DNA from: Chloroflexota bacterium | GTDB lineage: Bacteria > Chloroflexota > UBA5177 > JANWHV01 | Length of the DNA: 64,000 bases | Assembly: GCA_036559345.1 (NCBI GenBank) | Contig: DATBTL010000246.1 | Location: forward strand, 2,657 to 66,656 | Reading direction: 5' to 3' | Shown here: piece after piece, positions 1 through 64,000 of the stretch | How positions within the stretch are numbered: position 1 is the first letter of the stretch | How the letters are laid out: each line of letters opens with the position of its first letter | Program-made: the position numbers and the translations under genes | Notes under the pieces: model-generated | What the model saw: the letters and a program-made list of their open reading frames with translations, nothing else | Told to the model about the DNA's origin: nothing | Database searches by the model: none

Positions 1-18
1 GGCGGCAGGCGGAGACGA

Positions 19-462
19 TTACCGCGGGCGAGTGAGATGACCGAGCACTCCCGTGGGCTCGACCGCGAGGATTGGCGAGTGCGCGAAATCCCTGGTGTTC
101 CGTGTGACAATCAGGGCAAGTCCGGCGGCCTGCGCGCTGGCGATCTGGACATTGTCCTCGAAGTCGCCGCCAGGCAAGGAAAGCGCCGCGGACAGGATGG
201 CCCGATTCACGGCGAGAATGCCGAATGCTTGGAGACATGCCTCCATCGCTTGATGCGCCCGGTCGATACCCACGAGTTTTCGGCAGACATAGTAGATATC
301 GGTCAGAGCGGAGGCAGACAGGTACGCTACCAGGTGCCCGGCATCGTGCGCGTCCCACATCGGTTGCGCGTCGTGTAACCAGGGGTGGCGGGCGAGCAGG
401 AGGTCCAGCACCACGTTCGTGTCGACGAGAACGTGCAGGGTATGGGCGGATGGCTGGCCCAT
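19..462 (-). CDS. vapC: PIN-domain toxin (VapC-like)
   Basis: ORF 19..603 trimmed to ATG at 462 (GGGGA upstream). LHVLVDTNVVLDLL near the N-terminus and LIVTRNTRDF near the C-terminus are classic PIN/VapC motifs. It starts 14 nt after the stop of a small upstream ORF. Confidence 0.8.
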   Translation of the reverse strand: MGQPSAHTLHVLVDTNVVLDLLLARHPWLHDAQPMWDAHDAGHLVAYLSASALTDIYYVCRKLVGIDRAHQAMEACLQAFGILAVNRAILSAALSLPGGDFEDNVQIASAQAAGLALIVTRNTRDFAHSPILAVEPTGVLGHLTRPR

Positions 463-475
463 CGTGTCCCCTGGG

Positions 476-724
476 CTAGCCATACTTCTCCACGCGGCGC
501 TCGTCGAGCCACCGCGCGACCTCCTCATCGGAGGGCGGCGGATGCCCGGTTGCCGCCAGACCAGCCAACTGCCGCCATGAAGGAGGCCGGGCCGTCGCGG
601 CACGCATGGATGCGTGCTCGAGGATCAGATGGGCAAGCGCCACCTGATCCTCGACCGGCCACGTCTCGATTTTGCGCAGAATCTCCTGCTGAGCCGTGAT
701 TGGCGTTGTCATGGGTTTGCCCAC
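476..724 (-). CDS. Putative type II antitoxin partner of the PIN toxin
   Basis: 82-aa ORF directly upstream of the PIN gene, with antitoxin-like size and position. Tail is ...SDEEVARWLDERRVEKYG. Family not recognised. Start is GTG 724 or ATG 712. Confidence 0.5.
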   Translation of the reverse strand: MGKPMTTPITAQQEILRKIETWPVEDQVALAHLILEHASMRAATARPPSWRQLAGLAATGHPPPSDEEVARWLDERRVEKYG

Positions 725-949
725 GTTCTCAGTACTGTCTCCAGCTCACCAGAACATCCATCCACATGCACCAGAAGGAGGGACCGTACCATTGGGTCCA
801 ACCAAACGCGGATATTCTCTCGTCACCAGCATACCAGCTTCCCGACCCCTAGCGGGGAGCCCACGGCTGGTGGTGGGATGCATGACGGCCTTGCGACGGG
901 CGAGGGTCTTTTCCACTCCGCGATAAATCGGCGTCCCTCGGCGAGGGTT

Positions 950-977
950 ACCCCCGATAAGAGCAGTTATCAGGGGT
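950..977. other. dif-like tyrosine-recombinase core site (11-bp arm / 6-bp spacer / 11-bp arm)
   Basis: ACCCCCGATAA-GAGCAG-TTATCAGGGGT. The two 11-bp arms are inverted copies (10/11) with an ATAA-N6-TTAT centre, as in Xer dif sites. It ends 11 nt before the recombinase ORF. Confidence 0.4.
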
Positions 978-987
978 TGGGCATGGT

Positions 988-2001
988 ATGCTGGACGCGT
1001 CGCATGCACATGAAAGGCCGCCGATGTCCACCACCGCCCCGTCCCTCGCCGCCCCATTAACCGCGCTCCTGCCCGCCGTGGCCGGCGATGCCCTGGGCCA
1101 GGCGCGTGCCTGGGCCGACCTGGCCTCCGACGAACGGCGCCGCCGAGCCAGCGCCGCCGCCGTGGCTCACGACGGCAGGGCCCTGGCCGCGTTGGCCGAT
1201 GCCTACCTCACCTTGCGCGGCAGCGCCGGGGCCACGGTCAGCGCCCATACCCGTCGGGCCTACCGGACCGGCATCCTGGCCCTGGTGGCGGCCTGGCGCG
1301 AGGAAAACCTGCTCCACCCTGGGCAGGAGGCGGCCGCCATCTGGCTGCGCGCCCTGGAGACCGGCGGGGCCAGTCCCAGCACGGCGCGGGTGCGCCTGGC
1401 CGGGGGGCGGCTGCTCTACCGGGCTCTCCGCTGGACACGGGCCACCGCCGCCGACCCCTTTACCGACACGCGGGCGGCGCCCGACCGCACCGCGCCCTGG
1501 GATAAACGCAGTCCCTATACTCCCGAGGAGATAGCCCAACTGCTCGGCGCCGCCTCCGTGCGCGACCAGGTGCTCGTCTTGCTGGGCGCCCATGCCGGCC
1601 TGCGGGTGGCGGAGGCATGCGCCGTGCGGTGGGAAGCCGTCGACCTCGCGACTGGGCGGCTGGTGGTAGAGGCCGGCAAGGGCGGCAAACGCCGGGTAGT
1701 GCCGCTTTCGGGGTCACTTCGGGCGGCCCTCCTCGCCCTCGGGCCTGGCAAGGGAGAGGAGCGAGTGGCGCCGATCACCGCGGACGTGGTCCGGGAACGG
1801 ATCGAACGGTTGGCGAGGAAAGCTGGGCTGCGCTACCGCGGCTATCATGCCCTGCGCCACGCGGCGGGCACGCGGGCCGCCCGCGAGGGCCTGGGTTTGG
1901 AAGGGATTGCCACCTTCCTCGGGCACAGCAACGTACAGACCAGCCGCATTTATCAGCACTGGGCGGATGAGTCGGTACGGCAGACCGTAAGCGCCTGGTG
2001 A
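988..2001 (+). CDS. Tyrosine site-specific recombinase (XerC/XerD / phage-integrase family)
   Basis: AGLRVAEACAVRW, HALRHAAGTRAA and GHSNVQTSRIYQHW supply the R...HxxR...Y catalytic signature. An alternative ATG at 1024 has a GAAAGG RBS. Confidence 0.85.
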   Translation: MLDASHAHERPPMSTTAPSLAAPLTALLPAVAGDALGQARAWADLASDERRRRASAAAVAHDGRALAALADAYLTLRGSAGATVSAHTRRAYRTGILALVAAWREENLLHPGQEAAAIWLRALETGGASPSTARVRLAGGRLLYRALRWTRATAADPFTDTRAAPDRTAPWDKRSPYTPEEIAQLLGAASVRDQVLVLLGAHAGLRVAEACAVRWEAVDLATGRLVVEAGKGGKRRVVPLSGSLRAALLALGPGKGEERVAPITADVVRERIERLARKAGLRYRGYHALRHAAGTRAAREGLGLEGIATFLGHSNVQTSRIYQHWADESVRQTVSAW

Positions 2002-2115
2002 CGCATCGACCGGCAATCGAGATACGCGCTCGGCACGCTCCCCGCGATACTGTTATCAGTCTTGGCGCCTGGTGACCGGGCGATCCGCCGGCGTCTTGGC
2101 GGATCGCGGCCGGGA

Positions 2116-3204
2116 TTAGAGAACCCGCAGCCGCGCGATGGCCTCGCGATCCCACGCGATGCCCAGGCCGGGCTCGGAGGGCGCGATGGCATGGCCATCG
2201 ACGATCGCCACCTCCCGTGTAGTCACCGCCCGCAATTGCGGAATGTATTCGACGTAGAGAGCGTTCGGGACCGCGGCGGCCAGGCTGACGTGTAGCTCCA
2301 TCAGAAAGTGCGGCGCGACCTGCACGTTGAACGCTTCAGCCAGATGGGCGGTTTTCAACCAGGGCGTGATGCCACCGATGCGCGCCGCGTCCACTTGCAC
2401 GATCGTTGCCGCCCCGGCGGCAAGATATTCCCGGAAGTGGCTGAGCGAATAGATGCTCTCACCAACCGCGATCGGCACGCTGGTGGAGGCGGCGAGTTGG
2501 ACGTGCCCCGTGAGGTCCTCGGCTGGGAGCGGCTCCTCGAACCAATAGACATCGGCCTGCTCCAACATGCGCGCCCAGCGTCTGGCCCTCGCCACGGTCA
2601 TCGACTGATTCGCGTCGACCATAATGTGCATTCGAGGGCCGACCGCCGCGCGCACCGCCGTCAAACGCTCCGCGTCCTCGGCCAGATGTGGTTTGCCGAC
2701 CTTGAGCTTGACTCCTGGCCAGCCTTGCGCCTGGGACCGCAGCGCTCCCGCCACCAATTGTTCGGTCGAAAGATGCAGCCAGCCGCCTTCCGTGTCATAG
2801 AGCGGTACGCTCGGACGGGCGCCCCCAGCCACCATCCAGAGCGGTTGACCGGCCGAGAGACAGCGGAGATCCCACAAGGCGGTATCTACCGCGGCCAGGG
2901 CCAGACTGGTGATCGCCCCGACCGCCGTGGCATGGGTCGCCCAGAAGAGTTTCCCCCAGAGCGCCTCGACCTGACGGGCGTCCTCACCGAGCAGAAGATC
3001 CAGGAGATCGGTGCGCAGTAAGGCAAGGACGGCCCGCCCGCCGGTCCCGATCGTATAGGAATAGCCCGTCCCCGTGAGGCCAGCCTCGGTTTCAATCTCA
3101 ACAAAGATCGTTTCCTGTTTCAGGAATGATTGGATGGCATCGGTACGTTGGGTTTCAACCGGGATGTCGCACAGATAGGCTTCGGCTCGCACGATCCTTG
3201 ACAT
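2116..3204 (-). CDS. Enolase-superfamily (mandelate racemase subgroup) acid-sugar dehydratase
   Basis: ORF 2116..3351 trimmed to ATG 3204 (GGAGGAA 9 nt upstream). Motifs: VKLKVGK (KxK), VDANQ, WFEEP, VGES metal ligands, VDAARIGG, APHF. Confidence 0.85.
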   Translation of the reverse strand: MSRIVRAEAYLCDIPVETQRTDAIQSFLKQETIFVEIETEAGLTGTGYSYTIGTGGRAVLALLRTDLLDLLLGEDARQVEALWGKLFWATHATAVGAITSLALAAVDTALWDLRCLSAGQPLWMVAGGARPSVPLYDTEGGWLHLSTEQLVAGALRSQAQGWPGVKLKVGKPHLAEDAERLTAVRAAVGPRMHIMVDANQSMTVARARRWARMLEQADVYWFEEPLPAEDLTGHVQLAASTSVPIAVGESIYSLSHFREYLAAGAATIVQVDAARIGGITPWLKTAHLAEAFNVQVAPHFLMELHVSLAAAVPNALYVEYIPQLRAVTTREVAIVDGHAIAPSEPGLGIAWDREAIARLRVL

Positions 3205-3311
3205 GGTGTCTTGTTCCTCCGTCACGGTCATCCCGCAGGTGGTCCGGTGAATGGCGATTCGTGATTCCGCGTCACGACATGCCCCAACGGCGGGCACTTG
3301 ATGGCGAGCGA

Positions 3312-3635
3312 TCAATCGGTATGAAAGACCTCGGGGACGGACGTCCACCACTCGTCCGGCTTAGCGCCGGCGAGCGGCTGCTGCATCGGCTTGCAAAGCG
3401 CCCACCATTCCTGGGTCTTGGGATCGGCGGCCATTTTCGCCATGTCCGCCGGGTAATCCTGGCCGTGATACTCAAAATAGGCAATCAGCATCGTGTCGTG
3501 CCGGTAGATCGAGTAGTTCCGCATGTTGCAGTCCCGAATGGTGGCCAGCACCTCCGGCCACACCGCCGCGTGAAGCCGCTCGTACTCGGGGATTTGGTCC
3601 CCCTTGATCCCGATCAGTTGACAATAGCGTTGCAT
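3312..3635 (-). CDS. rhaM: L-rhamnose mutarotase family protein
   Basis: 107 aa. Pattern Y..LH..VWPEV...NYSIY...EWW...EVFH matches RhaM/YiiL-type mutarotases. GGAGGGG RBS. Confidence 0.75.
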   Translation of the reverse strand: MQRYCQLIGIKGDQIPEYERLHAAVWPEVLATIRDCNMRNYSIYRHDTMLIAYFEYHGQDYPADMAKMAADPKTQEWWALCKPMQQPLAGAKPDEWWTSVPEVFHTD

Positions 3636-3647
3636 GCGCCCCTCCGC

Positions 3648-4490
3648 TTAGATGTGGTAGATACGCTCGGCGGTCCCGCCCAGCACCGCGGCGATCTCTT
3701 GATCGGTCCGCCCGGCCAGGGCGCGATTCGTCTCGGCCCATACCCGCCCGTAGTCGCCAGCTAGCACGCACACCGGCCAGTCGCTCCCGAACATCAGGCG
3801 ATCAGCGCCAAAGCAATCAAAGGCATGATCGATAGAGGGCTTGAGGGTCGCCGCCGACCAGTTTTCGGGGTCGGCGGCGGTATTGAGACCGGAAATCTTG
3901 GCATGGACGTTCGGGTACCGGGCGGCCTCGGCCAATTGGCTCGCCCACGGCTCCATCACTCCGGCTTTGATCGGCGGCTTGGCCAGATGATCGATAACCA
4001 AGGTGAGCTCGGGGAAGAGCGACGCCAGGGTGGGCACGTGCTTCAGATGGTGCGGGAAGACGGCAACTACCTCGAAAATGAGCTTGCGGTCCGCCACGGT
4101 TTGCAGCCCGCGGAGCACCTGGCCCTGCACCACCCAATCGGGATCCGGCTCGTCATGGATCAAGTGGCGGATGCCGCGAAACTTCGGGTGTTCCCGGTAA
4201 CGGTCGAGCGCTTCCGCCGCCTCAGCTGGTTTCAGGAGCGGTGCCCAGCCGATTACCGCCCCGATCCAGGGGTACTGGTCGGCCTGCCGCAGCATCGCGT
4301 CGGTATCCTCGTAGGAGTTCGCCGCTTGCACGAGGACGGTGGCGTCTATGCCCGCGGCGTGGAGTTGAGGCTCCAACTCAGGTGGCGCATAGGTGCGGAA
4401 TAGTGGTCCAAATTCCGAGGTTAACCATGGGTAGGTACCGGTTTCCAGATTCCAAAAGTGTTGGTGGGTATCGATCTTCCTGGTGGCCAT
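3648..4490 (-). CDS. Amidohydrolase-2 family protein (sugar-acid lactonase-like)
   Basis: N-terminal KIDTHQHFW metal motif and length typical of fucono/rhamnono-lactonase-type amidohydrolases. ATG 4490 (GTG 4493 possible). Same strand as the mutarotase and dehydratase. Confidence 0.8.
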   Translation of the reverse strand: MATRKIDTHQHFWNLETGTYPWLTSEFGPLFRTYAPPELEPQLHAAGIDATVLVQAANSYEDTDAMLRQADQYPWIGAVIGWAPLLKPAEAAEALDRYREHPKFRGIRHLIHDEPDPDWVVQGQVLRGLQTVADRKLIFEVVAVFPHHLKHVPTLASLFPELTLVIDHLAKPPIKAGVMEPWASQLAEAARYPNVHAKISGLNTAADPENWSAATLKPSIDHAFDCFGADRLMFGSDWPVCVLAGDYGRVWAETNRALAGRTDQEIAAVLGGTAERIYHI

Positions 4491-4525
4491 CACGCTACTC
4501 CACCGGCGCTATGCCGCTGCTTGCG

Positions 4526-4540
4526 GGAACGATTGCGAAA
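4526..4540. promoter_or_regulatory. LacI-type operator-like motif, copy 1 (GGAACGATTGCGAAA)
   Basis: The reverse complement TTTCGCAATCGTTCC matches copy 2 (TTTGCAATCGTTACC) and the copy at 9495. Lies in the divergent intergenic region between the lactonase operon and the LacI gene. Confidence 0.4.
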
Positions 4541-4652
4541 TATAGGGTTGGCGAGCGCACCCAAGACTTGCACACGCTATGAACGAGGAGTCTGACATGC
4601 GTCTCCTTGGGCCCGTCTTCTATCGTTGAGCGCGGAGCCATGGTAACATAGT

Positions 4653-4667
4653 TTTGCAATCGTTACC
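4653..4667. promoter_or_regulatory. LacI-type operator-like motif, copy 2 (TTTGCAATCGTTACC)
   Basis: Central CG with imperfect dyad. Flanked by TGGTAAC (4641-4647) and GTTACCA (4662-4668). About 75 nt upstream of the LacI ATG. Confidence 0.4.
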
Positions 4668-4742
4668 AATAGAATGGTCCGGCGGATCGCGGGCCGGCTA
4701 CCTGTCGCGACCGCCAGGCGCGCGGATGATACGGGAGGGTGC

Positions 4743-5786
4743 ATGGGCGTCACGCTGAAGGAGCTTTCGGACAGCCTGGGGCTCTCCACATCCACGGTGT
4801 CGCGAGCCCTGAGCGGTCGGGAGTTCAAGCGGGCGTCCACCCGTGCCCAGGTGACGAGGATTCTGACGCGGGCGGGGGAGCTTGGCTACGAGCCCAATGG
4901 CCTGGCCCGGAGCCTCAAGACGAAGCGCCGCCGGGTAATCGGACTCATCTTACCGGACATCATGAACGACTACTACGCGGCGGCGGCCACCCAGGTTCAG
5001 GCGACCCTGGCAGCGGCCGGCTATCAGGTCATTCTCTGTGTCACGGGCGACGACCCGGCGATCGAAGCGGCGCAGCGGCGCCTCCTGCGAGAGGAGCGCG
5101 TGGCGGGGATGGTGGTGGTGCCGAGCCCCCAACTGGGACCCGCCCATGGCATGCCAGGCCTCCGGTCCGCCATGCCGGTGATCGAGTTGGTTCGCCACGG
5201 CGTTAATTCGCGGGACGACGCGGTATTGATTGACGATGTGGATGCCGGAAGGCAAGGTACGGAGCACCTGCTCGGTCTCGGGCATCGCCGGATCGCGGTC
5301 CTGACCGGACCAAGTACGTTCAGTACGTCGCGCCTCCGTCTCGATGGCTATCGCCAGGCGCTCGGGCAAGCGGGAGTCTCGATCGATCCGGCGATCATTC
5401 AATCCGGCCCCTATCGGCGGGATGCGGCGCGCGTGGCGACCAGCGCCCTGCTCGGAGGGCGCGACCGGCCGACCGCCCTCATCGCCACCAGCAACGAATT
5501 GGTGATCGGCGCCTTGCAGGCGCTCGCCGCCCAGAACCTCCGCGTACCGGAGGACATCTCGCTGGTCGGTTTCGGCAACGCCGACTGGTTCGCGTTGCTT
5601 CGGCCCGCGCTCACCACGCTCGCGTTGCCCATCCAGGAAATGGCCATGGCGGCGGCGCACCTGTTGTTGAAACGGATCCGTCTGCTCGACGGCCCCAATT
5701 CCGCCTACGACACGGCGCCTATCGTCGCGCGCTACCAGGCGCAACTGATCACGCGCGAGTCAACCCGCCCCCTGGCCGTTTCCTGA
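4743..5786 (+). CDS. LacI family transcriptional regulator
   Basis: ORF 4674..5786 trimmed to ATG 4743 (GGGAGGG RBS). N-terminal HTH VTLKELSDSLGLSTSTVSRAL plus a periplasmic-binding-fold C-terminus. Confidence 0.9.
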   Translation: MGVTLKELSDSLGLSTSTVSRALSGREFKRASTRAQVTRILTRAGELGYEPNGLARSLKTKRRRVIGLILPDIMNDYYAAAATQVQATLAAAGYQVILCVTGDDPAIEAAQRRLLREERVAGMVVVPSPQLGPAHGMPGLRSAMPVIELVRHGVNSRDDAVLIDDVDAGRQGTEHLLGLGHRRIAVLTGPSTFSTSRLRLDGYRQALGQAGVSIDPAIIQSGPYRRDAARVATSALLGGRDRPTALIATSNELVIGALQALAAQNLRVPEDISLVGFGNADWFALLRPALTTLALPIQEMAMAAAHLLLKRIRLLDGPNSAYDTAPIVARYQAQLITRESTRPLAVS

Positions 5787-5818
5787 AGTGGGTTGGCGAA
5801 GGACCGGCCGCGGCCTGC

Positions 5819-6745
5819 CTATTGGCCTTGCAAGCTGCCGCCCAGCAGCCCGGCCGCCCAGTATTTTCTGACCGCGACAAACAGGATGGCCACTGGCAGG
5901 GCGATGAGGAAGGCTCCGGTGATCACGTCCATGATGCTGATCGCCGAGCCGGCCGCTGAACTTGCCTGACTGCCCAGGGCGGTCTGGGCTGCCATGTTGC
6001 CCAATCCTACCGGCAGCGGCATCAGGTCGTCTCGCGCCTCCATCAAGAAAGGGAGGAAGAAGTTGTTCCAGTTGCTGACGAAGGTGAGCATCGCCACCGT
6101 GGCCAGCACGCCACGGGAGGTTGGGAGCGCGATGAAGCCAAAGATCTGGTATTCATTGGCGCCGTCAATGCGCGCCGCCTGCATAATCTCGCCGCTGAAC
6201 TGGAAACTGAAGAAGCTATAGCAGAGCCAGACACCGAAGGCGCTGGCGCTGGTCGGCAGGATCACCCCCCAGGGCGTGTTCACGATGCCGAGCTTCGAGC
6301 CTTCCAGATAGATCGGCACCGCCAGGGTGGTAGACGGAATCAACAGGGCGATAATGGTGATGAACAGCAGCGTCGTACGGCCGCGGAAGCGATACTTCGC
6401 CAGACCGAAACCGGCGGCCGCGCTGGTCACGATGACGATCGCGACGCTCGGGATCGTGTAGAGCAGCGAGTTTTTCGTCCAGGTCAGGAAGATCGAGCTG
6501 TTGTAGTTCAGCACATGGGTCACGTTGTCCCAGAGGCGAAACGACGAACCAAACCACAACGGTGACGAGGCGAATACGTCTTCCTTCGTCTTCATGCTCG
6601 CGACGATCAGCCACAGCACTGGGGCGAGAAAGTAGTAGCACAGGACGGCGAGTACCGCGGTTACCCCGAGATTGGTCAGGCGGCGGCGAAGGCGATAGTT
6701 GGTGGCCGTGGCCTGCTTTGGCGGCATTACGTTTCGCATCTCCAT
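5819..6745 (-). CDS. Carbohydrate ABC transporter permease
   Basis: The long ORF 5819..7276 overlaps the upstream permease, so it is trimmed to ATG 6745 (ATG 6739 has better GGGGGA spacing). Multi-TM with the EAA-like loop AARIDGANEYQIF. Confidence 0.85.
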   Translation of the reverse strand: MEMRNVMPPKQATATNYRLRRRLTNLGVTAVLAVLCYYFLAPVLWLIVASMKTKEDVFASSPLWFGSSFRLWDNVTHVLNYNSSIFLTWTKNSLLYTIPSVAIVIVTSAAAGFGLAKYRFRGRTTLLFITIIALLIPSTTLAVPIYLEGSKLGIVNTPWGVILPTSASAFGVWLCYSFFSFQFSGEIMQAARIDGANEYQIFGFIALPTSRGVLATVAMLTFVSNWNNFFLPFLMEARDDLMPLPVGLGNMAAQTALGSQASSAAGSAISIMDVITGAFLIALPVAILFVAVRKYWAAGLLGGSLQGQ

Positions 6746-6756
6746 CGTCCCCCGTG

Positions 6757-7701
6757 CTAGTCGCGCTCTTGCAACTGATAGATGCCGGAACGCCAGACAA
6801 AAAGGATGGCGAAAATGGAGGCGATGAAGAGCAGCAGCATCGCCGCCGCCGCCGCCAGGTTGAAAAAGCCGGATTGGAAGCTGATATTGTAGGCCCACAT
6901 ATTGGGCGTGAAGGTCGCGGATATCGATAAGGTATTCTGTAGTAGGTATGGTTCCGTAATCAAGGTCAAGACATAGCTGGTCACGCTGACCACCATCAGC
7001 ACCAGGACCGGCAAGAGAAGCGGAAGCTTGATGTGCCGGACCACGCCCAGTGCCCCTGCTCCCTCGATCCGCGCCATCTCCACCAACTCTTGCGGTATGC
7101 CGGCAAGCGATGCGGTCAGCACGATCACCCACGCCCCCACGTTCTGCCACACCACGATGTTCATGATCGCGTAGGGCAAGGTGGTTGGGGTGGAGAAAAA
7201 GAGAAGATCCTGGGCGCCGATGCGGTGCAGGAGCGGACCGAACACGCTGGAATCGGGCGAGAAGTTGAATGCCCACAAAATGGTCGAGGCGGTGGCGGGA
7301 ATGGCAAACGGAAGAAAGATGAGCAGCTTGATCAGGCCCTTGCCCCAGCCGGCCTTGCTATCGAGGATCAGGGCCACGACCGTGGCGATGATGCAAAAGA
7401 GCGGCGCCAAGGTGTAGACACACCGCCAAATTACCCCTGCCGCCGCCTGGAAGTCTGAGTCGTTGATCACCGCGCCGTAGTTGTTGAGGCCGACAAACTG
7501 ACCGGTCTGATCGGATTGCAGGCTGTTGTACAACGAGTACAAAGCCGGGCCGAGGCTGAACGCGAAGAGCAGGATGAAGAAGGGCGCGACAAACACCCAG
7601 GGTGCTACACGGACGCCGGCCAGGGCCGAGCGCCGGTGCCTGGAGCCGGGGCGAGGGATGAGCGTTCCCTGCGTCTGAGCCGATGTGTCCGTGGTCGCCA
7701 T
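6757..7701 (-). CDS. Carbohydrate ABC transporter permease
   Basis: Six hydrophobic segments and the EAA loop MARIEGAGALGVVRHIKLP typical of CUT1 permeases. Confidence 0.9.
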   Translation of the reverse strand: MATTDTSAQTQGTLIPRPGSRHRRSALAGVRVAPWVFVAPFFILLFAFSLGPALYSLYNSLQSDQTGQFVGLNNYGAVINDSDFQAAAGVIWRCVYTLAPLFCIIATVVALILDSKAGWGKGLIKLLIFLPFAIPATASTILWAFNFSPDSSVFGPLLHRIGAQDLLFFSTPTTLPYAIMNIVVWQNVGAWVIVLTASLAGIPQELVEMARIEGAGALGVVRHIKLPLLLPVLVLMVVSVTSYVLTLITEPYLLQNTLSISATFTPNMWAYNISFQSGFFNLAAAAAMLLLFIASIFAILFVWRSGIYQLQERD

Positions 7702-7825
7702 GCGGTTGTCCCCCGTTCGACCAGGTATACCAGAACGAAGCAGCGTGCGCTAGCCGGTGTATGTGATCCCAGGGCAAGCGGTCGGCGCCGCGGAATGGCG
7801 GCGCCGACCGGACGAGCAGGCCGAT

Positions 7826-9088
7826 TTACTTGACCTTTACGCCTTGCAACTTCAGGTTTGAAATCACCTGGCTCTGCAACTGCTGCAAGGTCGAATGCAC
7901 GTTCGCGCCGTTGATCATCTTGCTGGTAGCGGCAGTGACCTGTAGGTCAACATACGCCTGGTTTGGACTGTAAATCCAACCCGTTCCCGTGCGTTGCGCC
8001 GAGAGCGCCAACTGCTTGGCGACTTCGGTTGGATTAGCGAAATACGGGTCGGGCTGGAAAGCGCCCGCGACATTGTACACCCCGGTAAAGGATGGTACGG
8101 TAGCCGCCTGGTGCTGGAAGGTTGGCGAGGTGCTGCAATAGACGGCAAGCTGCTGCGCCAGGGCGAGGTGCTTGCTTTGCGGCGGGACGTAGAAGGCGCC
8201 GCCGCCCCACCACCCGACCGAAGGCAGCGAGGCGGTAAACGCCCACTGACCCTTTTGCTTGGGATAGCTAGGCTTGATCACATAGGCCCCCAGCCAGTTC
8301 GGGCCGACCGCGTATGGTACCGTGCCCTGGGAGAAAGCCTTACCGGAGACGGGCTTGGTAGGATCGTCGGGAAGGACGCCGCCGCTCCGCACCGCGGTCA
8401 CGTATTGGGTCGCCAGCTTCTCGGTCAGGGGCGTGGCGATGTTGACCGTCCAGCTCCCGTCGCTGTTCAGGGCGAACCACTTGGCGTGGTTGGCCCACGC
8501 GAGCCCTTCAAGGGCCCAGTTGTCGGCGCCAAGCCAGGCGATCGCGTATTTCTTGGTCTTCGCCAGGGTCGCGGCGTCGGCATAGACCTGATCGTACGAC
8601 GTAGGGATCTTGAGGCCGGCCGCCTTGATGGTGTTGACGTTCGACCAGATGCCCCAGGCGGCCATGTCGTGCGGCACCCCGATCAACTTGCCGCCCAGGG
8701 TGAGCGGCGCCAGGGTACCGGGCGCGTACTTCGCGCGTACGGCCGCCGGCACCAGAGCGGAGAGATCGGTGGTGAGGCCGAGTTGGTAGTAGTTCGCCGC
8801 GTATTCGACGTTGTCGAACACAACATCCGGGAACCCGCTGCCGCCGCCGGCGCGCTTGAGCACGTTGAGCTTGGGAATAGGGGCGAGCTGGGTTGTATAA
8901 ACGACTTTAACCCCGGGGTGAGAGTTTTGAAAGTCCTGCGCGCAGAGGTTCCGATCCGCCCAGGCCCACATGTTGAGCGTGACCGTCCCCTGTGGGTGCG
9001 CCGCGTGCGTGGCCGCCGGAACCCCGGCGATGGTCAGAGCCAGCATCGCGCCTACGGCGGCGCCGCGCATTTTCGTGCGTTTTTCCAT
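7826..9088 (-). CDS. ABC transporter extracellular sugar-binding protein
   Basis: Signal peptide MRGAAVGAMLALTIAGVPAATHA. About 420 aa, aromatic-rich SBP family 1 composition. First gene of an SBP-permease-permease unit. Confidence 0.9.
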   Translation of the reverse strand: MEKRTKMRGAAVGAMLALTIAGVPAATHAAHPQGTVTLNMWAWADRNLCAQDFQNSHPGVKVVYTTQLAPIPKLNVLKRAGGGSGFPDVVFDNVEYAANYYQLGLTTDLSALVPAAVRAKYAPGTLAPLTLGGKLIGVPHDMAAWGIWSNVNTIKAAGLKIPTSYDQVYADAATLAKTKKYAIAWLGADNWALEGLAWANHAKWFALNSDGSWTVNIATPLTEKLATQYVTAVRSGGVLPDDPTKPVSGKAFSQGTVPYAVGPNWLGAYVIKPSYPKQKGQWAFTASLPSVGWWGGGAFYVPPQSKHLALAQQLAVYCSTSPTFQHQAATVPSFTGVYNVAGAFQPDPYFANPTEVAKQLALSAQRTGTGWIYSPNQAYVDLQVTAATSKMINGANVHSTLQQLQSQVISNLKLQGVKVK

Positions 9089-9460
9089 GACTGTCCCCGT
9101 TCAGAAAAAAATTGCCGCCAACTAGAGAAGGTCAAACCCCGCTGGGAACGCCTAGCCGTCCTGTCCTCCTTCCGCTGTCCCTCACCGTCCGACACCACCT
9201 GTCGCGAACCGGCTCGCATATCGACATCGTTTGCACTTTTGAGTGGTTTCACTGTATGCGGTTGGCCCGACACTCGTCAAGTCTTGGACCGCGCCGATCC
9301 CTACTCATTCGAGCCGCGCCGTCATAAACAAACCGTGTTTCCGCCTTGATAAGAGAGAGGGGACAGTTCCGACCTCCTCCGCGACAGGCCAGTCCGAGTG
9401 CCATGAGTGTATCGCCTCTCGCATGAGTACAGGGTGAAGCGGGCGCCAGCCACGGTATGA

Positions 9461-9489
9461 TTGACAGCGCCAGCATCACGGCCTACACT
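9461..9489 (+). promoter_or_regulatory. Sigma-70-like promoter TTGACA-N17-TACACT
   Basis: Perfect -35 and a 4/6 -10 at 17-bp spacing, 40 nt upstream of the lyase ATG (9530). Confidence 0.45.
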
Positions 9490-9494
9490 CAATC

Positions 9495-9507
9495 TGCAAA
9501 CGTTACC
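9495..9507. promoter_or_regulatory. LacI-type operator-like motif, copy 3 (TGCAAACGTTACC)
   Basis: Matches copy 2 (TGCAATCGTTACC) at 12 of 13 positions. Lies 6 nt downstream of the -10, over the predicted transcription start. Confidence 0.45.
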
Positions 9508-9529
9508 GATTGTGCCTGGATGGAATCGC

Positions 9530-10912
9530 ATGGGTGTACACCTTATTGACTCGGCCCTGTTCGGCGACCAGTTTGGCACCGAGCCAATGCGCCGGATCTT
9601 CGCGGATACCGCGGTGGTTCGCTCCTGGGTCGCCGCGGAAGCGGCTCTGGCCCGCGCGGAGGCAACAGCTGGGCTCATCCCCAGGGAAGCGGCGGCGGCG
9701 ATTAGCACGCATGGGGCCGAGTTCACCTGGGATGCCGCCGAACTGGCGACCGGCATAGCCGAAACCTTTCACCCCCTTGTTCCCGCGATCCGCCTGCTAG
9801 CCGCGCAATGCGGCGCCGCCGGGGCGTACGTCCACTGGGGCGCTACGACCCAGGACATCATGGATACGGGAATCGTGCTGCAACTTCGTGATGCTTGCGC
9901 GCTCTTGCGCGGCGACATGCTGGCGCTACGCGACGCTTGGGCCGGCCTCGCGGCCCACTACCGCGATACGCCGATGCCTGGCCGCACCCACGGCCAGCAC
10001 GCGCCCCCCGTCACCTTTGGCTATAAAGTGGCCGTGTGGGTGGCCGAGCTTGGCCGCCATCTCGACCGGCTGGATGCGTGTTTACCGCGTTTGTTGGTCG
10101 GTCAACTGGCCGGCGCATCCGGAACCCTGGCTTCCTTTGGCCCGCACGGGTTGGAGATCCAGCGGTTGATGCTGGAGGATCTCGGGCTGGGCGTGCCGCC
10201 GATTGCCTGGCACACGGCGCGGGATGGGTTCGCCGAATTCATCGGGATTCTTGGCATGGTCTGCGCGACTCTTGGCAAGGTCGCCCTGGAAGTGATTCAC
10301 TTGCAGGCCACCGAGGTGGGCGAGTTGGAGGAACCGTTCGCCATGGGGAAGGTGGGGAGTTCCACCATGCCCCATAAGCGCAACCCCATGATCTGCGAAC
10401 TGATCGTGGCGCTCGCCAAGATTGTGCGGCAGGACGCATCGCTGGCCCTGGATACGATGGTGCAGGAGCATGAGCGCGACATGGGCGCCTGGCAAGCGGA
10501 ATGGGAATTTATTCCACGCGCCTGTTTGTTCACGGCGAGCGCGCTCGCCTATTCGGTACGGGTTGCCCAGGGTCTCAAGGTCAACACCGCGAAAATGCGC
10601 GAAAATATTGACATCACCGGAGGATTGGCCCTGTCCGAGGTGATCATGCTGGAGCTGGGCCGATTCATCGGCCGCCAGGAGGCGCACGAGGTGGTGTATA
10701 CCGTGTGCATGGGAGTGGTCGAGCGCGGCGGCTCGTTCCGCGAGGCCCTGCTGGCGGAGCCGGCGGTCAGCGCGCACCTCAGCCCCGATCAGATCGACGA
10801 ACTCTTGCGCCCTGAACGCTATCTCGGGGCGGCGCCGGTTGGGGTCGACCGGGTACTGGCCGCCATCGATCGCGGCGCCGCCGTGGTTCCCGAGCCATTG
10901 GCGCGCCTATGA
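9530..10912 (+). CDS. Class I lyase family protein (3-carboxy-cis,cis-muconate cycloisomerase / adenylosuccinate lyase-like)
   Basis: ORF 9461..10912 trimmed to ATG 9530. HWGATTQDIMDT and the signature GSSTMPHKRNP. Confidence 0.85.
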   Translation: MGVHLIDSALFGDQFGTEPMRRIFADTAVVRSWVAAEAALARAEATAGLIPREAAAAISTHGAEFTWDAAELATGIAETFHPLVPAIRLLAAQCGAAGAYVHWGATTQDIMDTGIVLQLRDACALLRGDMLALRDAWAGLAAHYRDTPMPGRTHGQHAPPVTFGYKVAVWVAELGRHLDRLDACLPRLLVGQLAGASGTLASFGPHGLEIQRLMLEDLGLGVPPIAWHTARDGFAEFIGILGMVCATLGKVALEVIHLQATEVGELEEPFAMGKVGSSTMPHKRNPMICELIVALAKIVRQDASLALDTMVQEHERDMGAWQAEWEFIPRACLFTASALAYSVRVAQGLKVNTAKMRENIDITGGLALSEVIMLELGRFIGRQEAHEVVYTVCMGVVERGGSFREALLAEPAVSAHLSPDQIDELLRPERYLGAAPVGVDRVLAAIDRGAAVVPEPLARL

Positions 10913-11880
10913 GCGCGCGATGGTCAGGTGAGCGTCTCCTGGGACTCTATCGCGGGATGTATCTGATCCGGCGCTTCGAGGAGCGATGCCTGGAGCTCAG
11001 CCGGAAGGGGCTGATTCCTGGTTCGGTTCACCTCTGCGTCGGCCAGGAGGCCGTGGCCGTGGGGGCGGCGGACGCCCTGCGGCCCGACGACCTGACGGTG
11101 ACCACCTACCGCGGCCATGGCCACGAATTGGCCCGCGGCATCGATCTCAGGGCCGCGATGGCCGAATTGCTGGGCCGGCGGACGGGCCTCTGCAAGGGGA
11201 GGGGAGGCTCGATGCACCTGACCGATATCAGCCATGGCGTCCTGCCGCCCAACTCGATCGTCGGCGGCGGCTTGCCAATTGCCACCGGCGCCGCGCTGGC
11301 CCAGATGCATCAGGGCCGCGATCGCGTCGTCCTCTGTACCTTTGGCGAGGGTACGCTCAATCAGGGCGGCGCGCACGAGGCGCTCAATTTGGCCGCCATC
11401 TGGAATCTACCGGTCATCTTTCTGTGCGAGAACAACCAGTATTCGGAGATGACGCCGGCCTATCAGATGATTAAGGGCGACAGCTTTGCCCCGCGGGTCG
11501 CGGCGTACGGGATGCCTACGCACACGGTGGACGGCATGGATGCACAGGCCGTCGCGGAAGCCGTGGCCCCGGCAGTAGCGCGGGCGCGCGCGGGCGCCGG
11601 ACCGTCGTACGTGGAGGCGGACACCTACCGCTTCCTCGGTCACTATCAGGGCGATCCCGGCACGGGGTATCGTCCGGCCGAGGAAATCGCGCGCTGGCGG
11701 GAACGCGATCCGTTACCCAGGCTGGCCGAGTCGCTAGCCGCCCAGCCTGGATTCGCGCGGCGACTGGAGGCCGAGGAACAGGCGGTCGAGGAGGCGCTGG
11801 GCGCGGCGCAACAAGCGGCGCTTGAGGATCCGTGGCCATCCCGGGACGAGATCGAGGAGGGGCTGTATGCCGCCGGCTAG
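10909..11880 (+). CDS. Thiamine-diphosphate-dependent 2-oxoacid/acetoin dehydrogenase E1 alpha subunit
   Basis: YRGHGHELARG, GRGGSMHL and GGGLPIATGAAL motifs. ATGA overlap with the preceding gene. Confidence 0.9.
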   Translation: MSARWSGERLLGLYRGMYLIRRFEERCLELSRKGLIPGSVHLCVGQEAVAVGAADALRPDDLTVTTYRGHGHELARGIDLRAAMAELLGRRTGLCKGRGGSMHLTDISHGVLPPNSIVGGGLPIATGAALAQMHQGRDRVVLCTFGEGTLNQGGAHEALNLAAIWNLPVIFLCENNQYSEMTPAYQMIKGDSFAPRVAAYGMPTHTVDGMDAQAVAEAVAPAVARARAGAGPSYVEADTYRFLGHYQGDPGTGYRPAEEIARWRERDPLPRLAESLAAQPGFARRLEAEEQAVEEALGAAQQAALEDPWPSRDEIEEGLYAAG

Positions 11881-12880
11881 CGTCTCGAACCCGGTTGATG
11901 CCGCGACCCGTGTGCTAACCTATGCCCAGGCGCTCAATCTGGCGCTGGCGGAGGAATTGGAGCGTGACCCGTCGGTCATCCTGCTGGGCGAGGATATTGG
12001 CGCCTACGGGGGAGTGTTCGGGGTGACGCGCGACCTACAATCGCGTTTCGGCGCCGGACGGGTGCGGGATACGCCAATCTCGGAGACCGGCTTTCTCGGA
12101 TGCGCGGTGGGCGCCGCGATATGCGGACTCCGGCCGGTCGCGGAAATCATGTTCGTCGATTTTACCCTGGTCGCCCTGGATCAAATCGTCAACCAGGCGG
12201 CGAAATTGCCGTTCCTCACCGGAGGGCAAGTGCAAATGCCGCTGGTGTTCCGCACCCAACAGGGCGCGCGCCCCGGCACCGCCGCGCAGCACTCACAGTG
12301 CCTGGAGGCGATATTCGCCCATGTGCCGGGTCTGAGGGTGGTGGCGCCGGCCACGCCGGCGGACGCGCGCGGATTGTTAAAGTCAGCCATTCGCTCCGAT
12401 GATCCGGTCCTCTTTTTGGAGCACAAGGGCCTCTATGCCACCAGTGGTCCGATCCCGATCGAGGAGCAGCTCGTACCGCTTGGCAAGGCTAACGTCGTCC
12501 GCGCGGGCAGCCAGGTCACCGCCCTGACCTATTCCGCGATGCTGCCGGTCGTGCTGGCCGCCGCCGACGCCCTGGCGGCGGAGGGAGTCTCGGTGGAGGT
12601 GATCGACCTGCGAACCCTGGCGCCCCTGGACCAGGAGACCATCGTGGCCTCGGTCAAACAGACCAATCGGGTCGTGGTGATCCACGAGGGTTGGCGGCGC
12701 GGTGGGTATGGGGCCGAGGTCGCCGGCACGATTCAGGATCTTGCCTTCGACTGGCTCGACGCACCCATAGGGCGAGTCGGGGCGCGTGATATTCCCAAAC
12801 CGTTCTCGGCGGCCTTTGATTCGACCTATCTCCCTACGGCGGAAACGGTCGCCGCCGCCTTGCGCGCCACCCTCGACTGA
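11867..12880 (+). CDS. 2-oxoacid/acetoin dehydrogenase E1 beta subunit
   Basis: ORF trimmed to ATG 11867, overlapping the alpha stop. LGEDIGAYGGVFGVT..RVRDTPISE and a transketolase-like C-terminus. Confidence 0.9.
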   Translation: MPPASVSNPVDAATRVLTYAQALNLALAEELERDPSVILLGEDIGAYGGVFGVTRDLQSRFGAGRVRDTPISETGFLGCAVGAAICGLRPVAEIMFVDFTLVALDQIVNQAAKLPFLTGGQVQMPLVFRTQQGARPGTAAQHSQCLEAIFAHVPGLRVVAPATPADARGLLKSAIRSDDPVLFLEHKGLYATSGPIPIEEQLVPLGKANVVRAGSQVTALTYSAMLPVVLAAADALAAEGVSVEVIDLRTLAPLDQETIVASVKQTNRVVVIHEGWRRGGYGAEVAGTIQDLAFDWLDAPIGRVGARDIPKPFSAAFDSTYLPTAETVAAALRATLD

Positions 12881-12893
12881 AAGGCGAGAACAG

Positions 12894-13997
12894 ATGATCG
12901 AAGAGTGGCGGCTGGACGTAACCTTGCCGATGCCCGAACGCCGGGATTATCCGATCGCGATCGTTGGGGCCGGTGGCATCGTCCAGGACGCGCATCTGCC
13001 GGCCTACCGGAATGCCGGTTTCACGGTCGTGGGGATCTACGATATTGACCAGGAGCGGGCCGCGCGCGTGGCGGCACGATTCGACATTCCCACGGTGTAC
13101 GAGTCACTTGACGCCGTACTCGATGGCCCAGCCGCGATCATCGACGTGGCGGTTCCCGCGCGCGAGAATCCGGCCATTGCCGCCCGTGTGGCGCGGGCCG
13201 GGAAAGCGCTGCTCTTGCAGAAGCCGATAGCCGAGGATCTGGCGGCGGCCGAGGAAATCGTGAGGGTGACCGAACAGGCCGGGATTATCGCCGCCGTGAA
13301 CCAACAAGCGCGGTGGATGCCGGCGGCGCTGGCGATGCGCGATCTGATCGGCCGGGGCCTCCTTGGCGAGATCTACCAGGTTTCTTTCTTGATCAACGTG
13401 GAGACGCCGTGGAGCCTCTGGCCGTGGATCATCGCGGGCGAGCGAGTCGAGGTTCTCTACCATTCCATCCACTACCTTGATACGATCCGGGCTCTCCTTG
13501 GCCGCGAGCCCCGGCTGGTATTCGCCGATGGCACGACAATACCCGGCTACCCGACCAGGGCGGAAACGCGCACCAACATCCAGCTCATCTTCGAGGGAAC
13601 CACTCGCGCCACCGTCCTCGACACCCATCATAACTCCGGTGGCCTTGATGACCAGTTCGCGCTGCTCCGGGTGGAAGGCACGGAGGGCGCGGCGGTGGCC
13701 GAGCTTGGCCTGCTCAAGAATTATCCTACCGGGGTGCCCGATTCGTTCCGGTACCATAGCCGGAAGCTCCAGCCAGGCACCTGGATCGCGCCAAAGCTGA
13801 CCGGCACCTGGTTCCCGGATGCCTTCATCGGGACGATGGCCAGCGTGATGCGTGGACTGGAGGGAGCGCCGGGCGCCCCCGAGACCTCCGTGCGCGACAA
13901 CCTTGGCACCCTGCGGGTGGTGCTGGCCGCCTATCAGTCGATGGCGACCGCGCGGGCGGTCGATCCCGCCGCGTTGGCGCGGGAAACATTCTCATGA
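12894..13997 (+). CDS. Gfo/Idh/MocA family oxidoreductase
   Basis: Trimmed to ATG 12894. Rossmann start IAIVGAGGIVQDAHLPAY. Confidence 0.85.
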   Translation: MIEEWRLDVTLPMPERRDYPIAIVGAGGIVQDAHLPAYRNAGFTVVGIYDIDQERAARVAARFDIPTVYESLDAVLDGPAAIIDVAVPARENPAIAARVARAGKALLLQKPIAEDLAAAEEIVRVTEQAGIIAAVNQQARWMPAALAMRDLIGRGLLGEIYQVSFLINVETPWSLWPWIIAGERVEVLYHSIHYLDTIRALLGREPRLVFADGTTIPGYPTRAETRTNIQLIFEGTTRATVLDTHHNSGGLDDQFALLRVEGTEGAAVAELGLLKNYPTGVPDSFRYHSRKLQPGTWIAPKLTGTWFPDAFIGTMASVMRGLEGAPGAPETSVRDNLGTLRVVLAAYQSMATARAVDPAALARETFS

Positions 13998-14050
13998 TCC
14001 GGCACGATCAACGACGGGCCGGGGGAGCGCACGGACACGGGAGATCCTAG

Positions 14051-14791
14051 ATGCCGGAACAAGGCGTGGTTCTCGTGACGGGGGCGGCCCAGGGGATGGG
14101 CCTAGCCATCGCCCGTGGATTGGCGGCGGCCGGCTATCGCGTAGCCATGGTCGATCGACAAGAGACAATCCTGCGGGAAGCAGCGGCGGGGCTGGACCGC
14201 GCCGTGCCGTTCGTCCTTGATCTGCGGGATGCCGCCGCGCTGGCCCCGCTGGTCGAGCGCGTGGAGCAGGAATGCGGGCCGCTGGTCGGTCTGGTCAACA
14301 ACGCGGGCATCGTCAAGACGCAACTCCTGGAGGAAGTGACGCTGGAAGATTGGGAGACTATGTTTGCCGTCGATGCTCGCGCACCCTTCTTCTTGATGCA
14401 GGCGGCGGGGGCGCGGATGGCCGGGCGCGGGGCGGGCGCGATGGTCAATATCGCCAGCGTGGCGGGACGTTCGGCCCGACCGCGGCAAACCATGTATGGG
14501 GCCGGCAAGGCTGCCCTCCTGCATCTGACCAAATCCGCCGCGGCATATTTTGGGCCGCGCGGGGTGCGCGTCAACGCGGTGTGCCCGGGAGTGATCCGCA
14601 CCGAGATGACCGAGCAAGTCTGGCGGGATCGCGCACCGGAGGAGGTCGAACACATTTTGCGGAGTATTCCTTTGCAGCGGGTTGGCGAACCCGACGAGGT
14701 GGCCGCCGCGGTTATCTGGCTGTTGGGGCCGGGTGCGAGCTATGTGAATGGGCAGGCGATCAACGTCTGCGGCGGACTGGAAATGGATTAG
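14051..14791 (+). CDS. SDR family oxidoreductase
   Basis: VLVTGAAQGMG, NNAG and YGAGKAA (YxxxK) motifs. Confidence 0.9.
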   Translation: MPEQGVVLVTGAAQGMGLAIARGLAAAGYRVAMVDRQETILREAAAGLDRAVPFVLDLRDAAALAPLVERVEQECGPLVGLVNNAGIVKTQLLEEVTLEDWETMFAVDARAPFFLMQAAGARMAGRGAGAMVNIASVAGRSARPRQTMYGAGKAALLHLTKSAAAYFGPRGVRVNAVCPGVIRTEMTEQVWRDRAPEEVEHILRSIPLQRVGEPDEVAAAVIWLLGPGASYVNGQAINVCGGLEMD

Positions 14792-14839
14792 CCCTATTCA
14801 GCATCCAAGCGGGATCGGATCCGGAAAGGGGAGGCTGGG

Positions 14840-15316
14840 ATGCTGCATGGCATCTGGCACTTTAGCTTCACTGTCGCGAACATCGAGCGCTCGATCGTTT
14901 TTTATCGGGATCTCCTGGGCCTAACTCTCGTGCATACCCAGGAGCAACGGAATGCTTACACCAGCAGGCTCGTCGGTTATCCCGATGCGCACCTCAAGGT
15001 GGCGCAATTCGCGGTCCCCGGTCAGTCGCGGGCGCTCTCAACCCACGACCTTGAACTGGTGGAGTACGTTAACCCCCGCGGAGCGCGGGGGGACAGCAAC
15101 ATCTGCAATCCGGGCGCGGCGCATCTGGCGCTGTGCGTTGATGATATTCAGGCCCGGTACGAACGGCTGAGCGCCGCCGGGGTCGGCTTCCATTCATCGC
15201 CCAATGCCATTACCTCGGGGGTCAATGCCGGCGGCTTCACCTGCTACTTCCGCGATCCGGACCAAATTGTGCTGGAACTGGTCCAACCACCAAGAGGCCG
15301 GCCAGCACCCGGCTAG
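14840..15316 (+). CDS. VOC (glyoxalase/bleomycin-resistance/dioxygenase) family protein
   Basis: HFSFTVANIERSIVFYRDLLGL start and about 158 aa with two beta-alpha-beta-beta-beta modules. Confidence 0.85.
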   Translation: MLHGIWHFSFTVANIERSIVFYRDLLGLTLVHTQEQRNAYTSRLVGYPDAHLKVAQFAVPGQSRALSTHDLELVEYVNPRGARGDSNICNPGAAHLALCVDDIQARYERLSAAGVGFHSSPNAITSGVNAGGFTCYFRDPDQIVLELVQPPRGRPAPG

Positions 15317-15377
15317 CCGGTGGAGTACGCCCGGAACAAAAGTGAACGAGTGCGGGAAACGAAAAGGGGATCGATCC

Positions 15378-16346
15378 ATGCAGGCTCTGAGCGCGGCGCA
15401 ACTGGAACAATTCACGGAGGATGGCTATCTGGTGGTCAGCGATGTCCTTGATCCGATCGCGGATTTGGGGCCGCTTCAGGACGAATACGCGCGTGTGCTC
15501 GACTCAATCGCCCGGTTATTCGTCGAGCAAGGTGCGTTGACCGCCTTGTACGATGACCTTCCCTTCCGGGAACGCCTGATTCGGGTGTGCCGGGAAAGTG
15601 GGAAGAGCGTCTCGCAATTCTTCGACTTTAGCCTGCCCCAGACAGGGGTACGCGCCGACACCCCCATGCATGTTGGCCCCGCCGTGTTCGGCTTGCTGAC
15701 CAACCCGAAGCTGCTCGATGTCGTGGCCTCCGTGATCGGCCCGGAGATTTACTCGAACCCGGTGCAGCACGTCCGCATGAAACTGCCTCCCGGCGTCCTG
15801 CCGGCCGCCGGCGCGGATGGCCTGAACGCGACCATTCCCTGGCATCAGGATAACGGCGTGGTCTTGCCCGAGGCCGACGAGGCGACCATCCTCACGGTCT
15901 GGTTGCCCTTAAACGAGGCGACGATCGCGAACGGCTGCTTACAGGTGATTCCCCGCAGCCATCGGGGCGAACTGGAGCCGCACTGCCCTACCGCCAAGGG
16001 CGCGGCCATTCCCGATGTCGTGGTGGCGGACCGGCGGGCGATTCCGGTCCCCATGCGGCCGGGGAGCGTCCTGCTTATGCATCAACGCACCATTCACAGC
16101 TCCCTGGATAATACGACGCCGGATCAGGTGCGGATCAGTCTGGATCTCCGCTATCAGCCGATTGGCCAACCTACAGGGCGGCCAGCGTTTCCCGGCTTTG
16201 TCGCGCGGAGCGCCGCGGGACCGGAGACCGTGCTGCGCGATCCCGAGGGGTGGGCGAATCTCTGGCGGGAGGCGCGGGCCCATCTGGCCGCCGAGGCCAA
16301 CCCCGCCTTCAACCGCTGGAAAGCGGGAGTCGGGGTGTGCGCCTGA
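15378..16346 (+). CDS. Phytanoyl-CoA dioxygenase (PhyH) family Fe(II)/2-oxoglutarate oxygenase
   Basis: Trimmed to ATG 15378 (GAAAAGGGGA RBS). FTEDGYLVV start, WHQD (HxD) and distal HQRTIHSS. Confidence 0.85.
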   Translation: MQALSAAQLEQFTEDGYLVVSDVLDPIADLGPLQDEYARVLDSIARLFVEQGALTALYDDLPFRERLIRVCRESGKSVSQFFDFSLPQTGVRADTPMHVGPAVFGLLTNPKLLDVVASVIGPEIYSNPVQHVRMKLPPGVLPAAGADGLNATIPWHQDNGVVLPEADEATILTVWLPLNEATIANGCLQVIPRSHRGELEPHCPTAKGAAIPDVVVADRRAIPVPMRPGSVLLMHQRTIHSSLDNTTPDQVRISLDLRYQPIGQPTGRPAFPGFVARSAAGPETVLRDPEGWANLWREARAHLAAEANPAFNRWKAGVGVCA

Positions 16347-16430
16347 GCGCCGCTTCCCAAGCGAATCTTGTCCTGGGTTCGCCCGCGCGGCAAGCCGCGA
16401 GATAGATCAGTGCTTTGGTAAGGGGAAATC

Positions 16431-17513
16431 ATGCGAATTGTCGATGTGCAAGTCAACCTCTTCGAGATCCCGGCCGGTCCATCGTTCCGCTGGCGGGACG
16501 GTTTACCCGGCGCGGAGCCAGATGTTACCGGCGCGGTATTGCGCGTGATCACCGACGACGGCCGGGAGGGCCTGGCCTTCACTAACCGTGGGATCATCCT
16601 GCGGGACCTGGTGGCGCGGCGCTTGCGCGCCGAGCTAATCGGGCAGGATCCGCTCCAGAAGGAGTGGCTCTGGCATCGGGTGTGGGAGCTTGACCGGATT
16701 GAAGAGTTCCCGCTCTACGTACTCGGCCTGGTGGATGTGGCGCTCTGGGATCTGACCGGCAAGGTCGCCGGCTTGCCGGTCTATCAGCTTTTAGGCGGAT
16801 TTCGCGCCAGTATTCCGGCCTATGCCAGCACGGTGACCTTCGCCACGACCGAGGAATTTCTCGACGTGGCGGACCAATGCCTGGCCCTGGGCTATCCCGC
16901 GATCAAGTTGCATGCCTGGGGGGACGCGCGGCGTGATGCCAAGCTGTGCCTGGCGCTCCGCGAACATGTGGGCGACGAAGTGCCGCTCATGTACGATGGC
17001 TCGGCGGGCTTCGATCTGCCCGACTCCATCTACCTGGGCCATGCGCTGTCCGACGCCGGGTACCTGTGGTACGAGGAACCGATGCGCGAGTTTAGCATCA
17101 CCGCCTACAAGTGGCTGGCCGCCGCCGTGCGCGTGCCGCTCCTGGTGGCGGAGACCTCGGACGGGGCGCACATGAATACGGCGGACTTCATCGCCTCCGG
17201 ATGCGCCGCGTTCGTGCGAACCAGCAGCGGGCTCAAGGGCGGTCTTACCGGCGCCATGCGGATCGCCCATCTGGCGGACTCCTTCAGGCTGCGCGCCGAG
17301 GTACATGGCGACGGCCTGGTCAATCGCCATCTCTGCATGGCCATCTCCAACACGACCTATTACGAGTCGCTGGTCCGCACGAACCCAGTGGCGCGCGCGC
17401 CCGAAATAGACGCCCAGGGCTTGGTCCACGCCCCCACGGCGCCCGGGATCGGCTGGGAAGCGACCTGGGATCGCCCGCCCTGGGAAGTCGGCGGAGCGCG
17501 GGGCCTGGAATGA
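16431..17513 (+). CDS. Enolase-superfamily (MR/MLE) enzyme
   Basis: VDVALWDLTGK, YDGSAG, WYEEP and VAETS metal-ligand pattern. Confidence 0.85.
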   Translation: MRIVDVQVNLFEIPAGPSFRWRDGLPGAEPDVTGAVLRVITDDGREGLAFTNRGIILRDLVARRLRAELIGQDPLQKEWLWHRVWELDRIEEFPLYVLGLVDVALWDLTGKVAGLPVYQLLGGFRASIPAYASTVTFATTEEFLDVADQCLALGYPAIKLHAWGDARRDAKLCLALREHVGDEVPLMYDGSAGFDLPDSIYLGHALSDAGYLWYEEPMREFSITAYKWLAAAVRVPLLVAETSDGAHMNTADFIASGCAAFVRTSSGLKGGLTGAMRIAHLADSFRLRAEVHGDGLVNRHLCMAISNTTYYESLVRTNPVARAPEIDAQGLVHAPTAPGIGWEATWDRPPWEVGGARGLE

Positions 17514-18292
17514 GCGTACCCGCGCCCATTACCCCCGATAACATCGCGGCTGACCCGCTGGTGGCCATGGTCACCGGGGCGGCGCGCGGCATGGGCGCGG
17601 CCATCGCCCGCCGGCTGGCGGCGGACGGTCTGGCAGTCGTTCTTGCCGATCGCCGCCGCGAGGCCATCGACGCGCTGGCCGTCGATATCGCGCGGGCAGG
17701 TGGCCGCGCCGCCGCGCTTGAGGTCGATCTGGCCGATGCCGGCCAGATTGAACGGCTCGAAGCCGCGGCGCGCGCCACGTTCGGGCGATTGGATGTGCTG
17801 GTGAACAATGCCGGGGTGATCCTGCCAAAGGGCTTCATGGAGGCATCGGTTGAGGAATGGGATCGCATGATGGCGGTCAATCTTCGGGCCGTGTACCTGC
17901 TCTGCCGGGCCGCGTTACCGGAGCTACGACGGCGGCGGGGCACGATCGTCAACATAGCCTCCACGGCGGGCCTACGCGCGCAGATGGAAAACGGACCCTA
18001 CTGCGTCGCCAAAAGCGGGGTGATTATGTTGACCCAGGCCCTGGCCCAGGAGGTGCGCGCCGCTGGGGTGCGGGTCAATTGTGTATGTCCGGGCGCCGTG
18101 GACACGCCGCTGCTAACGGAGTACGCGCGGGCGCGCGGCACACCGGAGAGCATTGACGCGCTGGCGGCCTCCGGAATGCTGGTCCCGCCCGAGGATGCCG
18201 CGGCGACGGTGTCGTTCCTGGTCAGCCAAGGGGCACGATCGATAACCGGGCAGGTACTGGTCGTGGACCGAGGTGGGTTGGTCGCGGGATAG
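17510..18292 (+). CDS. SDR family oxidoreductase
   Basis: ORF 17111..18292 trimmed to ATG 17510 (ATGA overlap). VTGAARGMG, NNAG, YCVAKSG. Confidence 0.9.
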   Translation: MSVPAPITPDNIAADPLVAMVTGAARGMGAAIARRLAADGLAVVLADRRREAIDALAVDIARAGGRAAALEVDLADAGQIERLEAAARATFGRLDVLVNNAGVILPKGFMEASVEEWDRMMAVNLRAVYLLCRAALPELRRRRGTIVNIASTAGLRAQMENGPYCVAKSGVIMLTQALAQEVRAAGVRVNCVCPGAVDTPLLTEYARARGTPESIDALAASGMLVPPEDAAATVSFLVSQGARSITGQVLVVDRGGLVAG

Positions 18293-18428
18293 CTCGGCGT
18301 ACTCGGCGGGACTCATGCGCGGGCGTCCCCGCTCGGCTAGCCGTACCGCCGCGCTACGGGTTCGACACGATCATGTACGTGGCAGCAGAGAATGTTGAAA
18401 AACCGAGCGGATATCTGGATGAGCCGCA

Positions 18429-19262
18429 ATGTCGAGGGAGTCATTGGTGAAAACAGAGTCAACGAAACGGCTGGACGGTCAGGTCGCGGTGATCACCGGC
18501 GGGGGTCAGGGTATTGGGCGAGCGATGGCGCACGCCTTTGCCGAGTCAGGCGCCATCGTCGCCATCGCCGATGTGCAAGCCGAGTATGCCTCCGCCGCGG
18601 CGGAGGAAATCCGAACCGAGGGAGGTCAGGCGCTGGCCTTCCCCACCGACGTGACCTCACCCGAGAGTGTGAGCGACCTATTCGCCGCGCTACGGCAACA
18701 ATTCGCGCGGCTCGATATCCTGGTGAACAACGCCGGGATTTGTCCAGTGACCCCCTTCCCAAATTTCGCGCTTACTTCATGGCGCCAGGTCTTCGCCGTG
18801 AATGTGGAAGGGCCGGTTCTCACCATCCAGGCGGCGGCGGCGCTGATGCCGGCGCAGGCGGTGCATCCCGTGTCGGGGCGACGGGGCACGATCATCAACG
18901 TCAGTTCACCGGCGGCCGAGATTGGCCGGCCAATGTTTGCCGCGTACGGAGCGAGCAAGGCGGCCCTGAACAGCCTTTCCCGCACCAGCGCGGACGTGTT
19001 GGGCCCACGCGGCATCGCCACCACCGTCCTCTACCCCGGCAGCGTCCTCGGGCCGCTGTGGGACGACCTGTTGCCGGACCTGAGCGCGGCCGAGGGGCGC
19101 GACGCGGAGGAGATCCTTGCCGAGCGTGCCGCCGGCATGCCGAACGGTCGATTCCAGATGCCGGAGGAGACCGCTCGGATGGCGCTCTATATCGCAACCG
19201 CCTCCGGCATGGGCCTCAATGGGCGCTTGCTCTGGTCGGAAGCGCATGTGACCTCGCTATGA
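18429..19262 (+). CDS. SDR family oxidoreductase
   Basis: VITGGGQGIG, NNAG, YGASKAA. GTG 18447 is an alternative start with a GAGGGAG RBS. Confidence 0.9.
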   Translation: MSRESLVKTESTKRLDGQVAVITGGGQGIGRAMAHAFAESGAIVAIADVQAEYASAAAEEIRTEGGQALAFPTDVTSPESVSDLFAALRQQFARLDILVNNAGICPVTPFPNFALTSWRQVFAVNVEGPVLTIQAAAALMPAQAVHPVSGRRGTIINVSSPAAEIGRPMFAAYGASKAALNSLSRTSADVLGPRGIATTVLYPGSVLGPLWDDLLPDLSAAEGRDAEEILAERAAGMPNGRFQMPEETARMALYIATASGMGLNGRLLWSEAHVTSL

Positions 19263-20125
19263 ACATGCGGTTAGGGTTAGCCGGGGCGCTGATCCCGCGC
19301 GACGATGCCGCGATCACCCCCGCCCTGGCCCTCCAGTGCGCGTCACTGGGACTCCGGGGACTGGTGACCCATTTCACGACCCCTCCAGAGGTGCTGGCGG
19401 GCCACCGGGGTGAACGCGTTCGTGCCGTACTGGAGGACGCCGGACTACGCATCGTTCAGGCCACGGGCTACAATCCCCTCCTGATCCATCCGGACGACGC
19501 CGTACGAGACGTGGAACTGGCGCGCCTGCGATCCGCCTTCGCCGCGGCCCAGTCGCTTGGGGCCGAAATGATCATCACCGGCTGCGGATCCCATCATCCC
19601 AGCTTCTTTTACGGACCGGCGGCGGCAAATCACACCGAACGGGCGCGCGCTCGGCTCGTGCAGAGCTTACGGCTGGCGGCGCCCTGGGCCGAGGCGTCGG
19701 GCATCCTCCTCGCGCTGGAGTGCCATGTCCTCACGACCCTCGACTCGCCCGCGCATATCCGCGCCATACTTGAGGCGGTCGGCTCGCCGTGGGTGCGGGC
19801 CAACTTCGATCCGGTCAACCTGATCGGCGATCTGCCGACACTCTACGGCAACGCCGCCGCGATGCTGAACATGCGGGAGGAACTGGGCCCATACTACGCG
19901 CCGAGCGCGCACATCAAGGACATAGCAGCGCTGCCCGAACTTGTCCTCCATCTGGCCGAGGCGCCGCCTGGCGAAGGTCTCCTTGATTACGCCGCGTTCT
20001 TTGAGGTCTGTCGCGTACTGGGCAATGGCGCCGCGCTCATCGTGGAGCATCTGAACATCGAACAGTTGGATCCCGCGCTGGCGTTCGTGAAAGCCGCCGC
20101 ACGGCGTCATGGCATAGTACTTTAA
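19259..20125 (+). CDS. Sugar phosphate isomerase/epimerase (xylose-isomerase-like TIM barrel)
   Basis: ORF 18392..20125 trimmed to ATG 19259 (ATGA overlap). LALECH and ANFDPVN motifs. Confidence 0.85.
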   Translation: MNMRLGLAGALIPRDDAAITPALALQCASLGLRGLVTHFTTPPEVLAGHRGERVRAVLEDAGLRIVQATGYNPLLIHPDDAVRDVELARLRSAFAAAQSLGAEMIITGCGSHHPSFFYGPAAANHTERARARLVQSLRLAAPWAEASGILLALECHVLTTLDSPAHIRAILEAVGSPWVRANFDPVNLIGDLPTLYGNAAAMLNMREELGPYYAPSAHIKDIAALPELVLHLAEAPPGEGLLDYAAFFEVCRVLGNGAALIVEHLNIEQLDPALAFVKAAARRHGIVL

Positions 20126-20167
20126 CGGCATGAAGTCTCACGACACCTGCGGAAATCGCCGCCATCT

Positions 20168-20455
20168 CTATACAGGCCGGTAGCCGAGTCCCACCGAGAT
20201 CCGATCACAGACGTCTTTGACCGCGGCTCCAACCCGAGGTACGAGATCCCCATCCAGCCGAGCGGATGCCGAGGAAATGCTGATGGCTCCTTCGACAGTA
20301 CCGTCCATGGCGCGGATCGCGGCGCCGATACAGCGAGCGCCCAACTCTCGTTCCTCGTCATCGACCGCATAGCCGGCGACACGGATTCGCGCCAGTTCCT
20401 CCCGAAGGAGAGAGCGATTGGTGGCCGGGTGTGCCCTCCGACCGCTGGAGCGCAT
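20168..20455 (-). pseudogene. IclR-family regulator, C-terminal fragment only
   Basis: ELARIRVAGYAVDDEERELGARCIGAAIRAMDGTVEGAISISS matches the IclR effector-domain end. The HTH and first half are absent. Abuts the kinase fragment. Confidence 0.6.
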
Positions 20456-21002
20456 GACCGCGACAGCCCAGGCTATCGCGGCGGGGGGCGACGGCGCGCT
20501 TGACCGGCGGTTGCGCCTCCCCGTGCACCGTGACGAGGTGGGCCGGCTGGCTACAACATTCGACCGAATGCTCGACCGTATTCAGGACACCATCGCCGAG
20601 CGCGTGCGCTCCGAGAGCCGGCTGCGCCATTTCGCCGCCGACGCCCCGCACGAGCTGCGCACCCCGCTCGCGGCGGTGAGCGGCTACACCGAGGTGCTGT
20701 TGCTGGGCGGCAAAGACGACCCGGAGACCGCCGCGCACATGCTGCGCCGGATGGACGACGAACTCGCCAGGATGAATCGTCTGGTCGGCGACCTCTTGAC
20801 GCTCGCTCGCCTGGAAGCAGGGCTGCCTATGCATGTCCAGGCCCTACCGGCGGCGCCGCTGCTGAAGGGGCTGATCGAGGAGACGCGTCTATTGGCTGCG
20901 CGCTTCGGGCGCGATCTTGTTATCGGGACCGGCCCGCCAAACGGAGAGGCCGACACGCTCACCGTACTGGCCGACTCCGATCGCCTGCACCAAATTCTGC
21001 TT
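20418..21002 (+). pseudogene. Sensor histidine kinase fragment (HAMP + HisKA only)
   Basis: HAMP-like LRPLERMTATAQAIAAGG..DEVGRLATTFDRM and H-box FAADAPHELRTPL. Homology stops at DRLHQILL, with no sensor/TM region or HATPase_c domain. Confidence 0.65.
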
Positions 21003-21564
21003 ATTCACGGTTATCCTGCCGGCAGACAGCTAACTCCCCCGCGTGGGCGCAAAAGGCTACCCAGGTACTGTTGGGGCTCGATCCCTAAACGAGTTGTGCG
21101 CTCAGGACAAAGGATAGGTGATCTTGCGTATCCCGTACCATCCAATGACGGCGATCCGCTATAGTCCGAAATCCAGGCGGCACAACCGGGCGTGCGCGGG
21201 GCCTTTGACCGTTCCTGCACATAGTAAATAACTCCTCTACCCATGCTCGCCAGCCCCAACCAACTAACAACAAGGAAGGGTATCTCACTATGTGCAGTTG
21301 CCCTCTCAACTCGGCACATGGGCTACCGCGTCTCGACGGATTGTCCAATCCCCCCAGACGCGAAGCTCGCCAGAGTCGCGAATACCCACCTCTCCGCTCA
21401 GCACGTACTTTTCGTAAGCCACAATCCCCATGAAGGGAAGCGTCCGGGCTCATCCGGATTCATCGCTCCTCCGCGCGTCGCCCGGCAATTTTGAGCAGCA
21501 ACCTTGTCCTTCGTTATGCGCCGCGTCTGGGACTGAGCAACGGAGAACTCCTACTGGACCAGTA

Positions 21565-21711
21565 CATTTGGCAGCGCATCGGCCGCCCTTGACCATGCTT
21601 TCGCCCGTTCCCCGACGCGCCCGCATCGCGCAGTACGACCTTGGCGCGCCGGATTATGACGCGCCGGCAAAGGAGATATTCGGTGGCCTCATCGCCTCGC
21701 TCGCGCCCTGA
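21565..21711 (+). pseudogene. parA C-terminal remnant
   Basis: HLAAHRPPLTMLSPVPRRARIAQYDLGAPDYDAPAKEIF aligns by eye with the intact ParA tail IAAQHYAPLHVLPPIPRANSIARVDLRATGYDAAAKELF. No Walker A region lies upstream. Confidence 0.4.
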
Positions 21712-22159
21712 CCTGCTGGTCCGGCAGATGCTTGAGGAGTCAGGCACCGGGCCGATCACCGCCGCCGATGCCTCGTTTGTCCCCATGTCTCGCGCCCTGC
21801 GGATTCCCATCGAGCGTATTGCCCCTAATCCAGATAACCCTCGGAAGTCCTTCGAGGGTTTGGCGGATCTCGCGGCCTCAACCGGGGATCGGGGCCTCCT
21901 GCAACCGCTTGTGGTGCGGCGCGACCCCGAGCGGCCTGGCTATTATGTAACGATTGCCGGGTCGCGCCGCTTGATGACCGCTCTCCTTGTGTACCAAGGG
22001 GATCTTCCCGCCAGTCAGCAGTGGGTGGCGACGCTTCCGTGCGTCGCGGACGAGGTAGACTCGGATGCCTTTGCCGACACCCTGGCCGAGAACATGGCGC
22101 GGCAAGATCTCAGTCGCGCCGAGGTGATGGAGGCCGTCCTGCGGCTTGCGCCGGGATAA
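21656..22159 (+). pseudogene. Truncated ParB paralogue (N-terminal ParB/Srx domain, no HTH)
   Basis: RIPIERIAPNPDNPRKSFEGLADLAAS..LLQPLVVRRDPERPGYYVTIAGSRRL parallels ParB at 34402. It terminates just before the position of the HTH. Confidence 0.55.
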
Positions 22160-22221
22160 TGCGGCTCCGACCTCACAGGTTCGCCTAAAGTTGCACATAG
22201 TCGAAAAGTCGAGCGGTTGAG

Positions 22222-22251
22222 TTGACAGTGCTGATTGCGCGCTCATAGACT
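22222..22251 (+). promoter_or_regulatory. Possible promoter TTGACA-N18-TAGACT
   Basis: Perfect -35 and 4/6 -10, 45 nt upstream of the IclR ATG. Confidence 0.3.
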
Positions 22252-22295
22252 GGGAAGCATCCGCTTGGGTCGTTCCGTTAACATGAGAGTGGTAC

Positions 22296-23120
22296 ATGCA
22301 GGCTCAAGCAGAGCAGCCAACCGCGCGACGATCCCTGACCACCTTACAACGTGGATTGCGCGTGCTTGAGGTCGTGGCGGCCGAGCATGGGCAAATCACC
22401 GCCAAGCAACTCAGTAAGCGCATGGGCATTCGCCAAGGCACCTGCTATCACCTCCTCCGCACCTTGCAGGAGGAAGGCTACGTGGTCCGCCTGCCTGGCG
22501 GCCAATACGATCTCAACGGGCGGGTGGCCTTTCTCCAGGATAGCTTGCGTTCTCGGCTGACTCCAGACTTGAAGGTGCTCTCGATCTTGCGCGAGTTACA
22601 CGAGACCGTCAATGAAACCACCTGCGTCTGCGGCTGGTACCGGGAGCAAATCGTGGTCCAATGGTATCTGGAACCCAAACGCGCGCTCCATGCGCGCAGC
22701 CTGGAGATCGGCTATGACCAGAATGCCCATGCCCGCGCCTCCACCAAGGCCATTCTGGCCTTTCTCCCGGACAAGCTGGTGCGGGCCTACTTCACCAGTC
22801 GCGGCATGCCCAAGTTGACCGCGCATACGCTCACCGATATCGAGGGGCTGCTGAGCAATCTTGCCACGACGGCCCGACTTGGCTGCGCTATCGATCGCGA
22901 GGAGATGGCCAGAGGGGTATGCTGCATTGGAGCCCCGTATTTTGATGAGCGCGCGTTTCCCATAGGGGCGTACGGGCTCTCGGTACCGACCGACCGCTTC
23001 GAGGAGAACTACGAACTGCTCGTCAGCGCCGTTATGGCGGCGGCCAAGGATACGTCCATCAAGTGTGGCTACGCGGGCAGCTATCCGCCAGCCTCTCCAC
23101 TGCTGCGATTGGCCATGTGA
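22296..23120 (+). CDS. IclR family transcriptional regulator
   Basis: wHTH LQRGLRVLEVVAAEHGQITAKQLSKRMGIRQGTCYHLLRTL plus an IclR effector domain. Confidence 0.9.
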   Translation: MQAQAEQPTARRSLTTLQRGLRVLEVVAAEHGQITAKQLSKRMGIRQGTCYHLLRTLQEEGYVVRLPGGQYDLNGRVAFLQDSLRSRLTPDLKVLSILRELHETVNETTCVCGWYREQIVVQWYLEPKRALHARSLEIGYDQNAHARASTKAILAFLPDKLVRAYFTSRGMPKLTAHTLTDIEGLLSNLATTARLGCAIDREEMARGVCCIGAPYFDERAFPIGAYGLSVPTDRFEENYELLVSAVMAAAKDTSIKCGYAGSYPPASPLLRLAM

Positions 23121-23351
23121 TGGAGGAGCGGCCCACGGCGCCGGCTCCGCCATGCCGCGGGGCGGAATCCTGGGACGAAACGATGGACATAGCCTTGGGG
23201 CGCCGAGATCGGGCGGATGTAAGGAGGGATGGTGGAGCACAGGTAGGGCGACCCTGGATGCGCGGTGGCGGGATGGGGCCAAGGTTAGTTGATGAGACCT
23301 TCTCTCCTCGCCGCTCATGAGATCATCATAGCTATTCTTAGGAGACGTCGG

Positions 23352-24923
23352 ATGTTAGGATTGTCGCGCGGTATGCGGATGGCAGGTGTCATCGCGGTTC
23401 TCGCGAGCGCACTCGCCGGCATGGGTCCGGCCCCCTTGACAAGCACGCGCGTAAGCGCGGCGCCCGTTCGTGGGGGAATGCTGAGGGTCGCGCTCCCGGT
23501 CGACGCGGGCACGCTGGATCCGCGGCTGTATCAAGACACCTCGGCCTTCGCCGTGGACAGCCTGATCTTCAATGGGCTGGTATCCATCGACAACAGTCTT
23601 ACGCCTATCCCGGATCTGGCGACCTCATGGAAGTCGGTCAACCCCACCACCTGGGTATTCCATCTGCGGCAAGGGGTGAAGTTTTCCAATGGGCAGCCGT
23701 TTACCGCCAAGGATGTGGTCTACACCTATACCACGCTGATCGATCCGCGTCTCAACTCCCCGCAGAGACAACTCTATACGCCGATCAAGAACGTGGTCGC
23801 CCTCAACCCATACACTGTGCAATTTAATTTGCACTATCCGTACGCGCCCCTTCTGAGCTATCTCTCGATGGGCATTGTCCCGGCCGGTACGCCGAATAAC
23901 GCCAGCTTCGCCATTCATCCGATCGGCACTGGTCCCTATGTCCTGCATGCGTGGCAGCGCAATGACAAAATTGACTTGACTCGAAACCCCGGCTACTACG
24001 GCACTTCGCCGTACCTTAACGAAATCGTGTTCTATGTCATGCCTGACAATACGGCACAGGTCACGGCGCTCAAGTCCCACTCGCTCGATCTGATCACCTC
24101 ACCCCTGCCGCCGCAGGATGTGGTCAGCCTCAGGCAGGACCATAACGTGACTATCCAGGAAGAAACCGGTGACGGTATCCTCTACTTGCCGCTCAACATG
24201 CGTGACCCCATGCTCAGTGACTTGCATGTGCGCCAGGCGCTCAACCTCCTCGTGGATCGCAGGGCGATTGCCCAGCAGTTTTTCCGGAGCATCGACCAGG
24301 CGGCGGCCACCTCCTTGCTTCCCGGCACCTGGGCCTTTGACACGTCCATTCAGGCTCCGGCCGCTAATCCACAACAAGCGGCGCGCATTCTGGCCCAGGA
24401 TGGCTGGAAGAAGGACGGCAGTGGGATACTGGCCAAGAATGGCCATGAGTTATCCATAACCCTCTCGACCTATAACGATCCCAATCGGGTCGAGATTCTC
24501 ACCTATCTGCAAAACGTGCTCCAGCAAGCGGGCATCAAGGCGAACGTGGTGCAGAGTGATTGGCCCACCTTCCTGGGCAACGTCCAGGCGCACCGTTTCC
24601 AGATCGGGATCATCGGCGCCCTCAATCTGTATGACCCCGATCGCGGGATGTATCAGGGCTTTACCACGACCGGTACCAATAACTGGAGCGGCTACTCCAA
24701 CCCAGCGGTGGACCGGCTTCTGCAACAGGCACGCCAGGAAAGCGATCGCGCCAAGCGCAAGGCCTTGTATGTGCGCGCCTGGACGATTCTGAATCACGAT
24801 CTGCCGTGGATCATGCTCACCACTCAGGGATGGGTCGCCATCACCCAGCAGAATGTCCATGGCTACCAGACCAACCGCACCGGTTCCATGCAGCCGCTGG
24901 AAAAGGTCTGGCTGTCATCGTGA
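23352..24923 (+). CDS. ABC transporter substrate-binding protein, family 5 (peptide/nickel, DppA/OppA-like)
   Basis: Trimmed to ATG 23352 (AGGAG RBS). Signal peptide followed by LRVALPVDAGTLDP and a family-5 layout. Confidence 0.9.
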   Translation: MLGLSRGMRMAGVIAVLASALAGMGPAPLTSTRVSAAPVRGGMLRVALPVDAGTLDPRLYQDTSAFAVDSLIFNGLVSIDNSLTPIPDLATSWKSVNPTTWVFHLRQGVKFSNGQPFTAKDVVYTYTTLIDPRLNSPQRQLYTPIKNVVALNPYTVQFNLHYPYAPLLSYLSMGIVPAGTPNNASFAIHPIGTGPYVLHAWQRNDKIDLTRNPGYYGTSPYLNEIVFYVMPDNTAQVTALKSHSLDLITSPLPPQDVVSLRQDHNVTIQEETGDGILYLPLNMRDPMLSDLHVRQALNLLVDRRAIAQQFFRSIDQAAATSLLPGTWAFDTSIQAPAANPQQAARILAQDGWKKDGSGILAKNGHELSITLSTYNDPNRVEILTYLQNVLQQAGIKANVVQSDWPTFLGNVQAHRFQIGIIGALNLYDPDRGMYQGFTTTGTNNWSGYSNPAVDRLLQQARQESDRAKRKALYVRAWTILNHDLPWIMLTTQGWVAITQQNVHGYQTNRTGSMQPLEKVWLSS

Positions 24924-24985
24924 CGTACGGCAGGGGGCGCGGGATCGCCGCCGCGCCCCCTCGCGACTAACGGGAGCGAGCGGCC

Positions 24986-25966
24986 ATGATCAACTATTGT
25001 CTGAAGCGCCTCCTGCTCCTCATCCCGGTGATCCTGGGCATTACTCTGTTTGTCTTTCTGATCGTCCATCTGATTCCCGGCAATCCCGCTCTGGTCATTC
25101 TGGGCTCCGACGCCAGCGCGGCCCAGGTCGCCCAACTCAACCACCAGCTCGGCCTTGACCAGCCGCTCTGGCAGCAGTTTTTCAGCTATGTGGGCCAGCT
25201 TGCTCACGGGGATCTAGGCACCTCGCTGACCCAGCACCAGAGCGTGAGCAGCTTGATTGGCTTCGCGTTCCCCAATACGGTTGAGTTAGCCATCGCGGGG
25301 ATGATCATCACGCTGCTGATCGGCATTCCGCTCGGCGTGGCATCGGCGGTCTACCGCAACAGTATCCTGGACTATGCCGCCATGGCTTTAGCCCAACTGG
25401 GAACCTCCATGCCGGTCTTTTGGCTGGGCACACTTCTGGTCCAGATCCTGGCCCTGGACCTCGGGCTCTTTCCATCATTTGGGATCGGCCCCGCCCTGGG
25501 CCCAGCGTTCAGTTCGCTGGCGAGTGGGGATTCCGGTCCCCTCTCGGCGCTGTTTTCGCACCTGTTGCTGCCCGCCCTTACCCTGGGCCTCTCCGGGGTT
25601 GGCGTGGTCACGCGGATGGTGCGATCGGCGATGATTGAGGCGCTCGGACAGGATTATATTCGGACCGCGCGCGCCAAGGGACTAAAACGGCGCTTCATTA
25701 TCTGGCGCCATGCCCTGCGCAACGGCCTGCTCACGGTCATTACGATCATCGGCCTGCAGTTTGGCTATTTGCTGGGCGGCGCGGTGATTGTCGAGACGAT
25801 CTTCGCATGGCCCGGCCTCGGGCGGTTGGCGGTGAACGCCATCCTGGCCCGCGACTTCCCGGTGGTCCAGGGGTGCGTGCTGGTCATCGCGCTGATGTTC
25901 GCCATAGTTAACCTGGTGGTGGATCTGGCATATGGGCTGGTCAATCCGAGGATTCGGCTTCAATAA
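24986..25966 (+). CDS. ABC transporter permease (DppB/OppB-like)
   Basis: MINYCLKRLLLLIPVILGITLFVFLIVHLIPGNP start typical of DppB. Confidence 0.9.
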   Translation: MINYCLKRLLLLIPVILGITLFVFLIVHLIPGNPALVILGSDASAAQVAQLNHQLGLDQPLWQQFFSYVGQLAHGDLGTSLTQHQSVSSLIGFAFPNTVELAIAGMIITLLIGIPLGVASAVYRNSILDYAAMALAQLGTSMPVFWLGTLLVQILALDLGLFPSFGIGPALGPAFSSLASGDSGPLSALFSHLLLPALTLGLSGVGVVTRMVRSAMIEALGQDYIRTARAKGLKRRFIIWRHALRNGLLTVITIIGLQFGYLLGGAVIVETIFAWPGLGRLAVNAILARDFPVVQGCVLVIALMFAIVNLVVDLAYGLVNPRIRLQ

Positions 25967-26792
25967 GGTGGCCGGCGCCCTCCGGCGGCATGCCGGGCTC
26001 TGGCTGGGGCTGGCCATGGTTGGTGTGGTGGTCGTGGCCGCCATTTTCGCCTCCTTCATCGCGCCCTACCCCGAGAACAAGATGGACATCTTCAATAATC
26101 TGGCGCCGCCATCCTCGCAACACCTACTCGGTACTGACAACTATGGCCGGGACATCTTGACCCAGGTGATCTATGGCTCGCGCATCTCCCTGGAAGTGGG
26201 CTTCAGTTCGGTCCTGCTGACCGCGCTGATCGGGGCCACGCTGGGCCTGCTGGCGGGCTACTTCGGCGGCCCCTTGGATATGCTGGTGATGCGGGTGAGC
26301 GACATCGTCCTGTCCTTCCCGATCATTCTCCTGGCCCTGGCCCTGGTGGGCGCCCTGGGCCCCTCGGCGGAGAACGTAGTGATCGCCCTCGCCCTGGCCT
26401 ACTGGACCAGCTATGCCCGCCTGGTGCGCGCGACCACCCTGAGCGTGAAAGAGGAACTCTATGTCGAGGCGGCGCGGGCCCTGGGGGCTGGGCATGGGCG
26501 CATCATGCTGCGCCACCTGCTGCCCAATATCGCCGGACCGATCGTGGTGCTGGCAACCCTGGGGGTCGGCGCGGCGATTGTGGCGGAAGCCTCGCTCGAC
26601 TTCCTGGGCCTCGGCGTCCAGCCGTCGACGGCGAGCTGGGGCTTGATGACCGCCGACGGCCTGCGCTTCCTCAGTCAGGATTCCAATCTCTCGACCTTCG
26701 CCGGGATCGCGATCATGTGGACCGTGCTCGGCTTCAACCTGGTGGGCGACGGGCTGACCGACCGCCTCAATCCGAAGCTCGCGCGGCGATAG
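25932..26792 (+). CDS. ABC transporter permease (DppC/OppC-like)
   Basis: APYPEN.., LLGTDNYGRDIL motif. GTG 25968 is an alternative start. Confidence 0.9.
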   Translation: MGWSIRGFGFNKVAGALRRHAGLWLGLAMVGVVVVAAIFASFIAPYPENKMDIFNNLAPPSSQHLLGTDNYGRDILTQVIYGSRISLEVGFSSVLLTALIGATLGLLAGYFGGPLDMLVMRVSDIVLSFPIILLALALVGALGPSAENVVIALALAYWTSYARLVRATTLSVKEELYVEAARALGAGHGRIMLRHLLPNIAGPIVVLATLGVGAAIVAEASLDFLGLGVQPSTASWGLMTADGLRFLSQDSNLSTFAGIAIMWTVLGFNLVGDGLTDRLNPKLARR

Positions 26793-26836
26793 GCCAGGAC
26801 CGCGAGGCGCCCTGGTCATACCGAAGGAGAAGACCA

Positions 26837-27763
26837 TTGCGGCATACCTACCATCCAATCGAAATAACCAACCTCGCTAGCGGGCAACCGCTCATCCTGC
26901 CCTTACATGAATTGCAAGGCACGGGCGGAGGCCCGACGGTCGGTATCTCCGCCGCCATCCATGGTGACGAAGGGATCGGCGTGGAGATTCTACGGCGCCT
27001 GGCCGAGGACCAGGCGTTGGCAGCCCTGAAAGGCCGCCTACTGCTCCTGCCCCTGGCCAACCCCCTTGCCTTCCAGAGCTTTAGTCGTAACACGCCGCTT
27101 GACATGCTCAATCTGAATCGGGTCTTTCCCGGCGACCCGGACGGCTGGCTTACCGAGCAGCTGGCCCACACGATCACGACCGAATTTCTCCGCAAAATCG
27201 ACGTGCATATCGATCTGCATGCCGGGGGACTCTTCCCCGTGGTCGATTACGTCTACCTGCTCAATGCTCCGGCGCTTTCCCGCGCCTTTGGCCGCCCCTA
27301 TCTGTTCCAACCGGCGCATCCCTACACCGGGACGACCAGCGAGGTAACCCTGGAAGCCGGGATCCAAACCGTGGTGGTCGAGTTGGGCGGGGGCCTTGTC
27401 CCCCAGGAGCCCTTCGCCCTCCAGGGCCTGGCCGGGCTGAAAAATGTCCTGGCCGAGCTGGGCATGCTGCCCGAGCGCCAATTCTCGTTGCCGCCACAGA
27501 CCCTACTCCACCGCATCGACATCGTCCGCCCGCGCCAGGGTGGGCTCTTCGTCCCGGTGGTGGATATGGTGGGAGCGAAGGTGACCAAGGGTGAGGTGTT
27601 GGGCCGAGTGGTGAGCCCGCTCAGCTTCGCCCTCCTCGAGGAAATGCGCTGCCCGCTTGAACAAGGAGTCATGATCTTGACCCATCCCACGGCCCATCGC
27701 ATCGAGCCGGGCGACTACGGCTTCATGGTCGGTGACCTGCAAACGGCGGAGGCGCTGTCATGA
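26837..27763 (+). CDS. Succinylglutamate desuccinylase/aspartoacylase (AstE/AspA) family zinc deacylase
   Basis: ORF 26717..27763 trimmed to TTG 26837 (GAAGGAGAAG RBS 7 nt upstream). AAIHGDEGIG, NLNRVFPG and IDLHAGG motifs. Confidence 0.8.
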   Translation: MRHTYHPIEITNLASGQPLILPLHELQGTGGGPTVGISAAIHGDEGIGVEILRRLAEDQALAALKGRLLLLPLANPLAFQSFSRNTPLDMLNLNRVFPGDPDGWLTEQLAHTITTEFLRKIDVHIDLHAGGLFPVVDYVYLLNAPALSRAFGRPYLFQPAHPYTGTTSEVTLEAGIQTVVVELGGGLVPQEPFALQGLAGLKNVLAELGMLPERQFSLPPQTLLHRIDIVRPRQGGLFVPVVDMVGAKVTKGEVLGRVVSPLSFALLEEMRCPLEQGVMILTHPTAHRIEPGDYGFMVGDLQTAEALS

Positions 27764-28917
27764 TCGGATCGGCGGAGCACGACTTCGCGCGGCGCCTGGT
27801 TGGTCTGGTCCTGGGCATCGACGCGCTCTATCGGAGCGTACTGCCGCCCGATCTCGAGGGTCTGGCCCGCGAGGGCTGGGTGGCGATCAATCTCTCACGG
27901 ACGCCGCCCACGCCGATCACCAGCTATGCCCAGGCGCGTGCCATGGTCAAGGAACTGGAGCGTGAGGTGGACTCCCTGGGATTGACGACGGGCCGCGTCC
28001 GGTATTTTCAGGATTACCTGCACGCGATAGAAACCTTTTGCCTTTGGCAAGAAGGGCAGGCTATCCCCTATGAGGAACTGACGGGCTCCTTGCTTGGGAT
28101 TTCGGTGAGTCCCCCCGATCTCGAGCCGCTGTTGCATGATCTCGATCAAAGTCTCAGCGCGGCGGGCCTTAGCGGCGAAACCGCCGCCATGATCGCCGCC
28201 TTTCGCGCCAGCCGCGCCGTCCCGCGCGATCAGGTCATCCCAACCCTCACGCGCTATATGGATGAGGCACGCCAATGGGTTCACCGCGAATTCTTTCCCC
28301 TCCCGGACGATTTTCAGTTTCACGTGGAAGGTGAGGGTGGACTATCCTACAACGCCTACTGCGAATACGTGGGCCGGTTCGTGCGCATCAACCTCGACAT
28401 CCAGTTCACGCACGAGGACTTGAAGCACCTGGCCTGCCATGAGGCGTATCCCGGCCATAGCACCCATATCTTGCGCCGTGAGTTGTTGGTCGAGCAGGGA
28501 AAGATGACCGAGGATGGCCTCCTCGTGGTGACCGACACGCCAACCTCGCCGCTGTTCGAGGGGATCGGCGAAATCGGCCTCACCCTGGTGGGCTGGGACC
28601 AGACGGAGGCCGAGCGGATCAATCGCCTGATCGTCCGCCTGGACGCCGCCGTGGGGGTCTGGGCCGGCCATCTCTTCGCGCAAGGACGGCGCGACGAGGG
28701 GATGGCGTTGCTGCGCCGCTATCGGGATGAAGCCTGGGCCGAGGCGCGCTGGCGATTGATCGAGCTTCCGATCCGCGGCCCGTTCATCTGCGCTTATTAC
28801 TTTGGCGATCAGGTCGTTCATGCCGCGCACGCCCGGATGAAAGACCAAAAGGCGTTTCTCACCCACCTCTATGATGCGATGCATTCGCCTTCGTCGTTGG
28901 CAATCGACGCGCGGTAA
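27760..28917 (+). CDS. Hypothetical protein with HEAYPGH motif (DUF885-like putative metallohydrolase)
   Basis: 385-aa ORF with ATGA overlap to the deacylase gene. LACHEAYPGHSTH resembles the HExxPGHH motif of DUF885. Function not established. Confidence 0.65.
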   Translation: MIGSAEHDFARRLVGLVLGIDALYRSVLPPDLEGLAREGWVAINLSRTPPTPITSYAQARAMVKELEREVDSLGLTTGRVRYFQDYLHAIETFCLWQEGQAIPYEELTGSLLGISVSPPDLEPLLHDLDQSLSAAGLSGETAAMIAAFRASRAVPRDQVIPTLTRYMDEARQWVHREFFPLPDDFQFHVEGEGGLSYNAYCEYVGRFVRINLDIQFTHEDLKHLACHEAYPGHSTHILRRELLVEQGKMTEDGLLVVTDTPTSPLFEGIGEIGLTLVGWDQTEAERINRLIVRLDAAVGVWAGHLFAQGRRDEGMALLRRYRDEAWAEARWRLIELPIRGPFICAYYFGDQVVHAAHARMKDQKAFLTHLYDAMHSPSSLAIDAR

Positions 28918-28939
28918 GCAGCCAGAAAGGACGAGGGCT

Positions 28940-30229
28940 ATGACCTTGGGGACGATGCGCAGCCAGGAGCTTTACGAACAGGTGCGGGATAGAGTACCGG
29001 GCGGGGTCCATTCCAACACCCGCGCCCGCGCGCCGCATCCGCTGTATTTCCGCCAGGCGATGGGGCCGTATCTGATTGATATTGACGACAACCGCTATAC
29101 CGATTTCGTGTGTGGGAACGGGGCCATTATTCTCGGCCATGGCGATCCGGACGTAACGGCGGCGGTGCGAGCCGCCCTGGCGGACGGCGTGACCACGGGG
29201 AGCGAGACGCGCTGGTCCGTCCAGGCCGCCGAGTTGCTCTTGGCCTGTGTCCCGACAGCCGAGATGGTCCGGTTCGCCAATAGTGGGACCGAGGCCGTGA
29301 TACACGCGCTCGAAATCGCGAGGGCCGTGACGGGGCGGAACCGGATTGCCAAGGTGGAAGGGGCATACCATGGTTGGCATAGCGATGTCTATGTTTCCGC
29401 GTGGCCGGATCTCTCACAAGCAGGGCCGGCGGAGCGGCCGCTGCCGGTCGTGACCCACCGGGGGGCCGACGCGGAGCAGAGCCGGCGGACCCTGATTCTC
29501 CCGTTCAATGACCTCGAGGCGACGCGGAAACTGCTTGCCGACCATGGTCATGAGCTGGCCGCTCTCATTATCGAGCCGGTGATGATGGACATCGGCTACA
29601 TCGAAGCTACCCAGGAGTATATAGACACGCTGCGGGAGCTTACCGCCAAACAAGGCATCCTGCTAATCTTCGACGAGTTATTGACCGGTTTCCGGGTCAT
29701 GCCGGGCGGGGCCCAGGAGTATTATGGCGTCACCCCCGATCTGTCGACCTTTGGGAAGGCTATCGCGAACGGCTATCCTCTGGCGTGCGTGACCGGTCGG
29801 CGCGACTTCCTGATGGCCAGCGCGCCGGGCGGCGCCTGTGCCTGGGTCGGCACCTATAACGCGCATACGGTGAGCATGGCGGCGGCGGTGGCCAGCCTGA
29901 CCAAACTTCAGGAGCCAAGGACCTGGGCTCGGCTTCAGGAGCTTACCGAATATCTTGAAGTCACCTTTGTCCGGCGTGCCTCCCAATTAGGCATCCCGGC
30001 CATTCTTCGCGGGCGCGGCGGCAATTTTCATTGGTACTTCGCCGCTGGGCCGGTAACGGACTATCGGACGGCGGCCGCCGCGAACCGCGAGATGCACGCC
30101 GCCTTCGCGGCCCGCGCCCTGGAGCGCGGGGTCTGGCTGTCCGCCGGGGCGCTCTCGCATCATTCGCTTACCCTGGCCCACGACCGGGCCCATCTTGATC
30201 GATTCAGCGACTGCCTGGGCGATCAGTAG
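28940..30229 (+). CDS. Class III (HemL/GSA-aminomutase-like) pyridoxal-phosphate aminotransferase
   Basis: Trimmed to ATG 28940. VPGGVHSNTR, NSGTEAV, EGAYHGW and FDELLTGFR motifs. Confidence 0.9.
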   Translation: MTLGTMRSQELYEQVRDRVPGGVHSNTRARAPHPLYFRQAMGPYLIDIDDNRYTDFVCGNGAIILGHGDPDVTAAVRAALADGVTTGSETRWSVQAAELLLACVPTAEMVRFANSGTEAVIHALEIARAVTGRNRIAKVEGAYHGWHSDVYVSAWPDLSQAGPAERPLPVVTHRGADAEQSRRTLILPFNDLEATRKLLADHGHELAALIIEPVMMDIGYIEATQEYIDTLRELTAKQGILLIFDELLTGFRVMPGGAQEYYGVTPDLSTFGKAIANGYPLACVTGRRDFLMASAPGGACAWVGTYNAHTVSMAAAVASLTKLQEPRTWARLQELTEYLEVTFVRRASQLGIPAILRGRGGNFHWYFAAGPVTDYRTAAAANREMHAAFAARALERGVWLSAGALSHHSLTLAHDRAHLDRFSDCLGDQ

Positions 30230-30314
30230 ACGATACCTACTCGCGGCCTAACGGTCGCGGGCACCACGTCACCATAGCTATCGGACGGCTCGGAGCGCCG
30301 GCCAAGGAGGAAGC

Positions 30315-31508
30315 ATGCAGCCCTCGATCCAGATCAGCCGCGCCGAGTTTGACGCGCGAGCCGCCCTTTTGCTCGATCATCTCCGGGCGGAAAACCTGGA
30401 CGGCACCGTGCTCTTCGATAATTTCCACATCCTGTATTGCACGGGGTTCGCCTTCTTCCCCACCGAACGGCCAATCGCCTTCATTATGAACCGGTCGGGA
30501 GAGAAAGCGCTCTTCGTGCCCAGTCTGGAGGTCGAGCACGCGCGGATCCAGACCGGTTTCGCTCGGGTTGATCACTACGTCGAATATCCCTACGACCCTC
30601 ATCCGATGGAGGTGCTCAAGACCACGCTTACCACGATGGGCGTGACGGACCGGGTCGGCGCCGACCTCGATGGCTACCCCGCGATCCTGGGTTACCGCGG
30701 GCCGTCGCTGACCAGGTTGTTGGGAAATCCAGTGATCCCAGTCGGCGACTTCATCGAGGATTTGATGATGGTGAAAAGCGCCGCCGAACAGGCGCTCATT
30801 CGCGAGAGCGTCAAGTGGGCCAATCTGGCGCACCGACTGTTGCAGCGATACACGCGGGTGGGGGCGACGGAGACAGAGGTAAGCTTGCGCGCCGGCCACG
30901 AGGCGACGCTGGCCATGATCGACACCCTGGGATCCTTGTATCGGGCCCAGAGCATGTTTTGGGAAGGCGCCGGCGCGATCTACCGGGGCCAGGTCGGGCG
31001 GCATTCGGCGATTCCCCACGCGATGGCCAACAACGTGGTCTTTCAACCGGGTGACGTGCTGGTCTCCGGCACGCTGGCCCCACTGTGGGGCTACAACTCC
31101 GAGATCGAGCGGACCATGATTATCGGACCCGCGTCACCCGAGCAGCAACGTTTGTTCGGACACATGAAGACAGCGCAGGAGGTGGCCTTCGACGCGCTCA
31201 GGCCGGGAGCGACCTGCGCCGACGTGGATCGCGCCGTACGCGTCTATTACGAGGAACATGATCTGATGCGCTACTGGAAGCATCATTCCGGGCACGGAAT
31301 AGGGCTGCGCAATCATGAGGGACCGTTCCTGGATATCGGCGATCATACGGTGCTGAAGCCGGGCATGGTGTTCGCGGTCGAGCCAGGTCTCTACGCGCCC
31401 GAGCTGGGCGGCTTCCGCCACTCCGACACGGTACTGATCACGGAAGATGGCAGTGAACTGCTCACCTACTACCCCCGCGACCTGGAGAGCCTGACCATTC
31501 CGCTGTGA
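30315..31508 (+). CDS. M24 family metallohydrolase (Xaa-Pro peptidase / creatinase / ectoine-hydrolase fold)
   Basis: Creatinase-like N-domain plus pita-bread domain: HHSGHGIGLRNHEGP, VEPGLY. AAGGAGGAAG RBS. Confidence 0.9.
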   Translation: MQPSIQISRAEFDARAALLLDHLRAENLDGTVLFDNFHILYCTGFAFFPTERPIAFIMNRSGEKALFVPSLEVEHARIQTGFARVDHYVEYPYDPHPMEVLKTTLTTMGVTDRVGADLDGYPAILGYRGPSLTRLLGNPVIPVGDFIEDLMMVKSAAEQALIRESVKWANLAHRLLQRYTRVGATETEVSLRAGHEATLAMIDTLGSLYRAQSMFWEGAGAIYRGQVGRHSAIPHAMANNVVFQPGDVLVSGTLAPLWGYNSEIERTMIIGPASPEQQRLFGHMKTAQEVAFDALRPGATCADVDRAVRVYYEEHDLMRYWKHHSGHGIGLRNHEGPFLDIGDHTVLKPGMVFAVEPGLYAPELGGFRHSDTVLITEDGSELLTYYPRDLESLTIPL

Positions 31509-32179
31509 TCGGCTGGGCCTGTGTAGGCGCCATCAAGCGAGCGGCGATCCGCTCCCGATGATCAGGAGTTGGGCACCCGGAGATCACCTTTTTGGACCCT
31601 ATTGCGTCGAGTTCTGACTACCGTTTTGGAGACGAGGCGGCATGCAAGCCGTTAGCTGGATGTTTCCCTCCAGCTGGCACGGTCTCGCGGCGCTCGGTAC
31701 GACCCAGGTCTCGCGTGCCCGCAATTCACTCGCGCCGGCCGCCGAATGAAGCTGCCCGGCGCCGCGTTCCACGACCAGGATCGAGAAGCCTCTAAGCTGA
31801 TCCAGCGGCCGCCTCCCATGTGCCAGGACACGAAATACCTGGAAGTATGGCTCGGTCGACGTATCGAATAAGAGGCCCTAACACAACCTATTCGAGATAG
31901 TTGAAGCAGATCAGAGCGGCAGCCAAGCGGAGGAAGGCTTCGTGGATGTCTGCCCGACGCTCATGGCGCGCCGCGAGCCGATCTGGCGCGGATCAAGAAC
32001 CTGGAGGGCGTGCCCAAGCTGCGTGCTCCGGAGGCAAACCGCGTCATCGGAGAGGGATACACATTCCGACCGGAGCTTTGACGGATGGGTGCGGTCCTGG
32101 CTCTTCTGGAAGGGCGCCATTCGGTGATACGGTTAGAGATTAAGCCGACTGGTCTATTGCCTCTTGGTACCCTAGAAGT

Positions 32180-33321
32180 ATGAGCACAGCCCCGCAGGTG
32201 CATTTTGCGACCCTCGATGCAGTCCTGGAACGGATCACCTACGCCAATGAGGAGACCGGCTATACCGTCGCCCGCGTCGCCACCGCACAGGGCGGCAGTG
32301 GCCTGCTTACCGTGGTCGGCTCCCTGCTTGGCGCACAGCCGGGCGAGAGTCTCCGCCTGCGCGGTGTCTGGAAGTCGCATCCACAGTGGTGCTGGGCTTG
32401 GGATCCAAGCGCACGTCGATGACCGGTCGGGCCTGGGAGGAACAGAAGGCGATCAAGGAGGTCATGCTCTTTCTCCAGGGGGTGGGAGTGTCCACCTCGC
32501 TCGTCGTGCGCATCTATAAGACCTACAGGGACGCCAGTATCTCCGTGGCCAAGAACGAGCCCTACAAGCTGGCCGGAGATGTGTGGGCCATCGGCTTCAA
32601 GACCGTCGACACGATTGCGCAGGCGATGGGCATCCCGCACGATAGCCCCCCAACGGGTCAAGGTGGGACTCCAGTTCACGCTTTCGGAGGCCAGCAACGA
32701 AGGTCACTACTATCTCCCGCAAGCCGCCCTGATCGCCACCGCAACGGCGATTCTCACCGTGGAGTCGGTGCTTGTCGAGACCTGCCTGACGGATCTCTCG
32801 GAGGAGGAAGGGGTAATCACGGAGTATCTCCCAGGCCCTGCGGGCGGCGCGACAATCCCGGCCGTCTACCTGGTGCCGTTCTACCGCGCCGAGGTGTCAT
32901 TGGCGCACGGACTCCGCCGTCTGCTGCAGGCATCGACCGAGCGCTTACCGACTTTTCAGCGTGTGGACTGGGAGGCGGCTATGACATGGTTGCAGCGTAC
33001 GACCAGGAGCACGCTGGCGCCCGAACAGGGCGCGGCAGTCCGTCTGGCCCTGACCGAGAAGGTGGCGGTGCTCACTGGCGGCCCGGGCTGTGCGAAGAGC
33101 TTCACCGTGCGCTCCATTGTCACCCTGGCCCGGGCGAAACGGGCCAGGGTCGTCCTCGTCGCGCCGCCAAACGCCTTGCCGAACTCGCGGGCATGGAAGC
33201 CGCGATGCTGCACCGGCTGCTCCAGTTGCGGCCGGGCGGGCCACCGTACTGGTCCACCGCTCCAGTTGCGGCGCCGTGTCACCGGCGAGGCGAGGACGTG
33301 ATCGGGCCCCTGCGGCGGTGA
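32180..33321 (+). pseudogene. RecD2-like SF1 helicase pseudogene (frameshifted, internally deleted, 3'-truncated)
   Basis: The RecD2 N-terminus ERITYANEETGYTVARV..LLTVVGSL..GESLRLRGVWKSHPQW continues in other frames: WEEQKAIKEVMLFLQGVGVS..., then ...LTGGPGCAKSF, then RRAAKRLAELAGMEAAMLHRLLQL. At least three frame changes; helicase motifs beyond motif I/Ia are missing. Confidence 0.75.
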
Positions 33322-33358
33322 CGCGGGCGACCATGCTACAGCGCTGCTTAACCGGAGA

Positions 33359-33374
33359 TGTCGGATTTCCGACA
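33359..33374. promoter_or_regulatory. 16-bp palindrome TGTCGGATTTCCGACA (candidate parS, copy 1)
   Basis: 7-bp perfect arms. It is the exact reverse complement of the copy at 35537. Lies 109 nt upstream of parA. Confidence 0.45.
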
Positions 33375-33431
33375 GCATCTGACCCTTTTTGCACGGGATA
33401 CCGCTCGGGCCAGGGCGAAAATCCATGCATC

Positions 33432-33440
33432 TTGTCCACA
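33432..33440 (+). promoter_or_regulatory. DnaA-box-like 9-mer TTGTCCACA
   Basis: Exact match to the high-GC (actinobacterial-type) DnaA box form. A single copy, so chance occurrence is possible. Confidence 0.25.
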
Positions 33441-33482
33441 AACCCCTGGCAATACTCAACCACCACGCGTATAGTTTCTTCC

Positions 33483-34415
33483 ATGACTGCACAAGAAGGT
33501 AGGGTGTCGCGCGCTGGGACGACCGAACTCCTGAGTACGGCGAATGTCGCCGAGGCCCTGACCATCAGTCGGTCTCGCGTCCTGGCGCTCATACGCGGCC
33601 AACGGCTCCCAGCAATCAAGATAGGCCGTGAATGGCTGATCGAGAAAGCGGACTTGGGTATGGTGACTGAGCGACACGTTGGCAGACCACGGGCCGTGAT
33701 CTCCGAGCCCCCGGCGCCCAGGAAACCGGCGGGGCTGCCTGGGCAGGCGTCCAGTCCGCGCCCTGCCGCCTCTCCAGGGGCTCACCTAAGGCCGCGGACC
33801 ACCTATACGCTCGCGATCGGCGCCCAGAAAGGCGGGGTTGCCAAAACCACTACTACCCTCTATCTTGCCGCGCGCGCGGCGGCGCATTTTGGCAGCACGC
33901 CGGAACACCCAACCGTATGTATCCTGGATCGCGACGAAGCTCAGAATCTCTCGGTCCTTGCGCGCCTCGATCCAGACGTGATCGCGCCCGGTGTACGCTT
34001 ACTGGAGGGAAGCAATGTCCCCGCGCCGGCGCAGGGCTATCGCATGGTCCTCGTCGACACGCCGCCCGGGCTCGCGGCCCTGGATGCGTTGCGGGACGCT
34101 GACCTTCTGGTCGTGCCAGTGCTGGCGGAAAAGCAGGGGGTGGCCAACCTCTCGCAGTATCTGCGCCTGATCGAGGGACTGCGCCGCACGACCAATCCGC
34201 GGTTGCGATTGCTGGCCGTGCTCCCCACTATCGTGGAAAAGCGCAATGCCTTGCACCGCGATATGCTTGAGCTTATCGGACAGATTGCCGCCCAGCACTA
34301 CGCGCCGCTCCATGTGCTTCCCCCTATCCCGCGGGCGAATAGCATCGCGCGTGTCGATTTGCGCGCCACGGGGTATGACGCCGCTGCGAAGGAACTCTTC
34401 GATGCCCTCGGCTAA
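33483..34415 (+). CDS. parA: ParA-family partition ATPase with N-terminal excisionase/MerR-type HTH
   Basis: ORF 33090..34415 trimmed to ATG 33483. HTH LLSTANVAEALTISRSRVLALIRGQRLPAIKIGREWLI, then a Pro-rich linker, then deviant Walker A AQKGGVAKTT and Walker B MVLVDTPP. Confidence 0.9.
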   Translation: MTAQEGRVSRAGTTELLSTANVAEALTISRSRVLALIRGQRLPAIKIGREWLIEKADLGMVTERHVGRPRAVISEPPAPRKPAGLPGQASSPRPAASPGAHLRPRTTYTLAIGAQKGGVAKTTTTLYLAARAAAHFGSTPEHPTVCILDRDEAQNLSVLARLDPDVIAPGVRLLEGSNVPAPAQGYRMVLVDTPPGLAALDALRDADLLVVPVLAEKQGVANLSQYLRLIEGLRRTTNPRLRLLAVLPTIVEKRNALHRDMLELIGQIAAQHYAPLHVLPPIPRANSIARVDLRATGYDAAAKELFDALG

Positions 34416-35535
34416 GAGGCGGCGGGAAATCCAGTTCGCCGCTGATCTCCTGGGCGACGATCAGGGTGGCACACCATACGACAACGACGTCAAGGCAGCG
34501 GAGGGGTCGTTTCAGCGCATGGCCGACGCCTACCTGATTCCCATTCAGCGCCTCTCACCCAACCCCAACAACCCGCGACGCCAGATTACTCATCTTGAGG
34601 AACTGGCGGCGTCCATCGCCGAGACCGGACATGTGCTGCAAAACCTGGTAGTGCGCCGGCATCCCGACAACGCCGGATTCTACATCGTCACCGCCGGCAG
34701 CCGCCGCCTCGGGGCCGTGCAATTGTTGAATGATGGCGGTGTGCCCGGAGTGAGCGTCCATATCGACGCCCTACCCTGCGTGATCGAGGAAAGGTCGGCG
34801 GATCAAACCTATCTCGACGCATTGACCGAGAACGCCGCCCGGGAGGATCTTACCCGGGCCGAGCTCATGGATGCCGTCCTCTATATCAGCCGCGCCTACC
34901 GCTTCTCCGCCCGTGAAATCGCCAGGCGTATCGGGCGCCATCACTCAGACATCTCCGAATTGCTCGGCGTGGCGCGCGACGAGGAAGTGGCGACCCTTGT
35001 ACGAAGTGAGGTCATCAACACCAGCGTCGGCGCCGCCATTGCAAAGCAACCGCCGCCAGCGCGGCAGGAGATCCTGGCCGCCGTTCGGCAGCGGCATATA
35101 CGCACGGCGGCCGACGTAGCTCGCCTGGCAGCCAGGGTGACCCACAACGGCCTGCCGCCACGATCACCCGACTTCCCCGAATGGGATGGCGTCCCGGTCG
35201 CCCATCCCGGCCAGGATGCGGACGAGCCGGCCACGGTCTTTGTAACGCCCGTTGACACGAGCGCCAGGAACGCCGGCGTCCCCAACCAGAATCAACCGCA
35301 CGAAATCGAGCACTCCGCGCAATATCATGTAGGTCGTGGCGCCGCCGAGGCGCGCGCGGCGGCCCGGGACGGACTGCGCCGGGTCGCGCGCTTCCCGGAC
35401 CCTGAATTCCAGGCAGTACTCGACCTCCTTGCCTACGGCAGGGCATATCATCTGCAATGGCAGGTAGCCTTGCAGGAACTGCTGCAAGAGCGCGGCATGG
35501 TTGAACGAGAGCAACGTGCTGATGGGCCAAGCTGA
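34402..35535 (+). CDS. parB: ParB-family partition protein
   Basis: Trimmed to ATG 34402, overlapping the parA stop. IPIQRLSPNPNNPRRQ and VTAGSRRLGA (ParB box II-like GxxR), followed by HTH FSAREIARRIGRHHSDISELL. Confidence 0.9.
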   Translation: MPSAKRRREIQFAADLLGDDQGGTPYDNDVKAAEGSFQRMADAYLIPIQRLSPNPNNPRRQITHLEELAASIAETGHVLQNLVVRRHPDNAGFYIVTAGSRRLGAVQLLNDGGVPGVSVHIDALPCVIEERSADQTYLDALTENAAREDLTRAELMDAVLYISRAYRFSAREIARRIGRHHSDISELLGVARDEEVATLVRSEVINTSVGAAIAKQPPPARQEILAAVRQRHIRTAADVARLAARVTHNGLPPRSPDFPEWDGVPVAHPGQDADEPATVFVTPVDTSARNAGVPNQNQPHEIEHSAQYHVGRGAAEARAAARDGLRRVARFPDPEFQAVLDLLAYGRAYHLQWQVALQELLQERGMVEREQRADGPS

Positions 35536-35536
35536 G

Positions 35537-35552
35537 TGTCGGAAATCCGACA
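35537..35552. promoter_or_regulatory. 16-bp palindrome TGTCGGAAATCCGACA (candidate parS, copy 2)
   Basis: Begins 2 nt after the parB stop codon. Extends to 18 bp as GTGTCGGAAATCCGACAC. Confidence 0.45.
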
Positions 35553-35738
35553 CCACCCTCATGTTTCTACAGGGGGTGCGCCATGGTATCGACACCGACA
35601 ACCGAGGTGAAGGTCGGACGGCGTGGTAGAAAGCATGAATTGCCAGCACGGGGCACCAGGCGCATGCGCCGATCCATCGGAATCAGAACCCCTTTGAGAC
35701 TAGCAAGGTGGATTGGCTGAAGCGGGAAGGCTGCCGGG

Positions 35739-37556
35739 ATGGCTGAGGAAGATAACGGCCCACACACTGCCCATGAGGCGCGGATGGCCCTCGATTATGC
35801 TCGCGATCTCCTGAGAACGGCGGCAGCGGGGACTACCAAGGGCGGGTTGGGCGCCTTTCGCTCTGAGTTGGATCGCGCGCAAGAACAGCTCGCCACGGAT
35901 CCGGATGGCGCCCGTGCTCACGTCGATGCCGTGCTGGAGGCACTGGAGCAATTGGGGCTGCCGGGCAGTCATTCCGTGGACATGCTCGACGTGTTCTTCG
36001 CTCAATGGCGATCGTACGTCACCTTACGGGAGCAGCGGGGCGCACTTGCCGGCGATCCATGGCACAATGCGATGCTGTTCATCTGGACGGAGGACGGCGA
36101 GCCCCCACGCGAGAATTCCTTGCATATTCTCACCTGCCGCCTGCCTGGCGGGGACGAGCCGCCGTTTGTCCTCCCAACCAAGTTGCAAAAGAAGACCAGC
36201 CAGGAGCTCCTGCCCTGGATGACCTGGCGAGCGGATCAGCAGCCCGAGCTACAAGCCCTACAGCGGCCAGTCACGCGGTATGTGGCGCTCTACGTACGGG
36301 GTGAGCAACTCTGCTGGGACGCCTCGCCCGACTACCCCCTGTGCGACGAAGCGCCCGATGTGCGGACCCTGATGCTGCCGCCACGTCGGTGGGGCGAGCT
36401 TGCCGCGCTGCCGCCGGGAGAAGCGCCACGACCGACGCTCCCCGCACCGACACATCCATCCGCGCGTCCCGCCATGCCGGCCCCCTCAATCCTGGATCAA
36501 GATAATGTCGCCATCGGTTCGAGTACGCTCCTACCCCACACCTTCCGCGCCATGCGTATGCCTGGCCGATGGATGCGCCCCGGCAACGGCAATCCGCCGT
36601 ATTACGAGGAACTGCATGAGGGGGTAGCAGAGGCTGATCGGGTCAAAGTGCTGCTCCACCCGTCCGATGGCCGGAGCCCCTTGACTCCCGAGCAGGAAGC
36701 GGCGGCCTATGAGGCCGTGCTCGGTCTGGACGACGATAAGGTGCGCGCCTTCGCCATCGCGCTTGGCTCCTGGTTTGCCGGCACCGGCGGCGGTGACGCG
36801 CACATGCCCAAGGTCACGGTGACAGCCAACGCACTGCTGGAATTCCAGGGGGTCAAGCGCAACAAGGGCGCGTATAGACCAGCACAAAAGGAGAAGGTGG
36901 CCAATGATGTCTGGGCGCTGAATTCCATCTTCATTCGCGGGCCACAGGTCGTGTACGATGCGCGCGGTCGCCGCAAGATCGTAAAGGTGCGCTCCCGCCT
37001 GCTTGAGGTGGCGCAGGAGGACGAAACCAACCTACTGGGGGAGGACACTCCCTATGCCTTCCGCATCGCGCCGGGTGAGTGGATCAAACCACTGATTGAG
37101 GAAGGTACCCGCTACGTGGCTGTGTTGCTCTCTCCCGTCCTGCGCTACAACCCCAGACAGGGCGTGGAGTTGATCGCCATGCGCATTGGTCTTCATCTGG
37201 CCCTGCATTGGCGGTTCCGAGCGGCACAGGGCAATTTCGACCAGCCATGGAATATGACAACCCTGTTGGAGAGCACCGGGATTGAGATTCCGACGCACCG
37301 AGAACAGCGCAGGCGATTGATCGAGAACTTCGAGCGGGCCATGGACCGCCTGCGGGAGGACGGCGTGCTGGCAAGTTGGGAATACGTGCGCCTGGTGATG
37401 GAGGTGAATCCCACGGCCGTGTTCGCCGAGTGGATCACCCGCACGGTGCGCGTGATGCCGCCCCGGGCGGTGACCGATCAGTACGCGGGCATTGCCAGGC
37501 GGCATCGCTTAGAGGTGGCGGCGAGTAAGCGCCGTGCGCCGCGACAGACGGTTTAG
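35739..37556 (+). CDS. Hypothetical 605-aa protein (possible replication-associated protein)
   Basis: Long uninterrupted ORF with a GGGAAGG RBS. No family recognised. A Pro-rich linker (PPGEAPRPTLPAPTHPSARPAMPAP) separates two halves. It ends 10 nt before the first iteron. Confidence 0.75.
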   Translation: MAEEDNGPHTAHEARMALDYARDLLRTAAAGTTKGGLGAFRSELDRAQEQLATDPDGARAHVDAVLEALEQLGLPGSHSVDMLDVFFAQWRSYVTLREQRGALAGDPWHNAMLFIWTEDGEPPRENSLHILTCRLPGGDEPPFVLPTKLQKKTSQELLPWMTWRADQQPELQALQRPVTRYVALYVRGEQLCWDASPDYPLCDEAPDVRTLMLPPRRWGELAALPPGEAPRPTLPAPTHPSARPAMPAPSILDQDNVAIGSSTLLPHTFRAMRMPGRWMRPGNGNPPYYEELHEGVAEADRVKVLLHPSDGRSPLTPEQEAAAYEAVLGLDDDKVRAFAIALGSWFAGTGGGDAHMPKVTVTANALLEFQGVKRNKGAYRPAQKEKVANDVWALNSIFIRGPQVVYDARGRRKIVKVRSRLLEVAQEDETNLLGEDTPYAFRIAPGEWIKPLIEEGTRYVAVLLSPVLRYNPRQGVELIAMRIGLHLALHWRFRAAQGNFDQPWNMTTLLESTGIEIPTHREQRRRLIENFERAMDRLREDGVLASWEYVRLVMEVNPTAVFAEWITRTVRVMPPRAVTDQYAGIARRHRLEVAASKRRAPRQTV

Positions 37557-37566
37557 ACAGTGGTAT

Positions 37567-38024
37567 CCCTCATCGGATGTGACGCCACCGGGTCAGGGTT
37601 GTTGCAACAGACGTTTTGATTGGATGACCGTGCGCACATCCCCTCATCGGGTGTGACGCCGCCTTGTTCGTTGGCGAGAATATCCTCTTTACCCCTCATT
37701 GGGTGTGACGCATTGCTACCGCCCGCCAACAGTGTCGCGCGAACGAACGGTATGCGAGCCCATTCGGCTGGGCATCGAGAGCCGTAAAGGCCCGGTTGCC
37801 CGGGCACGGCGGCATCTGATCGCTCAGAGCACCGTCCGATTGTCCACCTGTCCTTCCGACAAGGGGAAACGCTCGGCGCCCCTCATCAGGTGTGACGCGG
37901 TCGCATGGATCTGACAAAGGAGCGGTGACACCGTGCTTTTCACCCTCATCTGATGTGACGCCCTCACGGGCCGTGGCGGAATCCCTCATGGACTGTGGCG
38001 GAATCCCTCACGAGGTGTGACGCT
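37567..38024 (+). repeat. Iteron-like direct repeat array (8 copies of a ~20-bp motif)
   Basis: Copies: CCCTCATCGGATGTGACGCC (37567), CCCTCATCGGGTGTGACGCC (37641), CCCTCATTGGGTGTGACGCA (37693), CCCTCATCAGGTGTGACGCG (37880), CCCTCATCTGATGTGACGCC (37943), degenerate CCCTCACGGGCCGTGGCGGA (37961), CCCTCATGGACTGTGGCGGA (37983), CCCTCACGAGGTGTGACGCT (38005). All lie on the same strand. Confidence 0.75.
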
Positions 38025-38049
38025 CAGCCAGAGAAAACGGCTTCCCTAT

Positions 38050-38067
38050 TAGATCTACTAGATCTAC
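38050..38067 (+). repeat. Tandem 9-mer TAGATCTAC x2 in a locally AT-rich patch (possible unwinding element)
   Basis: Two exact tandem copies, each containing GATC, 25 nt after the last iteron. Flanking CTATTAGATCTACTAGATCTACC is unusually AT-rich for this sequence. Confidence 0.45.
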
Positions 38068-38139
38068 CACGGGCCTTCATCACGGCGCTACCGGTGGTAC
38101 ATGTCAGAATAGAGGCGGCGAACACCAGGTTCCGCCACG

Positions 38140-39765
38140 GTGCGGGTATGTTCCCGCCGCGTGATAGGTGAAGAAAGGGACGTCAACGTGCAGGCTCAGG
38201 CGAGAATACGCGACCGAAGTCCGCGATGCGAGCGCGAGCGTGCCGCCAGACCAACACCCGACCAATCGCAAGACTACCCCAGCGGGCCAGACGCCAGCCA
38301 GCAATCGCGCGCCTCCGAGGGGTGCGCACAAGGGCAAGTCGCCCTGACCTGGTGCCCACCAGGGATAGGGTCCGCTAGGACCGGCGGTACCACCGCGCCA
38401 GAGGAGGAGGATCGCGACCGCCCTACCATTGTCGTCCAGGACACCGCTCATCGATCCGGGTTTACGCTTGTACCGAACCAGCTGCTCTTCGCCAGGGGCT
38501 TGACGCACGGCGCCAAGCTCACCTACGCCCTCTTACTGGGCTACGCATGGCAGGAGGGCAGTTGCTTCCCCGGGCAAGAGCGCCTAAGTGAGGATCTCGG
38601 TGTAGAGCGCAAGGCGGTCATCCGCTATCTCAAGGAATTGAAGGACAGCGGCATGGTGCGGGTAATCCGGCGTGGCCTCGGGCAAACAAATCTCTATATC
38701 CTGCCGAAGCTGGCAGATGTCGCGTTGTTGGCCAAGGAGCCAGTTTCATCGCCTGATGTCCCCCAAATCGGATATCAGCAAGTCCCGAGTCTGGGCCAAC
38801 CGGTTGTCTTGGGTAGCGGACACTACGTACACCCAGCGGACAAGACACAGAAAAGAAGTCATTCGATTCGACTCGACTCCTGTCAAGCGGAATCAATGCC
38901 TGTGGCGAAGGCGCCAATTACCCTGCTTGCGTCCCAACGGATGCGGTTACGCTCAGCTATCCGCGGTGAAGAGCCATGCCGCGACAAGCCGGATTCACCG
39001 CCCCAGGATAGCCAGTCTCCAGCTGGACTCACTGGGCACATCGCCCCAGGAGACTCCAGTCCCGCCGGCGCATGCGACGCCTTGGTGCGACCGCAAGCGC
39101 CAAATCGGTCATTCCGGAAATCCTCTTCCCGTGCCACGCGGCGGAATGTTGCGCCAGACGTGCCGCCGCATGAAGCCGAGAAAGCGGTGGCGGCGATCCT
39201 GGAACCGCTCCGCCGAACGTTCCGTGATGCCGCATCGAATCGGGCGACCATCACGCGGGCAGTACACCTTCTTGATTGCTCTGGGCTTGAATCAGCAGTG
39301 TTTATCCGGTTCTTGCACGAAGCGGCGGCACGCACGCGCGGCAGTCTACAGGTTGGCGTCATAACGAGTAACCCGATGGCGTATTTCTTCGCCTGCCTGG
39401 TCCAGCTTCTCGACGATACGGTCCATCCGGACGCTCCTCCTGAGCCCGGAAGGCCACGGAGGGCGGGACCGCCAGGAGGAGCGCCCAGCCATGACGCCGT
39501 GGCCTGTAGCCCCGACGATCATCCTCTTTGGGCGCGGGTACGGGAGGAACTGGCCGCCACCATCGCGGAAAGAAGCTACCGGGAGATGGTCGCGCCTACC
39601 CATGTGATCGCCGATGACGGGTTGGTGCTGCGCGTGGCGACGGGCTCCGCCTTTCAGCGTGACTGGCTCACCAATCGGCTTGGCAAGAGAATTACCGACA
39701 TCCTTTCCGACCTCGGCCGTGAGAACCCGCGGGTTGAATTTGAGGTGCCACAAACTGTTACCTAA
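38140..39765 (+). CDS. Putative replication initiator: wHTH (HTH_36-like) domain plus DnaA-N-terminal-like C-terminus
   Basis: FTLVPNQLLFARGLTHGAKLTYALLLGYAWQEGSCFPGQERLSEDLGVERKAVIRYLKELKDSGMVRV fits the plasmid/phage replication-protein HTH pattern. C-terminal LWARVREELAATIAERSYREMVAPTHVIADDGLVLRVATGSAFQRDWLTNRLGKRITDIL resembles DnaA domain I. Start is GTG 38140 or GTG 38188 (AAGAAAGGGA RBS). Confidence 0.7.
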   Translation: MRVCSRRVIGEERDVNVQAQARIRDRSPRCERERAARPTPDQSQDYPSGPDASQQSRASEGCAQGQVALTWCPPGIGSARTGGTTAPEEEDRDRPTIVVQDTAHRSGFTLVPNQLLFARGLTHGAKLTYALLLGYAWQEGSCFPGQERLSEDLGVERKAVIRYLKELKDSGMVRVIRRGLGQTNLYILPKLADVALLAKEPVSSPDVPQIGYQQVPSLGQPVVLGSGHYVHPADKTQKRSHSIRLDSCQAESMPVAKAPITLLASQRMRLRSAIRGEEPCRDKPDSPPQDSQSPAGLTGHIAPGDSSPAGACDALVRPQAPNRSFRKSSSRATRRNVAPDVPPHEAEKAVAAILEPLRRTFRDAASNRATITRAVHLLDCSGLESAVFIRFLHEAAARTRGSLQVGVITSNPMAYFFACLVQLLDDTVHPDAPPEPGRPRRAGPPGGAPSHDAVACSPDDHPLWARVREELAATIAERSYREMVAPTHVIADDGLVLRVATGSAFQRDWLTNRLGKRITDILSDLGRENPRVEFEVPQTVT

Positions 39766-39930
39766 GTCGATTGCCATAGAAAGGTAGATGGTCGTAGCCT
39801 GTGGGTCTGGAGGGGCGCGGGATGGCGATGGAACTGACTAGCGAGGCGCGTACGGTCCTGGAAGGGGCGTTGCGGCAGACGCGGTGGGTCCGCGAATGGC
39901 GACGCTATGAGGCGCTGAGGCGCGGATTGC

Positions 39931-39959
39931 TTGACAGTCACCCCCGGGATTGCTAAAAT
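39931..39959 (+). promoter_or_regulatory. Near-consensus sigma-70 promoter TTGACA-N17-TAAAAT
   Basis: Perfect -35, 17-bp spacer, 5/6 -10. About 68 nt upstream of the LacI ATG at 40027. Confidence 0.6.
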
Positions 39960-39966
39960 ATAGCCC

Positions 39967-39986
39967 TTACATGAACGTTCATGTAA
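39967..39986. promoter_or_regulatory. Perfect 20-bp palindrome TTACATGAACGTTCATGTAA (LacI-type operator)
   Basis: Central CG dyad typical of LacI/GalR operators. Starts 8 nt after the -10 element, so it covers the predicted transcription start. Confidence 0.6.
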
Positions 39987-40026
39987 AGGTGCCGTACGGC
40001 GGGTGCCATACGTGGCGGAGGCCGGA

Positions 40027-41127
40027 ATGTCGACAATCGTGGACATCGCACGAGTCGCGGGAGTGTCGGTGCAGACCGTGTCCGCGGTCATCAACGATAA
40101 GGCCGGCATCTCGGAGGCCACGCGCGCGCGCATACGCCAGATCATCAAAGAGTTTGACTACCAGCCCAACCAGTTGGCGAGTAGCCTGCGCAGCAAGCGC
40201 ACCCGTACGATCGGCATCCTGGTTCCCAGCATCACCAACCCGTACTGGCCCGAGATGGTACGCGGGGCCGAGGATGTGGCGCACCGCGAGGGGTATGTGG
40301 TCTTCCTTTGCAATACGGATGGTGACCAGACCAAGCTCGATACCTACATCCGGGCCCTTCGTCGTCAGCGCGTGGCTGGACTGTTTTTTACCGGCGGGGG
40401 CGAGATCGCGATCGCCGAGATCGCGGCGCTCGTGGCCGGCGGCGTCCATCTGGCGCTCAATGAGAGTCGGTCGCGTCACGAGAAGGTAGTGACGGTGCAT
40501 GTGGATGATCATCGGGCGGGCTACGATGCGACGGAACATCTGCTGGATCTCGGTCATCGACGCATCGGGGTCATTGCTCCACTCGATACCGCGGGCGCCG
40601 GACGTCGCGCTGGCTACCGCACTGCCTTGGGCGAATGGGGAATCAGCGTTGACCCTGAGCTGATGATCCCGGCGGCCTTCGATATGGAGAGCGGGCAGAG
40701 TGGCGCCCGGCGTCTGCTGGCCCTGGCCACATCGCCTACCGCGATCGTCGCGGGCAACGACATGATCGCGATCGGCGTGATTTCCACCCTGAAGCAACAG
40801 GGAAAGCGCGTCCCCGAGGATGTGGCGGTGATCGGGGTCGATAACATCCCGATGGCCGCGCTCTACGACCCACCGCTGACCACCATCGCCCAGCCGCTGT
40901 ATGAAATGGGCGCATCCGCCATGCAGGCGATCCTCGATCGGGTGCGCAATCCAGCGCTTCCTGGGGTCGCCCTTACCTTCGCCACCCCCCTGATTGTGCG
41001 GCGCTCGACCGTGGCGACCGCCATCACCGAGGAGGAACCCCAGCCGGGAGCAGCACCTGACACGCGCACTCCCGGACCTGGGGCTGAACGCCCGCCCGTG
41101 CTATACGAGGAGGTGTCCATGAAGTAG
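40027..41127 (+). CDS. LacI family transcriptional regulator
   Basis: Trimmed to ATG 40027 (GGAGG RBS). HTH STIVDIARVAGVSVQTVSAVIN. Confidence 0.9.
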   Translation: MSTIVDIARVAGVSVQTVSAVINDKAGISEATRARIRQIIKEFDYQPNQLASSLRSKRTRTIGILVPSITNPYWPEMVRGAEDVAHREGYVVFLCNTDGDQTKLDTYIRALRRQRVAGLFFTGGGEIAIAEIAALVAGGVHLALNESRSRHEKVVTVHVDDHRAGYDATEHLLDLGHRRIGVIAPLDTAGAGRRAGYRTALGEWGISVDPELMIPAAFDMESGQSGARRLLALATSPTAIVAGNDMIAIGVISTLKQQGKRVPEDVAVIGVDNIPMAALYDPPLTTIAQPLYEMGASAMQAILDRVRNPALPGVALTFATPLIVRRSTVATAITEEEPQPGAAPDTRTPGPGAERPPVLYEEVSMK

Positions 41128-41204
41128 TCTACACAGTTGGTCCGCCCAGCGTCGTCGGCATCAACCAGAGTTGGTGCTTAAGCCTTAAGGATGAGGTGAA
41201 ACCG

Positions 41205-42527
41205 ATGAAAACGGATCTCTCACGGCGCGACTTTATAAAGACGACCGCGAGTGTAGGCGCGGCCGCCGGCTTGGCTGGCATGTTGCCTCGCGCGGCGCAC
41301 GCGGCGTCAGGTGGCTATCAGGGCACCATGAACGTCTACGGGATCATCGTCCCCACGCCCGCGCAGCCTGGGGCAACGCAGTTGTTCAAACAATTCCAGC
41401 AGGCCCACTCCGGCATTTCGATCCAGAACCATGGCTTCACGTCGGAACGCTTCGTGGCGCTGTTTTCCGCGGCGCAGGCGGCCGGTGAGCAGATCGACCT
41501 GCTCTACCTGAATGGCCAGGATCTCCGCCGTTATGCACTGGCCGGCGACCTCTTACCGCTGAACAACCTGCCGCATCTCAATCGATTCATGCCTCTTGGC
41601 CTTAAGACCTACACGGTCAACAATACCTTGTGGGCGCTTCCTTCCGGGTCCACGGGCGGCTTCCCGATCTTCTACAATAAGGCGCTGCTCGACAAATATC
41701 ATCTGGCGCCGCCGCAGACCTATGCCGATCTGCTCAGCGTTGGTAAGGCGCTGACCAAGCAAGGGGTGAGTGCCTATACGCATGACGGCAAGGACATCTA
41801 CCTCTGGCCCGTGTGGTTTTTCACAACCTACGCGCAGGTCACAGGCAACAAGTCGATTGAAAAAACCCAGGCGACCTTGAAGGGACATGGTAAATTTACC
41901 GACCCCGAAGTCGTCGAGGCGCTCGACTTGATCTTCAACCTGGCCCGCAATAAGATATTCTCTCCGGATGTGCTCAGCCTGGATACTCCTGGGGCTCAGG
42001 CCGAGTTCCTCACCGGTCGAGCCGCCTTCTGGCTGCACTATGATGGGATCATCGCCACGGTTCGCCAGGCCGCGCCGCCCGCGCTGAATCCGCCGGGTAT
42101 GAATCTTGATGTCACGCTCTTCCCCTGGGTGGGCAAGAAGACCGTTCAGCGGCAGTTCCCCGGTGGTACCGGCGCCGCGTTCGGTATCTACAGTAAGATC
42201 GGCGCGGACCGGAAGGCGGCCGCCCTCCAGATTCTCGACTACTGCACCACCGATCAGGCGGACACCTACCTGGTGAAGAACAGCCTTTCCACCCTGGGGA
42301 CCAATATCCATGCCCAGGGCAGCCCGGACCCCGTGGCGCTGAAGGAAAAGGCGATCCTGCCTAATATGTCGATCTACCTGGATTGGTACTGGCCACCGGA
42401 GATCACCCAGGCATTCCAGCAGGGGATCCAGGCCGGCATCAACCTGAGCAAGACGGCGAAGCAGGTTTCGGCCGACATTCAGACGGTATTCGAAGGTTTA
42501 CTGAAGTCTGGATATAAGTTCCACTAA
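41205..42527 (+). CDS. ABC transporter sugar-binding protein (Tat signal)
   Basis: ATG 41205 (GAGG RBS; ORF track starts at GTG 41196). Twin-arginine signal LSRRDFIKTTASVGAAAGLAG. Confidence 0.9.
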   Translation: MKTDLSRRDFIKTTASVGAAAGLAGMLPRAAHAASGGYQGTMNVYGIIVPTPAQPGATQLFKQFQQAHSGISIQNHGFTSERFVALFSAAQAAGEQIDLLYLNGQDLRRYALAGDLLPLNNLPHLNRFMPLGLKTYTVNNTLWALPSGSTGGFPIFYNKALLDKYHLAPPQTYADLLSVGKALTKQGVSAYTHDGKDIYLWPVWFFTTYAQVTGNKSIEKTQATLKGHGKFTDPEVVEALDLIFNLARNKIFSPDVLSLDTPGAQAEFLTGRAAFWLHYDGIIATVRQAAPPALNPPGMNLDVTLFPWVGKKTVQRQFPGGTGAAFGIYSKIGADRKAAALQILDYCTTDQADTYLVKNSLSTLGTNIHAQGSPDPVALKEKAILPNMSIYLDWYWPPEITQAFQQGIQAGINLSKTAKQVSADIQTVFEGLLKSGYKFH

Positions 42528-42630
42528 GGACTGATCGCCGTACGTTCCCCGCGGATTGGAGCGCCTACCTCATGGCCGGTGGGCGCTCCGAGTCCTTGGG
42601 TGCGCGGCGGCGGGTGGGAGAGAAGCCGAT

Positions 42631-43533
42631 ATGGCCACTACTACCATCACCTCTAAACAGACCCCACGATGGCGCCGGACCAATCCATATCTGTGGATCG
42701 CGCCCGCGTTCCTACTCTTTGGGTTGTTTACCCTGTTGCCGCTCGCCATCGGGCTAGCTATCGGCTTTTTCTCATGGAACGGCTTCCAGGCCGCGCGGTG
42801 GGTAGGCTTCGATAACTTCACACGAGTATTTCACGATCAGGGATTCTGGCAGTCGCTCGAGCATAACGTGATTTACGCGGTCACGACAGTGGTCGGCAAG
42901 CTTTTGCTCGCCGTGTGCCTGGCCGTCCTTCTGAACCGATCGCTGCGCGGCCAGACGTTTTTCCGGACCATCCTCTTCATGCCGGTGGTCATGTCCTTTG
43001 TCGTGGTCGGCTTGATCTGGAACTGGATCTACAACTACAACTTCGGTCTGCTCAACACCGTGCTTGGCTGGGTGGGTTTGGGGGGCTGGAAGCAGGACTG
43101 GCTCGGTAATACGTCATTCGCGTTGGGGGCGCTGATTGTGGTGGATATCTGGAAGTGGTTCGGCTTCCACATGGTGATCTATCTGGCCGGCCTGCAGAGT
43201 ATCCCCAATGAACTCTACGAAAGCGCGCGTATAGATGGCGCCACCAGCCGGCAGAGCTTCCGTCATATCACCCTGCCGCTGCTGATGCCGGTGACGATGA
43301 TCAACTTGTTGCTTGCCACGGCCGGCGCCTTCACGGTCTTCGATCTGGTCTATGTGATGACCGATGGCGGCCCGGTCAATGCGACTGACGTGGCCATGGT
43401 CCACATCTATACGCAGGCGTTTCAGTTCAATCAGTTCGGCTACGCGGCGGCGATGTCCTATATCCTGCTGGTTCTGATCAGCGTCGTCTCTCTGGTTCTC
43501 ATGCGCCTGCTGCGCCAGGAACGATACTTCTAG
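42631..43533 (+). CDS. Carbohydrate ABC transporter permease
   Basis: Trimmed to ATG 42631. EAA loop SARIDGATSRQSFRHITLP. Confidence 0.9.
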   Translation: MATTTITSKQTPRWRRTNPYLWIAPAFLLFGLFTLLPLAIGLAIGFFSWNGFQAARWVGFDNFTRVFHDQGFWQSLEHNVIYAVTTVVGKLLLAVCLAVLLNRSLRGQTFFRTILFMPVVMSFVVVGLIWNWIYNYNFGLLNTVLGWVGLGGWKQDWLGNTSFALGALIVVDIWKWFGFHMVIYLAGLQSIPNELYESARIDGATSRQSFRHITLPLLMPVTMINLLLATAGAFTVFDLVYVMTDGGPVNATDVAMVHIYTQAFQFNQFGYAAAMSYILLVLISVVSLVLMRLLRQERYF

Positions 43534-43568
43534 CCTGGTCCGCGCCTAGCTCACAAGGAAGGGGAACC

Positions 43569-44438
43569 ATGTACGCATCCAGGACACTGCCGAGTAAGTC
43601 ACTCGGTGTAAAGGCCGCGCGGCGCCTGGCGGACGGATTCAGCTACCTTGTGCTCACGGTGTGCGCGGTGGTCGTGGGCTACCCTGTGGTGGCGATGGTG
43701 CTGAACTCGTTCAAAACCACGTATGAAATGTACAGCAATCCATGGGGCCTCCCGACACATCTGGGGTGGGCGAACTATCAATATGCCTGGAATGAGGCGC
43801 AGATCCCCTCGTTCATGCTCAACAGCCTCATCGTCTCCGTTGCGTCGGTAGCCATTACGGTGGTACTGGCAGCCTTCGCCGCCTATGCATTTGCCACCTT
43901 CGAGTTTCGCTTCAACAGACCGCTCTTCCTCACGTTCGCGCTGCTGCTGATCGTGCCAGTGCCGGTCACGATCATCCCGCTCTATGTCATCGTGTCCCGC
44001 TTGCACCTGATGGATACGTACTGGGCGTTGATTCTCCCCTACACGGCCGGCGGCTTGCCGCTCTCCATTTTCATCCTGCGAGCGTACTTCCAGTCGATTC
44101 CCCATGAATTAGCGGATGCCGCCAGGATCGACGGCTGCTCGCAAATGCAGTCCTTCTTGCGGGTGATCCTCCCAGTCTCGACGCCGGCGCTGGCGACGGT
44201 CACCATCTTCCAATTCATCAATTCCTGGAACGAGTTTTTCCTGGCGTTGATCTTCATTCACAAAACGTCGATCATGACACTGCCGTTGGGGCTGCAGTCG
44301 TTTTTCTACAACTATTCGGTCCAGTGGGGCTACCTTTTCGCCGCTCTCTCGACCGCGCTGGTCCCGGTGATCGTGGTCTATGTGATCATGCAGCGGCAGT
44401 TCATTAATGGACTGACCTCGGGAGCGTTGAAGGGATAA
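43569..44438 (+). CDS. Carbohydrate ABC transporter permease
   Basis: EAA loop AARIDGCSQMQSFLRVILP. AAGGAAGGGGAA RBS. Confidence 0.9.
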   Translation: MYASRTLPSKSLGVKAARRLADGFSYLVLTVCAVVVGYPVVAMVLNSFKTTYEMYSNPWGLPTHLGWANYQYAWNEAQIPSFMLNSLIVSVASVAITVVLAAFAAYAFATFEFRFNRPLFLTFALLLIVPVPVTIIPLYVIVSRLHLMDTYWALILPYTAGGLPLSIFILRAYFQSIPHELADAARIDGCSQMQSFLRVILPVSTPALATVTIFQFINSWNEFFLALIFIHKTSIMTLPLGLQSFFYNYSVQWGYLFAALSTALVPVIVVYVIMQRQFINGLTSGALKG

Positions 44439-44481
44439 ACCGCCGCTTGAGCGGCCGCGTCAATCCGTGAAAGGAAGGTTG

Positions 44482-45561
44482 ATGGATTCCGAACCGTTAC
44501 GCATGGGGTACGTGGGCTGCGGGTTCCTGGCGCAGCACACGCACCTCCCCAACTTCGCCTCGCTCCAGGGCTGTCGCTTGATCGCCCTGGCCGAGATGCG
44601 CCCGCGACTGGCCCGGTTGGTTGCCGACCGCTACGGCATCCCCACGGTGTACAGTAGCCACCTGGAGCTTGCCGCTGATCCCCAGGTAGAGGCAGTGGGC
44701 CTCTCGGCGGGCTTTGCCCAACAGGGCGAGATCGCCGCCGATCTGCTGCGGGCCGGGAAGCATGTGTTCATGGAGAAGCCGATGGCGGTCTCCATCGCGC
44801 AGGCCGAGCGGATCCTCCAGGCGGCTCGCCACGGTAACGCCCGCCTGATGGTCGCCTATATGAAACGCTACGATCCCGGGAATCAGTTGGCGCGCGAGAC
44901 GATCAGCCGCTGGCGCGCGGAGAGCACGCGCGGCCCGGTGCTCTACGCACGCAATCACGGCTTCTGTGGTAACTGGCTCAACACGCTCGATAGCTCGAGG
45001 ATGATCAGGACCGACGAGGCGGCCCCGCCCGCGCCCTATGAGGAGCAGTTGCCGGAGTGGCTGCCCGCCGCCGATGCCTCACACTATATAGGTTACTTGC
45101 AACAGTACACACACAATATCAACCTGCTCCGCTTCCTCCTCGACGCGGGCGATCGGGCGCGCGTGCGGAACGTCGATCTCGACCCGGACGGGATGACCGG
45201 GCTTGTCACGCTGGAGTTGGACGGCGTGCGCGGTGTGATCGAAAGCGCGGGCAGCACGTTCCACGGGTGGGACGAGCATACCCAGGTCTACTTCCAGAAC
45301 GGCTGGGTCCATGTCTGGTCGCCCACTCTGTTTGCCCGACCCGCCCAGTCGCGCGTGGAAGTCTACGAGGGAGGCGAGCATGCCGGCTACCACTACCCGG
45401 TCGTGACGCCGCAGACAGCATGGCATTTCCGCGAGGAAGCGGCCTCCTTCGTACATGCGATGCGGAGCGGTACGCCGTTCCTCTCCAGTGGCGAGGACAC
45501 CCTGACCGATATCCGCCTGTATGAGGAGATCTACCGCTGCCATCTTGGCCTTGAGTCTTGA
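44482..45561 (+). CDS. Gfo/Idh/MocA family oxidoreductase
   Basis: Trimmed to ATG 44482 (AAGGAAGG RBS). LRMGYVGCGFLAQHTHLPNF Rossmann start, EKPMA motif. Confidence 0.85.
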   Translation: MDSEPLRMGYVGCGFLAQHTHLPNFASLQGCRLIALAEMRPRLARLVADRYGIPTVYSSHLELAADPQVEAVGLSAGFAQQGEIAADLLRAGKHVFMEKPMAVSIAQAERILQAARHGNARLMVAYMKRYDPGNQLARETISRWRAESTRGPVLYARNHGFCGNWLNTLDSSRMIRTDEAAPPAPYEEQLPEWLPAADASHYIGYLQQYTHNINLLRFLLDAGDRARVRNVDLDPDGMTGLVTLELDGVRGVIESAGSTFHGWDEHTQVYFQNGWVHVWSPTLFARPAQSRVEVYEGGEHAGYHYPVVTPQTAWHFREEAASFVHAMRSGTPFLSSGEDTLTDIRLYEEIYRCHLGLES

Positions 45562-45582
45562 GCCGACCGCAATAAGGAGCAT

Positions 45583-46410
45583 ATGAAGACCAATCAACTT
45601 GCCATCAATGCGATTTCCACGCGTCATCGTGACCTGGATGAAGCACTGGACGCCTACGCCGAAGCCGGCTTTCCCGCCGTCGAACTCTTCTTGCCGCAGC
45701 TTAAGGAATGGCTGGCACGCGGCCACACGGTGCCCGAGGCGCGCGAGCAGTTCGCGGCGCGCGACTTGCGCTGCATCGGCGGCTTCGAGACACACGTGGC
45801 GTGCTTCGGCCCGGCGGATGCCCGGCTTGCAAACCACGATCTGCACGTTGCGAACGCTCGGTTGATCGACGAACTGGGTGGCGGCACCCTCGTTGTGGGC
45901 ACCGACGGCCCGGAGGCGCCGTTCTCCGATCCCCTTGCCGCGCTCGAACCGATCGCGGGCGCCCTGCACGAACTGGCGCGGCGGCTGGAGGGCCTGGATG
46001 TGAGGATCGCCCTCGAGTTCAACTGGTCACCCGTGGTAAAGAGCCTGCGGAGTGCCGTACAGGTAGCGGAGCAGGTAGGCAATCTACGGGTAGGCGTGCT
46101 CTTCGATCCTGCCCACTACTATGTGACACCGACCAAATTCACGGACCTCACGACCGAGAGCGTGGCGCACATCTTGCATGTCCATCTGGACGACATGCGC
46201 GATAAGCCCGGCGATCTAAGCCACTGCAATAGCGACCGCGTCCTCCCCGGTCAAGGCATCCTCGATTTGCCCGCCCTGATCGGCCGTCTGGAGGAACTTG
46301 GCTACCAGGGCCGGTTTTCGATCGAGATGTTCAACGCCGATCTCTGGGCGCTTCCCGCGCGTCAAGCGGCGCGGCTCTGCTACCAGAGCTTGCTGCCGCT
46401 TTGTCGATGA
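45583..46410 (+). CDS. Sugar phosphate isomerase/epimerase (xylose-isomerase-like TIM barrel)
   Basis: IALEFNW, FDPAHYY and HVHLDD motifs. Confidence 0.85.
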   Translation: MKTNQLAINAISTRHRDLDEALDAYAEAGFPAVELFLPQLKEWLARGHTVPEAREQFAARDLRCIGGFETHVACFGPADARLANHDLHVANARLIDELGGGTLVVGTDGPEAPFSDPLAALEPIAGALHELARRLEGLDVRIALEFNWSPVVKSLRSAVQVAEQVGNLRVGVLFDPAHYYVTPTKFTDLTTESVAHILHVHLDDMRDKPGDLSHCNSDRVLPGQGILDLPALIGRLEELGYQGRFSIEMFNADLWALPARQAARLCYQSLLPLCR

Positions 46411-46484
46411 ACAACGTATCTTCGTCTCTTCCATCACCCCGCGTTGTTCGTGGGGCACCCGCGGTTGAAAGGTAGGCCACTCAG

Positions 46485-47336
46485 GTGAAAATAGCATTCT
46501 ATACAGCGGTGTTCGGCGATCAGCCCCTCGAATGGATCGCCGATTGGGCGGCAAGCGCCGGCTTCGATGCCCTGGAAGTGGATGTCGCCCGCCACATCGG
46601 CGATCCGGCCCGGGCCGGCGAGGCGATCGCCACGGTCAGGCAACGTGGGCTGGAGGTCTGCGCCCTGACCTATTTCGGGAACCTGCTTGACGCGAACCGC
46701 GAAGCCCGAGCGCGCCACCAGGCCAATGTGGCGGCGACGGTCGAGGCCGCAATCGAGCACGGCGTGTCTCTTGTATGTACTTTCCCGGGACGCGACGAGC
46801 AGGCGACCGAGGAAGACAATTACCGCCAGCTCTCGGGCCTGTATGGACCACTCGCCGCCCGAGCGGCAAGCGGCAACGTCAAGGTGATCGTAGAAAATTG
46901 GCCCGGCCCGCACCAGGACTACGTGGCCACGACCCCCGCTGGTTGGGCCCGGTTCTTCGGGTTAGCGCCCGCCCCAAACCTGGGTCTCAACTTTGACCCC
47001 TCGCACCTGATCTGGCAGGGAATCGATATCGAGCAGGCGTTGCATGCCGTGGCTGGCCGCGTGTTTCTGGCCCACGCCAAGGACACCGAGATCTTCGCGG
47101 ATCGCTTGCAGCAAGTCGGCTATTTCGGCACCGGTTGGTGGACCTACCGACTTCCCGGTCGCGGTCGTATCGACTGGCATCGCTGGCTCGCGCTCCTGCG
47201 CGCCGAGGGCTTTGACGGCGTGGTGAGCATCGAGCACGAGGATGCGGAGTGGGGCGCGCCGAGCGGCCCGGTCGAGCGTCGCAAGGAAGGGTTGATTGAG
47301 GCACAACGGGTGCTGACCGGCGCCATGCCCCGGTAG
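46485..47336 (+). CDS. Sugar phosphate isomerase/epimerase (xylose-isomerase-like TIM barrel)
   Basis: GTG start. VIVENWPG, LNFDPSHL, AHAKD and SIEHED motifs. Confidence 0.85.
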   Translation: MKIAFYTAVFGDQPLEWIADWAASAGFDALEVDVARHIGDPARAGEAIATVRQRGLEVCALTYFGNLLDANREARARHQANVAATVEAAIEHGVSLVCTFPGRDEQATEEDNYRQLSGLYGPLAARAASGNVKVIVENWPGPHQDYVATTPAGWARFFGLAPAPNLGLNFDPSHLIWQGIDIEQALHAVAGRVFLAHAKDTEIFADRLQQVGYFGTGWWTYRLPGRGRIDWHRWLALLRAEGFDGVVSIEHEDAEWGAPSGPVERRKEGLIEAQRVLTGAMPR

Positions 47337-47699
47337 GACAGAAGCGAGGGAGCCCTGCCGCTGGCCCTCGTGTCGTACGAAAAGCTAAAATCGTCTCGAT
47401 CAGGCGTCCGCTCAATCCAGCCGGTCTGGATCAGCCAGTGCATGGAGTCAAGGGCGACGCGGAGTTTATCCGTGGGACATCATACAGGCCGAAGGGATCA
47501 CCGCCGTGGTGACCAGATGGCGCAACAAGCTGGGACGGGCTACAGTCCCTTCGGCACGGACACCAAGATCGCTTGGCTGGGGAGTGCGCGGGTGATCGGC
47601 GACCTCTATACCACGCCCGAACGGACGATGCGACGGACGGACGTTATCCCTCCACCATGACCTCATAAGGAGCATTCTCCCACCACCCATCGGATCCGG

Positions 47700-47728
47700 T
47701 TGACCCGCGAGGCATCCGGATCTATGAT
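47700..47728 (+). promoter_or_regulatory. Promoter TTGACC-N17-TATGAT
   Basis: 5/6 -35 and 5/6 -10 at 17-bp spacing, 49 nt upstream of the GntR ATG. Confidence 0.45.
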
Positions 47729-47731
47729 ATG

Positions 47732-47748
47732 TGGTGATGTGATCACCA
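47732..47748. promoter_or_regulatory. GntR/FadR-type operator TGGTGAT-GTG-ATCACCA
   Basis: Perfect 7-bp inverted arms with the TGGT...ACCA core typical of FadR-subfamily operators. Begins 4 nt after the -10. Confidence 0.45.
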
Positions 47749-47776
47749 ACTCAACGAGTAAGTGGGGAGTGGGCAT

Positions 47777-48517
47777 ATGGCGCTGGTCGTGCGGCAGCGC
47801 TTGAGTGAACAGGTTGCCCAGCATCTCCGTGAGTTGATTGTGGAGGGTGAGATCGCCGCCGGCCAGGCCCTGCCTCCCGAGCGGCAGCTGACCCAGCGCT
47901 TCGGGGTGAGCTCGGTGGTCGTTCGCGAGGCGCTCAATTCGCTCAGCGTGACCGGCCTCGTCGAAATCCGTCACGGCGTGGGATCGTTCGTCACTCCCCC
48001 CGACCAGTGGCGGATTGAGGAACCCTTTGGCGCTCTGATCCGGAGCGGAAGGGTCGACCTGCCGCATATGGTCGAGGCGCGCGCCATGATTGAGGTTGAA
48101 ATGAGCGCCCTCGCGGCGCTCCGGCGTGACGAGGAGGCGATCCACTTACTTGACGCCGCGCTGGCCGATATGGCGGAATCATTGCACGATCCGGTGGCCA
48201 ATGTCGATGCCGATATGGCGTTTCATCGCGCCCTTGCCACGGGGGCCGGCAACCCGGCGCTCTGGATCCTCCTGCAACCGATGCTGGCCCCCATCCTCGC
48301 CGGTATGTTCCGCGGCACGTCTTTCCCCGCCGCCACTTCCCGTGCCCTGGCCGAACACCGGAATATCCGCGACGCCATCGTAGCCGGTGATCCATCGGCG
48401 GCCCGACTCGCCATGCGAGCGCACATGGAGACAAGCAGGTTGGAAGTCACCGGGCGCGCGAATCCGGCCGAGGAGAAGAGCGAGGCATCGCGCAAGACGC
48501 ATGGGGCCGCACGCTAA
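47777..48517 (+). CDS. GntR family (FadR/FCD subfamily) transcriptional regulator
   Basis: Trimmed to ATG 47777. LPPERQLTQRFGVSSVVVREALNSLSVTGLVEIRHGVGSFV plus an FCD domain. Confidence 0.9.
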   Translation: MALVVRQRLSEQVAQHLRELIVEGEIAAGQALPPERQLTQRFGVSSVVVREALNSLSVTGLVEIRHGVGSFVTPPDQWRIEEPFGALIRSGRVDLPHMVEARAMIEVEMSALAALRRDEEAIHLLDAALADMAESLHDPVANVDADMAFHRALATGAGNPALWILLQPMLAPILAGMFRGTSFPAATSRALAEHRNIRDAIVAGDPSAARLAMRAHMETSRLEVTGRANPAEEKSEASRKTHGAAR

Positions 48518-48573
48518 GGCCGCTGGGCAAGCACTGGGCGGTCACGCGCTGAATGGCGCCGGAGGGAGGAAGA

Positions 48574-49701
48574 ATGCGAATCACCGAGGTCGAGCCGATC
48601 GTTTTGCGTGTACCGGACTTGCGTCCCGAGGATTGCGATGGTACGCAAGATACCTTGCTGGTCCGCGTGTATACCGATGAGGGGCTGATCGGGATTGGCG
48701 AGGCCGATACGTCACCCGAGGTGGCTCGGGCCGTCGTACTGGCCCCGATTAGCCACCTGATCGCCCGCGGACTGCGCGAGGTATTGATCGGCCGGGATCC
48801 TTTCGATGTGGTTCGCCTCTGGTACGACATGTATCACGCCTCCATCTATTACGGCAGGCAAGGCGCGGCCCCGCAGGCCCTGAGCGCGGTCGACATCGCC
48901 CTGTGGGACCTGATCGGTCAGGCAAGCGGGCGCCCGGTATGGAGTATGCTCGGCGGTTGCCACCGCGAGCGGGTACGAGTCTATGCAAGCCTGTTGATGC
49001 CAGAGCGGCCGGATCAGATCGCTCCCCTTGTCGCGCCGCTGATTCGGCGTGGGTTTACCGCCGTCAAGTTCGGCTGGGGTCCGCTGGGGCGGGATGAAGG
49101 GCTGGACGTAGAGCTGATCGCCGCCGCGCGCGAGGCGATCGGCCCAAATCGGTTACTCCTGATCGATGCCGGATGGGCCTATACCGTGAAGAGTGCCGTC
49201 CGGGTCTGCCGGCGGTGGGAGCCGTATCATCTATTCTGGCTGGAGGAGCCGCTCCCACCCGACGATCTGGCGGGCTATGCCCGGCTGTCCGACCTCGTGG
49301 AGGTATCCATCGCTACGGGAGAAGAGGAGTCGGGAGTCCGAGCTTTTCGCAGGCTGATCGAGGAGGGGCACGTCGACATCATTCAGCCCGACGTGTCGCG
49401 GGCGGGCGGCTTCACGGAGTGCCGGCGCATCGGCGATCTGATCGGGGAACTCCATGTGCGGCTGGTTCCCCACGCCTTTAAGACCGGCATTCTGCAAGCA
49501 GCGTCTCTGCATCTGGCCGCCACTCTGCCCCATGGCGACCTGTGCGAGTTGACGGTCCATGGCGGTCCGCTGGCGCGCACTCTCACCAGCATTGATTTTC
49601 TGGATGTGCTCGAGCCGGACGGGATGGTGGCGATCCCGTCGGCTCCAGGATTGGGGGTGGTGCTCAACGAAGAGACGGTGGCACGTTACCGCGTGACCTA
49701 A
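48574..49701 (+). CDS. Enolase-superfamily (MR/MLE) dehydratase-like enzyme
   Basis: Trimmed to ATG 48574 (GGAGGGAGGAAG RBS). VDIALWDLIGQ, KFGWG, IDAGWA, LEEP, TGEE, QPDVSRAGG. Confidence 0.85.
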   Translation: MRITEVEPIVLRVPDLRPEDCDGTQDTLLVRVYTDEGLIGIGEADTSPEVARAVVLAPISHLIARGLREVLIGRDPFDVVRLWYDMYHASIYYGRQGAAPQALSAVDIALWDLIGQASGRPVWSMLGGCHRERVRVYASLLMPERPDQIAPLVAPLIRRGFTAVKFGWGPLGRDEGLDVELIAAAREAIGPNRLLLIDAGWAYTVKSAVRVCRRWEPYHLFWLEEPLPPDDLAGYARLSDLVEVSIATGEEESGVRAFRRLIEEGHVDIIQPDVSRAGGFTECRRIGDLIGELHVRLVPHAFKTGILQAASLHLAATLPHGDLCELTVHGGPLARTLTSIDFLDVLEPDGMVAIPSAPGLGVVLNEETVARYRVT

Positions 49702-49766
49702 GAGACGAGAGACTATTGCCGAGGTGGCCTTATCCAAGTCGAAAGTAAGATCGAGGGAGGCCGATC

Positions 49767-51101
49767 ATGTTATTATCGCGCAGACAATCGCTACGGACCG
49801 CCGCGCTCCTTTTGGCAGGCGTGCCCGCTTTGGAAGCGGCGCCCATGCAAGTATCCCGCGCCGCCGACAAAACCACGCTCATCATGTGGTGGTGGGGAGA
49901 GCAGGAAGCGCAGGGCGCCCAGGGGTGGATGAATGAAACCATTCGTCTCTACGAAAAGGCTCATCCGAATATCGTGATCAACGCCGTGCTGCAGACGACC
50001 AACGGCCTGGTGCCCTCCTTCGAGACCGCTGCCAAGGCCCATCGCGGCCCCGATATTCAGTACCTGTGGGGTGGCATCAACTCGCTGGCCGAGGCGTGGC
50101 CCGGCTATCTGGCTCCGATAAGCGATTATATCCCGGCTAGTGAACTCAAGCACTATCTGAATACGGCCGAGGATACCTACAACGGCAAGATATGGAGCGC
50201 CCCTTGGTATACACAGCCGTCCTTCCCCCTGCTCTATAACAAAGACAACTTCAAGAAGGCCGGCCTCGATCCGAATAACCCACCCCGCACCTGGGATCAA
50301 TTCATGGCGGCTTGCGCCAAGCTCAAGAAAACTGGCGTTATCCCGATCGCTGGCGGCTTGCAGGACGGCTTCTACGGGGGCTGGCTCTTTGCCTTGCTCG
50401 GCGGGCAGAATCTGGACAGTGCCAAACAGATGATGGATGCCGCGATCGGCAAGGCCGATATCACCTCGCCCAAGTACAGCGAGTGGTGGTTAAAGCTGGC
50501 CGAGATGCGCGACAAGGGCTATTGGAACAACGACATTAACTCACTACAGTTGTATCAGGCCCAGAACCTGTTCGTGCAGGGCAAGGCGGCCATGACGAAC
50601 GTTGCGGGTTCCGATATTCGTAAGTTCGTCAAACAGGTCGGCATCAATAAGGTAGGCGTCATGCGCATGCCCGTGTATGGCGCCGGCAAGCTGGCCAATA
50701 CCTTCGGCAGCACGTCGCAGACCCTGGCCATCCCGGTCTTCTCGCGGCATAAGCAAGAAGCTGCCCAGTTTATCATGTACATGCATACACCAGAACGGAT
50801 GGTGGCCTTCTACCGCGAAACCGGCTCCATTCCGGCGGACGACCGGTTCCCCCAGAGCATGATTACGCTGCCCCAGCAGAAGCTGATCTTCAATTGGATG
50901 GTCAGGCAGGGCGGCCCCTATCTGGAGAACTTCATTCCGGTCGCACTGGACAGCGATGGCAACTTCGCCGGCACCCAGAAACTCTTCGCGGGCGACAAGG
51001 TGAACAGCATCATCTCCTTGCAAGCAAGCGTACTTAACAAGTGGCATCGCACCGCCCCGGGCGAGGTCGCGGCCTTCCAGAACTGGGCGAACAAGGGGTA
51101 A
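49767..51101 (+). CDS. ABC transporter sugar-binding protein
   Basis: Signal MLLSRRQSLRTAALLLAGVPALEA and an SBP family 1 layout. Confidence 0.9.
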   Translation: MLLSRRQSLRTAALLLAGVPALEAAPMQVSRAADKTTLIMWWWGEQEAQGAQGWMNETIRLYEKAHPNIVINAVLQTTNGLVPSFETAAKAHRGPDIQYLWGGINSLAEAWPGYLAPISDYIPASELKHYLNTAEDTYNGKIWSAPWYTQPSFPLLYNKDNFKKAGLDPNNPPRTWDQFMAACAKLKKTGVIPIAGGLQDGFYGGWLFALLGGQNLDSAKQMMDAAIGKADITSPKYSEWWLKLAEMRDKGYWNNDINSLQLYQAQNLFVQGKAAMTNVAGSDIRKFVKQVGINKVGVMRMPVYGAGKLANTFGSTSQTLAIPVFSRHKQEAAQFIMYMHTPERMVAFYRETGSIPADDRFPQSMITLPQQKLIFNWMVRQGGPYLENFIPVALDSDGNFAGTQKLFAGDKVNSIISLQASVLNKWHRTAPGEVAAFQNWANKG

Positions 51102-51107
51102 GAGACG

Positions 51108-52031
51108 ATGAATGCCCCGATGGCGGTCGAGCGGCGGCCCAAGAGCACGGCGCGGCGAATTGGCGCCTGTCTCCGGCCCGTGCCCTACCTGTTGCCCGCG
51201 GTGGCCGCCATCGTCCTCATCTTCGCGTACCCACTGGTCCGCCTGGTTCGGGAGAGTACCCAGCAAAGCTATGGCGGGATCACCACTGATGTCGGCTGGT
51301 CGAACTATCAATTCGTACTGACCGACAGCGACTTTATCACCGCCGTCACCCATAACCTCCTGCTGTTGATCTGTGTTCCCGTACTCGTCGTGCTGTCGAT
51401 CTTCTTCGCGATATTGCTGCACGAGACGACTCGGGGGCGCCGGCTGTACGCCACCGTGCTCTTCCTCCCATACGTGCTCGCGGTGCCGGTAGTAAGCGTG
51501 CTGTTCAACTATCTCCTGCAACTCAACGGCGGACTGAACACCGTCCTGCGCGCGATTGGTCTCGGCTTTCTGGCTCAGGACTGGCTGGGAAGCGAAACCT
51601 GGGCGCTACCGTCGCTGATGGGCGTGATCGTATGGAAAGAGCTGGGCTTCGGGATCATGCTCTTCTATGCGCGCACCCTGTCGCTGCCCAATGAGTTGTG
51701 GGAGGCCGCCCGCGTGGATGGCGCGGGCTGGTGGCGCATGCACTGGCATATTACCCTGCCCCAATTGCGCAACATGATCGAGTTCTATGCCGTGGTGGAA
51801 AGCATCACCATGCTGAGTTGGGTCTTCGCCTATGTCTACGTGATTTCCAGCGGCACCGGTGGCCCCGGCACTAGCACGCTGGTAACCGAGCTCTACATCT
51901 ATAAGAATGCATTCGGCTACGGGACCAACAATCTTAATCTGGCGGCGGCGGCATCGGCCGTCTTGTTTGTCGGGACCGTGATCCTAATGTTCGTGAACTT
52001 CCGCGTACGACGGGTGGAACTGCACGCATAG
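51108..52031 (+). CDS. Carbohydrate ABC transporter permease
   Basis: EAA loop AARVDGAGWWRMHWHITLP. Confidence 0.9.
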   Translation: MNAPMAVERRPKSTARRIGACLRPVPYLLPAVAAIVLIFAYPLVRLVRESTQQSYGGITTDVGWSNYQFVLTDSDFITAVTHNLLLLICVPVLVVLSIFFAILLHETTRGRRLYATVLFLPYVLAVPVVSVLFNYLLQLNGGLNTVLRAIGLGFLAQDWLGSETWALPSLMGVIVWKELGFGIMLFYARTLSLPNELWEAARVDGAGWWRMHWHITLPQLRNMIEFYAVVESITMLSWVFAYVYVISSGTGGPGTSTLVTELYIYKNAFGYGTNNLNLAAAASAVLFVGTVILMFVNFRVRRVELHA

Positions 52032-52095
52032 GCTGGGTGGGGCGGGCCCTTCACGCCCCCACCTCCGCATGAGACGAATAGAAGGAGAACCGCGA

Positions 52096-52956
52096 GTGAT
52101 CGGGCAGGCGGAGGCCGAGAAGGCCAAGCGGAGAAGCAAACGGCGGATTGGCCTGGTGGTTCGCCAGGTTCTTCTGGTATTGGCTTCCGCCCTGGCGCTG
52201 TTGCCCGTGTACGCCATGGTGACGGCCGCTTTCAAGGGGCAAAATGACTATCTGGCCCACCCGCTGTCCCTGCCTGCCCCTCCGTCGGGAGCAGCCTTTG
52301 CTACCGCCTTAACAAGCGGCTTTCCGCGGTGGCTGGCCAACAGCATCTTGGTCGCCGGGGTCTCGGTGTTCACCACGATGGCGCTCGCCGTCCTGGCGGC
52401 CTATGCGTTCAGCCGTATGCCGTTCCCCGGCCGCGGCGTGAGCTTTACCTTGATGATTAGCCTGATGGTGGTGCCACCGATTGTCATGCTCATTCCCCTC
52501 TTCGAATTGATGTCCGACCTCAATCTGGTGAACACCTACGCGGGGGTGATCGTGATCTACGCCGGGCTGATGTTGCCCTTCTCCATCTATCTCCTCACGA
52601 GTTTCTTCAATACCATCCCGCGCGAGTTGCTCGAAGCCGGTTCGATCGACGGCGCGGGCCATTTTCGGGCTCTCATCTCGATCGTGCTGCCCCTGGCCTT
52701 GCCGGCCTTGGTCACCCTGGGAATCGTGAATTTACTGTGGGCGTGGAATGAACTGCTCATCGCCCTGGTGCTTCTGCAGGACGACAGCAAGAAAACGCTC
52801 ATGGTAGGCATCACCATCTTCCAATCGCACAACAATCTCAATGTGCCGGTGACCATGGCGGGCCTCTTGATCGCTACCATACCGGTGGTCGCGCTGTACC
52901 TGGGCGGGCAGCGGTTCTTCGTGCAGGGGCTTGCGGCGGGCGCGGTGAAGGAGTAG
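52096..52956 (+). CDS. Carbohydrate ABC transporter permease
   Basis: GTG 52096 is preceded by GAAGGAGAA. The ORF track ATG 52069 lacks an RBS. EAA loop AGSIDGAGHFRALISIVLP. Confidence 0.85.
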   Translation: MIGQAEAEKAKRRSKRRIGLVVRQVLLVLASALALLPVYAMVTAAFKGQNDYLAHPLSLPAPPSGAAFATALTSGFPRWLANSILVAGVSVFTTMALAVLAAYAFSRMPFPGRGVSFTLMISLMVVPPIVMLIPLFELMSDLNLVNTYAGVIVIYAGLMLPFSIYLLTSFFNTIPRELLEAGSIDGAGHFRALISIVLPLALPALVTLGIVNLLWAWNELLIALVLLQDDSKKTLMVGITIFQSHNNLNVPVTMAGLLIATIPVVALYLGGQRFFVQGLAAGAVKE

Positions 52957-52985
52957 GGAATCCCAGCAATGCGGGAGGGGATCAG

Positions 52986-53723
52986 ATGACGGGCCGGGTG
53001 CTGATTACGGGGGCGGCAAGCGGGATTGGGCGTGCGACGGCCCGGCTGTTGGCCGGCGCGGGCTGGACGGTCATTGCGCTCGATCGGAACGAGCCGGGAC
53101 TGAGTAACCTCCGCGAGGAGCTTGGCCCACGGCTGATCCCCCATGTGCTGGACCTGGCCACTCTCACCGAGAGTACCTCGCTGGACCTTGGCGGTCCGCT
53201 GGCGGCGTTGGTCCAGTGCGCCGGGGTCTTTCAGGCGGCGGACTTCCTCACCGGCCCTGTCGTGGAGTGGCGCCGCGTCTTCGCCATCAACTTCGAGGCC
53301 GCGTCCCTCATCGATCGACTGGCGGCGCCCGCGCTGATCGCCAACGGCGGCGGCTCTATCGTCCACGTGACCAGCATTCATGCCTGGCTGTCGGAGGACC
53401 GGAGTAGTCACTACGACGCGGCGAAGGGCGCGCTCTCCGCCCTCACCCGAAGCCTGGCCATCGAGATGGCGCCGAGAAACATTCGGGTCAACGCGGTGGC
53501 TCCCGGGTTCGTGCGCACGCAAATGTCGATTGTGAACGGCGTCGACGAGCTGGAAAGCGAGCTCTTTCTTACCCATTACGTGGGGCGCCGTCGCATCCCA
53601 CTTGCGCGCGCCGCCGAACCTGAGGAGGTCGCGGCGCCCATTGCATTCCTAGTCGGCGAGGGCGCCTCCTACATTACTGGGGCGACGCTGGTAGTGGATG
53701 GCGGACTCAGCGTCACGTTTTAG
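52986..53723 (+). CDS. SDR family oxidoreductase
   Basis: LITGAASGIG and YDAAKGA (YxxxK). GGGAGGGG RBS. Confidence 0.9.
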   Translation: MTGRVLITGAASGIGRATARLLAGAGWTVIALDRNEPGLSNLREELGPRLIPHVLDLATLTESTSLDLGGPLAALVQCAGVFQAADFLTGPVVEWRRVFAINFEAASLIDRLAAPALIANGGGSIVHVTSIHAWLSEDRSSHYDAAKGALSALTRSLAIEMAPRNIRVNAVAPGFVRTQMSIVNGVDELESELFLTHYVGRRRIPLARAAEPEEVAAPIAFLVGEGASYITGATLVVDGGLSVTF

Positions 53724-54050
53724 CGCCCCGCGTTGGGTACGTTCGCCATGAGGACAGCGCCACGCTTGCGCGACGCATCGCGCCTCTCGTCGCTCCAGTG
53801 CGTCCCACGCCCTTACACGCGGAGAGGCGGGCGGCCTGGCGCCCTCCAGGCGTTCCTTCAAGCCGGGGAACCGCGGCCAGTATGCCGCCAGGCCGAAGCG
53901 GAAAATGCCGATACGTCCCCGGACATGCCTGCCGGCCGTGGTGGAAGGCTTGCTGGCCGGCCGGGTTCGATTCTCAGTCGTCATGATGTGACACCTCGCA
54001 CGCTAGCCAAAACAACGAACGGGGCCAAGCGCATCACTCCCACGTCGAGT

Positions 54051-55064
54051 TCACATGCGCTGCCAATCGATGACAACGCCCAAGTGCTCGGCTGGGTGCT
54101 CCCGCAGGTCCGCGTAGGCTGCCGGCACCTCGGCGGGCGACACGCGGTCGGTGATCAGTTCCTCAAGGTGGAGGGCCCCGTCGCGCATGAAGGCGAGGAT
54201 CCACGCCGTGCAGCCGGCGATCGAGCCGAGTGGTCGCTCATTGTAGAGCGGGATCTGCCATTCCCAGCCACTGCGCAGCGCCAAGTACTTGCGGAAGACC
54301 GGCCGCACCACGTCGGCGGCCACTACCGCCGTGCCGCGCTTCCAGGCCGCGCCCACCAGGAATACCTCACCGCGCGGCGCGGCAAGCGACAGCGCGGTGA
54401 GAAGGCCGCGATCCTGCCCTGAACACTCCAGCACCACCCGGCAGCTATCCGTGAGATCGCCTGTCTCCTGGGCTCCTTCCGTCAGGACGCCTGGATCGAG
54501 TGTCTGGACGATCCCACGGCGCTCCGCGATCCGCCGGCGCTCGGCCAGCGGCTCCACGCCGAGTACGCGCAGCCCGGCGCAGTACGCCAGCTGGGCCGCC
54601 AGGTTGCCCACCAATCCCAGCCCGGTGATGGCCGCCTGGTCGCCCGGGACGGCGGCCATCAGCCCGAGACTGACCGCGCTGACTTGCGCAATACGGGCCA
54701 GGGTCGCCTGCTCGGGGGGTACACCGTGCGGCACGCGCACGCAGACGTGGTCGCGACTGTCGAAGCGAGCGATCGCTTGGTGGGGCACATGTGCGAGCAC
54801 CAGGTCGCCCAGCCGGACCGGCGCCTCGTCGCCGGCGGCGATCACCTCGCCGACCGCGGCGTAGCCGGGGTAGATGGGGTAGCGATCGGGATTGGGAAAG
54901 AGTGTGTGATCACCGGAATAGTTGGCGATCTCGGTGCCCGTGCTGATCGCGCTGTAGGCGGTGCGCAGCAGCACCTCGTAGGGTGCGAGCGGCGCATCCG
55001 GGATGTCGGTATCCTCCAGGACGGCCTGGCTTGGACCGGTGAACACAATACGCCGCGTCTTCAT
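54051..55064 (-). CDS. MDR-superfamily (alcohol dehydrogenase-like) oxidoreductase
   Basis: GroES-like N-domain (YEVLLRTAYSAISTGTE) and Rossmann ITGLGLVGNLAAQLA. ATGA overlap with the upstream gene. Confidence 0.85.
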   Translation of the reverse strand: MKTRRIVFTGPSQAVLEDTDIPDAPLAPYEVLLRTAYSAISTGTEIANYSGDHTLFPNPDRYPIYPGYAAVGEVIAAGDEAPVRLGDLVLAHVPHQAIARFDSRDHVCVRVPHGVPPEQATLARIAQVSAVSLGLMAAVPGDQAAITGLGLVGNLAAQLAYCAGLRVLGVEPLAERRRIAERRGIVQTLDPGVLTEGAQETGDLTDSCRVVLECSGQDRGLLTALSLAAPRGEVFLVGAAWKRGTAVVAADVVRPVFRKYLALRSGWEWQIPLYNERPLGSIAGCTAWILAFMRDGALHLEELITDRVSPAEVPAAYADLREHPAEHLGVVIDWQRM

Positions 55065-56209
55065 TCCTCAAGCCACTCCATATCCACCTCGATCCCGAGG
55101 CCGGGCAGATCGGTCGGCGCCAGGAAGCCGTCGCGTGGCTGCGGGACGCCGCGCAAGAAGGGCAGCAGCGGGCGCAGCTCGCCATCCTCGGGCGAGGCGA
55201 TCACCACATACTCGGCCCACGGTACCGCGGCCTGGGCTGCCAGCCAGTGGATCCCCCATGGTTGGAGGCCGCCCGCGTGCGGGATCACCGGCACACCATG
55301 CGCGCTCGCCAGCGCGGCAATCCCCCGGGCCTCGCTGATGCCGCCGCACCAGGAGAGGTCAGGTTGGACGATATGGCAGCATTTGCGCGCGAGCAACTCG
55401 CCGAACCCCCAGCGGGTGTATTCATGCTCGCCGGTGGCGACGGCCATGCCTTCTACCCGGCGGGTAAGCTCGGCGTAGCCCTCGTAATCGTCGGGAGGAA
55501 GACACTCCTCTATCCAGCGGACGGCATAGGGGCGCAGCGCCTCCGCCATGCGCAGAGTGAACTCCACGTCCCAAGCCATGTAGCAGTCCAGCATGATCTC
55601 GGCATCCGGCCCGACGGTCTCACGGGTGCGGTCCACCAGCGCGATGTTCTCCCGGATACCTGCTCTGCCATCGGCCGGCCCGTAGGGCATGGCCAGCTTG
55701 AAGCGGCTGAACCCGAATTGCTGGTACCAGGCGACGTCATTCCCCGTGGCATACACGGGCAGCCGATCCTGCAGCTTTCCGCCGAGCAACTGATACACGG
55801 GCACGCCGCGCGCTTTGCCGAGGAGGTCCCAGAGGGCGATGTCCACCGCGCTGATCGCCATGATCGGTAGCCCTTTGCGGCCGTACGGAAGCGTGGAGCG
55901 GAACATCTGGTCCCACAGGCGCTCGATGTCGGTGGGGTCCTCGCCGACCAGCAAGTGGGCAAGGTGGTCTTCGACGATCATCCTGGCTGGGGCCGGGGTG
56001 GTGCCGCCGATCCCTACCAGCCCGTCGTCGGTCTCGACGCGCACCAGCACGTCGTGGCCCCAGCGAGCGTTCCAGGAGGAGCGGCGCTCCTTGTAGCGGG
56101 GGTAGATCGACATCGGGTTAGCGATCAGCGACTCAGAGAGCCACGAGGTGTGCGCGTCATAATCCGCCGGAGGACGTACCGGTGTGGCCCAGACTCTAGC
56201 GATCTTCAT
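55061..56209 (-). CDS. rhmD: L-rhamnonate dehydratase-like enolase-superfamily enzyme
   Basis: From memory of E. coli RhmD (YfaW): MLDCYMAWDV, WIEECLPPDDYEGYAELTRR, TGEHEY, QPDLSWCGG and VIPHAG all parallel it. Confidence 0.8.
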   Translation of the reverse strand: MKIARVWATPVRPPADYDAHTSWLSESLIANPMSIYPRYKERRSSWNARWGHDVLVRVETDDGLVGIGGTTPAPARMIVEDHLAHLLVGEDPTDIERLWDQMFRSTLPYGRKGLPIMAISAVDIALWDLLGKARGVPVYQLLGGKLQDRLPVYATGNDVAWYQQFGFSRFKLAMPYGPADGRAGIRENIALVDRTRETVGPDAEIMLDCYMAWDVEFTLRMAEALRPYAVRWIEECLPPDDYEGYAELTRRVEGMAVATGEHEYTRWGFGELLARKCCHIVQPDLSWCGGISEARGIAALASAHGVPVIPHAGGLQPWGIHWLAAQAAVPWAEYVVIASPEDGELRPLLPFLRGVPQPRDGFLAPTDLPGLGIEVDMEWLEE

Positions 56210-56270
56210 GCATCATTCCCTTGTTGGCGCGCTCTTGCTGCTCGTCCAAGCCCATACTTTGCCGCCTCGC

Positions 56271-57173
56271 TCATCTCGCGTCCTCCAGTAGCTCGGCGAA
56301 CTCCGCGTAGATTTCGTCCGAGACCTGCTCGGCGGGTGCGCGCAGGCGGGCCGATTCGATCACCCCCATGCGGCGCAGCCACTCCTTCTGGGTGCCCACG
56401 AAGGCGCTGAATGACTGGTTGGCGAACAGCAGGAGCGGCAGCGCGCGGTGGAGCGCATGCCGTGCCGTCGCCAGATCATCCGACTGGAATGCATCCCAGA
56501 CCCGCACAAAGATATCGGCATAGGAACAGCCGGGCATGGTCGCTCTCGCCCCGCGCCGTAGCTCGTCCAGCAGATGCAGGCCGCCCGCGCCGCCAATCAG
56601 CGCCCCGTCACCTTTAGGATCGCCGGCTAGCAGGCGCGCCAGTTCGGCGATCTTGGGCACCGAGGGCAGCGCTTCGATCTTCAGGTATCGGATGCTGGAC
56701 ACCTCGCGCACCAGCCCCGCCAGCATCTCGGCTGAGAGGCTGGCGCCACTCATCTGGGGTGCATCTTGCACCACAATGGGTGTGGTAACGGCGCCGGCTA
56801 CCGCGCGGTAGTGTGCCACGAGGCCGGTGCCGCCTGGCGGCAGCACATAGGGGGGCAGAACCATCAGCGCGTCTACGCCGCGGACGCTGATCGCGCGCGC
56901 CAGCTCGATCGTGGCAGCGGTGGAGGGCCGGGCGCAGCTCATCATCACCGGCACGCGGCCGCGAGCGGCCTCCACGAGCGTGCGCGCCACCGCCACGCAT
57001 TCCACGTCACTCAGCGCCAGGTACTCGCTAGCCAGGCCGATCCCAATGCCGTGGACGCCCAGCCCGATGGTATGCTCGGCGACCCGCGCAAGTCCCGACA
57101 GATCCAGCCGGTCGTCGTCGGTGAAGGGTATGACCAGTATGGCCACCACGCCGCTCAGGTGCTTCGTCGTCAT
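56271..57173 (-). CDS. Dihydrodipicolinate synthase/N-acetylneuraminate lyase family aldolase (2-keto-3-deoxy-acid aldolase-like)
   Basis: DapA-family layout: GVVAILVIPFTDDD, putative Schiff-base Lys in RYLKIE. Confidence 0.85.
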   Translation of the reverse strand: MTTKHLSGVVAILVIPFTDDDRLDLSGLARVAEHTIGLGVHGIGIGLASEYLALSDVECVAVARTLVEAARGRVPVMMSCARPSTAATIELARAISVRGVDALMVLPPYVLPPGGTGLVAHYRAVAGAVTTPIVVQDAPQMSGASLSAEMLAGLVREVSSIRYLKIEALPSVPKIAELARLLAGDPKGDGALIGGAGGLHLLDELRRGARATMPGCSYADIFVRVWDAFQSDDLATARHALHRALPLLLFANQSFSAFVGTQKEWLRRMGVIESARLRAPAEQVSDEIYAEFAELLEDAR

Positions 57174-58384
57174 GGCGTCGCCGGCACCCGGTATCTGTCA
57201 ACCACCGCGTGGTTTAACTCCAGACCAAGGCCCGGTACGCCGGAGAGGCGTACGTGGCCGTCCTCGACCAAGGGTTCGCCGTGGAAGATCCACCAGAACG
57301 ACTCGTTGATGTCGGGCAGCACGCCCTGGTCCGGGGGCGGGAAGTATTCGGCGATTGGCGAGTTGAGGTGGGAGATCACCAGGTGGTAGTTATGCGCCTG
57401 GCCGGCGTGCGGGATCACCGGCAGGTCGTGCGCCGCGGCCATCGCCCACACTTTCTGTGCCTCGCTGATGCCGCCCATGCGATTCACGTCGGGCTGCAGC
57501 ACGTCGACCGCGCGCTCCTCAATCAGCCGGCGCATGCCGTAGCGGGTGTATTCGTGTTCGCCGCCGGAGATCAGGATGCCCCTGCTGTTGGCCAGCTCCT
57601 TTACCCGCGCGTAGCCCTCCACGTCGTCCGGACTGACCGGTTCCTCGATCCAACGCAGCCGGTATGGCTCCAGCAGCGGCAGGATGCGAGTGCAATAGCC
57701 GACGTCCCAGCCCATGTAGACGTCGGCCATCAGGTCCACGTCGTCGCCAATCACCTCGCGCACTGTCCGCACCAACTCCACGTTGCGCCGAATGCCGGCC
57801 GCCCCGTCGCGGGGGCTGTAGCCGAAGCGCAACTTCATGGCGCGGAAGCCCTGGCGCAGATAGCCTGCCGCCTCCGCCGCCAGCGCCTCCAGGTCCTCGG
57901 TGGCGTAGAGGCGGCTGGCGTAGACCGGGATTGTCTCGCGCATGCGTCCGCCCAGCAGGTTGTACACCGGCTGGCCCAACGCGTGCCCCTTGAGGTCCCA
58001 GAGCGCAATGTCCACGGCGCTAATCGCGGCAAGTACCATCCCCTTACGGCCATGGTTGAGCGTCGAGCGGTACATGGCCTCCCAGATCAGGTTGGTATCG
58101 AAGATATCGGCGCCCACCACGATTGGCTTGAGGGAGTGCTCCAGGGTATGGATCGTACCTCCGGTGGCCAGTGCCACCGTGCCGTAGCCGACCGAGCCGT
58201 CCTCGGCGGTAAGGGCCACGATCAGTGCGTAGAGCGAAACCCCTGCCGCGGTGGCGCTGGGAGGAGCATTCGTCGGCCAGCGCTCCATGATTGAGAGTGG
58301 CGTTACCAGGGTATTGCCCGTGCCCTTAGGCGGCGGGGCGCCGAACGAGCGCAGGGCGATAATCTCCATGCCGGTGACTTTCAT
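57170..58384 (-). CDS. RhamD-like enolase-superfamily dehydratase, second paralogue
   Basis: ORF 57170..58567 trimmed to ATG 58384 (GAAAGGA RBS). MADVYMGWDV, WIEEPVSPDDVEGY, GGEHEY, QPDVNRMGG, VIPHAG. Confidence 0.85.
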   Translation of the reverse strand: MKVTGMEIIALRSFGAPPPKGTGNTLVTPLSIMERWPTNAPPSATAAGVSLYALIVALTAEDGSVGYGTVALATGGTIHTLEHSLKPIVVGADIFDTNLIWEAMYRSTLNHGRKGMVLAAISAVDIALWDLKGHALGQPVYNLLGGRMRETIPVYASRLYATEDLEALAAEAAGYLRQGFRAMKLRFGYSPRDGAAGIRRNVELVRTVREVIGDDVDLMADVYMGWDVGYCTRILPLLEPYRLRWIEEPVSPDDVEGYARVKELANSRGILISGGEHEYTRYGMRRLIEERAVDVLQPDVNRMGGISEAQKVWAMAAAHDLPVIPHAGQAHNYHLVISHLNSPIAEYFPPPDQGVLPDINESFWWIFHGEPLVEDGHVRLSGVPGLGLELNHAVVDRYRVPATP

Positions 58385-58425
58385 GCGACCAATCCTTTCA
58401 TTTCCTTCCGGTCCCGCGCTAGATC

Positions 58426-59613
58426 TCACGGCACGGGCCGCGACACGTGCTCGACTCGCCGGGCCGCCTCGACTACTACCGCCTCGGCGCCAAACACCCG
58501 CTTGATGGCCTCCAGGTAGCCCATGCCGTGGATGGCGTCGGGCTCCAGGTAGCTGCCTTCGGTCCACTCGTTCCAGGCGTTGATGGTGAGGATCGGCGGA
58601 TTGGTAAGCCCACGATCCAGAAACGCGCGCGCCCGCTCCAGCGCGCGCCCGAACTGCTCGGGCGTGTTGCCGACCAGGATGGAGGTGAACGGGTAACCCA
58701 GATTGTCGTAGCTATCCGACTGCACCGTGCGCGGGCTCGGGTCCCAGCCCACGGTTACGTTCGGGAAGTACGGCAGGCCGTAGGCGCCGGCCAAGCGCTC
58801 CCAGTCCTCGGCCGCGGCCCGGGCGTAGTCAGGGTACGGTACGGTCGGGAAGGTCGTCATCGGCGTGTGGTGAATCCAGACGTAGGAAGTCACGCTCTCG
58901 AAGCCCAGCTTGGCCAACATGAGTTTGGGATCCTCATGGTGCGACTCGCCGGGAAGGATCTGGATCCCCCATACCACGGCATTGAGATGGAGCTCGCCCG
59001 CCCCGGCCGCGCGAGCCTTGGCGCGAAAGCTGTCCAACGCGGCACGGGTTTCCTCGATCCCACCCAGTCCCCTGACCAGCCTCATGAGCTCATAGAACGA
59101 GAAGTAGGCGCCCCCCTCGACACGCCAGTATGACGGGTGCCGCAAGTAGTGCCGCACCACGTAGTCGGTAGCCGCCTCAAAATGCGCGCGCGACTGCCTG
59201 CCCGGCACGAGCACGGGTGGGGACGTGCCGCGCACGGCCGGATGGATGTTCACCCAATCGTGGTTGGCCCACATCAGGGCGAAGCGCGGACGCGCGTTAT
59301 TGCGCGCGTGCAGGTACCCGTGGTCGAGCGCCCCATTCAGGAACGGCGCGTTGCCATACCAGTACCAGTCGTAGATAAAGGCGTCGATGCCATGGTCGGC
59401 CGCCGCGTTGATCTGCTGCTCGGCAACCGCGGGTTGCGACTCATCCTGGTAGCCCCAGGCAGGCACCTTGGGCTGCTGGTGACCTGGAAAGCGCGGTTCG
59501 GCTCGCTTGAGGAGCTCCCACTCCGTCCACCCCTCCCCGTGCCACTCGTTTACACGCGGGTCGGCATGGTATCCGGGGAAGTAGTACACGGCTATCTGGT
59601 GGGAGCGAGTCAT
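58426..59613 (-). CDS. Glycoside hydrolase family 99-like / WbsX-family protein
   Basis: IAVYYFPGYHADPRVNEWHGEGWTEWELLKRAEPRFPGHQQPKVPAWGY..DAFIYDWYWY..FALMWANHDW matches the WbsX/GH99-like N-terminal pattern. Confidence 0.8.
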   Translation of the reverse strand: MTRSHQIAVYYFPGYHADPRVNEWHGEGWTEWELLKRAEPRFPGHQQPKVPAWGYQDESQPAVAEQQINAAADHGIDAFIYDWYWYGNAPFLNGALDHGYLHARNNARPRFALMWANHDWVNIHPAVRGTSPPVLVPGRQSRAHFEAATDYVVRHYLRHPSYWRVEGGAYFSFYELMRLVRGLGGIEETRAALDSFRAKARAAGAGELHLNAVVWGIQILPGESHHEDPKLMLAKLGFESVTSYVWIHHTPMTTFPTVPYPDYARAAAEDWERLAGAYGLPYFPNVTVGWDPSPRTVQSDSYDNLGYPFTSILVGNTPEQFGRALERARAFLDRGLTNPPILTINAWNEWTEGSYLEPDAIHGMGYLEAIKRVFGAEAVVVEAARRVEHVSRPVP

Positions 59614-59654
59614 GATATCTCCTGTGGTGGCTCAGGTGGTTCTCAAACTGGGTC

Positions 59655-60572
59655 TTAGACTTTCAGGCCGGAGGACACCAGCCCTTCGATGAAGTAGCGG
59701 CTGGCGAATAGGAAAAGCACGAGGAGCGGAAAGGCGCCAATGACGTACGCGGCGAACTGCGGGCCATACGCCGCCGACGGGTCCCCCCCCGCCGTGTTCG
59801 TCAGATTGTGGGCCAGCTTCACCAGGCCCACGGTCATCACCTGCAAGTTATCGTCCGTGACGGCGACCGTGGGCCAGATATAGTCGTTCCAAATGTACTG
59901 CACCGACATGATCATGTACGTGCAGATAATGGGCAGTGAGAGCGGCATACAGATTCGCCAGTAGAGGCCCAGGACCTTGCAGCCATCAAGGCGCGCCGAC
60001 TCGAACAACTCTTCCGGAATCGCACGGAAGAAGGCGCGAAAGAGGAAGACGCCGAAAGGCCCGGACTGCACGATGTACGAGACGATCAGCGCCCAGCGAG
60101 TGTTGATCAGCCCCAGGTTGTGATACAGCACGAAGGTCGGAATCAGGTTCAAAATGGCTGGCACGGTCAGCATGAATATGATGGACCAATAGAAGAACTC
60201 GCGGCCGGGGAAGCGCAAGCGGGCGAAGGCGAAGGCGGTCACCGAGCAGAGCGCGGTGGCGCCAATTGTGCTGACCGTCGCAATCACCGTGGTATTGACC
60301 ATATAGTGCGCGATGATGTCCCAGGCGATCTGGTAGTTCTGCCAGCGCAGGGGGAAGGTAAGCGTCCAGCGGCTGTTCTCCCACTGGAGCGAGTTCTTAA
60401 AGCTGAAGAGGATCAGGGCCACGGCGGGGTACAGAGTCAAGGCCACGAAGAGCAGGAGAGCAAGGTGGATGAACCCTTGGCGCAACGCTTTCCCACGGCG
60501 TGCGCGGCGGGCAGCCAGGCTTGACGCGCGCGGGAATATTCCTCGTGCCGAGCGCCCTACGTTCACACCCAT
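59655..60572 (-). CDS. Carbohydrate ABC transporter permease
   Basis: Trimmed to ATG 60572 (GGGAGG 8 nt upstream). EAA loop SARLDGCKVLGLYWRICMP. Confidence 0.9.
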   Translation of the reverse strand: MGVNVGRSARGIFPRASSLAARRARRGKALRQGFIHLALLLFVALTLYPAVALILFSFKNSLQWENSRWTLTFPLRWQNYQIAWDIIAHYMVNTTVIATVSTIGATALCSVTAFAFARLRFPGREFFYWSIIFMLTVPAILNLIPTFVLYHNLGLINTRWALIVSYIVQSGPFGVFLFRAFFRAIPEELFESARLDGCKVLGLYWRICMPLSLPIICTYMIMSVQYIWNDYIWPTVAVTDDNLQVMTVGLVKLAHNLTNTAGGDPSAAYGPQFAAYVIGAFPLLVLFLFASRYFIEGLVSSGLKV

Positions 60573-60670
60573 CTTATGGCCTCCCATTCGTGGTAAACCA
60601 TCGGGCACGGCGTGAGCTGAGCACGGAGAACAGGGTGCCGTTTGCTGGCTGCCTAGCGTGAACACACATC

Positions 60671-61624
60671 CTACACCGGCCCTTCCGTTTGGGACGTCCG
60701 GGTAAGGCGCACCATGAGCACCGCCAGGAGCAGACCCACGATGAACAGCAGCACCCCGTACGCCGCGGCAACACCAAAGCGGTCGTTTTCGAATGCCTGC
60801 AGGTACATCTCCAGTGACGGCACGTCGGTCTGGTATCCGGGGCCGCCAGGCGGATTCGTCATGACGTACTGCATCTGAAACGCCCCAAGGCCGCCGATCA
60901 TCCCTAGCACGAGGAAGTACCGGATCTGGCCCATGAGGAGCGGCAGGTCGATATACCAGATGCGAGGGATGCCGGTCGTGCCGTCAAGGGCGGCTGCTTC
61001 GACGACTTCGTTGGAGATATTCATCAGTCCCGATAACCAGATCAGCACACCGGTACCGCCCACCCACGGGAAGTTAAAGAAGATCAGCGCACCCAGGGCG
61101 GTATTGAAATCGCCGAGCCAGTCTCGGGCCAGTCCCCCCAGTCCGATAGCCCGCAGGAAGGAATCAATCGGGCCGATGTTAGGGTCGTAGAAGAACATCC
61201 ACAACAGCTGGCTGACCACCAAGGGAACGACAATCGGGATCAGGAATAGGAAGCGATAGACGTAGCGGGCGGTCATGTTGCGCAGGGCGAAAATCAGCTC
61301 GGCGACGATGAGGGACGGCACGGTGCCGGAAATCAGGCTGCCGGCGAGCAGAATCAGCATGTTCGCGACTTCCTGGCCGAAGTGCGGATCGTTGAAAATA
61401 GCGCGGAAGTTGTCCAGCCCGACGAACGGCGAGTTCCCAGTCGGGTTCCAGGCAAAAAAGGCGTGGTACAGTCCCGAGATGGGTGGGTAGTAGACAAAGA
61501 CGATCATCACGAGGAACATGGGCAGGATCAGCAGATAGGCCGAACGGGCATTCCAGATCCGCTGCCATCCGGGGCGTCCCTCCATGGGCGTGCCTGCCGA
61601 GTGGGGTTTAGGCATGCTTGACAT
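60671..61624 (-). CDS. Carbohydrate ABC transporter permease
   Basis: EAA loop AAALDGTTGIPRIWYIDLP. AAGGGGA RBS. Confidence 0.9.
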   Translation of the reverse strand: MSSMPKPHSAGTPMEGRPGWQRIWNARSAYLLILPMFLVMIVFVYYPPISGLYHAFFAWNPTGNSPFVGLDNFRAIFNDPHFGQEVANMLILLAGSLISGTVPSLIVAELIFALRNMTARYVYRFLFLIPIVVPLVVSQLLWMFFYDPNIGPIDSFLRAIGLGGLARDWLGDFNTALGALIFFNFPWVGGTGVLIWLSGLMNISNEVVEAAALDGTTGIPRIWYIDLPLLMGQIRYFLVLGMIGGLGAFQMQYVMTNPPGGPGYQTDVPSLEMYLQAFENDRFGVAAAYGVLLFIVGLLLAVLMVRLTRTSQTEGPV

Positions 61625-62096
61625 GCTGGGTCCCCTTGAGCTTGGATGGGTCGATCACGTTGATGGTGATGGTCGTCGTTTTGTCGATCTCCAGGATCGT
61701 TCCCAGCGAGGTGTCGGTGATCTGGATCCGCGCCGGCAGCGTGGGTACGAAGTTATTGCTCATGGCCGCGATGTAGTTGAAAGTCGCTTTCCCCTGCTTG
61801 TCGGTGAACAGGCGATAGACCTCGATGAAGGCCAAACCGGGGCGCAGCAGCGTACCCGTGTTCTGGCTGACATCCAGCAGATCGAGCTGGTCGCCGGCGC
61901 GCGGGGTTCCGTCGCTATTGAGGTATTGCAGGGTGATCGTAGCCTTCGAGACATTGTCCCCTGGCAGAATGGCCGGCGTTACACGCGCCACTACCCGGAT
62001 CGCATTGGCGCGCGCTACATCGCCGTAGGTCACCACGGCGACCGCGATCGCGACCACCCCGACCGCCGCGAGGGCCACGCTCCGTACCTTGCCCAT
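61608..62096 (-). CDS. Membrane-anchored Ig-like (Big_1/invasin-like) domain protein
   Basis: Trimmed to ATG 62096 (GGAAGGAGG RBS). N-terminal TM VALAAVGVVAIAVAVV, then ATITLQYLNSDGTPRAGDQL...TDKQGKATFNY typical of bacterial Ig-like domains. Sits between the SBP and permease genes. Confidence 0.65.
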   Translation of the reverse strand: MGKVRSVALAAVGVVAIAVAVVTYGDVARANAIRVVARVTPAILPGDNVSKATITLQYLNSDGTPRAGDQLDLLDVSQNTGTLLRPGLAFIEVYRLFTDKQGKATFNYIAAMSNNFVPTLPARIQITDTSLGTILEIDKTTTITINVIDPSKLKGTQHVKHA

Positions 62097-62163
62097 GCAC
62101 GCCTCCTTCCCGCCGTGGGTCCGGGCGGAAGAGTCCGGACCCACGACGACGTGCCGAGAAACG

Positions 62164-63729
62164 CTAACTCTTGTTCGCGGCGAGCCATCCTTGACCGTCA
62201 GCCTTCAATTGCTTCTCCATGTTGGCGAAGAACTGCGTGTCGGTTTCATGGCCTGTTACCCAGATGGCCAATTCCTTCTCCAGGTTGGAGGTGGCATCGC
62301 TGGTAAGGCCGCCAAAATACGTATTGCCCAGGTTGCGCCAGTCGGGGATCGGCAGATTGTTGAGCGAGGCGTACAGGGGAGCCATGGTAGCTCCCACGGC
62401 CACCGGAATGTAGTCGGGATGCTCGTTGACGATGTACTGATCCTGTGCTGGTGCTGTAATGTACCGCAGCCACTCGATTGCCGCCGCCGTGTTGTTATCA
62501 CGCTTCACGGCCGAGGAAATGATGCCAAAGCTGCAGCCTTCGCATGTCGCGACCCGAGCGAGACGCGCGGCCGTACCGGTGGGCATCGAGCCGTAGGGGG
62601 CCATGACGCGCGGATCGGTCTTCTTGGTGGGGTAGGGCGGGAAGCCGATGGTCATGTTAAACTTGCGAGCGGGGTTGGAGTACTCACTGAACAGGTCGGC
62701 AATATAGAACTGTCGCTCGGCCAGCTTGCCTTGTGTCCACAGCGACTCCACGTCGGACGTTTGCCAACCGGGAACCCAGTAGCTCATGTACTGCTTGACC
62801 TGCAGGAACGCGGCTTGCATCAGGGGGTCGCTGGTGCTTATGGTCCCATTCGCGTATGCCTGGGCAATCTGCCTGGTGGTGGGATTATCCGACAGCTTGA
62901 TGCTGCCGAAAACCACCTTCGGGTCGATTTCCTTCAGGGCGTGCCCCATGTAGGGTCCCCAGAGTGCCGACCAGAAGGGCCAGGATGAAGCCTGGGCGCC
63001 GGTATGGCTGGTCTCGCCGGACATGGCGCTAATGCCCTTGGCTTTGAGCGTGGCCAGTTGCTTGAGCCAGGCGCTCCAGTCCACGGGAATCGCCAACGCC
63101 GCGCCGGCCTGCTTTAGGAGGTCGGTGTTGGCCATTTCACCGATCAGCAAGCCGGGGTAGGAGCCGGCCAGCATCACATCGTATGGCTGCTGCTTCCCGT
63201 TCAGATCCGCCGCGTCGCAGGTAAGGACCGTTGTGCCCGTCGGCGTGTTCGGCGGCTTGTTGACCGAGGCGGCAAAGTTGAGGCACCAGTTCTTGACCGC
63301 GGTATTATACGGATCGGGCCGCATCAGGTACGAGTTCAGATTCATCCAGTAGGTGGTAGCGCCTTCCATGGTACCGTTGTGGACGACCATGACATCGGGT
63401 GCGGTGTTGGCGGCCACCTGAGTCTCCAGATAGGTGTGTGTCTGATTGAGGCACGCCTGGACGACGGACACACAGACCGGCGCGACAAACTTAATGGTAA
63501 TGCCGGTCTGTGTTTTGAACTTGTCTGCCAGAACCTGCAGAGCATGATAGACAAGCGGATGCGCGGCCGTGGGTGCTCCAGTGCTGGGCGTCCACTCATA
63601 GGCATACATGGAGACGGTCTGCCCGGCTGCCGCGTGCGAGCTGGGAGCATGGAGAAGCGACTGAGGAGCCGCTGCCATTGTCGCCAGGACGAAGGCCATT
63701 GGGATCCGTAAAAGAGAGCTTAGTCGCAT
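62164..63729 (-). CDS. ABC transporter extracellular solute-binding protein (large, ~520 aa)
   Basis: Trimmed to ATG 63729 (GAGGAG RBS). Signal MRLSSLLRIPMAFVLATMAAAP. First gene of the minus-strand operon. Confidence 0.9.
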   Translation of the reverse strand: MRLSSLLRIPMAFVLATMAAAPQSLLHAPSSHAAAGQTVSMYAYEWTPSTGAPTAAHPLVYHALQVLADKFKTQTGITIKFVAPVCVSVVQACLNQTHTYLETQVAANTAPDVMVVHNGTMEGATTYWMNLNSYLMRPDPYNTAVKNWCLNFAASVNKPPNTPTGTTVLTCDAADLNGKQQPYDVMLAGSYPGLLIGEMANTDLLKQAGAALAIPVDWSAWLKQLATLKAKGISAMSGETSHTGAQASSWPFWSALWGPYMGHALKEIDPKVVFGSIKLSDNPTTRQIAQAYANGTISTSDPLMQAAFLQVKQYMSYWVPGWQTSDVESLWTQGKLAERQFYIADLFSEYSNPARKFNMTIGFPPYPTKKTDPRVMAPYGSMPTGTAARLARVATCEGCSFGIISSAVKRDNNTAAAIEWLRYITAPAQDQYIVNEHPDYIPVAVGATMAPLYASLNNLPIPDWRNLGNTYFGGLTSDATSNLEKELAIWVTGHETDTQFFANMEKQLKADGQGWLAANKS

Positions 63730-63756
63730 TGTCTTTTCACTCCTCGTTGGAGAACC

Positions 63757-63779
63757 GGCACTGCCATCCATGCAGTGCC
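63757..63779. promoter_or_regulatory. Inverted repeat GGCACTGC-N7-GCAGTGCC in the 5' leader of the SBP operon
   Basis: Perfect 8-bp arms, 28-50 nt upstream of the SBP ATG. Could be an operator or a leader hairpin. Confidence 0.3.
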
Positions 63780-63860
63780 TAAATGCGTTACCTCGGGCTG
63801 AAAGGTCTTTCGACCTCTCCTTTCTATCACCTCCTTCGACTCGAGCTAAAGCATGAACGG

Positions 63861-64000
63861 CTATCTGCTCGGAAAACCGGGTCGTACGGGCCTCGTGCCG
63901 TGCGCCGGGAGGCGCTCCTCGGTCGGTCGCATGCTCGACTCGCGAACCTTAATCGTGGTAGGCACGACAACCTGCTCTGGCCGCGGCGCGGGGTCGGCGA
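63861..64000 (-). CDS. Partial CDS (3' end only), LacI-family-like C-terminus
   Basis: The open frame running off the window edge ends ...PEQVVVPTTIKVRESSMRPTEERLP...PSR-stop. The VVVPTxLxVRES pattern is typical of LacI-family C-termini. Not in the ORF track because it has no start. Confidence 0.3.
   Translation of the reverse strand, partial: ADPAPRPEQVVVPTTIKVRESSMRPTEERLPAHGTRPVRPGFPSR

Follow-up and report, generated by a model that had tools for sequence, protein, structure and literature searches.

A proposed iteron-binding replication initiator from a large unnamed protein family in a Chloroflexota replicon

Which protein recognizes the origin of the replicon represented by this 64,000-nucleotide stretch of Chloroflexota DNA (the window), in which an array of direct repeats is flanked by two candidate genes? 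We know of no replicon biology described for the phylum Chloroflexota, and no paper on Chloroflexi iteron replicons was found in the literature. The earlier note took the downstream gene (starting at 38140) to encode the initiator and the upstream gene, encoding a 605-aa protein, to encode a second initiator or an accessory. That ranking is probably inverted, because iterons follow genes of the 605-aa family that have no HTH_36 neighbor, are absent around stand-alone HTH_36-DnaA_N genes, and co-vary with the predicted recognition helices of the family. We therefore favor the 605-aa protein as the probable iteron-binding, origin-recognition (Rep-type) initiator of this plasmid-like replicon. 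The features of the locus are shown in Table 1.

Table 1. Features of the proposed initiator locus, with positions counted from the first letter of the window; L numbers denote comparison loci.
Feature	Position	Strand	Basis and remarks
parA (HTH_17 N-terminal segment) and parB, partition genes	33090..35535	+	just upstream, same replicon
Shine-Dalgarno-like GGGAAGG	35724..35730	+	direct sequence reading; 8 nt 5' of ATG
605-aa ORF, proposed iteron-binding replication initiator	35739..37556	+	ORF list, homologues, structure models; ATG 35739, stop 37554-37556
N-terminal acidic region, residues 1-210	35739..36368	+	pI 4.8; low-to-medium model confidence
Pro-rich linker, residues 211-255	36369..36503	+	12 Pro in 45 residues; predicted disordered
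Conserved basic C-terminal domain, residues 256-605	36504..37553	+	pI 9.8; predicted tandem winged helices WH1 and WH2
GGYRxEQK motif and predicted WH1 recognition helix, residues 376-395, KGAYRPAQKEKVANDVWALN	36864..36923	+	models
Predicted WH2 recognition helix, residues 518-541, PTHREQRRRLIENFERAMDRLRED	37290..37361	+	co-variation with iterons
Three spaced iterons, candidate copy-control sites	37567-85, 37641-59, 37693-711	+	sequence repeats
Origin-proximal iteron cluster	37880..38023	+	37880-98, 37943-61, 37961-79, 37983-38001, 38005-23
Post-iteron element CAGAGAAAACGGCTTCC	38029..38045	+	conserved in L001, L008, L007 and helicase-type L003
Candidate DNA-unwinding element CTATTAGATCTACTAGATCTACC, tandem TAGATCTAC pair	38046..38068	+	35% G+C in 64% window
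Partner gene, HTH_36 (120-171) and C-terminal DnaA_N (463-523)	38140..39765	+	Pfam 46.4 and 33.1 bits

The gene lies directly 3' of parA-parB in the same orientation and is, as the earlier note described it, a clean long open reading frame with a ribosome-binding site. The database copy of the protein (P0001) is 590 aa long and begins at M16 of the 605-aa reading; residues 1-15 are kept in the relative P0002 (87% identical), so the longer reading is a plausible choice of start codon. The acidic, helical N-terminal half and the Pro-rich spacer at about residues 215-245 that had been read from the sequence both hold up, with helical structure predicted at the N-terminus of the acidic region and pLDDT values below 50 across residues 226-261 of the 605-aa protein model. 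The acidic region is conserved in the close clade only, and an alignment of relatives places the variability of the family in the N-terminus, not in the DNA-binding-like C-terminal domain.

The protein had been described as an orphan, a label that no longer applies. A word-indexed search recovers 13 close relatives, and a full HMM search with a profile of these 13 matches 884 clusters at 50% identity (E<=1e-3), 547 of which reach E<=1e-10; all 884 align through residues ~315-600 of the 605-aa protein. None of the clusters bears a name or has Pfam, NCBIfam or PHROGs coverage, and the cluster names of ten distant members are all 'hypothetical protein'. The absence of an assignable motif is likewise confirmed: the conserved domain has no match in Pfam, NCBIfam, PHROGs or PADLOC, nor among PDB sequences (phmmer and hmmsearch), the 605-aa protein has no Pfam match to HTH_36 or DnaD_N, and no Pfam Rep family is found even at E<=10 with the window protein and 22-36 diverse members. 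The only hits of these searches, both weak, are a winged-helix-like one to eS10 (E 0.16) and an N-terminal one to JetA/DUF3375 (E 2.4e-4, 18 bits), and we regard them as noise. A second word-indexed search with a diverse alignment reached no wider than the first, neither tblastn against the GenBank phage collection nor pattern scans of IMG/VR gave a family match, and metagenome and GTDB scans returned only further close relatives, from a Chloroflexota MAG. On complete plasmids from Bacillaceae, Deinococcus, Haematospirillum and Paludibaculum, the annotation of family members goes no further than 'transcriptional regulator' or 'hypothetical'.

The suggestion that the C-terminal half follows a RepA-type logic stands at the level of the fold and fails at the level of sequence. 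The C-terminal 350 residues are modeled by AF2 as two winged-helix domains (pLDDT 89.5, pTM 0.87), with the WH1 recognition helix at residues 381-394 in both models. The best PDB match to the C-terminal model in Foldseek is RepE54-iteron (7sgc_C; prob 0.99, TM 0.50 normalized to target) and the Rep-iteron-DUE complex 8aan_A is also matched (prob 0.96), with target TM of 0.48-0.50 across RepE54 and 8aan; the corresponding E-values, 0.013-0.15, are no more than modest, and the TM of ~0.5 applies only to the target. For the full-length model there is a match to RctB domains 2-3 (E 6e-5, prob 1.0), and a BFVD 'Replication initiator protein' is matched at E 3.7e-4. The tandem WH1-WH2 arrangement of iteron-plasmid Rep initiators is thus seen in the predicted structure. 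Alignment of the family profile with a 6-sequence Rep_3 alignment by hhalign gives a probability of 2.1%, though it is collinear over 182 columns, and since this value is so low, with Pfam Rep_3 also unmatched, sequence-level membership in Rep_3 is rejected.

The repeats begin with CCCTCATCGGATGTGACGC, which starts at 37567, exactly 10 nt past the stop codon and in agreement with the earlier count. Eight copies of CCCTCAN5TGTGRCG (at most one mismatch), all on the + strand, lie within 37567-38022 and at this stringency none is found elsewhere in the 64 kb. The eight 19-nt iterons (37567-38023) far exceed what chance would give. In the spaced group of three, the intervals are 74 and 52 nt, a spacing that is identical in L008, and this cluster is missing from the mobile-element relatives. 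They plausibly serve as copy-control sites, acting by titration or handcuffing, and handcuffing at these promoter-distal iterons is a possible second activity of the 605-aa protein. The third and fourth copies of the origin-proximal cluster are degenerate and its last four are phased 18-22 nt; it is the counterpart of the 3 x 22-23-nt tandem iterons of distant relatives. A CAGAGnAAA element and an AT-rich tandem repeat follow the last iteron in five lineages, which include both module types described below. The window has two tandem copies of TAGATCTAC and no others (0.05 expected); this tandem element is kept in L001, L008 and L007, and related AT-rich tandem repeats are at the equivalent position in L003, L010 and L012. 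Neither DnaA boxes nor a second class of long repeats were found in the origin, and the window has no tRNAs and no sigma-70-like promoters that we could find. The GC skew of the window is uninformative.

Linkage between family genes and iterons is a common feature of the comparison loci, and the iteron sequences themselves vary from lineage to lineage. Iterons of 19-23 nt follow the family gene in every Chloroflexota-type metagenome locus read, and they begin at the family-gene stop codon or within ~50 nt of it in the window, L008, L001 and L007; iterons also begin this close to the stop codon in the distant loci L003, L010, L012/L013, L022, L023 and L024, and iterons follow the family gene in 10 lineages. 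The next gene in five distant loci (L003, L010, L012/13, L022 and L023) encodes a DnaB_C helicase, which is followed by a Toprim primase in four; the L022 contig ends in a gene without an assigned identity. These five mobile-element modules include no HTH_36 gene and no other candidate origin-binding protein, and the modules of distant members adjoin integrases and, in one case, a terminase. The repeats of the Bacillaceae and Deinococcus plasmids are less pronounced, or are found 5' of the family gene. Deinococcus pDEIPE02 has a family member and no annotated Rep, but also carries a primase-polymerase gene, so that the status of the family member as the only initiator there is ambiguous.

These loci bear directly on an alternative in which the 38140 protein is the true initiator and the 605-aa protein binds the iterons as a regulator (by controlling copy number, by handcuffing or by repressing the downstream gene), which we consider unlikely. 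The 38140 gene does flank the same iterons, the Pfam scores of both of its domains are above cut-off, and replication initiator is a common annotation of HTH_36 and DnaD_N proteins in PHROGs. Moreover, genes of the HTH_36-DnaA_N architecture are found by themselves next to parA on plasmid-like contigs (L035/36 and L037), where they look like autonomous plasmid initiators; neither a family member nor comparable iterons accompany them there, and both are likewise absent at the HTH_36-only relative L038. The three gene-side iterons resemble control iterons, and a strong family member on a Haematospirillum plasmid adjoins the gene for the RepC initiator, at a locus where iterons were looked for and not found. 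Against this stands the whole module of family member, iterons and helicase (with primase in four) in five mobile-element lineages, together with the retention of the origin core across both module types. The partner also diverges much faster than the 605-aa protein while the iteron 3' half remains constant (L008, L007 and L001): it has 55% identity in L008 versus 78% for the 605-aa protein, is barely recognizable in L007 with HTH-only similarity, and looks degraded in L001. In distant loci a helicase, mostly together with a primase, fills the partner slot in place of a 38140-type gene. The likely role of the 38140 protein is that of a co-factor bringing in the replicative helicase of the host.

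Co-variation between protein and repeats also argues for the 605-aa protein, in a sample that is small (9 lineages) and confounded by phylogeny. Changes in the predicted WH2 recognition helix go together with changes in the iteron 3' half: PTHRE(Q/S/E)RRR is present only in the four lineages with iterons ending in GGTGTGACGC, one of which is that of P0013, a protein only 41% identical, and other iterons are accompanied by other helix sequences, with NSKHFTRF in two lineages with ...CCCCCCTCAGkTGGGGAGT iterons. The window protein and P0003 share one WH1 helix segment, and their iterons share one 5' half; in P0007 and P0013 the segment and the iteron 5' half diverge together. This helix-to-half-site correspondence would be a recognition code open to direct test.

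With the 605-aa protein as the Rep-type initiator, we infer that it binds DNA and opens the origin. The two winged-helix domains of its C-terminal 350 residues would each read one half of the 19-nt iteron, with the WH2 helix (PTHREQRRR...) reading the GGTGTGACGC half and WH1 (GAYRPAQKEKV...) reading the CCCTCATC half, and monomers on the tightly phased cluster would open the adjacent AT-rich TAGATCTAC tandem repeat. How this arrangement arose is a more tentative matter, and an exchange of modules is one possible history. An ancestral module consisting of initiator, iterons plus AT-rich repeat, DnaB-type helicase and primase, which persists in prophage- and plasmid-like elements, may have been the source from which a large Chloroflexota replicon captured a double-winged-helix initiator of phage- and ICE-like elements; in the window's clade an HTH_36 plus DnaA-domain-I protein of the 38140 type would then have taken the helicase/primase slot and would pass the opened origin on to the host helicase, and the three spaced iterons would be additions specific to the large-replicon clade that serve low-copy control, giving a two-protein origin.

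It is improbable that the 605-aa protein is a non-replicative DNA-binding protein that happens to lie near the origin, either as a mobile-element transcription factor or as the partition or centromere adaptor of ParAB that the earlier note had entertained. The position of the gene right after parA-parB would fit the latter, and distant members with N-terminal XRE-type HTH domains, annotated as transcriptional regulators, would fit the former. ParB_N and HTH_ParB domains, however, are absent from the 605-aa protein in domain searches, and parAB is inverted (divergent) in L007 and missing from L003, L010, L022 and L023; as this linkage is not conserved, the centromere-adaptor idea is unsupported. 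What the loci do conserve is linkage to iterons and to a helicase, in most cases accompanied by a primase, and in fold the protein comes closest to replication initiators rather than to ParB or the usual one-domain regulators. A helicase loader or adaptor that is blind to DNA sequence, with the iterons bound by a host factor or the partner protein, would suit a gene immediately 5' of helicase genes in mobile elements and an acidic N-terminal half that could act as a protein-interaction module, but is very improbable given that the conserved domain is basic with a predicted tandem winged-helix fold, that its recognition helices co-vary with the iterons, and that it is the N-terminus, not this DNA-binding-like domain, that is variable in the family.

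Like RepE of plasmid F and other Rep_3 initiators (pi of R6K, RepA of pPS10), the proposed initiator is predicted to have two winged-helix domains in tandem, and its gene similarly adjoins direct ~19-22-bp iterons, phased ~22 bp, beside an AT-rich repeat. In F the incC and oriS iteron sets lie around repE, and here too the gene has a further iteron set beside it that could serve copy control. It departs from these proteins in its length (605 aa versus ~250 aa), which includes an acidic N-terminal region plus Pro-rich linker of 250 residues, in extra beta-hairpins in WH1 of the model, in having no detectable sequence homology to them and an origin without DnaA boxes, and in the pairing of the family with an HTH_36-DnaA_N protein or its own helicase/primase. 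Phage modules combining an origin-binding protein, helicase and primase include lambda O/P and SPP1 G38P-G40P, and the distant members have a comparable order of initiator, origin, DnaB-type helicase and Toprim primase; unlike in phage and ICE modules, the origin here follows the initiator gene and is not contained in it, and the double-winged-helix protein has no similarity to O-like or DnaD-like PHROGs. RctB of Vibrio cholerae chromosome 2, a large multi-domain initiator, has central domains of the Rep-like winged-helix type (PMC5397143). The full-length model has its best structural match in RctB, and both proteins are found with parAB on a large replicon with metabolic genes; the differences are that PDB sequence searches (single protein and profile) recover no RctB chain, that there is no evidence here for domain 4, 39-mers, crtS or methylation-dependent 11/12-mers, and that the host phylum is Chloroflexota. 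A study of the winged-helix replication initiation protein (WH RIP) superfamily finds about a quarter of its members to be without any Pfam annotation (bioRxiv 10.1101/2024.09.03.610885), and like its double-WH superclade the 605-aa family is double-WH, initiator-like and invisible to domain libraries; the main text of that paper does not mention Chloroflexi, Deinococcus or RctB.

If the 605-aa protein is indeed the initiator, a function would be provided for a large unnamed family of at least 884 clusters at 50% identity, along with a replicon marker and predicted origin for Chloroflexota plasmids or chromids and for related prophage-like elements, which current typing tools miss. Should the module exchange also be true, the Chloroflexota would offer an independent instance of a mobile-element replicon turning into a chromid along an RctB-like path, and untyped plasmids of Bacillaceae, Deinococcus and others would have their missing Rep in this family. 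The swap of helicase/primase for an HTH_36-DnaA-domain-I protein would offer a testable case of growing dependence on the host replication machinery.

The ORF for the 605-aa protein has an SD-like GGGAAGG 8 nt 5' of its ATG, and the first iteron, CCCTCATCGGATGTGACGC, begins 10 nt beyond its stop. Both these features and the three-part composition of the product are as described in the earlier note, although the protein is not the orphan it was taken for: a word-indexed search finds 13 relatives, every one unnamed, and a full HMM scan with a profile from their alignment finds 884 clusters (50% identity) at E<=1e-3 and 547 at E<=1e-10, all aligning across residues ~315–600. In the alignment with the 13 relatives the N-terminus is variable and residues ~260–605 are strongly conserved. 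This large family is unannotated in Pfam, NCBIfam and PHROGs, which leave its conserved core without coverage and see only an N-terminal XRE-type HTH in some distant members; names looked up for ten clusters give nothing beyond 'hypothetical protein'. Members are present on complete plasmids of Haematospirillum, Bacillus mycoides (E 2e-49 to the family HMM), Cytobacillus (E 4e-49) and Deinococcus peraridilitoris (E 4e-34), where their annotation is transcriptional regulator or hypothetical protein; soil metagenome runs contain the window sequence, to which a Chloroflexota MAG is the closest relative among genomes. Gene callers in the public collection begin the protein at M16 (P0001, 590 aa), skipping window 35739–35783, but residues 1–15 are conserved in P0002 (87% identical) and the SD-like GGGAAGG stands before the upstream ATG. 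In PADLOC the N-terminal helices (residues 9–71, window 35763–35951) weakly match JetA/DUF3375 (E 2.4e-4, 18 bits), probably through a chance helical similarity.

Features of the 605-aa protein, its gene and the adjacent region, in window coordinates unless residues are given
Feature	Position	Strand	Description
OB_YrrC	32180–32422		RecD2/YrrC-type helicase fragment
HHH_RecD2	32386–33321		RecD2/YrrC-type helicase fragment
AAA_19/AAA_30	32579–33301		RecD2/YrrC-type helicase fragment
ParA ORF	33090–34415		HTH_17 at residues 147–189
605-aa ORF	35739–37556	+	
N-terminal region	residues 1–210		acidic (pI 4.8), partly helical
Linker	residues 211–255		Pro-rich (12/45 residues), predicted disordered
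C-terminal region	residues 256–605		basic (pI 9.8)
Spaced iterons (n=3)	37567, 37641, 37693 (starts)	+	
Second iteron group (n=5)	37880, 37943, 37961, 37983, 38005 (starts)	+	187-nt start-to-start gap before it
CAGAG(A/T)AA... element	38029–38045		
Tandem AT-rich repeat	38046–38068		2 x TAGATCTAC, 35% G+C

Confidence in the full-length model is mediocre (pLDDT 66), yet its sole significant PDB matches are to RctB domains 2-3 (E 6e-5, prob 1.0), which make up the Rep-like winged-helix core in the initiator of Vibrio chromosome 2 (PMC5397143). Residues 255–605, modelled with a 22-sequence alignment (pLDDT 89.5, pTM 0.87), have a secondary-structure order that fits two winged-helix units (H-H-S-H-H-wing x2), with extra beta-hairpins in the first. 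Foldseek statistics for this model are modest; the top matches are RepE54-iteron complexes (7sgc_C, prob 0.99), with the Rep-iteron-DUE complex 8aan_A at prob 0.96 and TM ~0.5 on the target, and the second BFVD match is a 'Replication initiator protein' (E 3.7e-4). Sequence-level tests fail, hhalign giving 2% probability for the family against our own Rep_3 alignment (F RepE plus five plasmid relatives), and the tie to known Reps is therefore at the level of fold only. The likeness of the C-terminal half to RepA noted earlier thus holds for the fold, through RepE54 and RctB, and not for the sequence.

Eight copies of CCCTCAN5TGTGRCG (<=1 mismatch) lie on the + strand within 37567–38022, the last four phased at 18–22 nt, and none occurs in the rest of the 64-kb window at that stringency. 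Between the window (37567–38023), L008 (7381–7848) and L001 (9909–10393), lineages with initiators 63–78% identical, the spacing of 74/52/187/63 nt followed by ~22-nt phasing is near base-exact, and the 187-nt spacer contains conserved patches. The three spaced iterons are absent from mobile-element relatives. All lineages with GGTGTGACGC-type iterons keep a CAGAG(A/T)AA... element and then a tandem AT-rich repeat after the last iteron, an arrangement that the helicase-type locus L003 shares with the window; the 2 x TAGATCTAC repeat is unique in the window (0.05 expected), and analogous AT-rich tandem repeats are found in L010 and L012. We interpret this repeat as a candidate unwinding element; the window origin has no DnaA boxes.

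The iteron 3' half GGTGTGACGC is common to the window, L001, L007, L008 and L003, and the predicted WH2 recognition helix starts with PTHRE(Q/S/E)RRR in 4/4 aligned proteins of these lineages; P0013 carries this motif despite 41% overall identity. Lineages with other iterons have other sequences at this position, NSKHFTRF being common to both of those with iterons ...CCCCCCTCAG(T/G)TGGGGAGT. The window protein and P0003 have the same predicted WH1 helix and the same iteron 5' halves (CCCTCATC), and helix and 5' half diverge in step in P0007 and P0013. This co-variation, to which shared ancestry contributes and for which the sample is small, is what would be expected were WH2 and WH1 to read the two iteron halves.

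The close relatives L008, L001 and L007 (57–78% identity) keep the order family gene, iterons, HTH gene, and the partner diverges much faster (55% identity in L008 versus 78% for the 605-aa gene), with the HTH alone recognisable in L007, as DnaD_N/HTH_36. At L001 (the P0003 locus) the gene 3' of the iterons (10933–12252) has a weak HTH_36 remnant and nothing else, its long ORF extends into the adh_short gene that follows, and 5' of parA there is an IS (DDE_Tnp_IS240). At this locus the 613-aa initiator-like gene and the iterons remain intact, whereas the partner may be in decay. Distant relatives (25–41% identity) sit in another module, in which the family gene is followed after a 200–300-nt gap by a DnaB_C helicase (L003, L010, L012/13, L022, L023) and, in four of these loci, by a Toprim primase 3' of it; the L022 contig ends in an unidentified gene after the helicase. 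Integrases adjoin the module in L010, L013 and L023, ParA in L012/13 and a terminase in L010. Each of these loci, and also L024, has 2–3 (usually 3) direct repeats of 22–23 nt beginning at or <=~50 nt from the stop of the family gene, lineage-specific in sequence and in tandem everywhere except L024; as a caveat, Deinococcus has just two repeats 3' of the gene, and in Cytobacillus the array is on the upstream side. As a reverse control, HTH_36-DnaA_N proteins related to the 38140 protein (L035/36, L037) and an HTH_36-only relative (L038) stand alone beside parA, in loci with neither a family member nor comparable iterons. Homologues of the 38140 protein are absent from all the helicase-type loci. 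It is thus the 605-aa family, and not the HTH_36 family, that the iterons accompany.

Upstream of the 605-aa gene, a RecD2/YrrC-type helicase gene is split over three reading frames and truncated just 5' of parA, which makes it a pseudogene remnant at the edge of the replication/partition block. In the ParA ORF an excisionase-like HTH_17 segment precedes the ATPase; an HTH_17-ParA fusion is also seen in L038, and in two mobile-element loci, L003 and L022, small HTH_17 genes lie just 5' of the family gene. The parA and parB ORF starts overlap by 170 nt, and the true starts are thus probably later. The 541-aa start of the 38140 protein is uncertain, since its database copy has just 421 aa. On the 281-kb Cytobacillus oceanisediminis plasmid NZ_CP062791.1, which has no MOB-suite replicon type, A(A/G)TGGTGCATTT repeats of either orientation (4809–5446; AxTGGTGCATTT, at least 4 copies) form an array directly upstream, not downstream, of the family gene (5488–7209), possibly the unrecognised origin of that plasmid.

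From sequence, predicted structure and synteny, the 605-aa protein is probably an iteron-binding double-winged-helix initiator. It would use its tandem winged helices to bind the iterons, would oligomerise on the phased origin-proximal cluster and would open the TAGATCTAC repeat. The ancestral module would have carried its own helicase and primase, a slot that in the window clade would be filled by the HTH_36 protein with C-terminal DnaA_N (Pfam 46.4 and 33.1 bits respectively in the 38140 protein). In DnaA, the DnaA_N domain touches the replicative helicase, from which we infer that the 38140 protein acts as a co-factor that recruits the helicase. Copy control may be the role of the three spaced iterons next to the 605-aa gene; this retains part of the handcuffing proposal of the earlier note, with the initiator itself as the protein that would carry it out.

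Alternatively, the origin may have two initiators, or the 38140 protein may be the real one, given that proteins of its type look like autonomous initiators elsewhere. Stand-alone genes for HTH_36 (or DnaD_N) plus C-terminal DnaA_N recur beside parA on plasmid-like metagenome contigs (L035, L037) that have no iterons, and may form a separate, undescribed class of plasmid initiators or helicase recruiters. The strong Haematospirillum jordaniae member (NZ_CP014527.1, 4008–5888; E 3e-82 to the family HMM), annotated 'helix-turn-helix transcriptional regulator', also favours this alternative, lying directly after a RepC-type (RP-C) initiator gene with no detectable iterons, and suggests that the family is able to pair with other winged-helix initiators. 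As the probable initiator, the 605-aa protein fails sequence membership in each known Rep family; it would resemble RepE/RctB-type initiators in its mode of working, but is distinctive in its architecture and partner.

Follow-up and report, generated by a model that had tools for sequence, protein, structure and literature searches.

A putative iteron origin of replication and its candidate RctB-like initiator in a plasmid-like element of Chloroflexota

The classical iteron plasmids of Proteobacteria (RK2 oriV/TrfA, F ori2/RepE, pPS10/RepA, R6K/pi and P1/RepA) have direct repeats of 17-22 bp phased at about 22 bp (two helical turns), an adjacent unwinding element with repeated short motifs and an initiator gene beside the origin, and their separate iteron clusters are plausible sites of copy control (handcuffing). 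In the IncQ plasmids (RSF1010/R1162), RepC binds 20-bp iterons arranged on a 22-bp repeat, and replication also involves the RepA helicase and the RepB' primase. The ori2 of Vibrio cholerae, with its large (about 600 aa) multidomain initiator RctB, combines phased head-to-tail iterons with an adjoining AT-rich element, GATC sites, a dedicated parAB beside the origin and extra irregular sites that are possibly regulatory. Domains 2-3 of RctB have been described as resembling plasmid initiators and as carrying winged-helix DNA-binding motifs (PMC5397143). In Firmicutes, a winged-helix fold is found in the DnaD/DnaB adaptors and in the RepA_N initiators (RepA of pSK41/pTZ2162), and in Bacillus subtilis domain I of DnaA is described as the surface contacted by DnaD and by the helicase (PMC6393240, PMC10201431). 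For Chloroflexota, our literature search found no paper describing a plasmid or chromid origin, and the replication of such elements in this phylum therefore appears essentially uncharacterised.

The locus described here lies in a 64-kb stretch of Chloroflexota DNA (the window), which carries a plasmid-like set of genes: parAB, a PIN toxin, an integrase and accessory functions in catabolism or transport. Rfam and tRNA scans of the window detected neither tRNA nor rRNA nor any other Rfam family, and a megablast of 35700-39800 against the PLSDB plasmids and the INPHARED phages gave no match. An array of direct repeats occupies the intergenic region between two genes, both on the + strand. With a probability of about 0.72 in our estimate, positions 37567-38068 would be the oriV of an iteron-controlled, plasmid-like secondary replicon, the upstream protein X acting as initiator and the downstream protein as adaptor; sequence comparisons and structure models point this way. 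The genes and protein domains concerned are the following.

33090-34415, + strand: ParA-type partition ATPase with an N-terminal HTH_17 (Pfam AAA_31, CbiA and HTH_17; NCBIfam ParA_partition); the true start is possibly further downstream, because these coordinates are those of the maximal ORF
34246-35535, + strand: ParB-type partition protein, maximal ORF (Pfam ParB_N and HTH_ParB; NCBIfam parB_part, 66.4 bits, cut-off 58.45)
35739-37556, + strand: protein X, 605 aa, unannotated, proposed iteron-binding initiator (start 15 aa later according to another gene caller); N-terminal domain at about aa 1-225, disordered linker at aa 227-255, conserved C-terminal half at about aa 255-600
38188-39765, + strand: downstream replication protein, 525 aa from a conserved GTG/ATG start (maximal ORF from 38140)
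38425-38727, + strand: its DnaD/RepA_N-like winged helix (aa 80-180), after a disordered N-terminus
39166-39423, + strand: its helical domain (aa 327-412), from the structure model
39523-39744, + strand: its DnaA domain I (aa 446-519), by Pfam and fold

The iteron array and the adjoining AT-rich element

The array spans 37567-38023 on the + strand and consists of CCCTCAT-N4-TGTGACGC repeated eight times, seven times exactly and once in degenerate form. The general unit is CCCTCATnnnnTGTGACGC, 19 bp long and present eight times on the same strand.

37567-37585, + strand: iteron 1, CCCTCATCGGATGTGACGC, distal set, conserved in L001 and L008
37641-37659, + strand: iteron 2, CCCTCATCGGGTGTGACGC, distal set, identical to the consensus
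37693-37711, + strand: iteron 3, CCCTCATTGGGTGTGACGC, distal set, followed by a 187-bp spacer
37880-37898, + strand: iteron 4, CCCTCATCAGGTGTGACGC, exact match to the pattern
37943-37961, + strand: iteron 5, CCCTCATCTGATGTGACGC, opening the closely packed proximal set
37961-37979, + strand: iteron 6, CCCTCACGGGCCGTGGCGG, degenerate, with one base in common with iteron 5, aligned in six lineages
37983-38001, + strand: iteron 7, CCCTCATGGACTGTGGCGG, 22 bp after iteron 6
38005-38023, + strand: iteron 8, CCCTCACGAGGTGTGACGC, 22 bp after iteron 7 and the last before the unwinding element

Scanning the 64 kb with CCCTCAYN4TGTGRCG gave seven exact matches, all on the + strand (37567, 37641, 37693, 37880, 37943, 37983 and 38005), and none in the rest of the window, where 0.00 would be expected by chance. 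A preliminary description of this DNA had listed eight same-strand copies with a centre of four or five bases. All eight are real, but the copy at 37961 (CCCTCACGGGCCGTGGCG) falls outside the pattern as it was then written, because it has CGTG instead of TGTG, and the centre is N4 in every copy and N5 in none. Two further counts from that description were reproduced: five copies agree with the 20-bp consensus at 17 or more positions (five have three mismatches or fewer, the observed range being 0-2), and the last four copies, said to be 18-22 bp apart, are spaced at 18, 22 and 22 bp. Along the whole array the spacings are 74, 52, 187, 63, 18, 22 and 22 bp. Confinement of the motif to this locus had been suggested as a check, and in the public collections the two-iteron pattern was found only on a single contig each from the GTDB genomes and the JGI metagenomes, both of them homologous loci. 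The repeats are thus locus-specific, direct and within the 17-22 bp size range of iteron origins, and the 22/22-bp spacing that corresponds to two helical turns is seen in all six lineages compared. They differ in length from the iterons of V. cholerae ori2, which are 11-12-mers. Three small ORFs lying over the array (37553-37807 and 37696-37989 on the - strand, 37699-37914 on the + strand) were rejected as genes, because indels of 1-2 nt together with about 63% identity to L001 break any reading frame.

Beyond the last iteron, three further conserved features were recognised.

38029-38037, + strand: conserved box CAGAGAAAA, at a fixed distance from the last iteron, with CAGAG.AA invariant in six lineages
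38046-38068, + strand: proposed DNA-unwinding element, CTATTAGATCTACTAGATCTACC, made of two tandem 9-mers, each with the palindrome TAGATCTA and a GATC site
38102-38121, + strand: conserved block TGTCAGAATAGAGGCGGCGA, which L001 shares at 95% identity and L017 in part

The tandem pair of TAGATCTAC at 38050-38067 was present as first described, and so was its location in the most AT-rich patch: by nearest-neighbour energy, none of the window's 63,980 20-mers is less stable than the one that begins at 38046. Within the window TAGATCTA occurs at these two sites only, against 0.19 expected. Among the window, L001 and L017, 22 of the 23 positions of the element are invariant, and none of the six lineages has lost the tandem ATCTA repeat. 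Judged by its sequence, this would be an AT-rich unwinding element with short repeated motifs such as iteron origins possess. The GATC sites are less constant, since they are gone from L020 (TATC instead) and from the second copy in L024, which weakens GATC/Dam control as a general feature. They also lie elsewhere than in V. cholerae ori2, being located here in the unwinding element, not in the iterons, and not being universally conserved.

A near-DnaA box had also been pointed out. The sequence TTGTCCACC is indeed found at 37840-37848, but TTGTCCACA with up to one mismatch has seven sites in the window against 7.9 expected, and the site reads TTGCCCGCC in L001 and is unalignable in L017; it was rejected as an origin component because of this chance frequency and lack of conservation. 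No match to TTATCCACA with up to one mismatch occurs in the intergenic region 37557-38187, bearing in mind that this consensus may not be that of Chloroflexota. The lack of a conserved DnaA box sets the locus apart both from the classical iteron plasmids and from V. cholerae ori2, of which no equivalents of the 39-mer or crtS were identified either. The block at 38102-38121 might serve the downstream gene as an extended -10 promoter (TGn-CAGAAT); a scan of the region with the sigma-70 consensus returned no sites, at this block or anywhere else. Two weak terminator-like hairpins in the scanned region were judged irrelevant. There is no GC-skew switch at the array, which counts against the proposed origin, as do the common + strand of the genes to either side and the negative promoter scan.

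Conservation among lineages and co-variation with protein X

The six lineages compared come from Chloroflexota MAGs and metagenomes. All of them share, without gaps, the layout of three 22-bp-phased iterons, the CAGAG.AA box and two tandem ATCTA 9-mers, and in L017, L019, L024 and L020 this same core has no indels over 115 nt; the architecture of the array is kept while the sequence between the iterons drifts. In L001 and L008 the spacings are 75, 52, 189, 64, 19, 22 and 22 bp. The spacer after iteron 3 measures 187 bp in both the window and L017 and 189 bp in L001, and its sequence is not conserved. The four distal iterons are irregularly spaced, yet their distances are conserved. Between the window and L001 identity is 93% in the iteron core versus 63.5% in the rest of the intergenic region (Fisher p = 7e-12), and the central N4 of the iterons is 66% identical.

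The array is located directly downstream (3') of homologues of X in every lineage. In L019 parAB is divergently oriented and on the other side of X. L020 and L021 have neither parAB (none within 6 kb) nor the winged-helix protein, and behind three perfect 22-bp tandem iterons they encode a DnaB_C helicase and a Toprim primase, with the AT-rich element kept. In functional layout (three 22-bp iterons, an AT-rich element, an own DnaB-like helicase and a Toprim primase) these two loci resemble the IncQ plasmids, whereas the window has no helicase or primase here and carries the winged-helix-DnaA_N protein instead. The helicase and primase were found only in L020 and L021, and neither X nor P0174 has a Pfam family; X therefore has no match to the IncQ RepC family.

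A way to connect the iterons with the protein that may bind them is to follow how both change, and the six lineages provide three iteron types for this comparison. The left half of the iteron shifts with the divergence of X, from CCCTCAT (type A) to GCCGCCAT (type B) and CCGCCCCC (type C). Over the C-terminal 350 aa, X proteins are 81-94% identical within type A and 84% within type B; the values fall to 65-70% between types A and B and to 43-46% in comparison to type C. The downstream gene shows no such correspondence with the left half: its products in the window and in L017 are only 30% identical despite the shared iteron type A, and that of L017 is closer to those of type B loci than to that of the window. 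Relatives of X were found in only one MAG among the GTDB species genomes and in none of the IMG/VR viral contigs.

Candidate iteron-binding proteins and alternative explanations

X has no match in Pfam, NCBIfam or PHROGs, and searches against the PDB sequences (phmmer and profile hmmsearch) returned nothing relevant, leaving no sequence link to known initiators. By sequence it belongs neither with RctB, to which no similarity is detectable, nor with the Rep_3-class winged-helix initiators of the classical iteron plasmids, whose Rep_3-type Pfam family it lacks. Its AlphaFold2 model (pLDDT 73.5 overall, 78-93 in the RctB-matching region) gave a single Foldseek match against the PDB with E <= 0.001, to domains 2-3 of RctB (5tbf, E 1.3e-5, probability 1.0), and RepE, pi and RepA were absent from the fold matches. 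The alignment covers 336 columns with a TM score of 0.53-0.55 normalised to the target and an rmsd of 8-9 Å, a deviation that suggests a different arrangement of the two domains. In the model, X would thus have a two-domain initiator fold like that of the central RctB domains, and at about 600 aa it is also a large multidomain protein, as RctB is. The locus has further points in common with V. cholerae ori2, namely phased iterons arrayed head to tail beside AT-rich DNA, the presence of GATC sites, a parAB of its own and additional, unevenly placed iterons that could be regulatory. Since the array follows X and co-varies with it in every lineage, and since the model matches RctB domains 2-3, X appears to be a better candidate for the iteron binder than the more obvious HTH protein downstream.

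The downstream protein is of the replication type. It scores 46.4 bits with Pfam HTH_36 (cut-off 25) and 33.1 with DnaA_N (PF11638, cut-off 24.6), its PHROGs matches are to a replication initiation protein and a DnaD-like helicase loader, and relatives of it reach Pfam DnaD_N above the cut-off. In Foldseek, the winged helix matched the N-terminal domain of staphylococcal RepA (4pql, 5kbj and 4pt7), that of DnaD (2v79) and DnaB (5wtn), and the DnaA_N region matched DnaA domain I (4tps) with a TM score of 0.69-0.71 (phmmer against 4tps_B, E 0.018); no Pfam family matches the central helical domain. The protein thus combines a DnaD-type winged helix in its N-terminal part with a DnaA domain I, and it is probably a helicase-recruiting adaptor. 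It differs from the B. subtilis system in that the DnaD-like protein carries DnaA domain I within its own chain. Neither V. cholerae ori2 nor the classical iteron plasmids have such an additional, element-encoded replication protein with DnaA domain I. The arrangement also departs from that of the RepA_N plasmids, in that the iterons are intergenic and not inside the rep gene and that a separate RctB-like protein is present. As to where this gene begins, its start codon is conserved, and so is the GAAAGGGAC ribosome-binding site. The first 85 aa after the GTG at 38188 are poorly conserved, with mismatches that show no codon periodicity (26/32/36); we take this start as likely, not certain, since the stretch is indel-free and open in both lineages (the window and L001). 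The shorter version of JGI (TTG, codon 121 of the maximal ORF) was rejected because it cuts off the conserved GFTLVPNQLL at the beginning of the winged helix.

The strongest competitor keeps the iteron origin and makes the downstream winged-helix-DnaA_N protein (38188-39765) the iteron binder, X being accessory or regulatory. We regard this as unlikely, but it draws on several observations: the order of genes, with the iterons upstream of rep, is like that of classical iteron replicons, the PHROGs matches are to initiators, the fold is that of the iteron-binding N-terminal domain of staphylococcal RepA, and the winged-helix domain is nearly identical in the window and L001, which have the same iterons. 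Distant homologues moreover adjoin parA in plasmid- or ICE-like contexts, within elements that lack X and in which they are the only Rep candidate. Beside these homologues (L003-L007 and L011-L016), however, no convincing iteron arrays were found, only centromere-like short repeats near par genes. L020 and L021 possess the iterons and the unwinding element but not the winged-helix protein, L017 has type A iterons like those of the window and yet that 30% identical downstream protein, and the RctB-like fold, as modelled, belongs to X.

Partition offers another role for the repeats, which might be a centromere, or an operator of a parA-parB-X operon, bound by ParB or X and not an origin at all. 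The parAB genes are immediately upstream, some plasmid centromeres, e.g., sopC of F, consist of direct repeats located behind the par genes, and in L013 and L014 short repeats near par genes do look centromere-like. We nevertheless find this very improbable, given that the array and the AT-rich element follow X also where there is no parAB within 6 kb and a helicase and a primase are found instead (L020 and L021), and that parAB in L019 is divergent and on the other side of X. The canonical parS (TGTTTCACGTGAAACA) was absent even with up to three mismatches, and the least stable DNA of the window with tandem 9-mers beside phased repeats is what an origin would be expected to show. Finally, a scattered or selfish repeat of the REP/BIME or MITE kind, or a functionless chance cluster, suggested by nothing more than the repetitive nature of this intergenic DNA, is barely conceivable for a motif confined to one 460-bp stretch of 64 kb, with zero copies elsewhere and none expected by chance, only homologous loci matching in the public collections, and copies on a single strand at spacings that persist between lineages with flanking DNA of about 63% identity.

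Proposed mechanism and implications for Chloroflexota replicons

The preliminary description had proposed an oriV with its initiator encoded in one of the flanking genes. The confined motif, the conserved architecture and the replication-type flanking genes support this, but not its DnaA-box component. In the mechanism that we favour, with X as the initiator, X monomers would line up head to tail on the phased iterons and deform the DNA, and the adjacent TAGATCTAC element would then melt. The downstream protein would join the open complex and bring in the host replicative helicase through its DnaA domain I, which might in this way replace the DnaA boxes and the host DnaA of the classical iteron plasmids. 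The likeliest role of the four distal iterons (37567-37898) is to titrate or 'handcuff' the initiator as a means of copy-number control, and parAB, directly upstream, would provide segregation. Tentatively, X could be the founding member of an unrecognised, sequence-orphan family of iteron-binding initiators of Chloroflexota mobile replicons, distant structural relatives of RctB, with modular origins free of DnaA boxes and coupled either to a DnaD-like protein, whose own DnaA domain I would stand in for host DnaA when the helicase is recruited, or to a DnaB-like helicase and a primase encoded by the element.

Chloroflexota is a phylum with very few vectors, and the locus would provide a well-delimited minimal replicon, made up of X, an origin of about 500 bp and the adaptor gene, that could seed genetic tools. 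To our knowledge, RctB has so far been regarded as an initiator confined to the Vibrionaceae that arose from those of plasmids. The proposed link to X is drawn solely from comparing folds, one of them modelled; a structural relative of RctB in Chloroflexota, a phylum distant from the Vibrionaceae, would bear on the origin of the initiators of secondary chromosomes. Lastly, a DnaD-like protein with a fused DnaA domain I and, in one lineage, a helicase-primase pair in its place, beside the same origin core, amount to a natural experiment on the ways in which iteron replicons may solve the delivery of the helicase without DnaA boxes.

The iteron array and its surroundings

The direct repeats that the preliminary description had read as a plasmid-type replication origin (oriV) are flanked by co-oriented genes on both sides, and the locus is arranged as follows:

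35739-37556 (+), unannotated 605-aa protein (X)
37567-37898 (+), distal iterons
37943-38023 (+), closely packed proximal iterons
38046-38068, putative unwinding element
38188-39765 (+), winged-helix/DnaA_N protein (downstream protein)

The pattern CCCTCAYN4TGTGRCG has seven exact matches, all on the forward strand (starts 37567, 37641, 37693, 37880, 37943, 37983 and 38005), and no further match in the 64 kb (0.00 expected from shuffles). The eighth copy described, at 37961, is present but degenerate, with CGTG instead of TGTG, and of the proposed centre of 4-5 nt only the 4-nt form stood (no copy has 5 nt). Compared with the 20-bp consensus, five copies differ at 0-2 positions. The start-to-start spacings of the eight iterons are 74, 52, 187, 63, 18, 22 and 22 bp, the last three being the close phasing already described, and the distal spacings of 74 and 52 bp amount to ~7 and ~5 helical turns. 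GC skew gave no signal at the array.

The same eight-iteron array, with spacings of 75, 52, 189, 64, 19, 22 and 22 bp, was found in a contig from a Chloroflexota MAG (L001) and two metagenome contigs (L008 and L010) that share ~78% DNA identity with window positions 36467-39765. In the alignment with L001 the iteron core positions are 93% identical, versus 63.5% for other intergenic positions (Fisher p = 7e-12), and the central N4 of the iterons 66%. The 187-bp spacer between distal iterons has kept its length among relatives but not its sequence. Another contig of the same MAG as L001, L023 (DATLQX010000282.1), codes at 233-1126 for an X homologue with 85% identity to residues 91-388 of the window X; this bin may hold two related replicons or strains.

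Past the iterons, the tandem TAGATCTA is found at 38050 and 38059 and nowhere else in the window, and nearest-neighbour energy ranks the 20-mer from 38046 lowest in stability among the 63,980 20-mers of the window, in agreement with the AT-rich patch described there. The proposed near-DnaA box fared worse: TTGTCCACC does occur at 37840-37848, but near-matches are at chance level (7 observed versus 7.9 expected), it is not conserved (TTGCCCGCC in L001), and the intergenic region contains nothing closer than two mismatches to TTATCCACA. Conserved between the window and L001 are CAGAGAAAA, CTATTAGATCTAnTAGATCTACC and the block TGTCAGAATAGAGGCGGCGA, possibly an extended -10 promoter. So too is a ribosome-binding site ahead of a GTG/ATG codon at 38188, and the downstream gene therefore probably begins at this position. 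Its leader carries an insertion of 22 nt that is absent from L001 and L008 (38122-38143); it folds into a GC-rich hairpin, GCGGCGAACACCAGGTTCCGCCAC, which the scan marked on the minus strand as terminator-like.

A locus-specific, phased and conserved array with a minimal-stability element containing tandem 9-mers supports, at the level of sequence, the oriV reading; the array is very probably an iteron-type oriV, an already known kind of element.

Protein X and its homologues

No Pfam, NCBIfam or PHROGs family was matched by X, and its homologues make up only 14 clusters among 5.8 billion proteins. Wherever the DNA was readable, an iteron array begins ~20-100 bp past the X stop codon.

Arrays downstream of X homologues (in brackets, identity to the window X)
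L017/L018 (63%): parA-parB-X, then 8-9 type A iterons CCCTCATCAGGTGTGACG including a half-site, then CCAGAGTAA and CTATTAGATCTATTAGATCTACC
L019 (57%): 12 copies of gCCGCCATCnggTGTGACGC, then CAGAGTAA and AAAAGATCTACTAGATCTAG, and after these a DnaD_N/HTH_36 protein of 429 aa
L024 (56%): 10 iterons of the L019 type, then CAGAGGAA and TAATAGATCTACTATTTCTACC, and after these a winged-helix protein
L020/L021 (41%): 22-bp tandem TATCCGCCCCCAGGTGTGACGC in three (L020) or two (L021) copies, then CAGAGTAAAACGGCTTCC and CTATATCTATGATATCTAC, and after these a helicase of the DnaB_C type and a zinc-ribbon/Toprim primase; winged-helix protein and parAB absent

The 115-nt alignment from the last three iterons to the tandem 9-mers has 0 gaps across six lineages. 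In L017, the ORF downstream of the array (8933-10252) starts with a weak winged-helix (HTH_36/DnaD_N) match and then extends into the adjoining gene for a short-chain dehydrogenase, out of frame and over 580 nt; possibly an adaptor gene has been truncated or has decayed here, beside an intact core of X, iterons and putative unwinding element.

The AlphaFold2 model of X (mean pLDDT 73.5; 78-93 across most of aa 260-550) has a single significant PDB match, domains 2-3 of RctB (5tbf; E 1.3e-5, probability 1.00), with a target-normalised TM of 0.53-0.55, 336 aligned columns and an rmsd of 8-9 Å, and no PDB chain is similar to X in sequence. Given this rmsd and the lack of sequence similarity, the likeness to RctB would be one of fold and not of family membership; the model suggests that the two domains of X are oriented differently relative to each other than in RctB. 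Orlova et al. (PMC5397143) describe the two central domains of RctB as resembling plasmid replication initiators, and at least three winged-helix DNA-binding motifs in this protein. The model of X also matches the predicted structure of a 584-aa uncharacterised phage protein (BFVD A0A8S5V5R6, Myoviridae sp. ctrEx11; E 1.4e-6, 346 columns), so replication modules of phages or phage-plasmids may also contain the RctB-like fold.

The downstream protein and the candidate iteron binder

The downstream ORF contains HTH_36 and a C-terminal DnaA_N, each above the Pfam gathering score. Few close homologues appeared in a word-indexed search, while a full profile search, with 553 cluster representatives at E <= 1e-30, showed that the family is large; many members have 300-350 aa and lack DnaA_N, and a subset of 420-520 aa contain it. 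Its AlphaFold2 model has three confident domains with disordered linkers between them: a winged helix (aa 80-180), a helical domain (aa 327-412) and a DnaA domain I-like domain (aa 446-519). Foldseek matched the model to DnaA domain I (4tps), the N-terminal domain of staphylococcal RepA_N-type RepA (4pql, 5kbj, 4pt7), the DnaD N-terminal domain (2v79) and primosomal DnaB (5wtn), and the PHROGs families matched by the winged helix are 'replication initiation protein', 'DnaD-like helicase loader' and 'O-like'.

The genes of distant homologues are found right behind parA and a small partner gene, in surroundings that include relaxase, coupling-protein-like, toxin-antitoxin and integrase genes; no convincing iteron arrays were found beside them. 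Short tandem GACCCTAAGnGGA units beside parA-partner genes (L013, 3290-3366) and GCATGC-type tandem units upstream of parA and of rep (L014, 3048-3208 and 4845-4874) look like centromere or operator sites, unrelated to the window iterons. L011 encodes a free-standing 90-aa DnaA_N-only protein (10320-10592, weak match) ~4 kb downstream of a DnaD_N+DnaA_N homologue, so DnaA domain I seems to circulate as a separate module too in these elements.

With its winged helix, the downstream protein might itself be the iteron binder, which we consider unlikely. In register, the iterons read C-CTCAT-C-nGG-TGTGACGC in type A, C-GCCAT-C in type B and C-GCCCC-C in type C, the right half being constant. Among the type A loci (window, L001, L017) the C-terminal 350 aa of X are 81-94% identical, and in the type B pair (L019, L024) 84%; type A against type B gives 65-70%, and type C against the rest 43-46%. 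By these sequence comparisons, covering three iteron types only, X tracks iteron type and the downstream winged-helix proteins do not. Those of the window and L017 have 30% identity (alignment score 65) although both loci are type A, and that of L017 scores higher against type B loci (135-146). Between the window and L001, X is 94% identical and the downstream protein 55-67%.

Replicon type and proposed mechanism

Upstream of the array lie ParA with an N-terminal HTH_17, ParB and then X. The rest of the window contains ABC transporters, dehydrogenases, regulators and, at its left end, a PIN-domain toxin (19-603, -) and a tyrosine recombinase (988-2001, +), a pair that fits a mobile or plasmid-like replicon, e.g., one requiring dimer resolution. 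From this gene content and the absence of tRNA, rRNA or other Rfam matches in the window, it resembles a megaplasmid or chromid more than core chromosome. The relatives are Chloroflexota MAGs; PLSDB plasmids and the phage collection gave no nucleotide match.

Some neighbouring genes deserve mention. The HTH_17 of ParA (33090-34415, +) is excisionase/MerR-like; L020 has a free-standing 72-aa HTH_17 protein directly upstream of its X homologue (5780-5998; 44% identity to that of the window ParA), and L014 another HTH_17-ParA fusion (3344-4285). The ORF directly upstream of parA and overlapping it (32386-33321, +) has only a RecD2-type HHH domain (PF14490, E 4.7e-23); without a helicase core, it might represent part of a gene or else encode a small accessory protein that binds DNA within the partition/replication module. 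A 172-aa protein with ParB_N as its only domain (21641-22159, +) adjoins a 248-aa HAMP+HisKA fragment (20418-21164, +) for which Pfam reported no ATPase domain; both may be rearrangement remnants, or a ParB-like nuclease/CTPase of another system.

The array has replication-type genes at its flanks and a partition operon nearby; that it is a centromere or operator is very improbable, as the helicase-primase lineages have the array without parAB. A dispersed repeat or chance cluster is hardly credible for an array confined to this locus and of conserved architecture.

In the iteron-origin mechanism that we propose, monomers of X would bind to the proximal, phased iterons, DNA melting would set in at the TAGATCTAC element and the DnaD-like protein with DnaA domain I would bring in the host helicase, a job that the element-encoded helicase and primase would take over in L020-type elements. 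The distal iterons, at conserved distances, probably act in copy control by titration or handcuffing. Since no DnaA box is conserved and a DnaA domain I is element-encoded, one may speculate that this origin is independent of DnaA boxes. No described Chloroflexota replicon was found in the literature searched. What would be new here is a sequence-orphan initiator candidate with a predicted RctB-like fold, a partner protein in which DnaA domain I is fused to a DnaD-like winged helix, and the host phylum, Chloroflexota.
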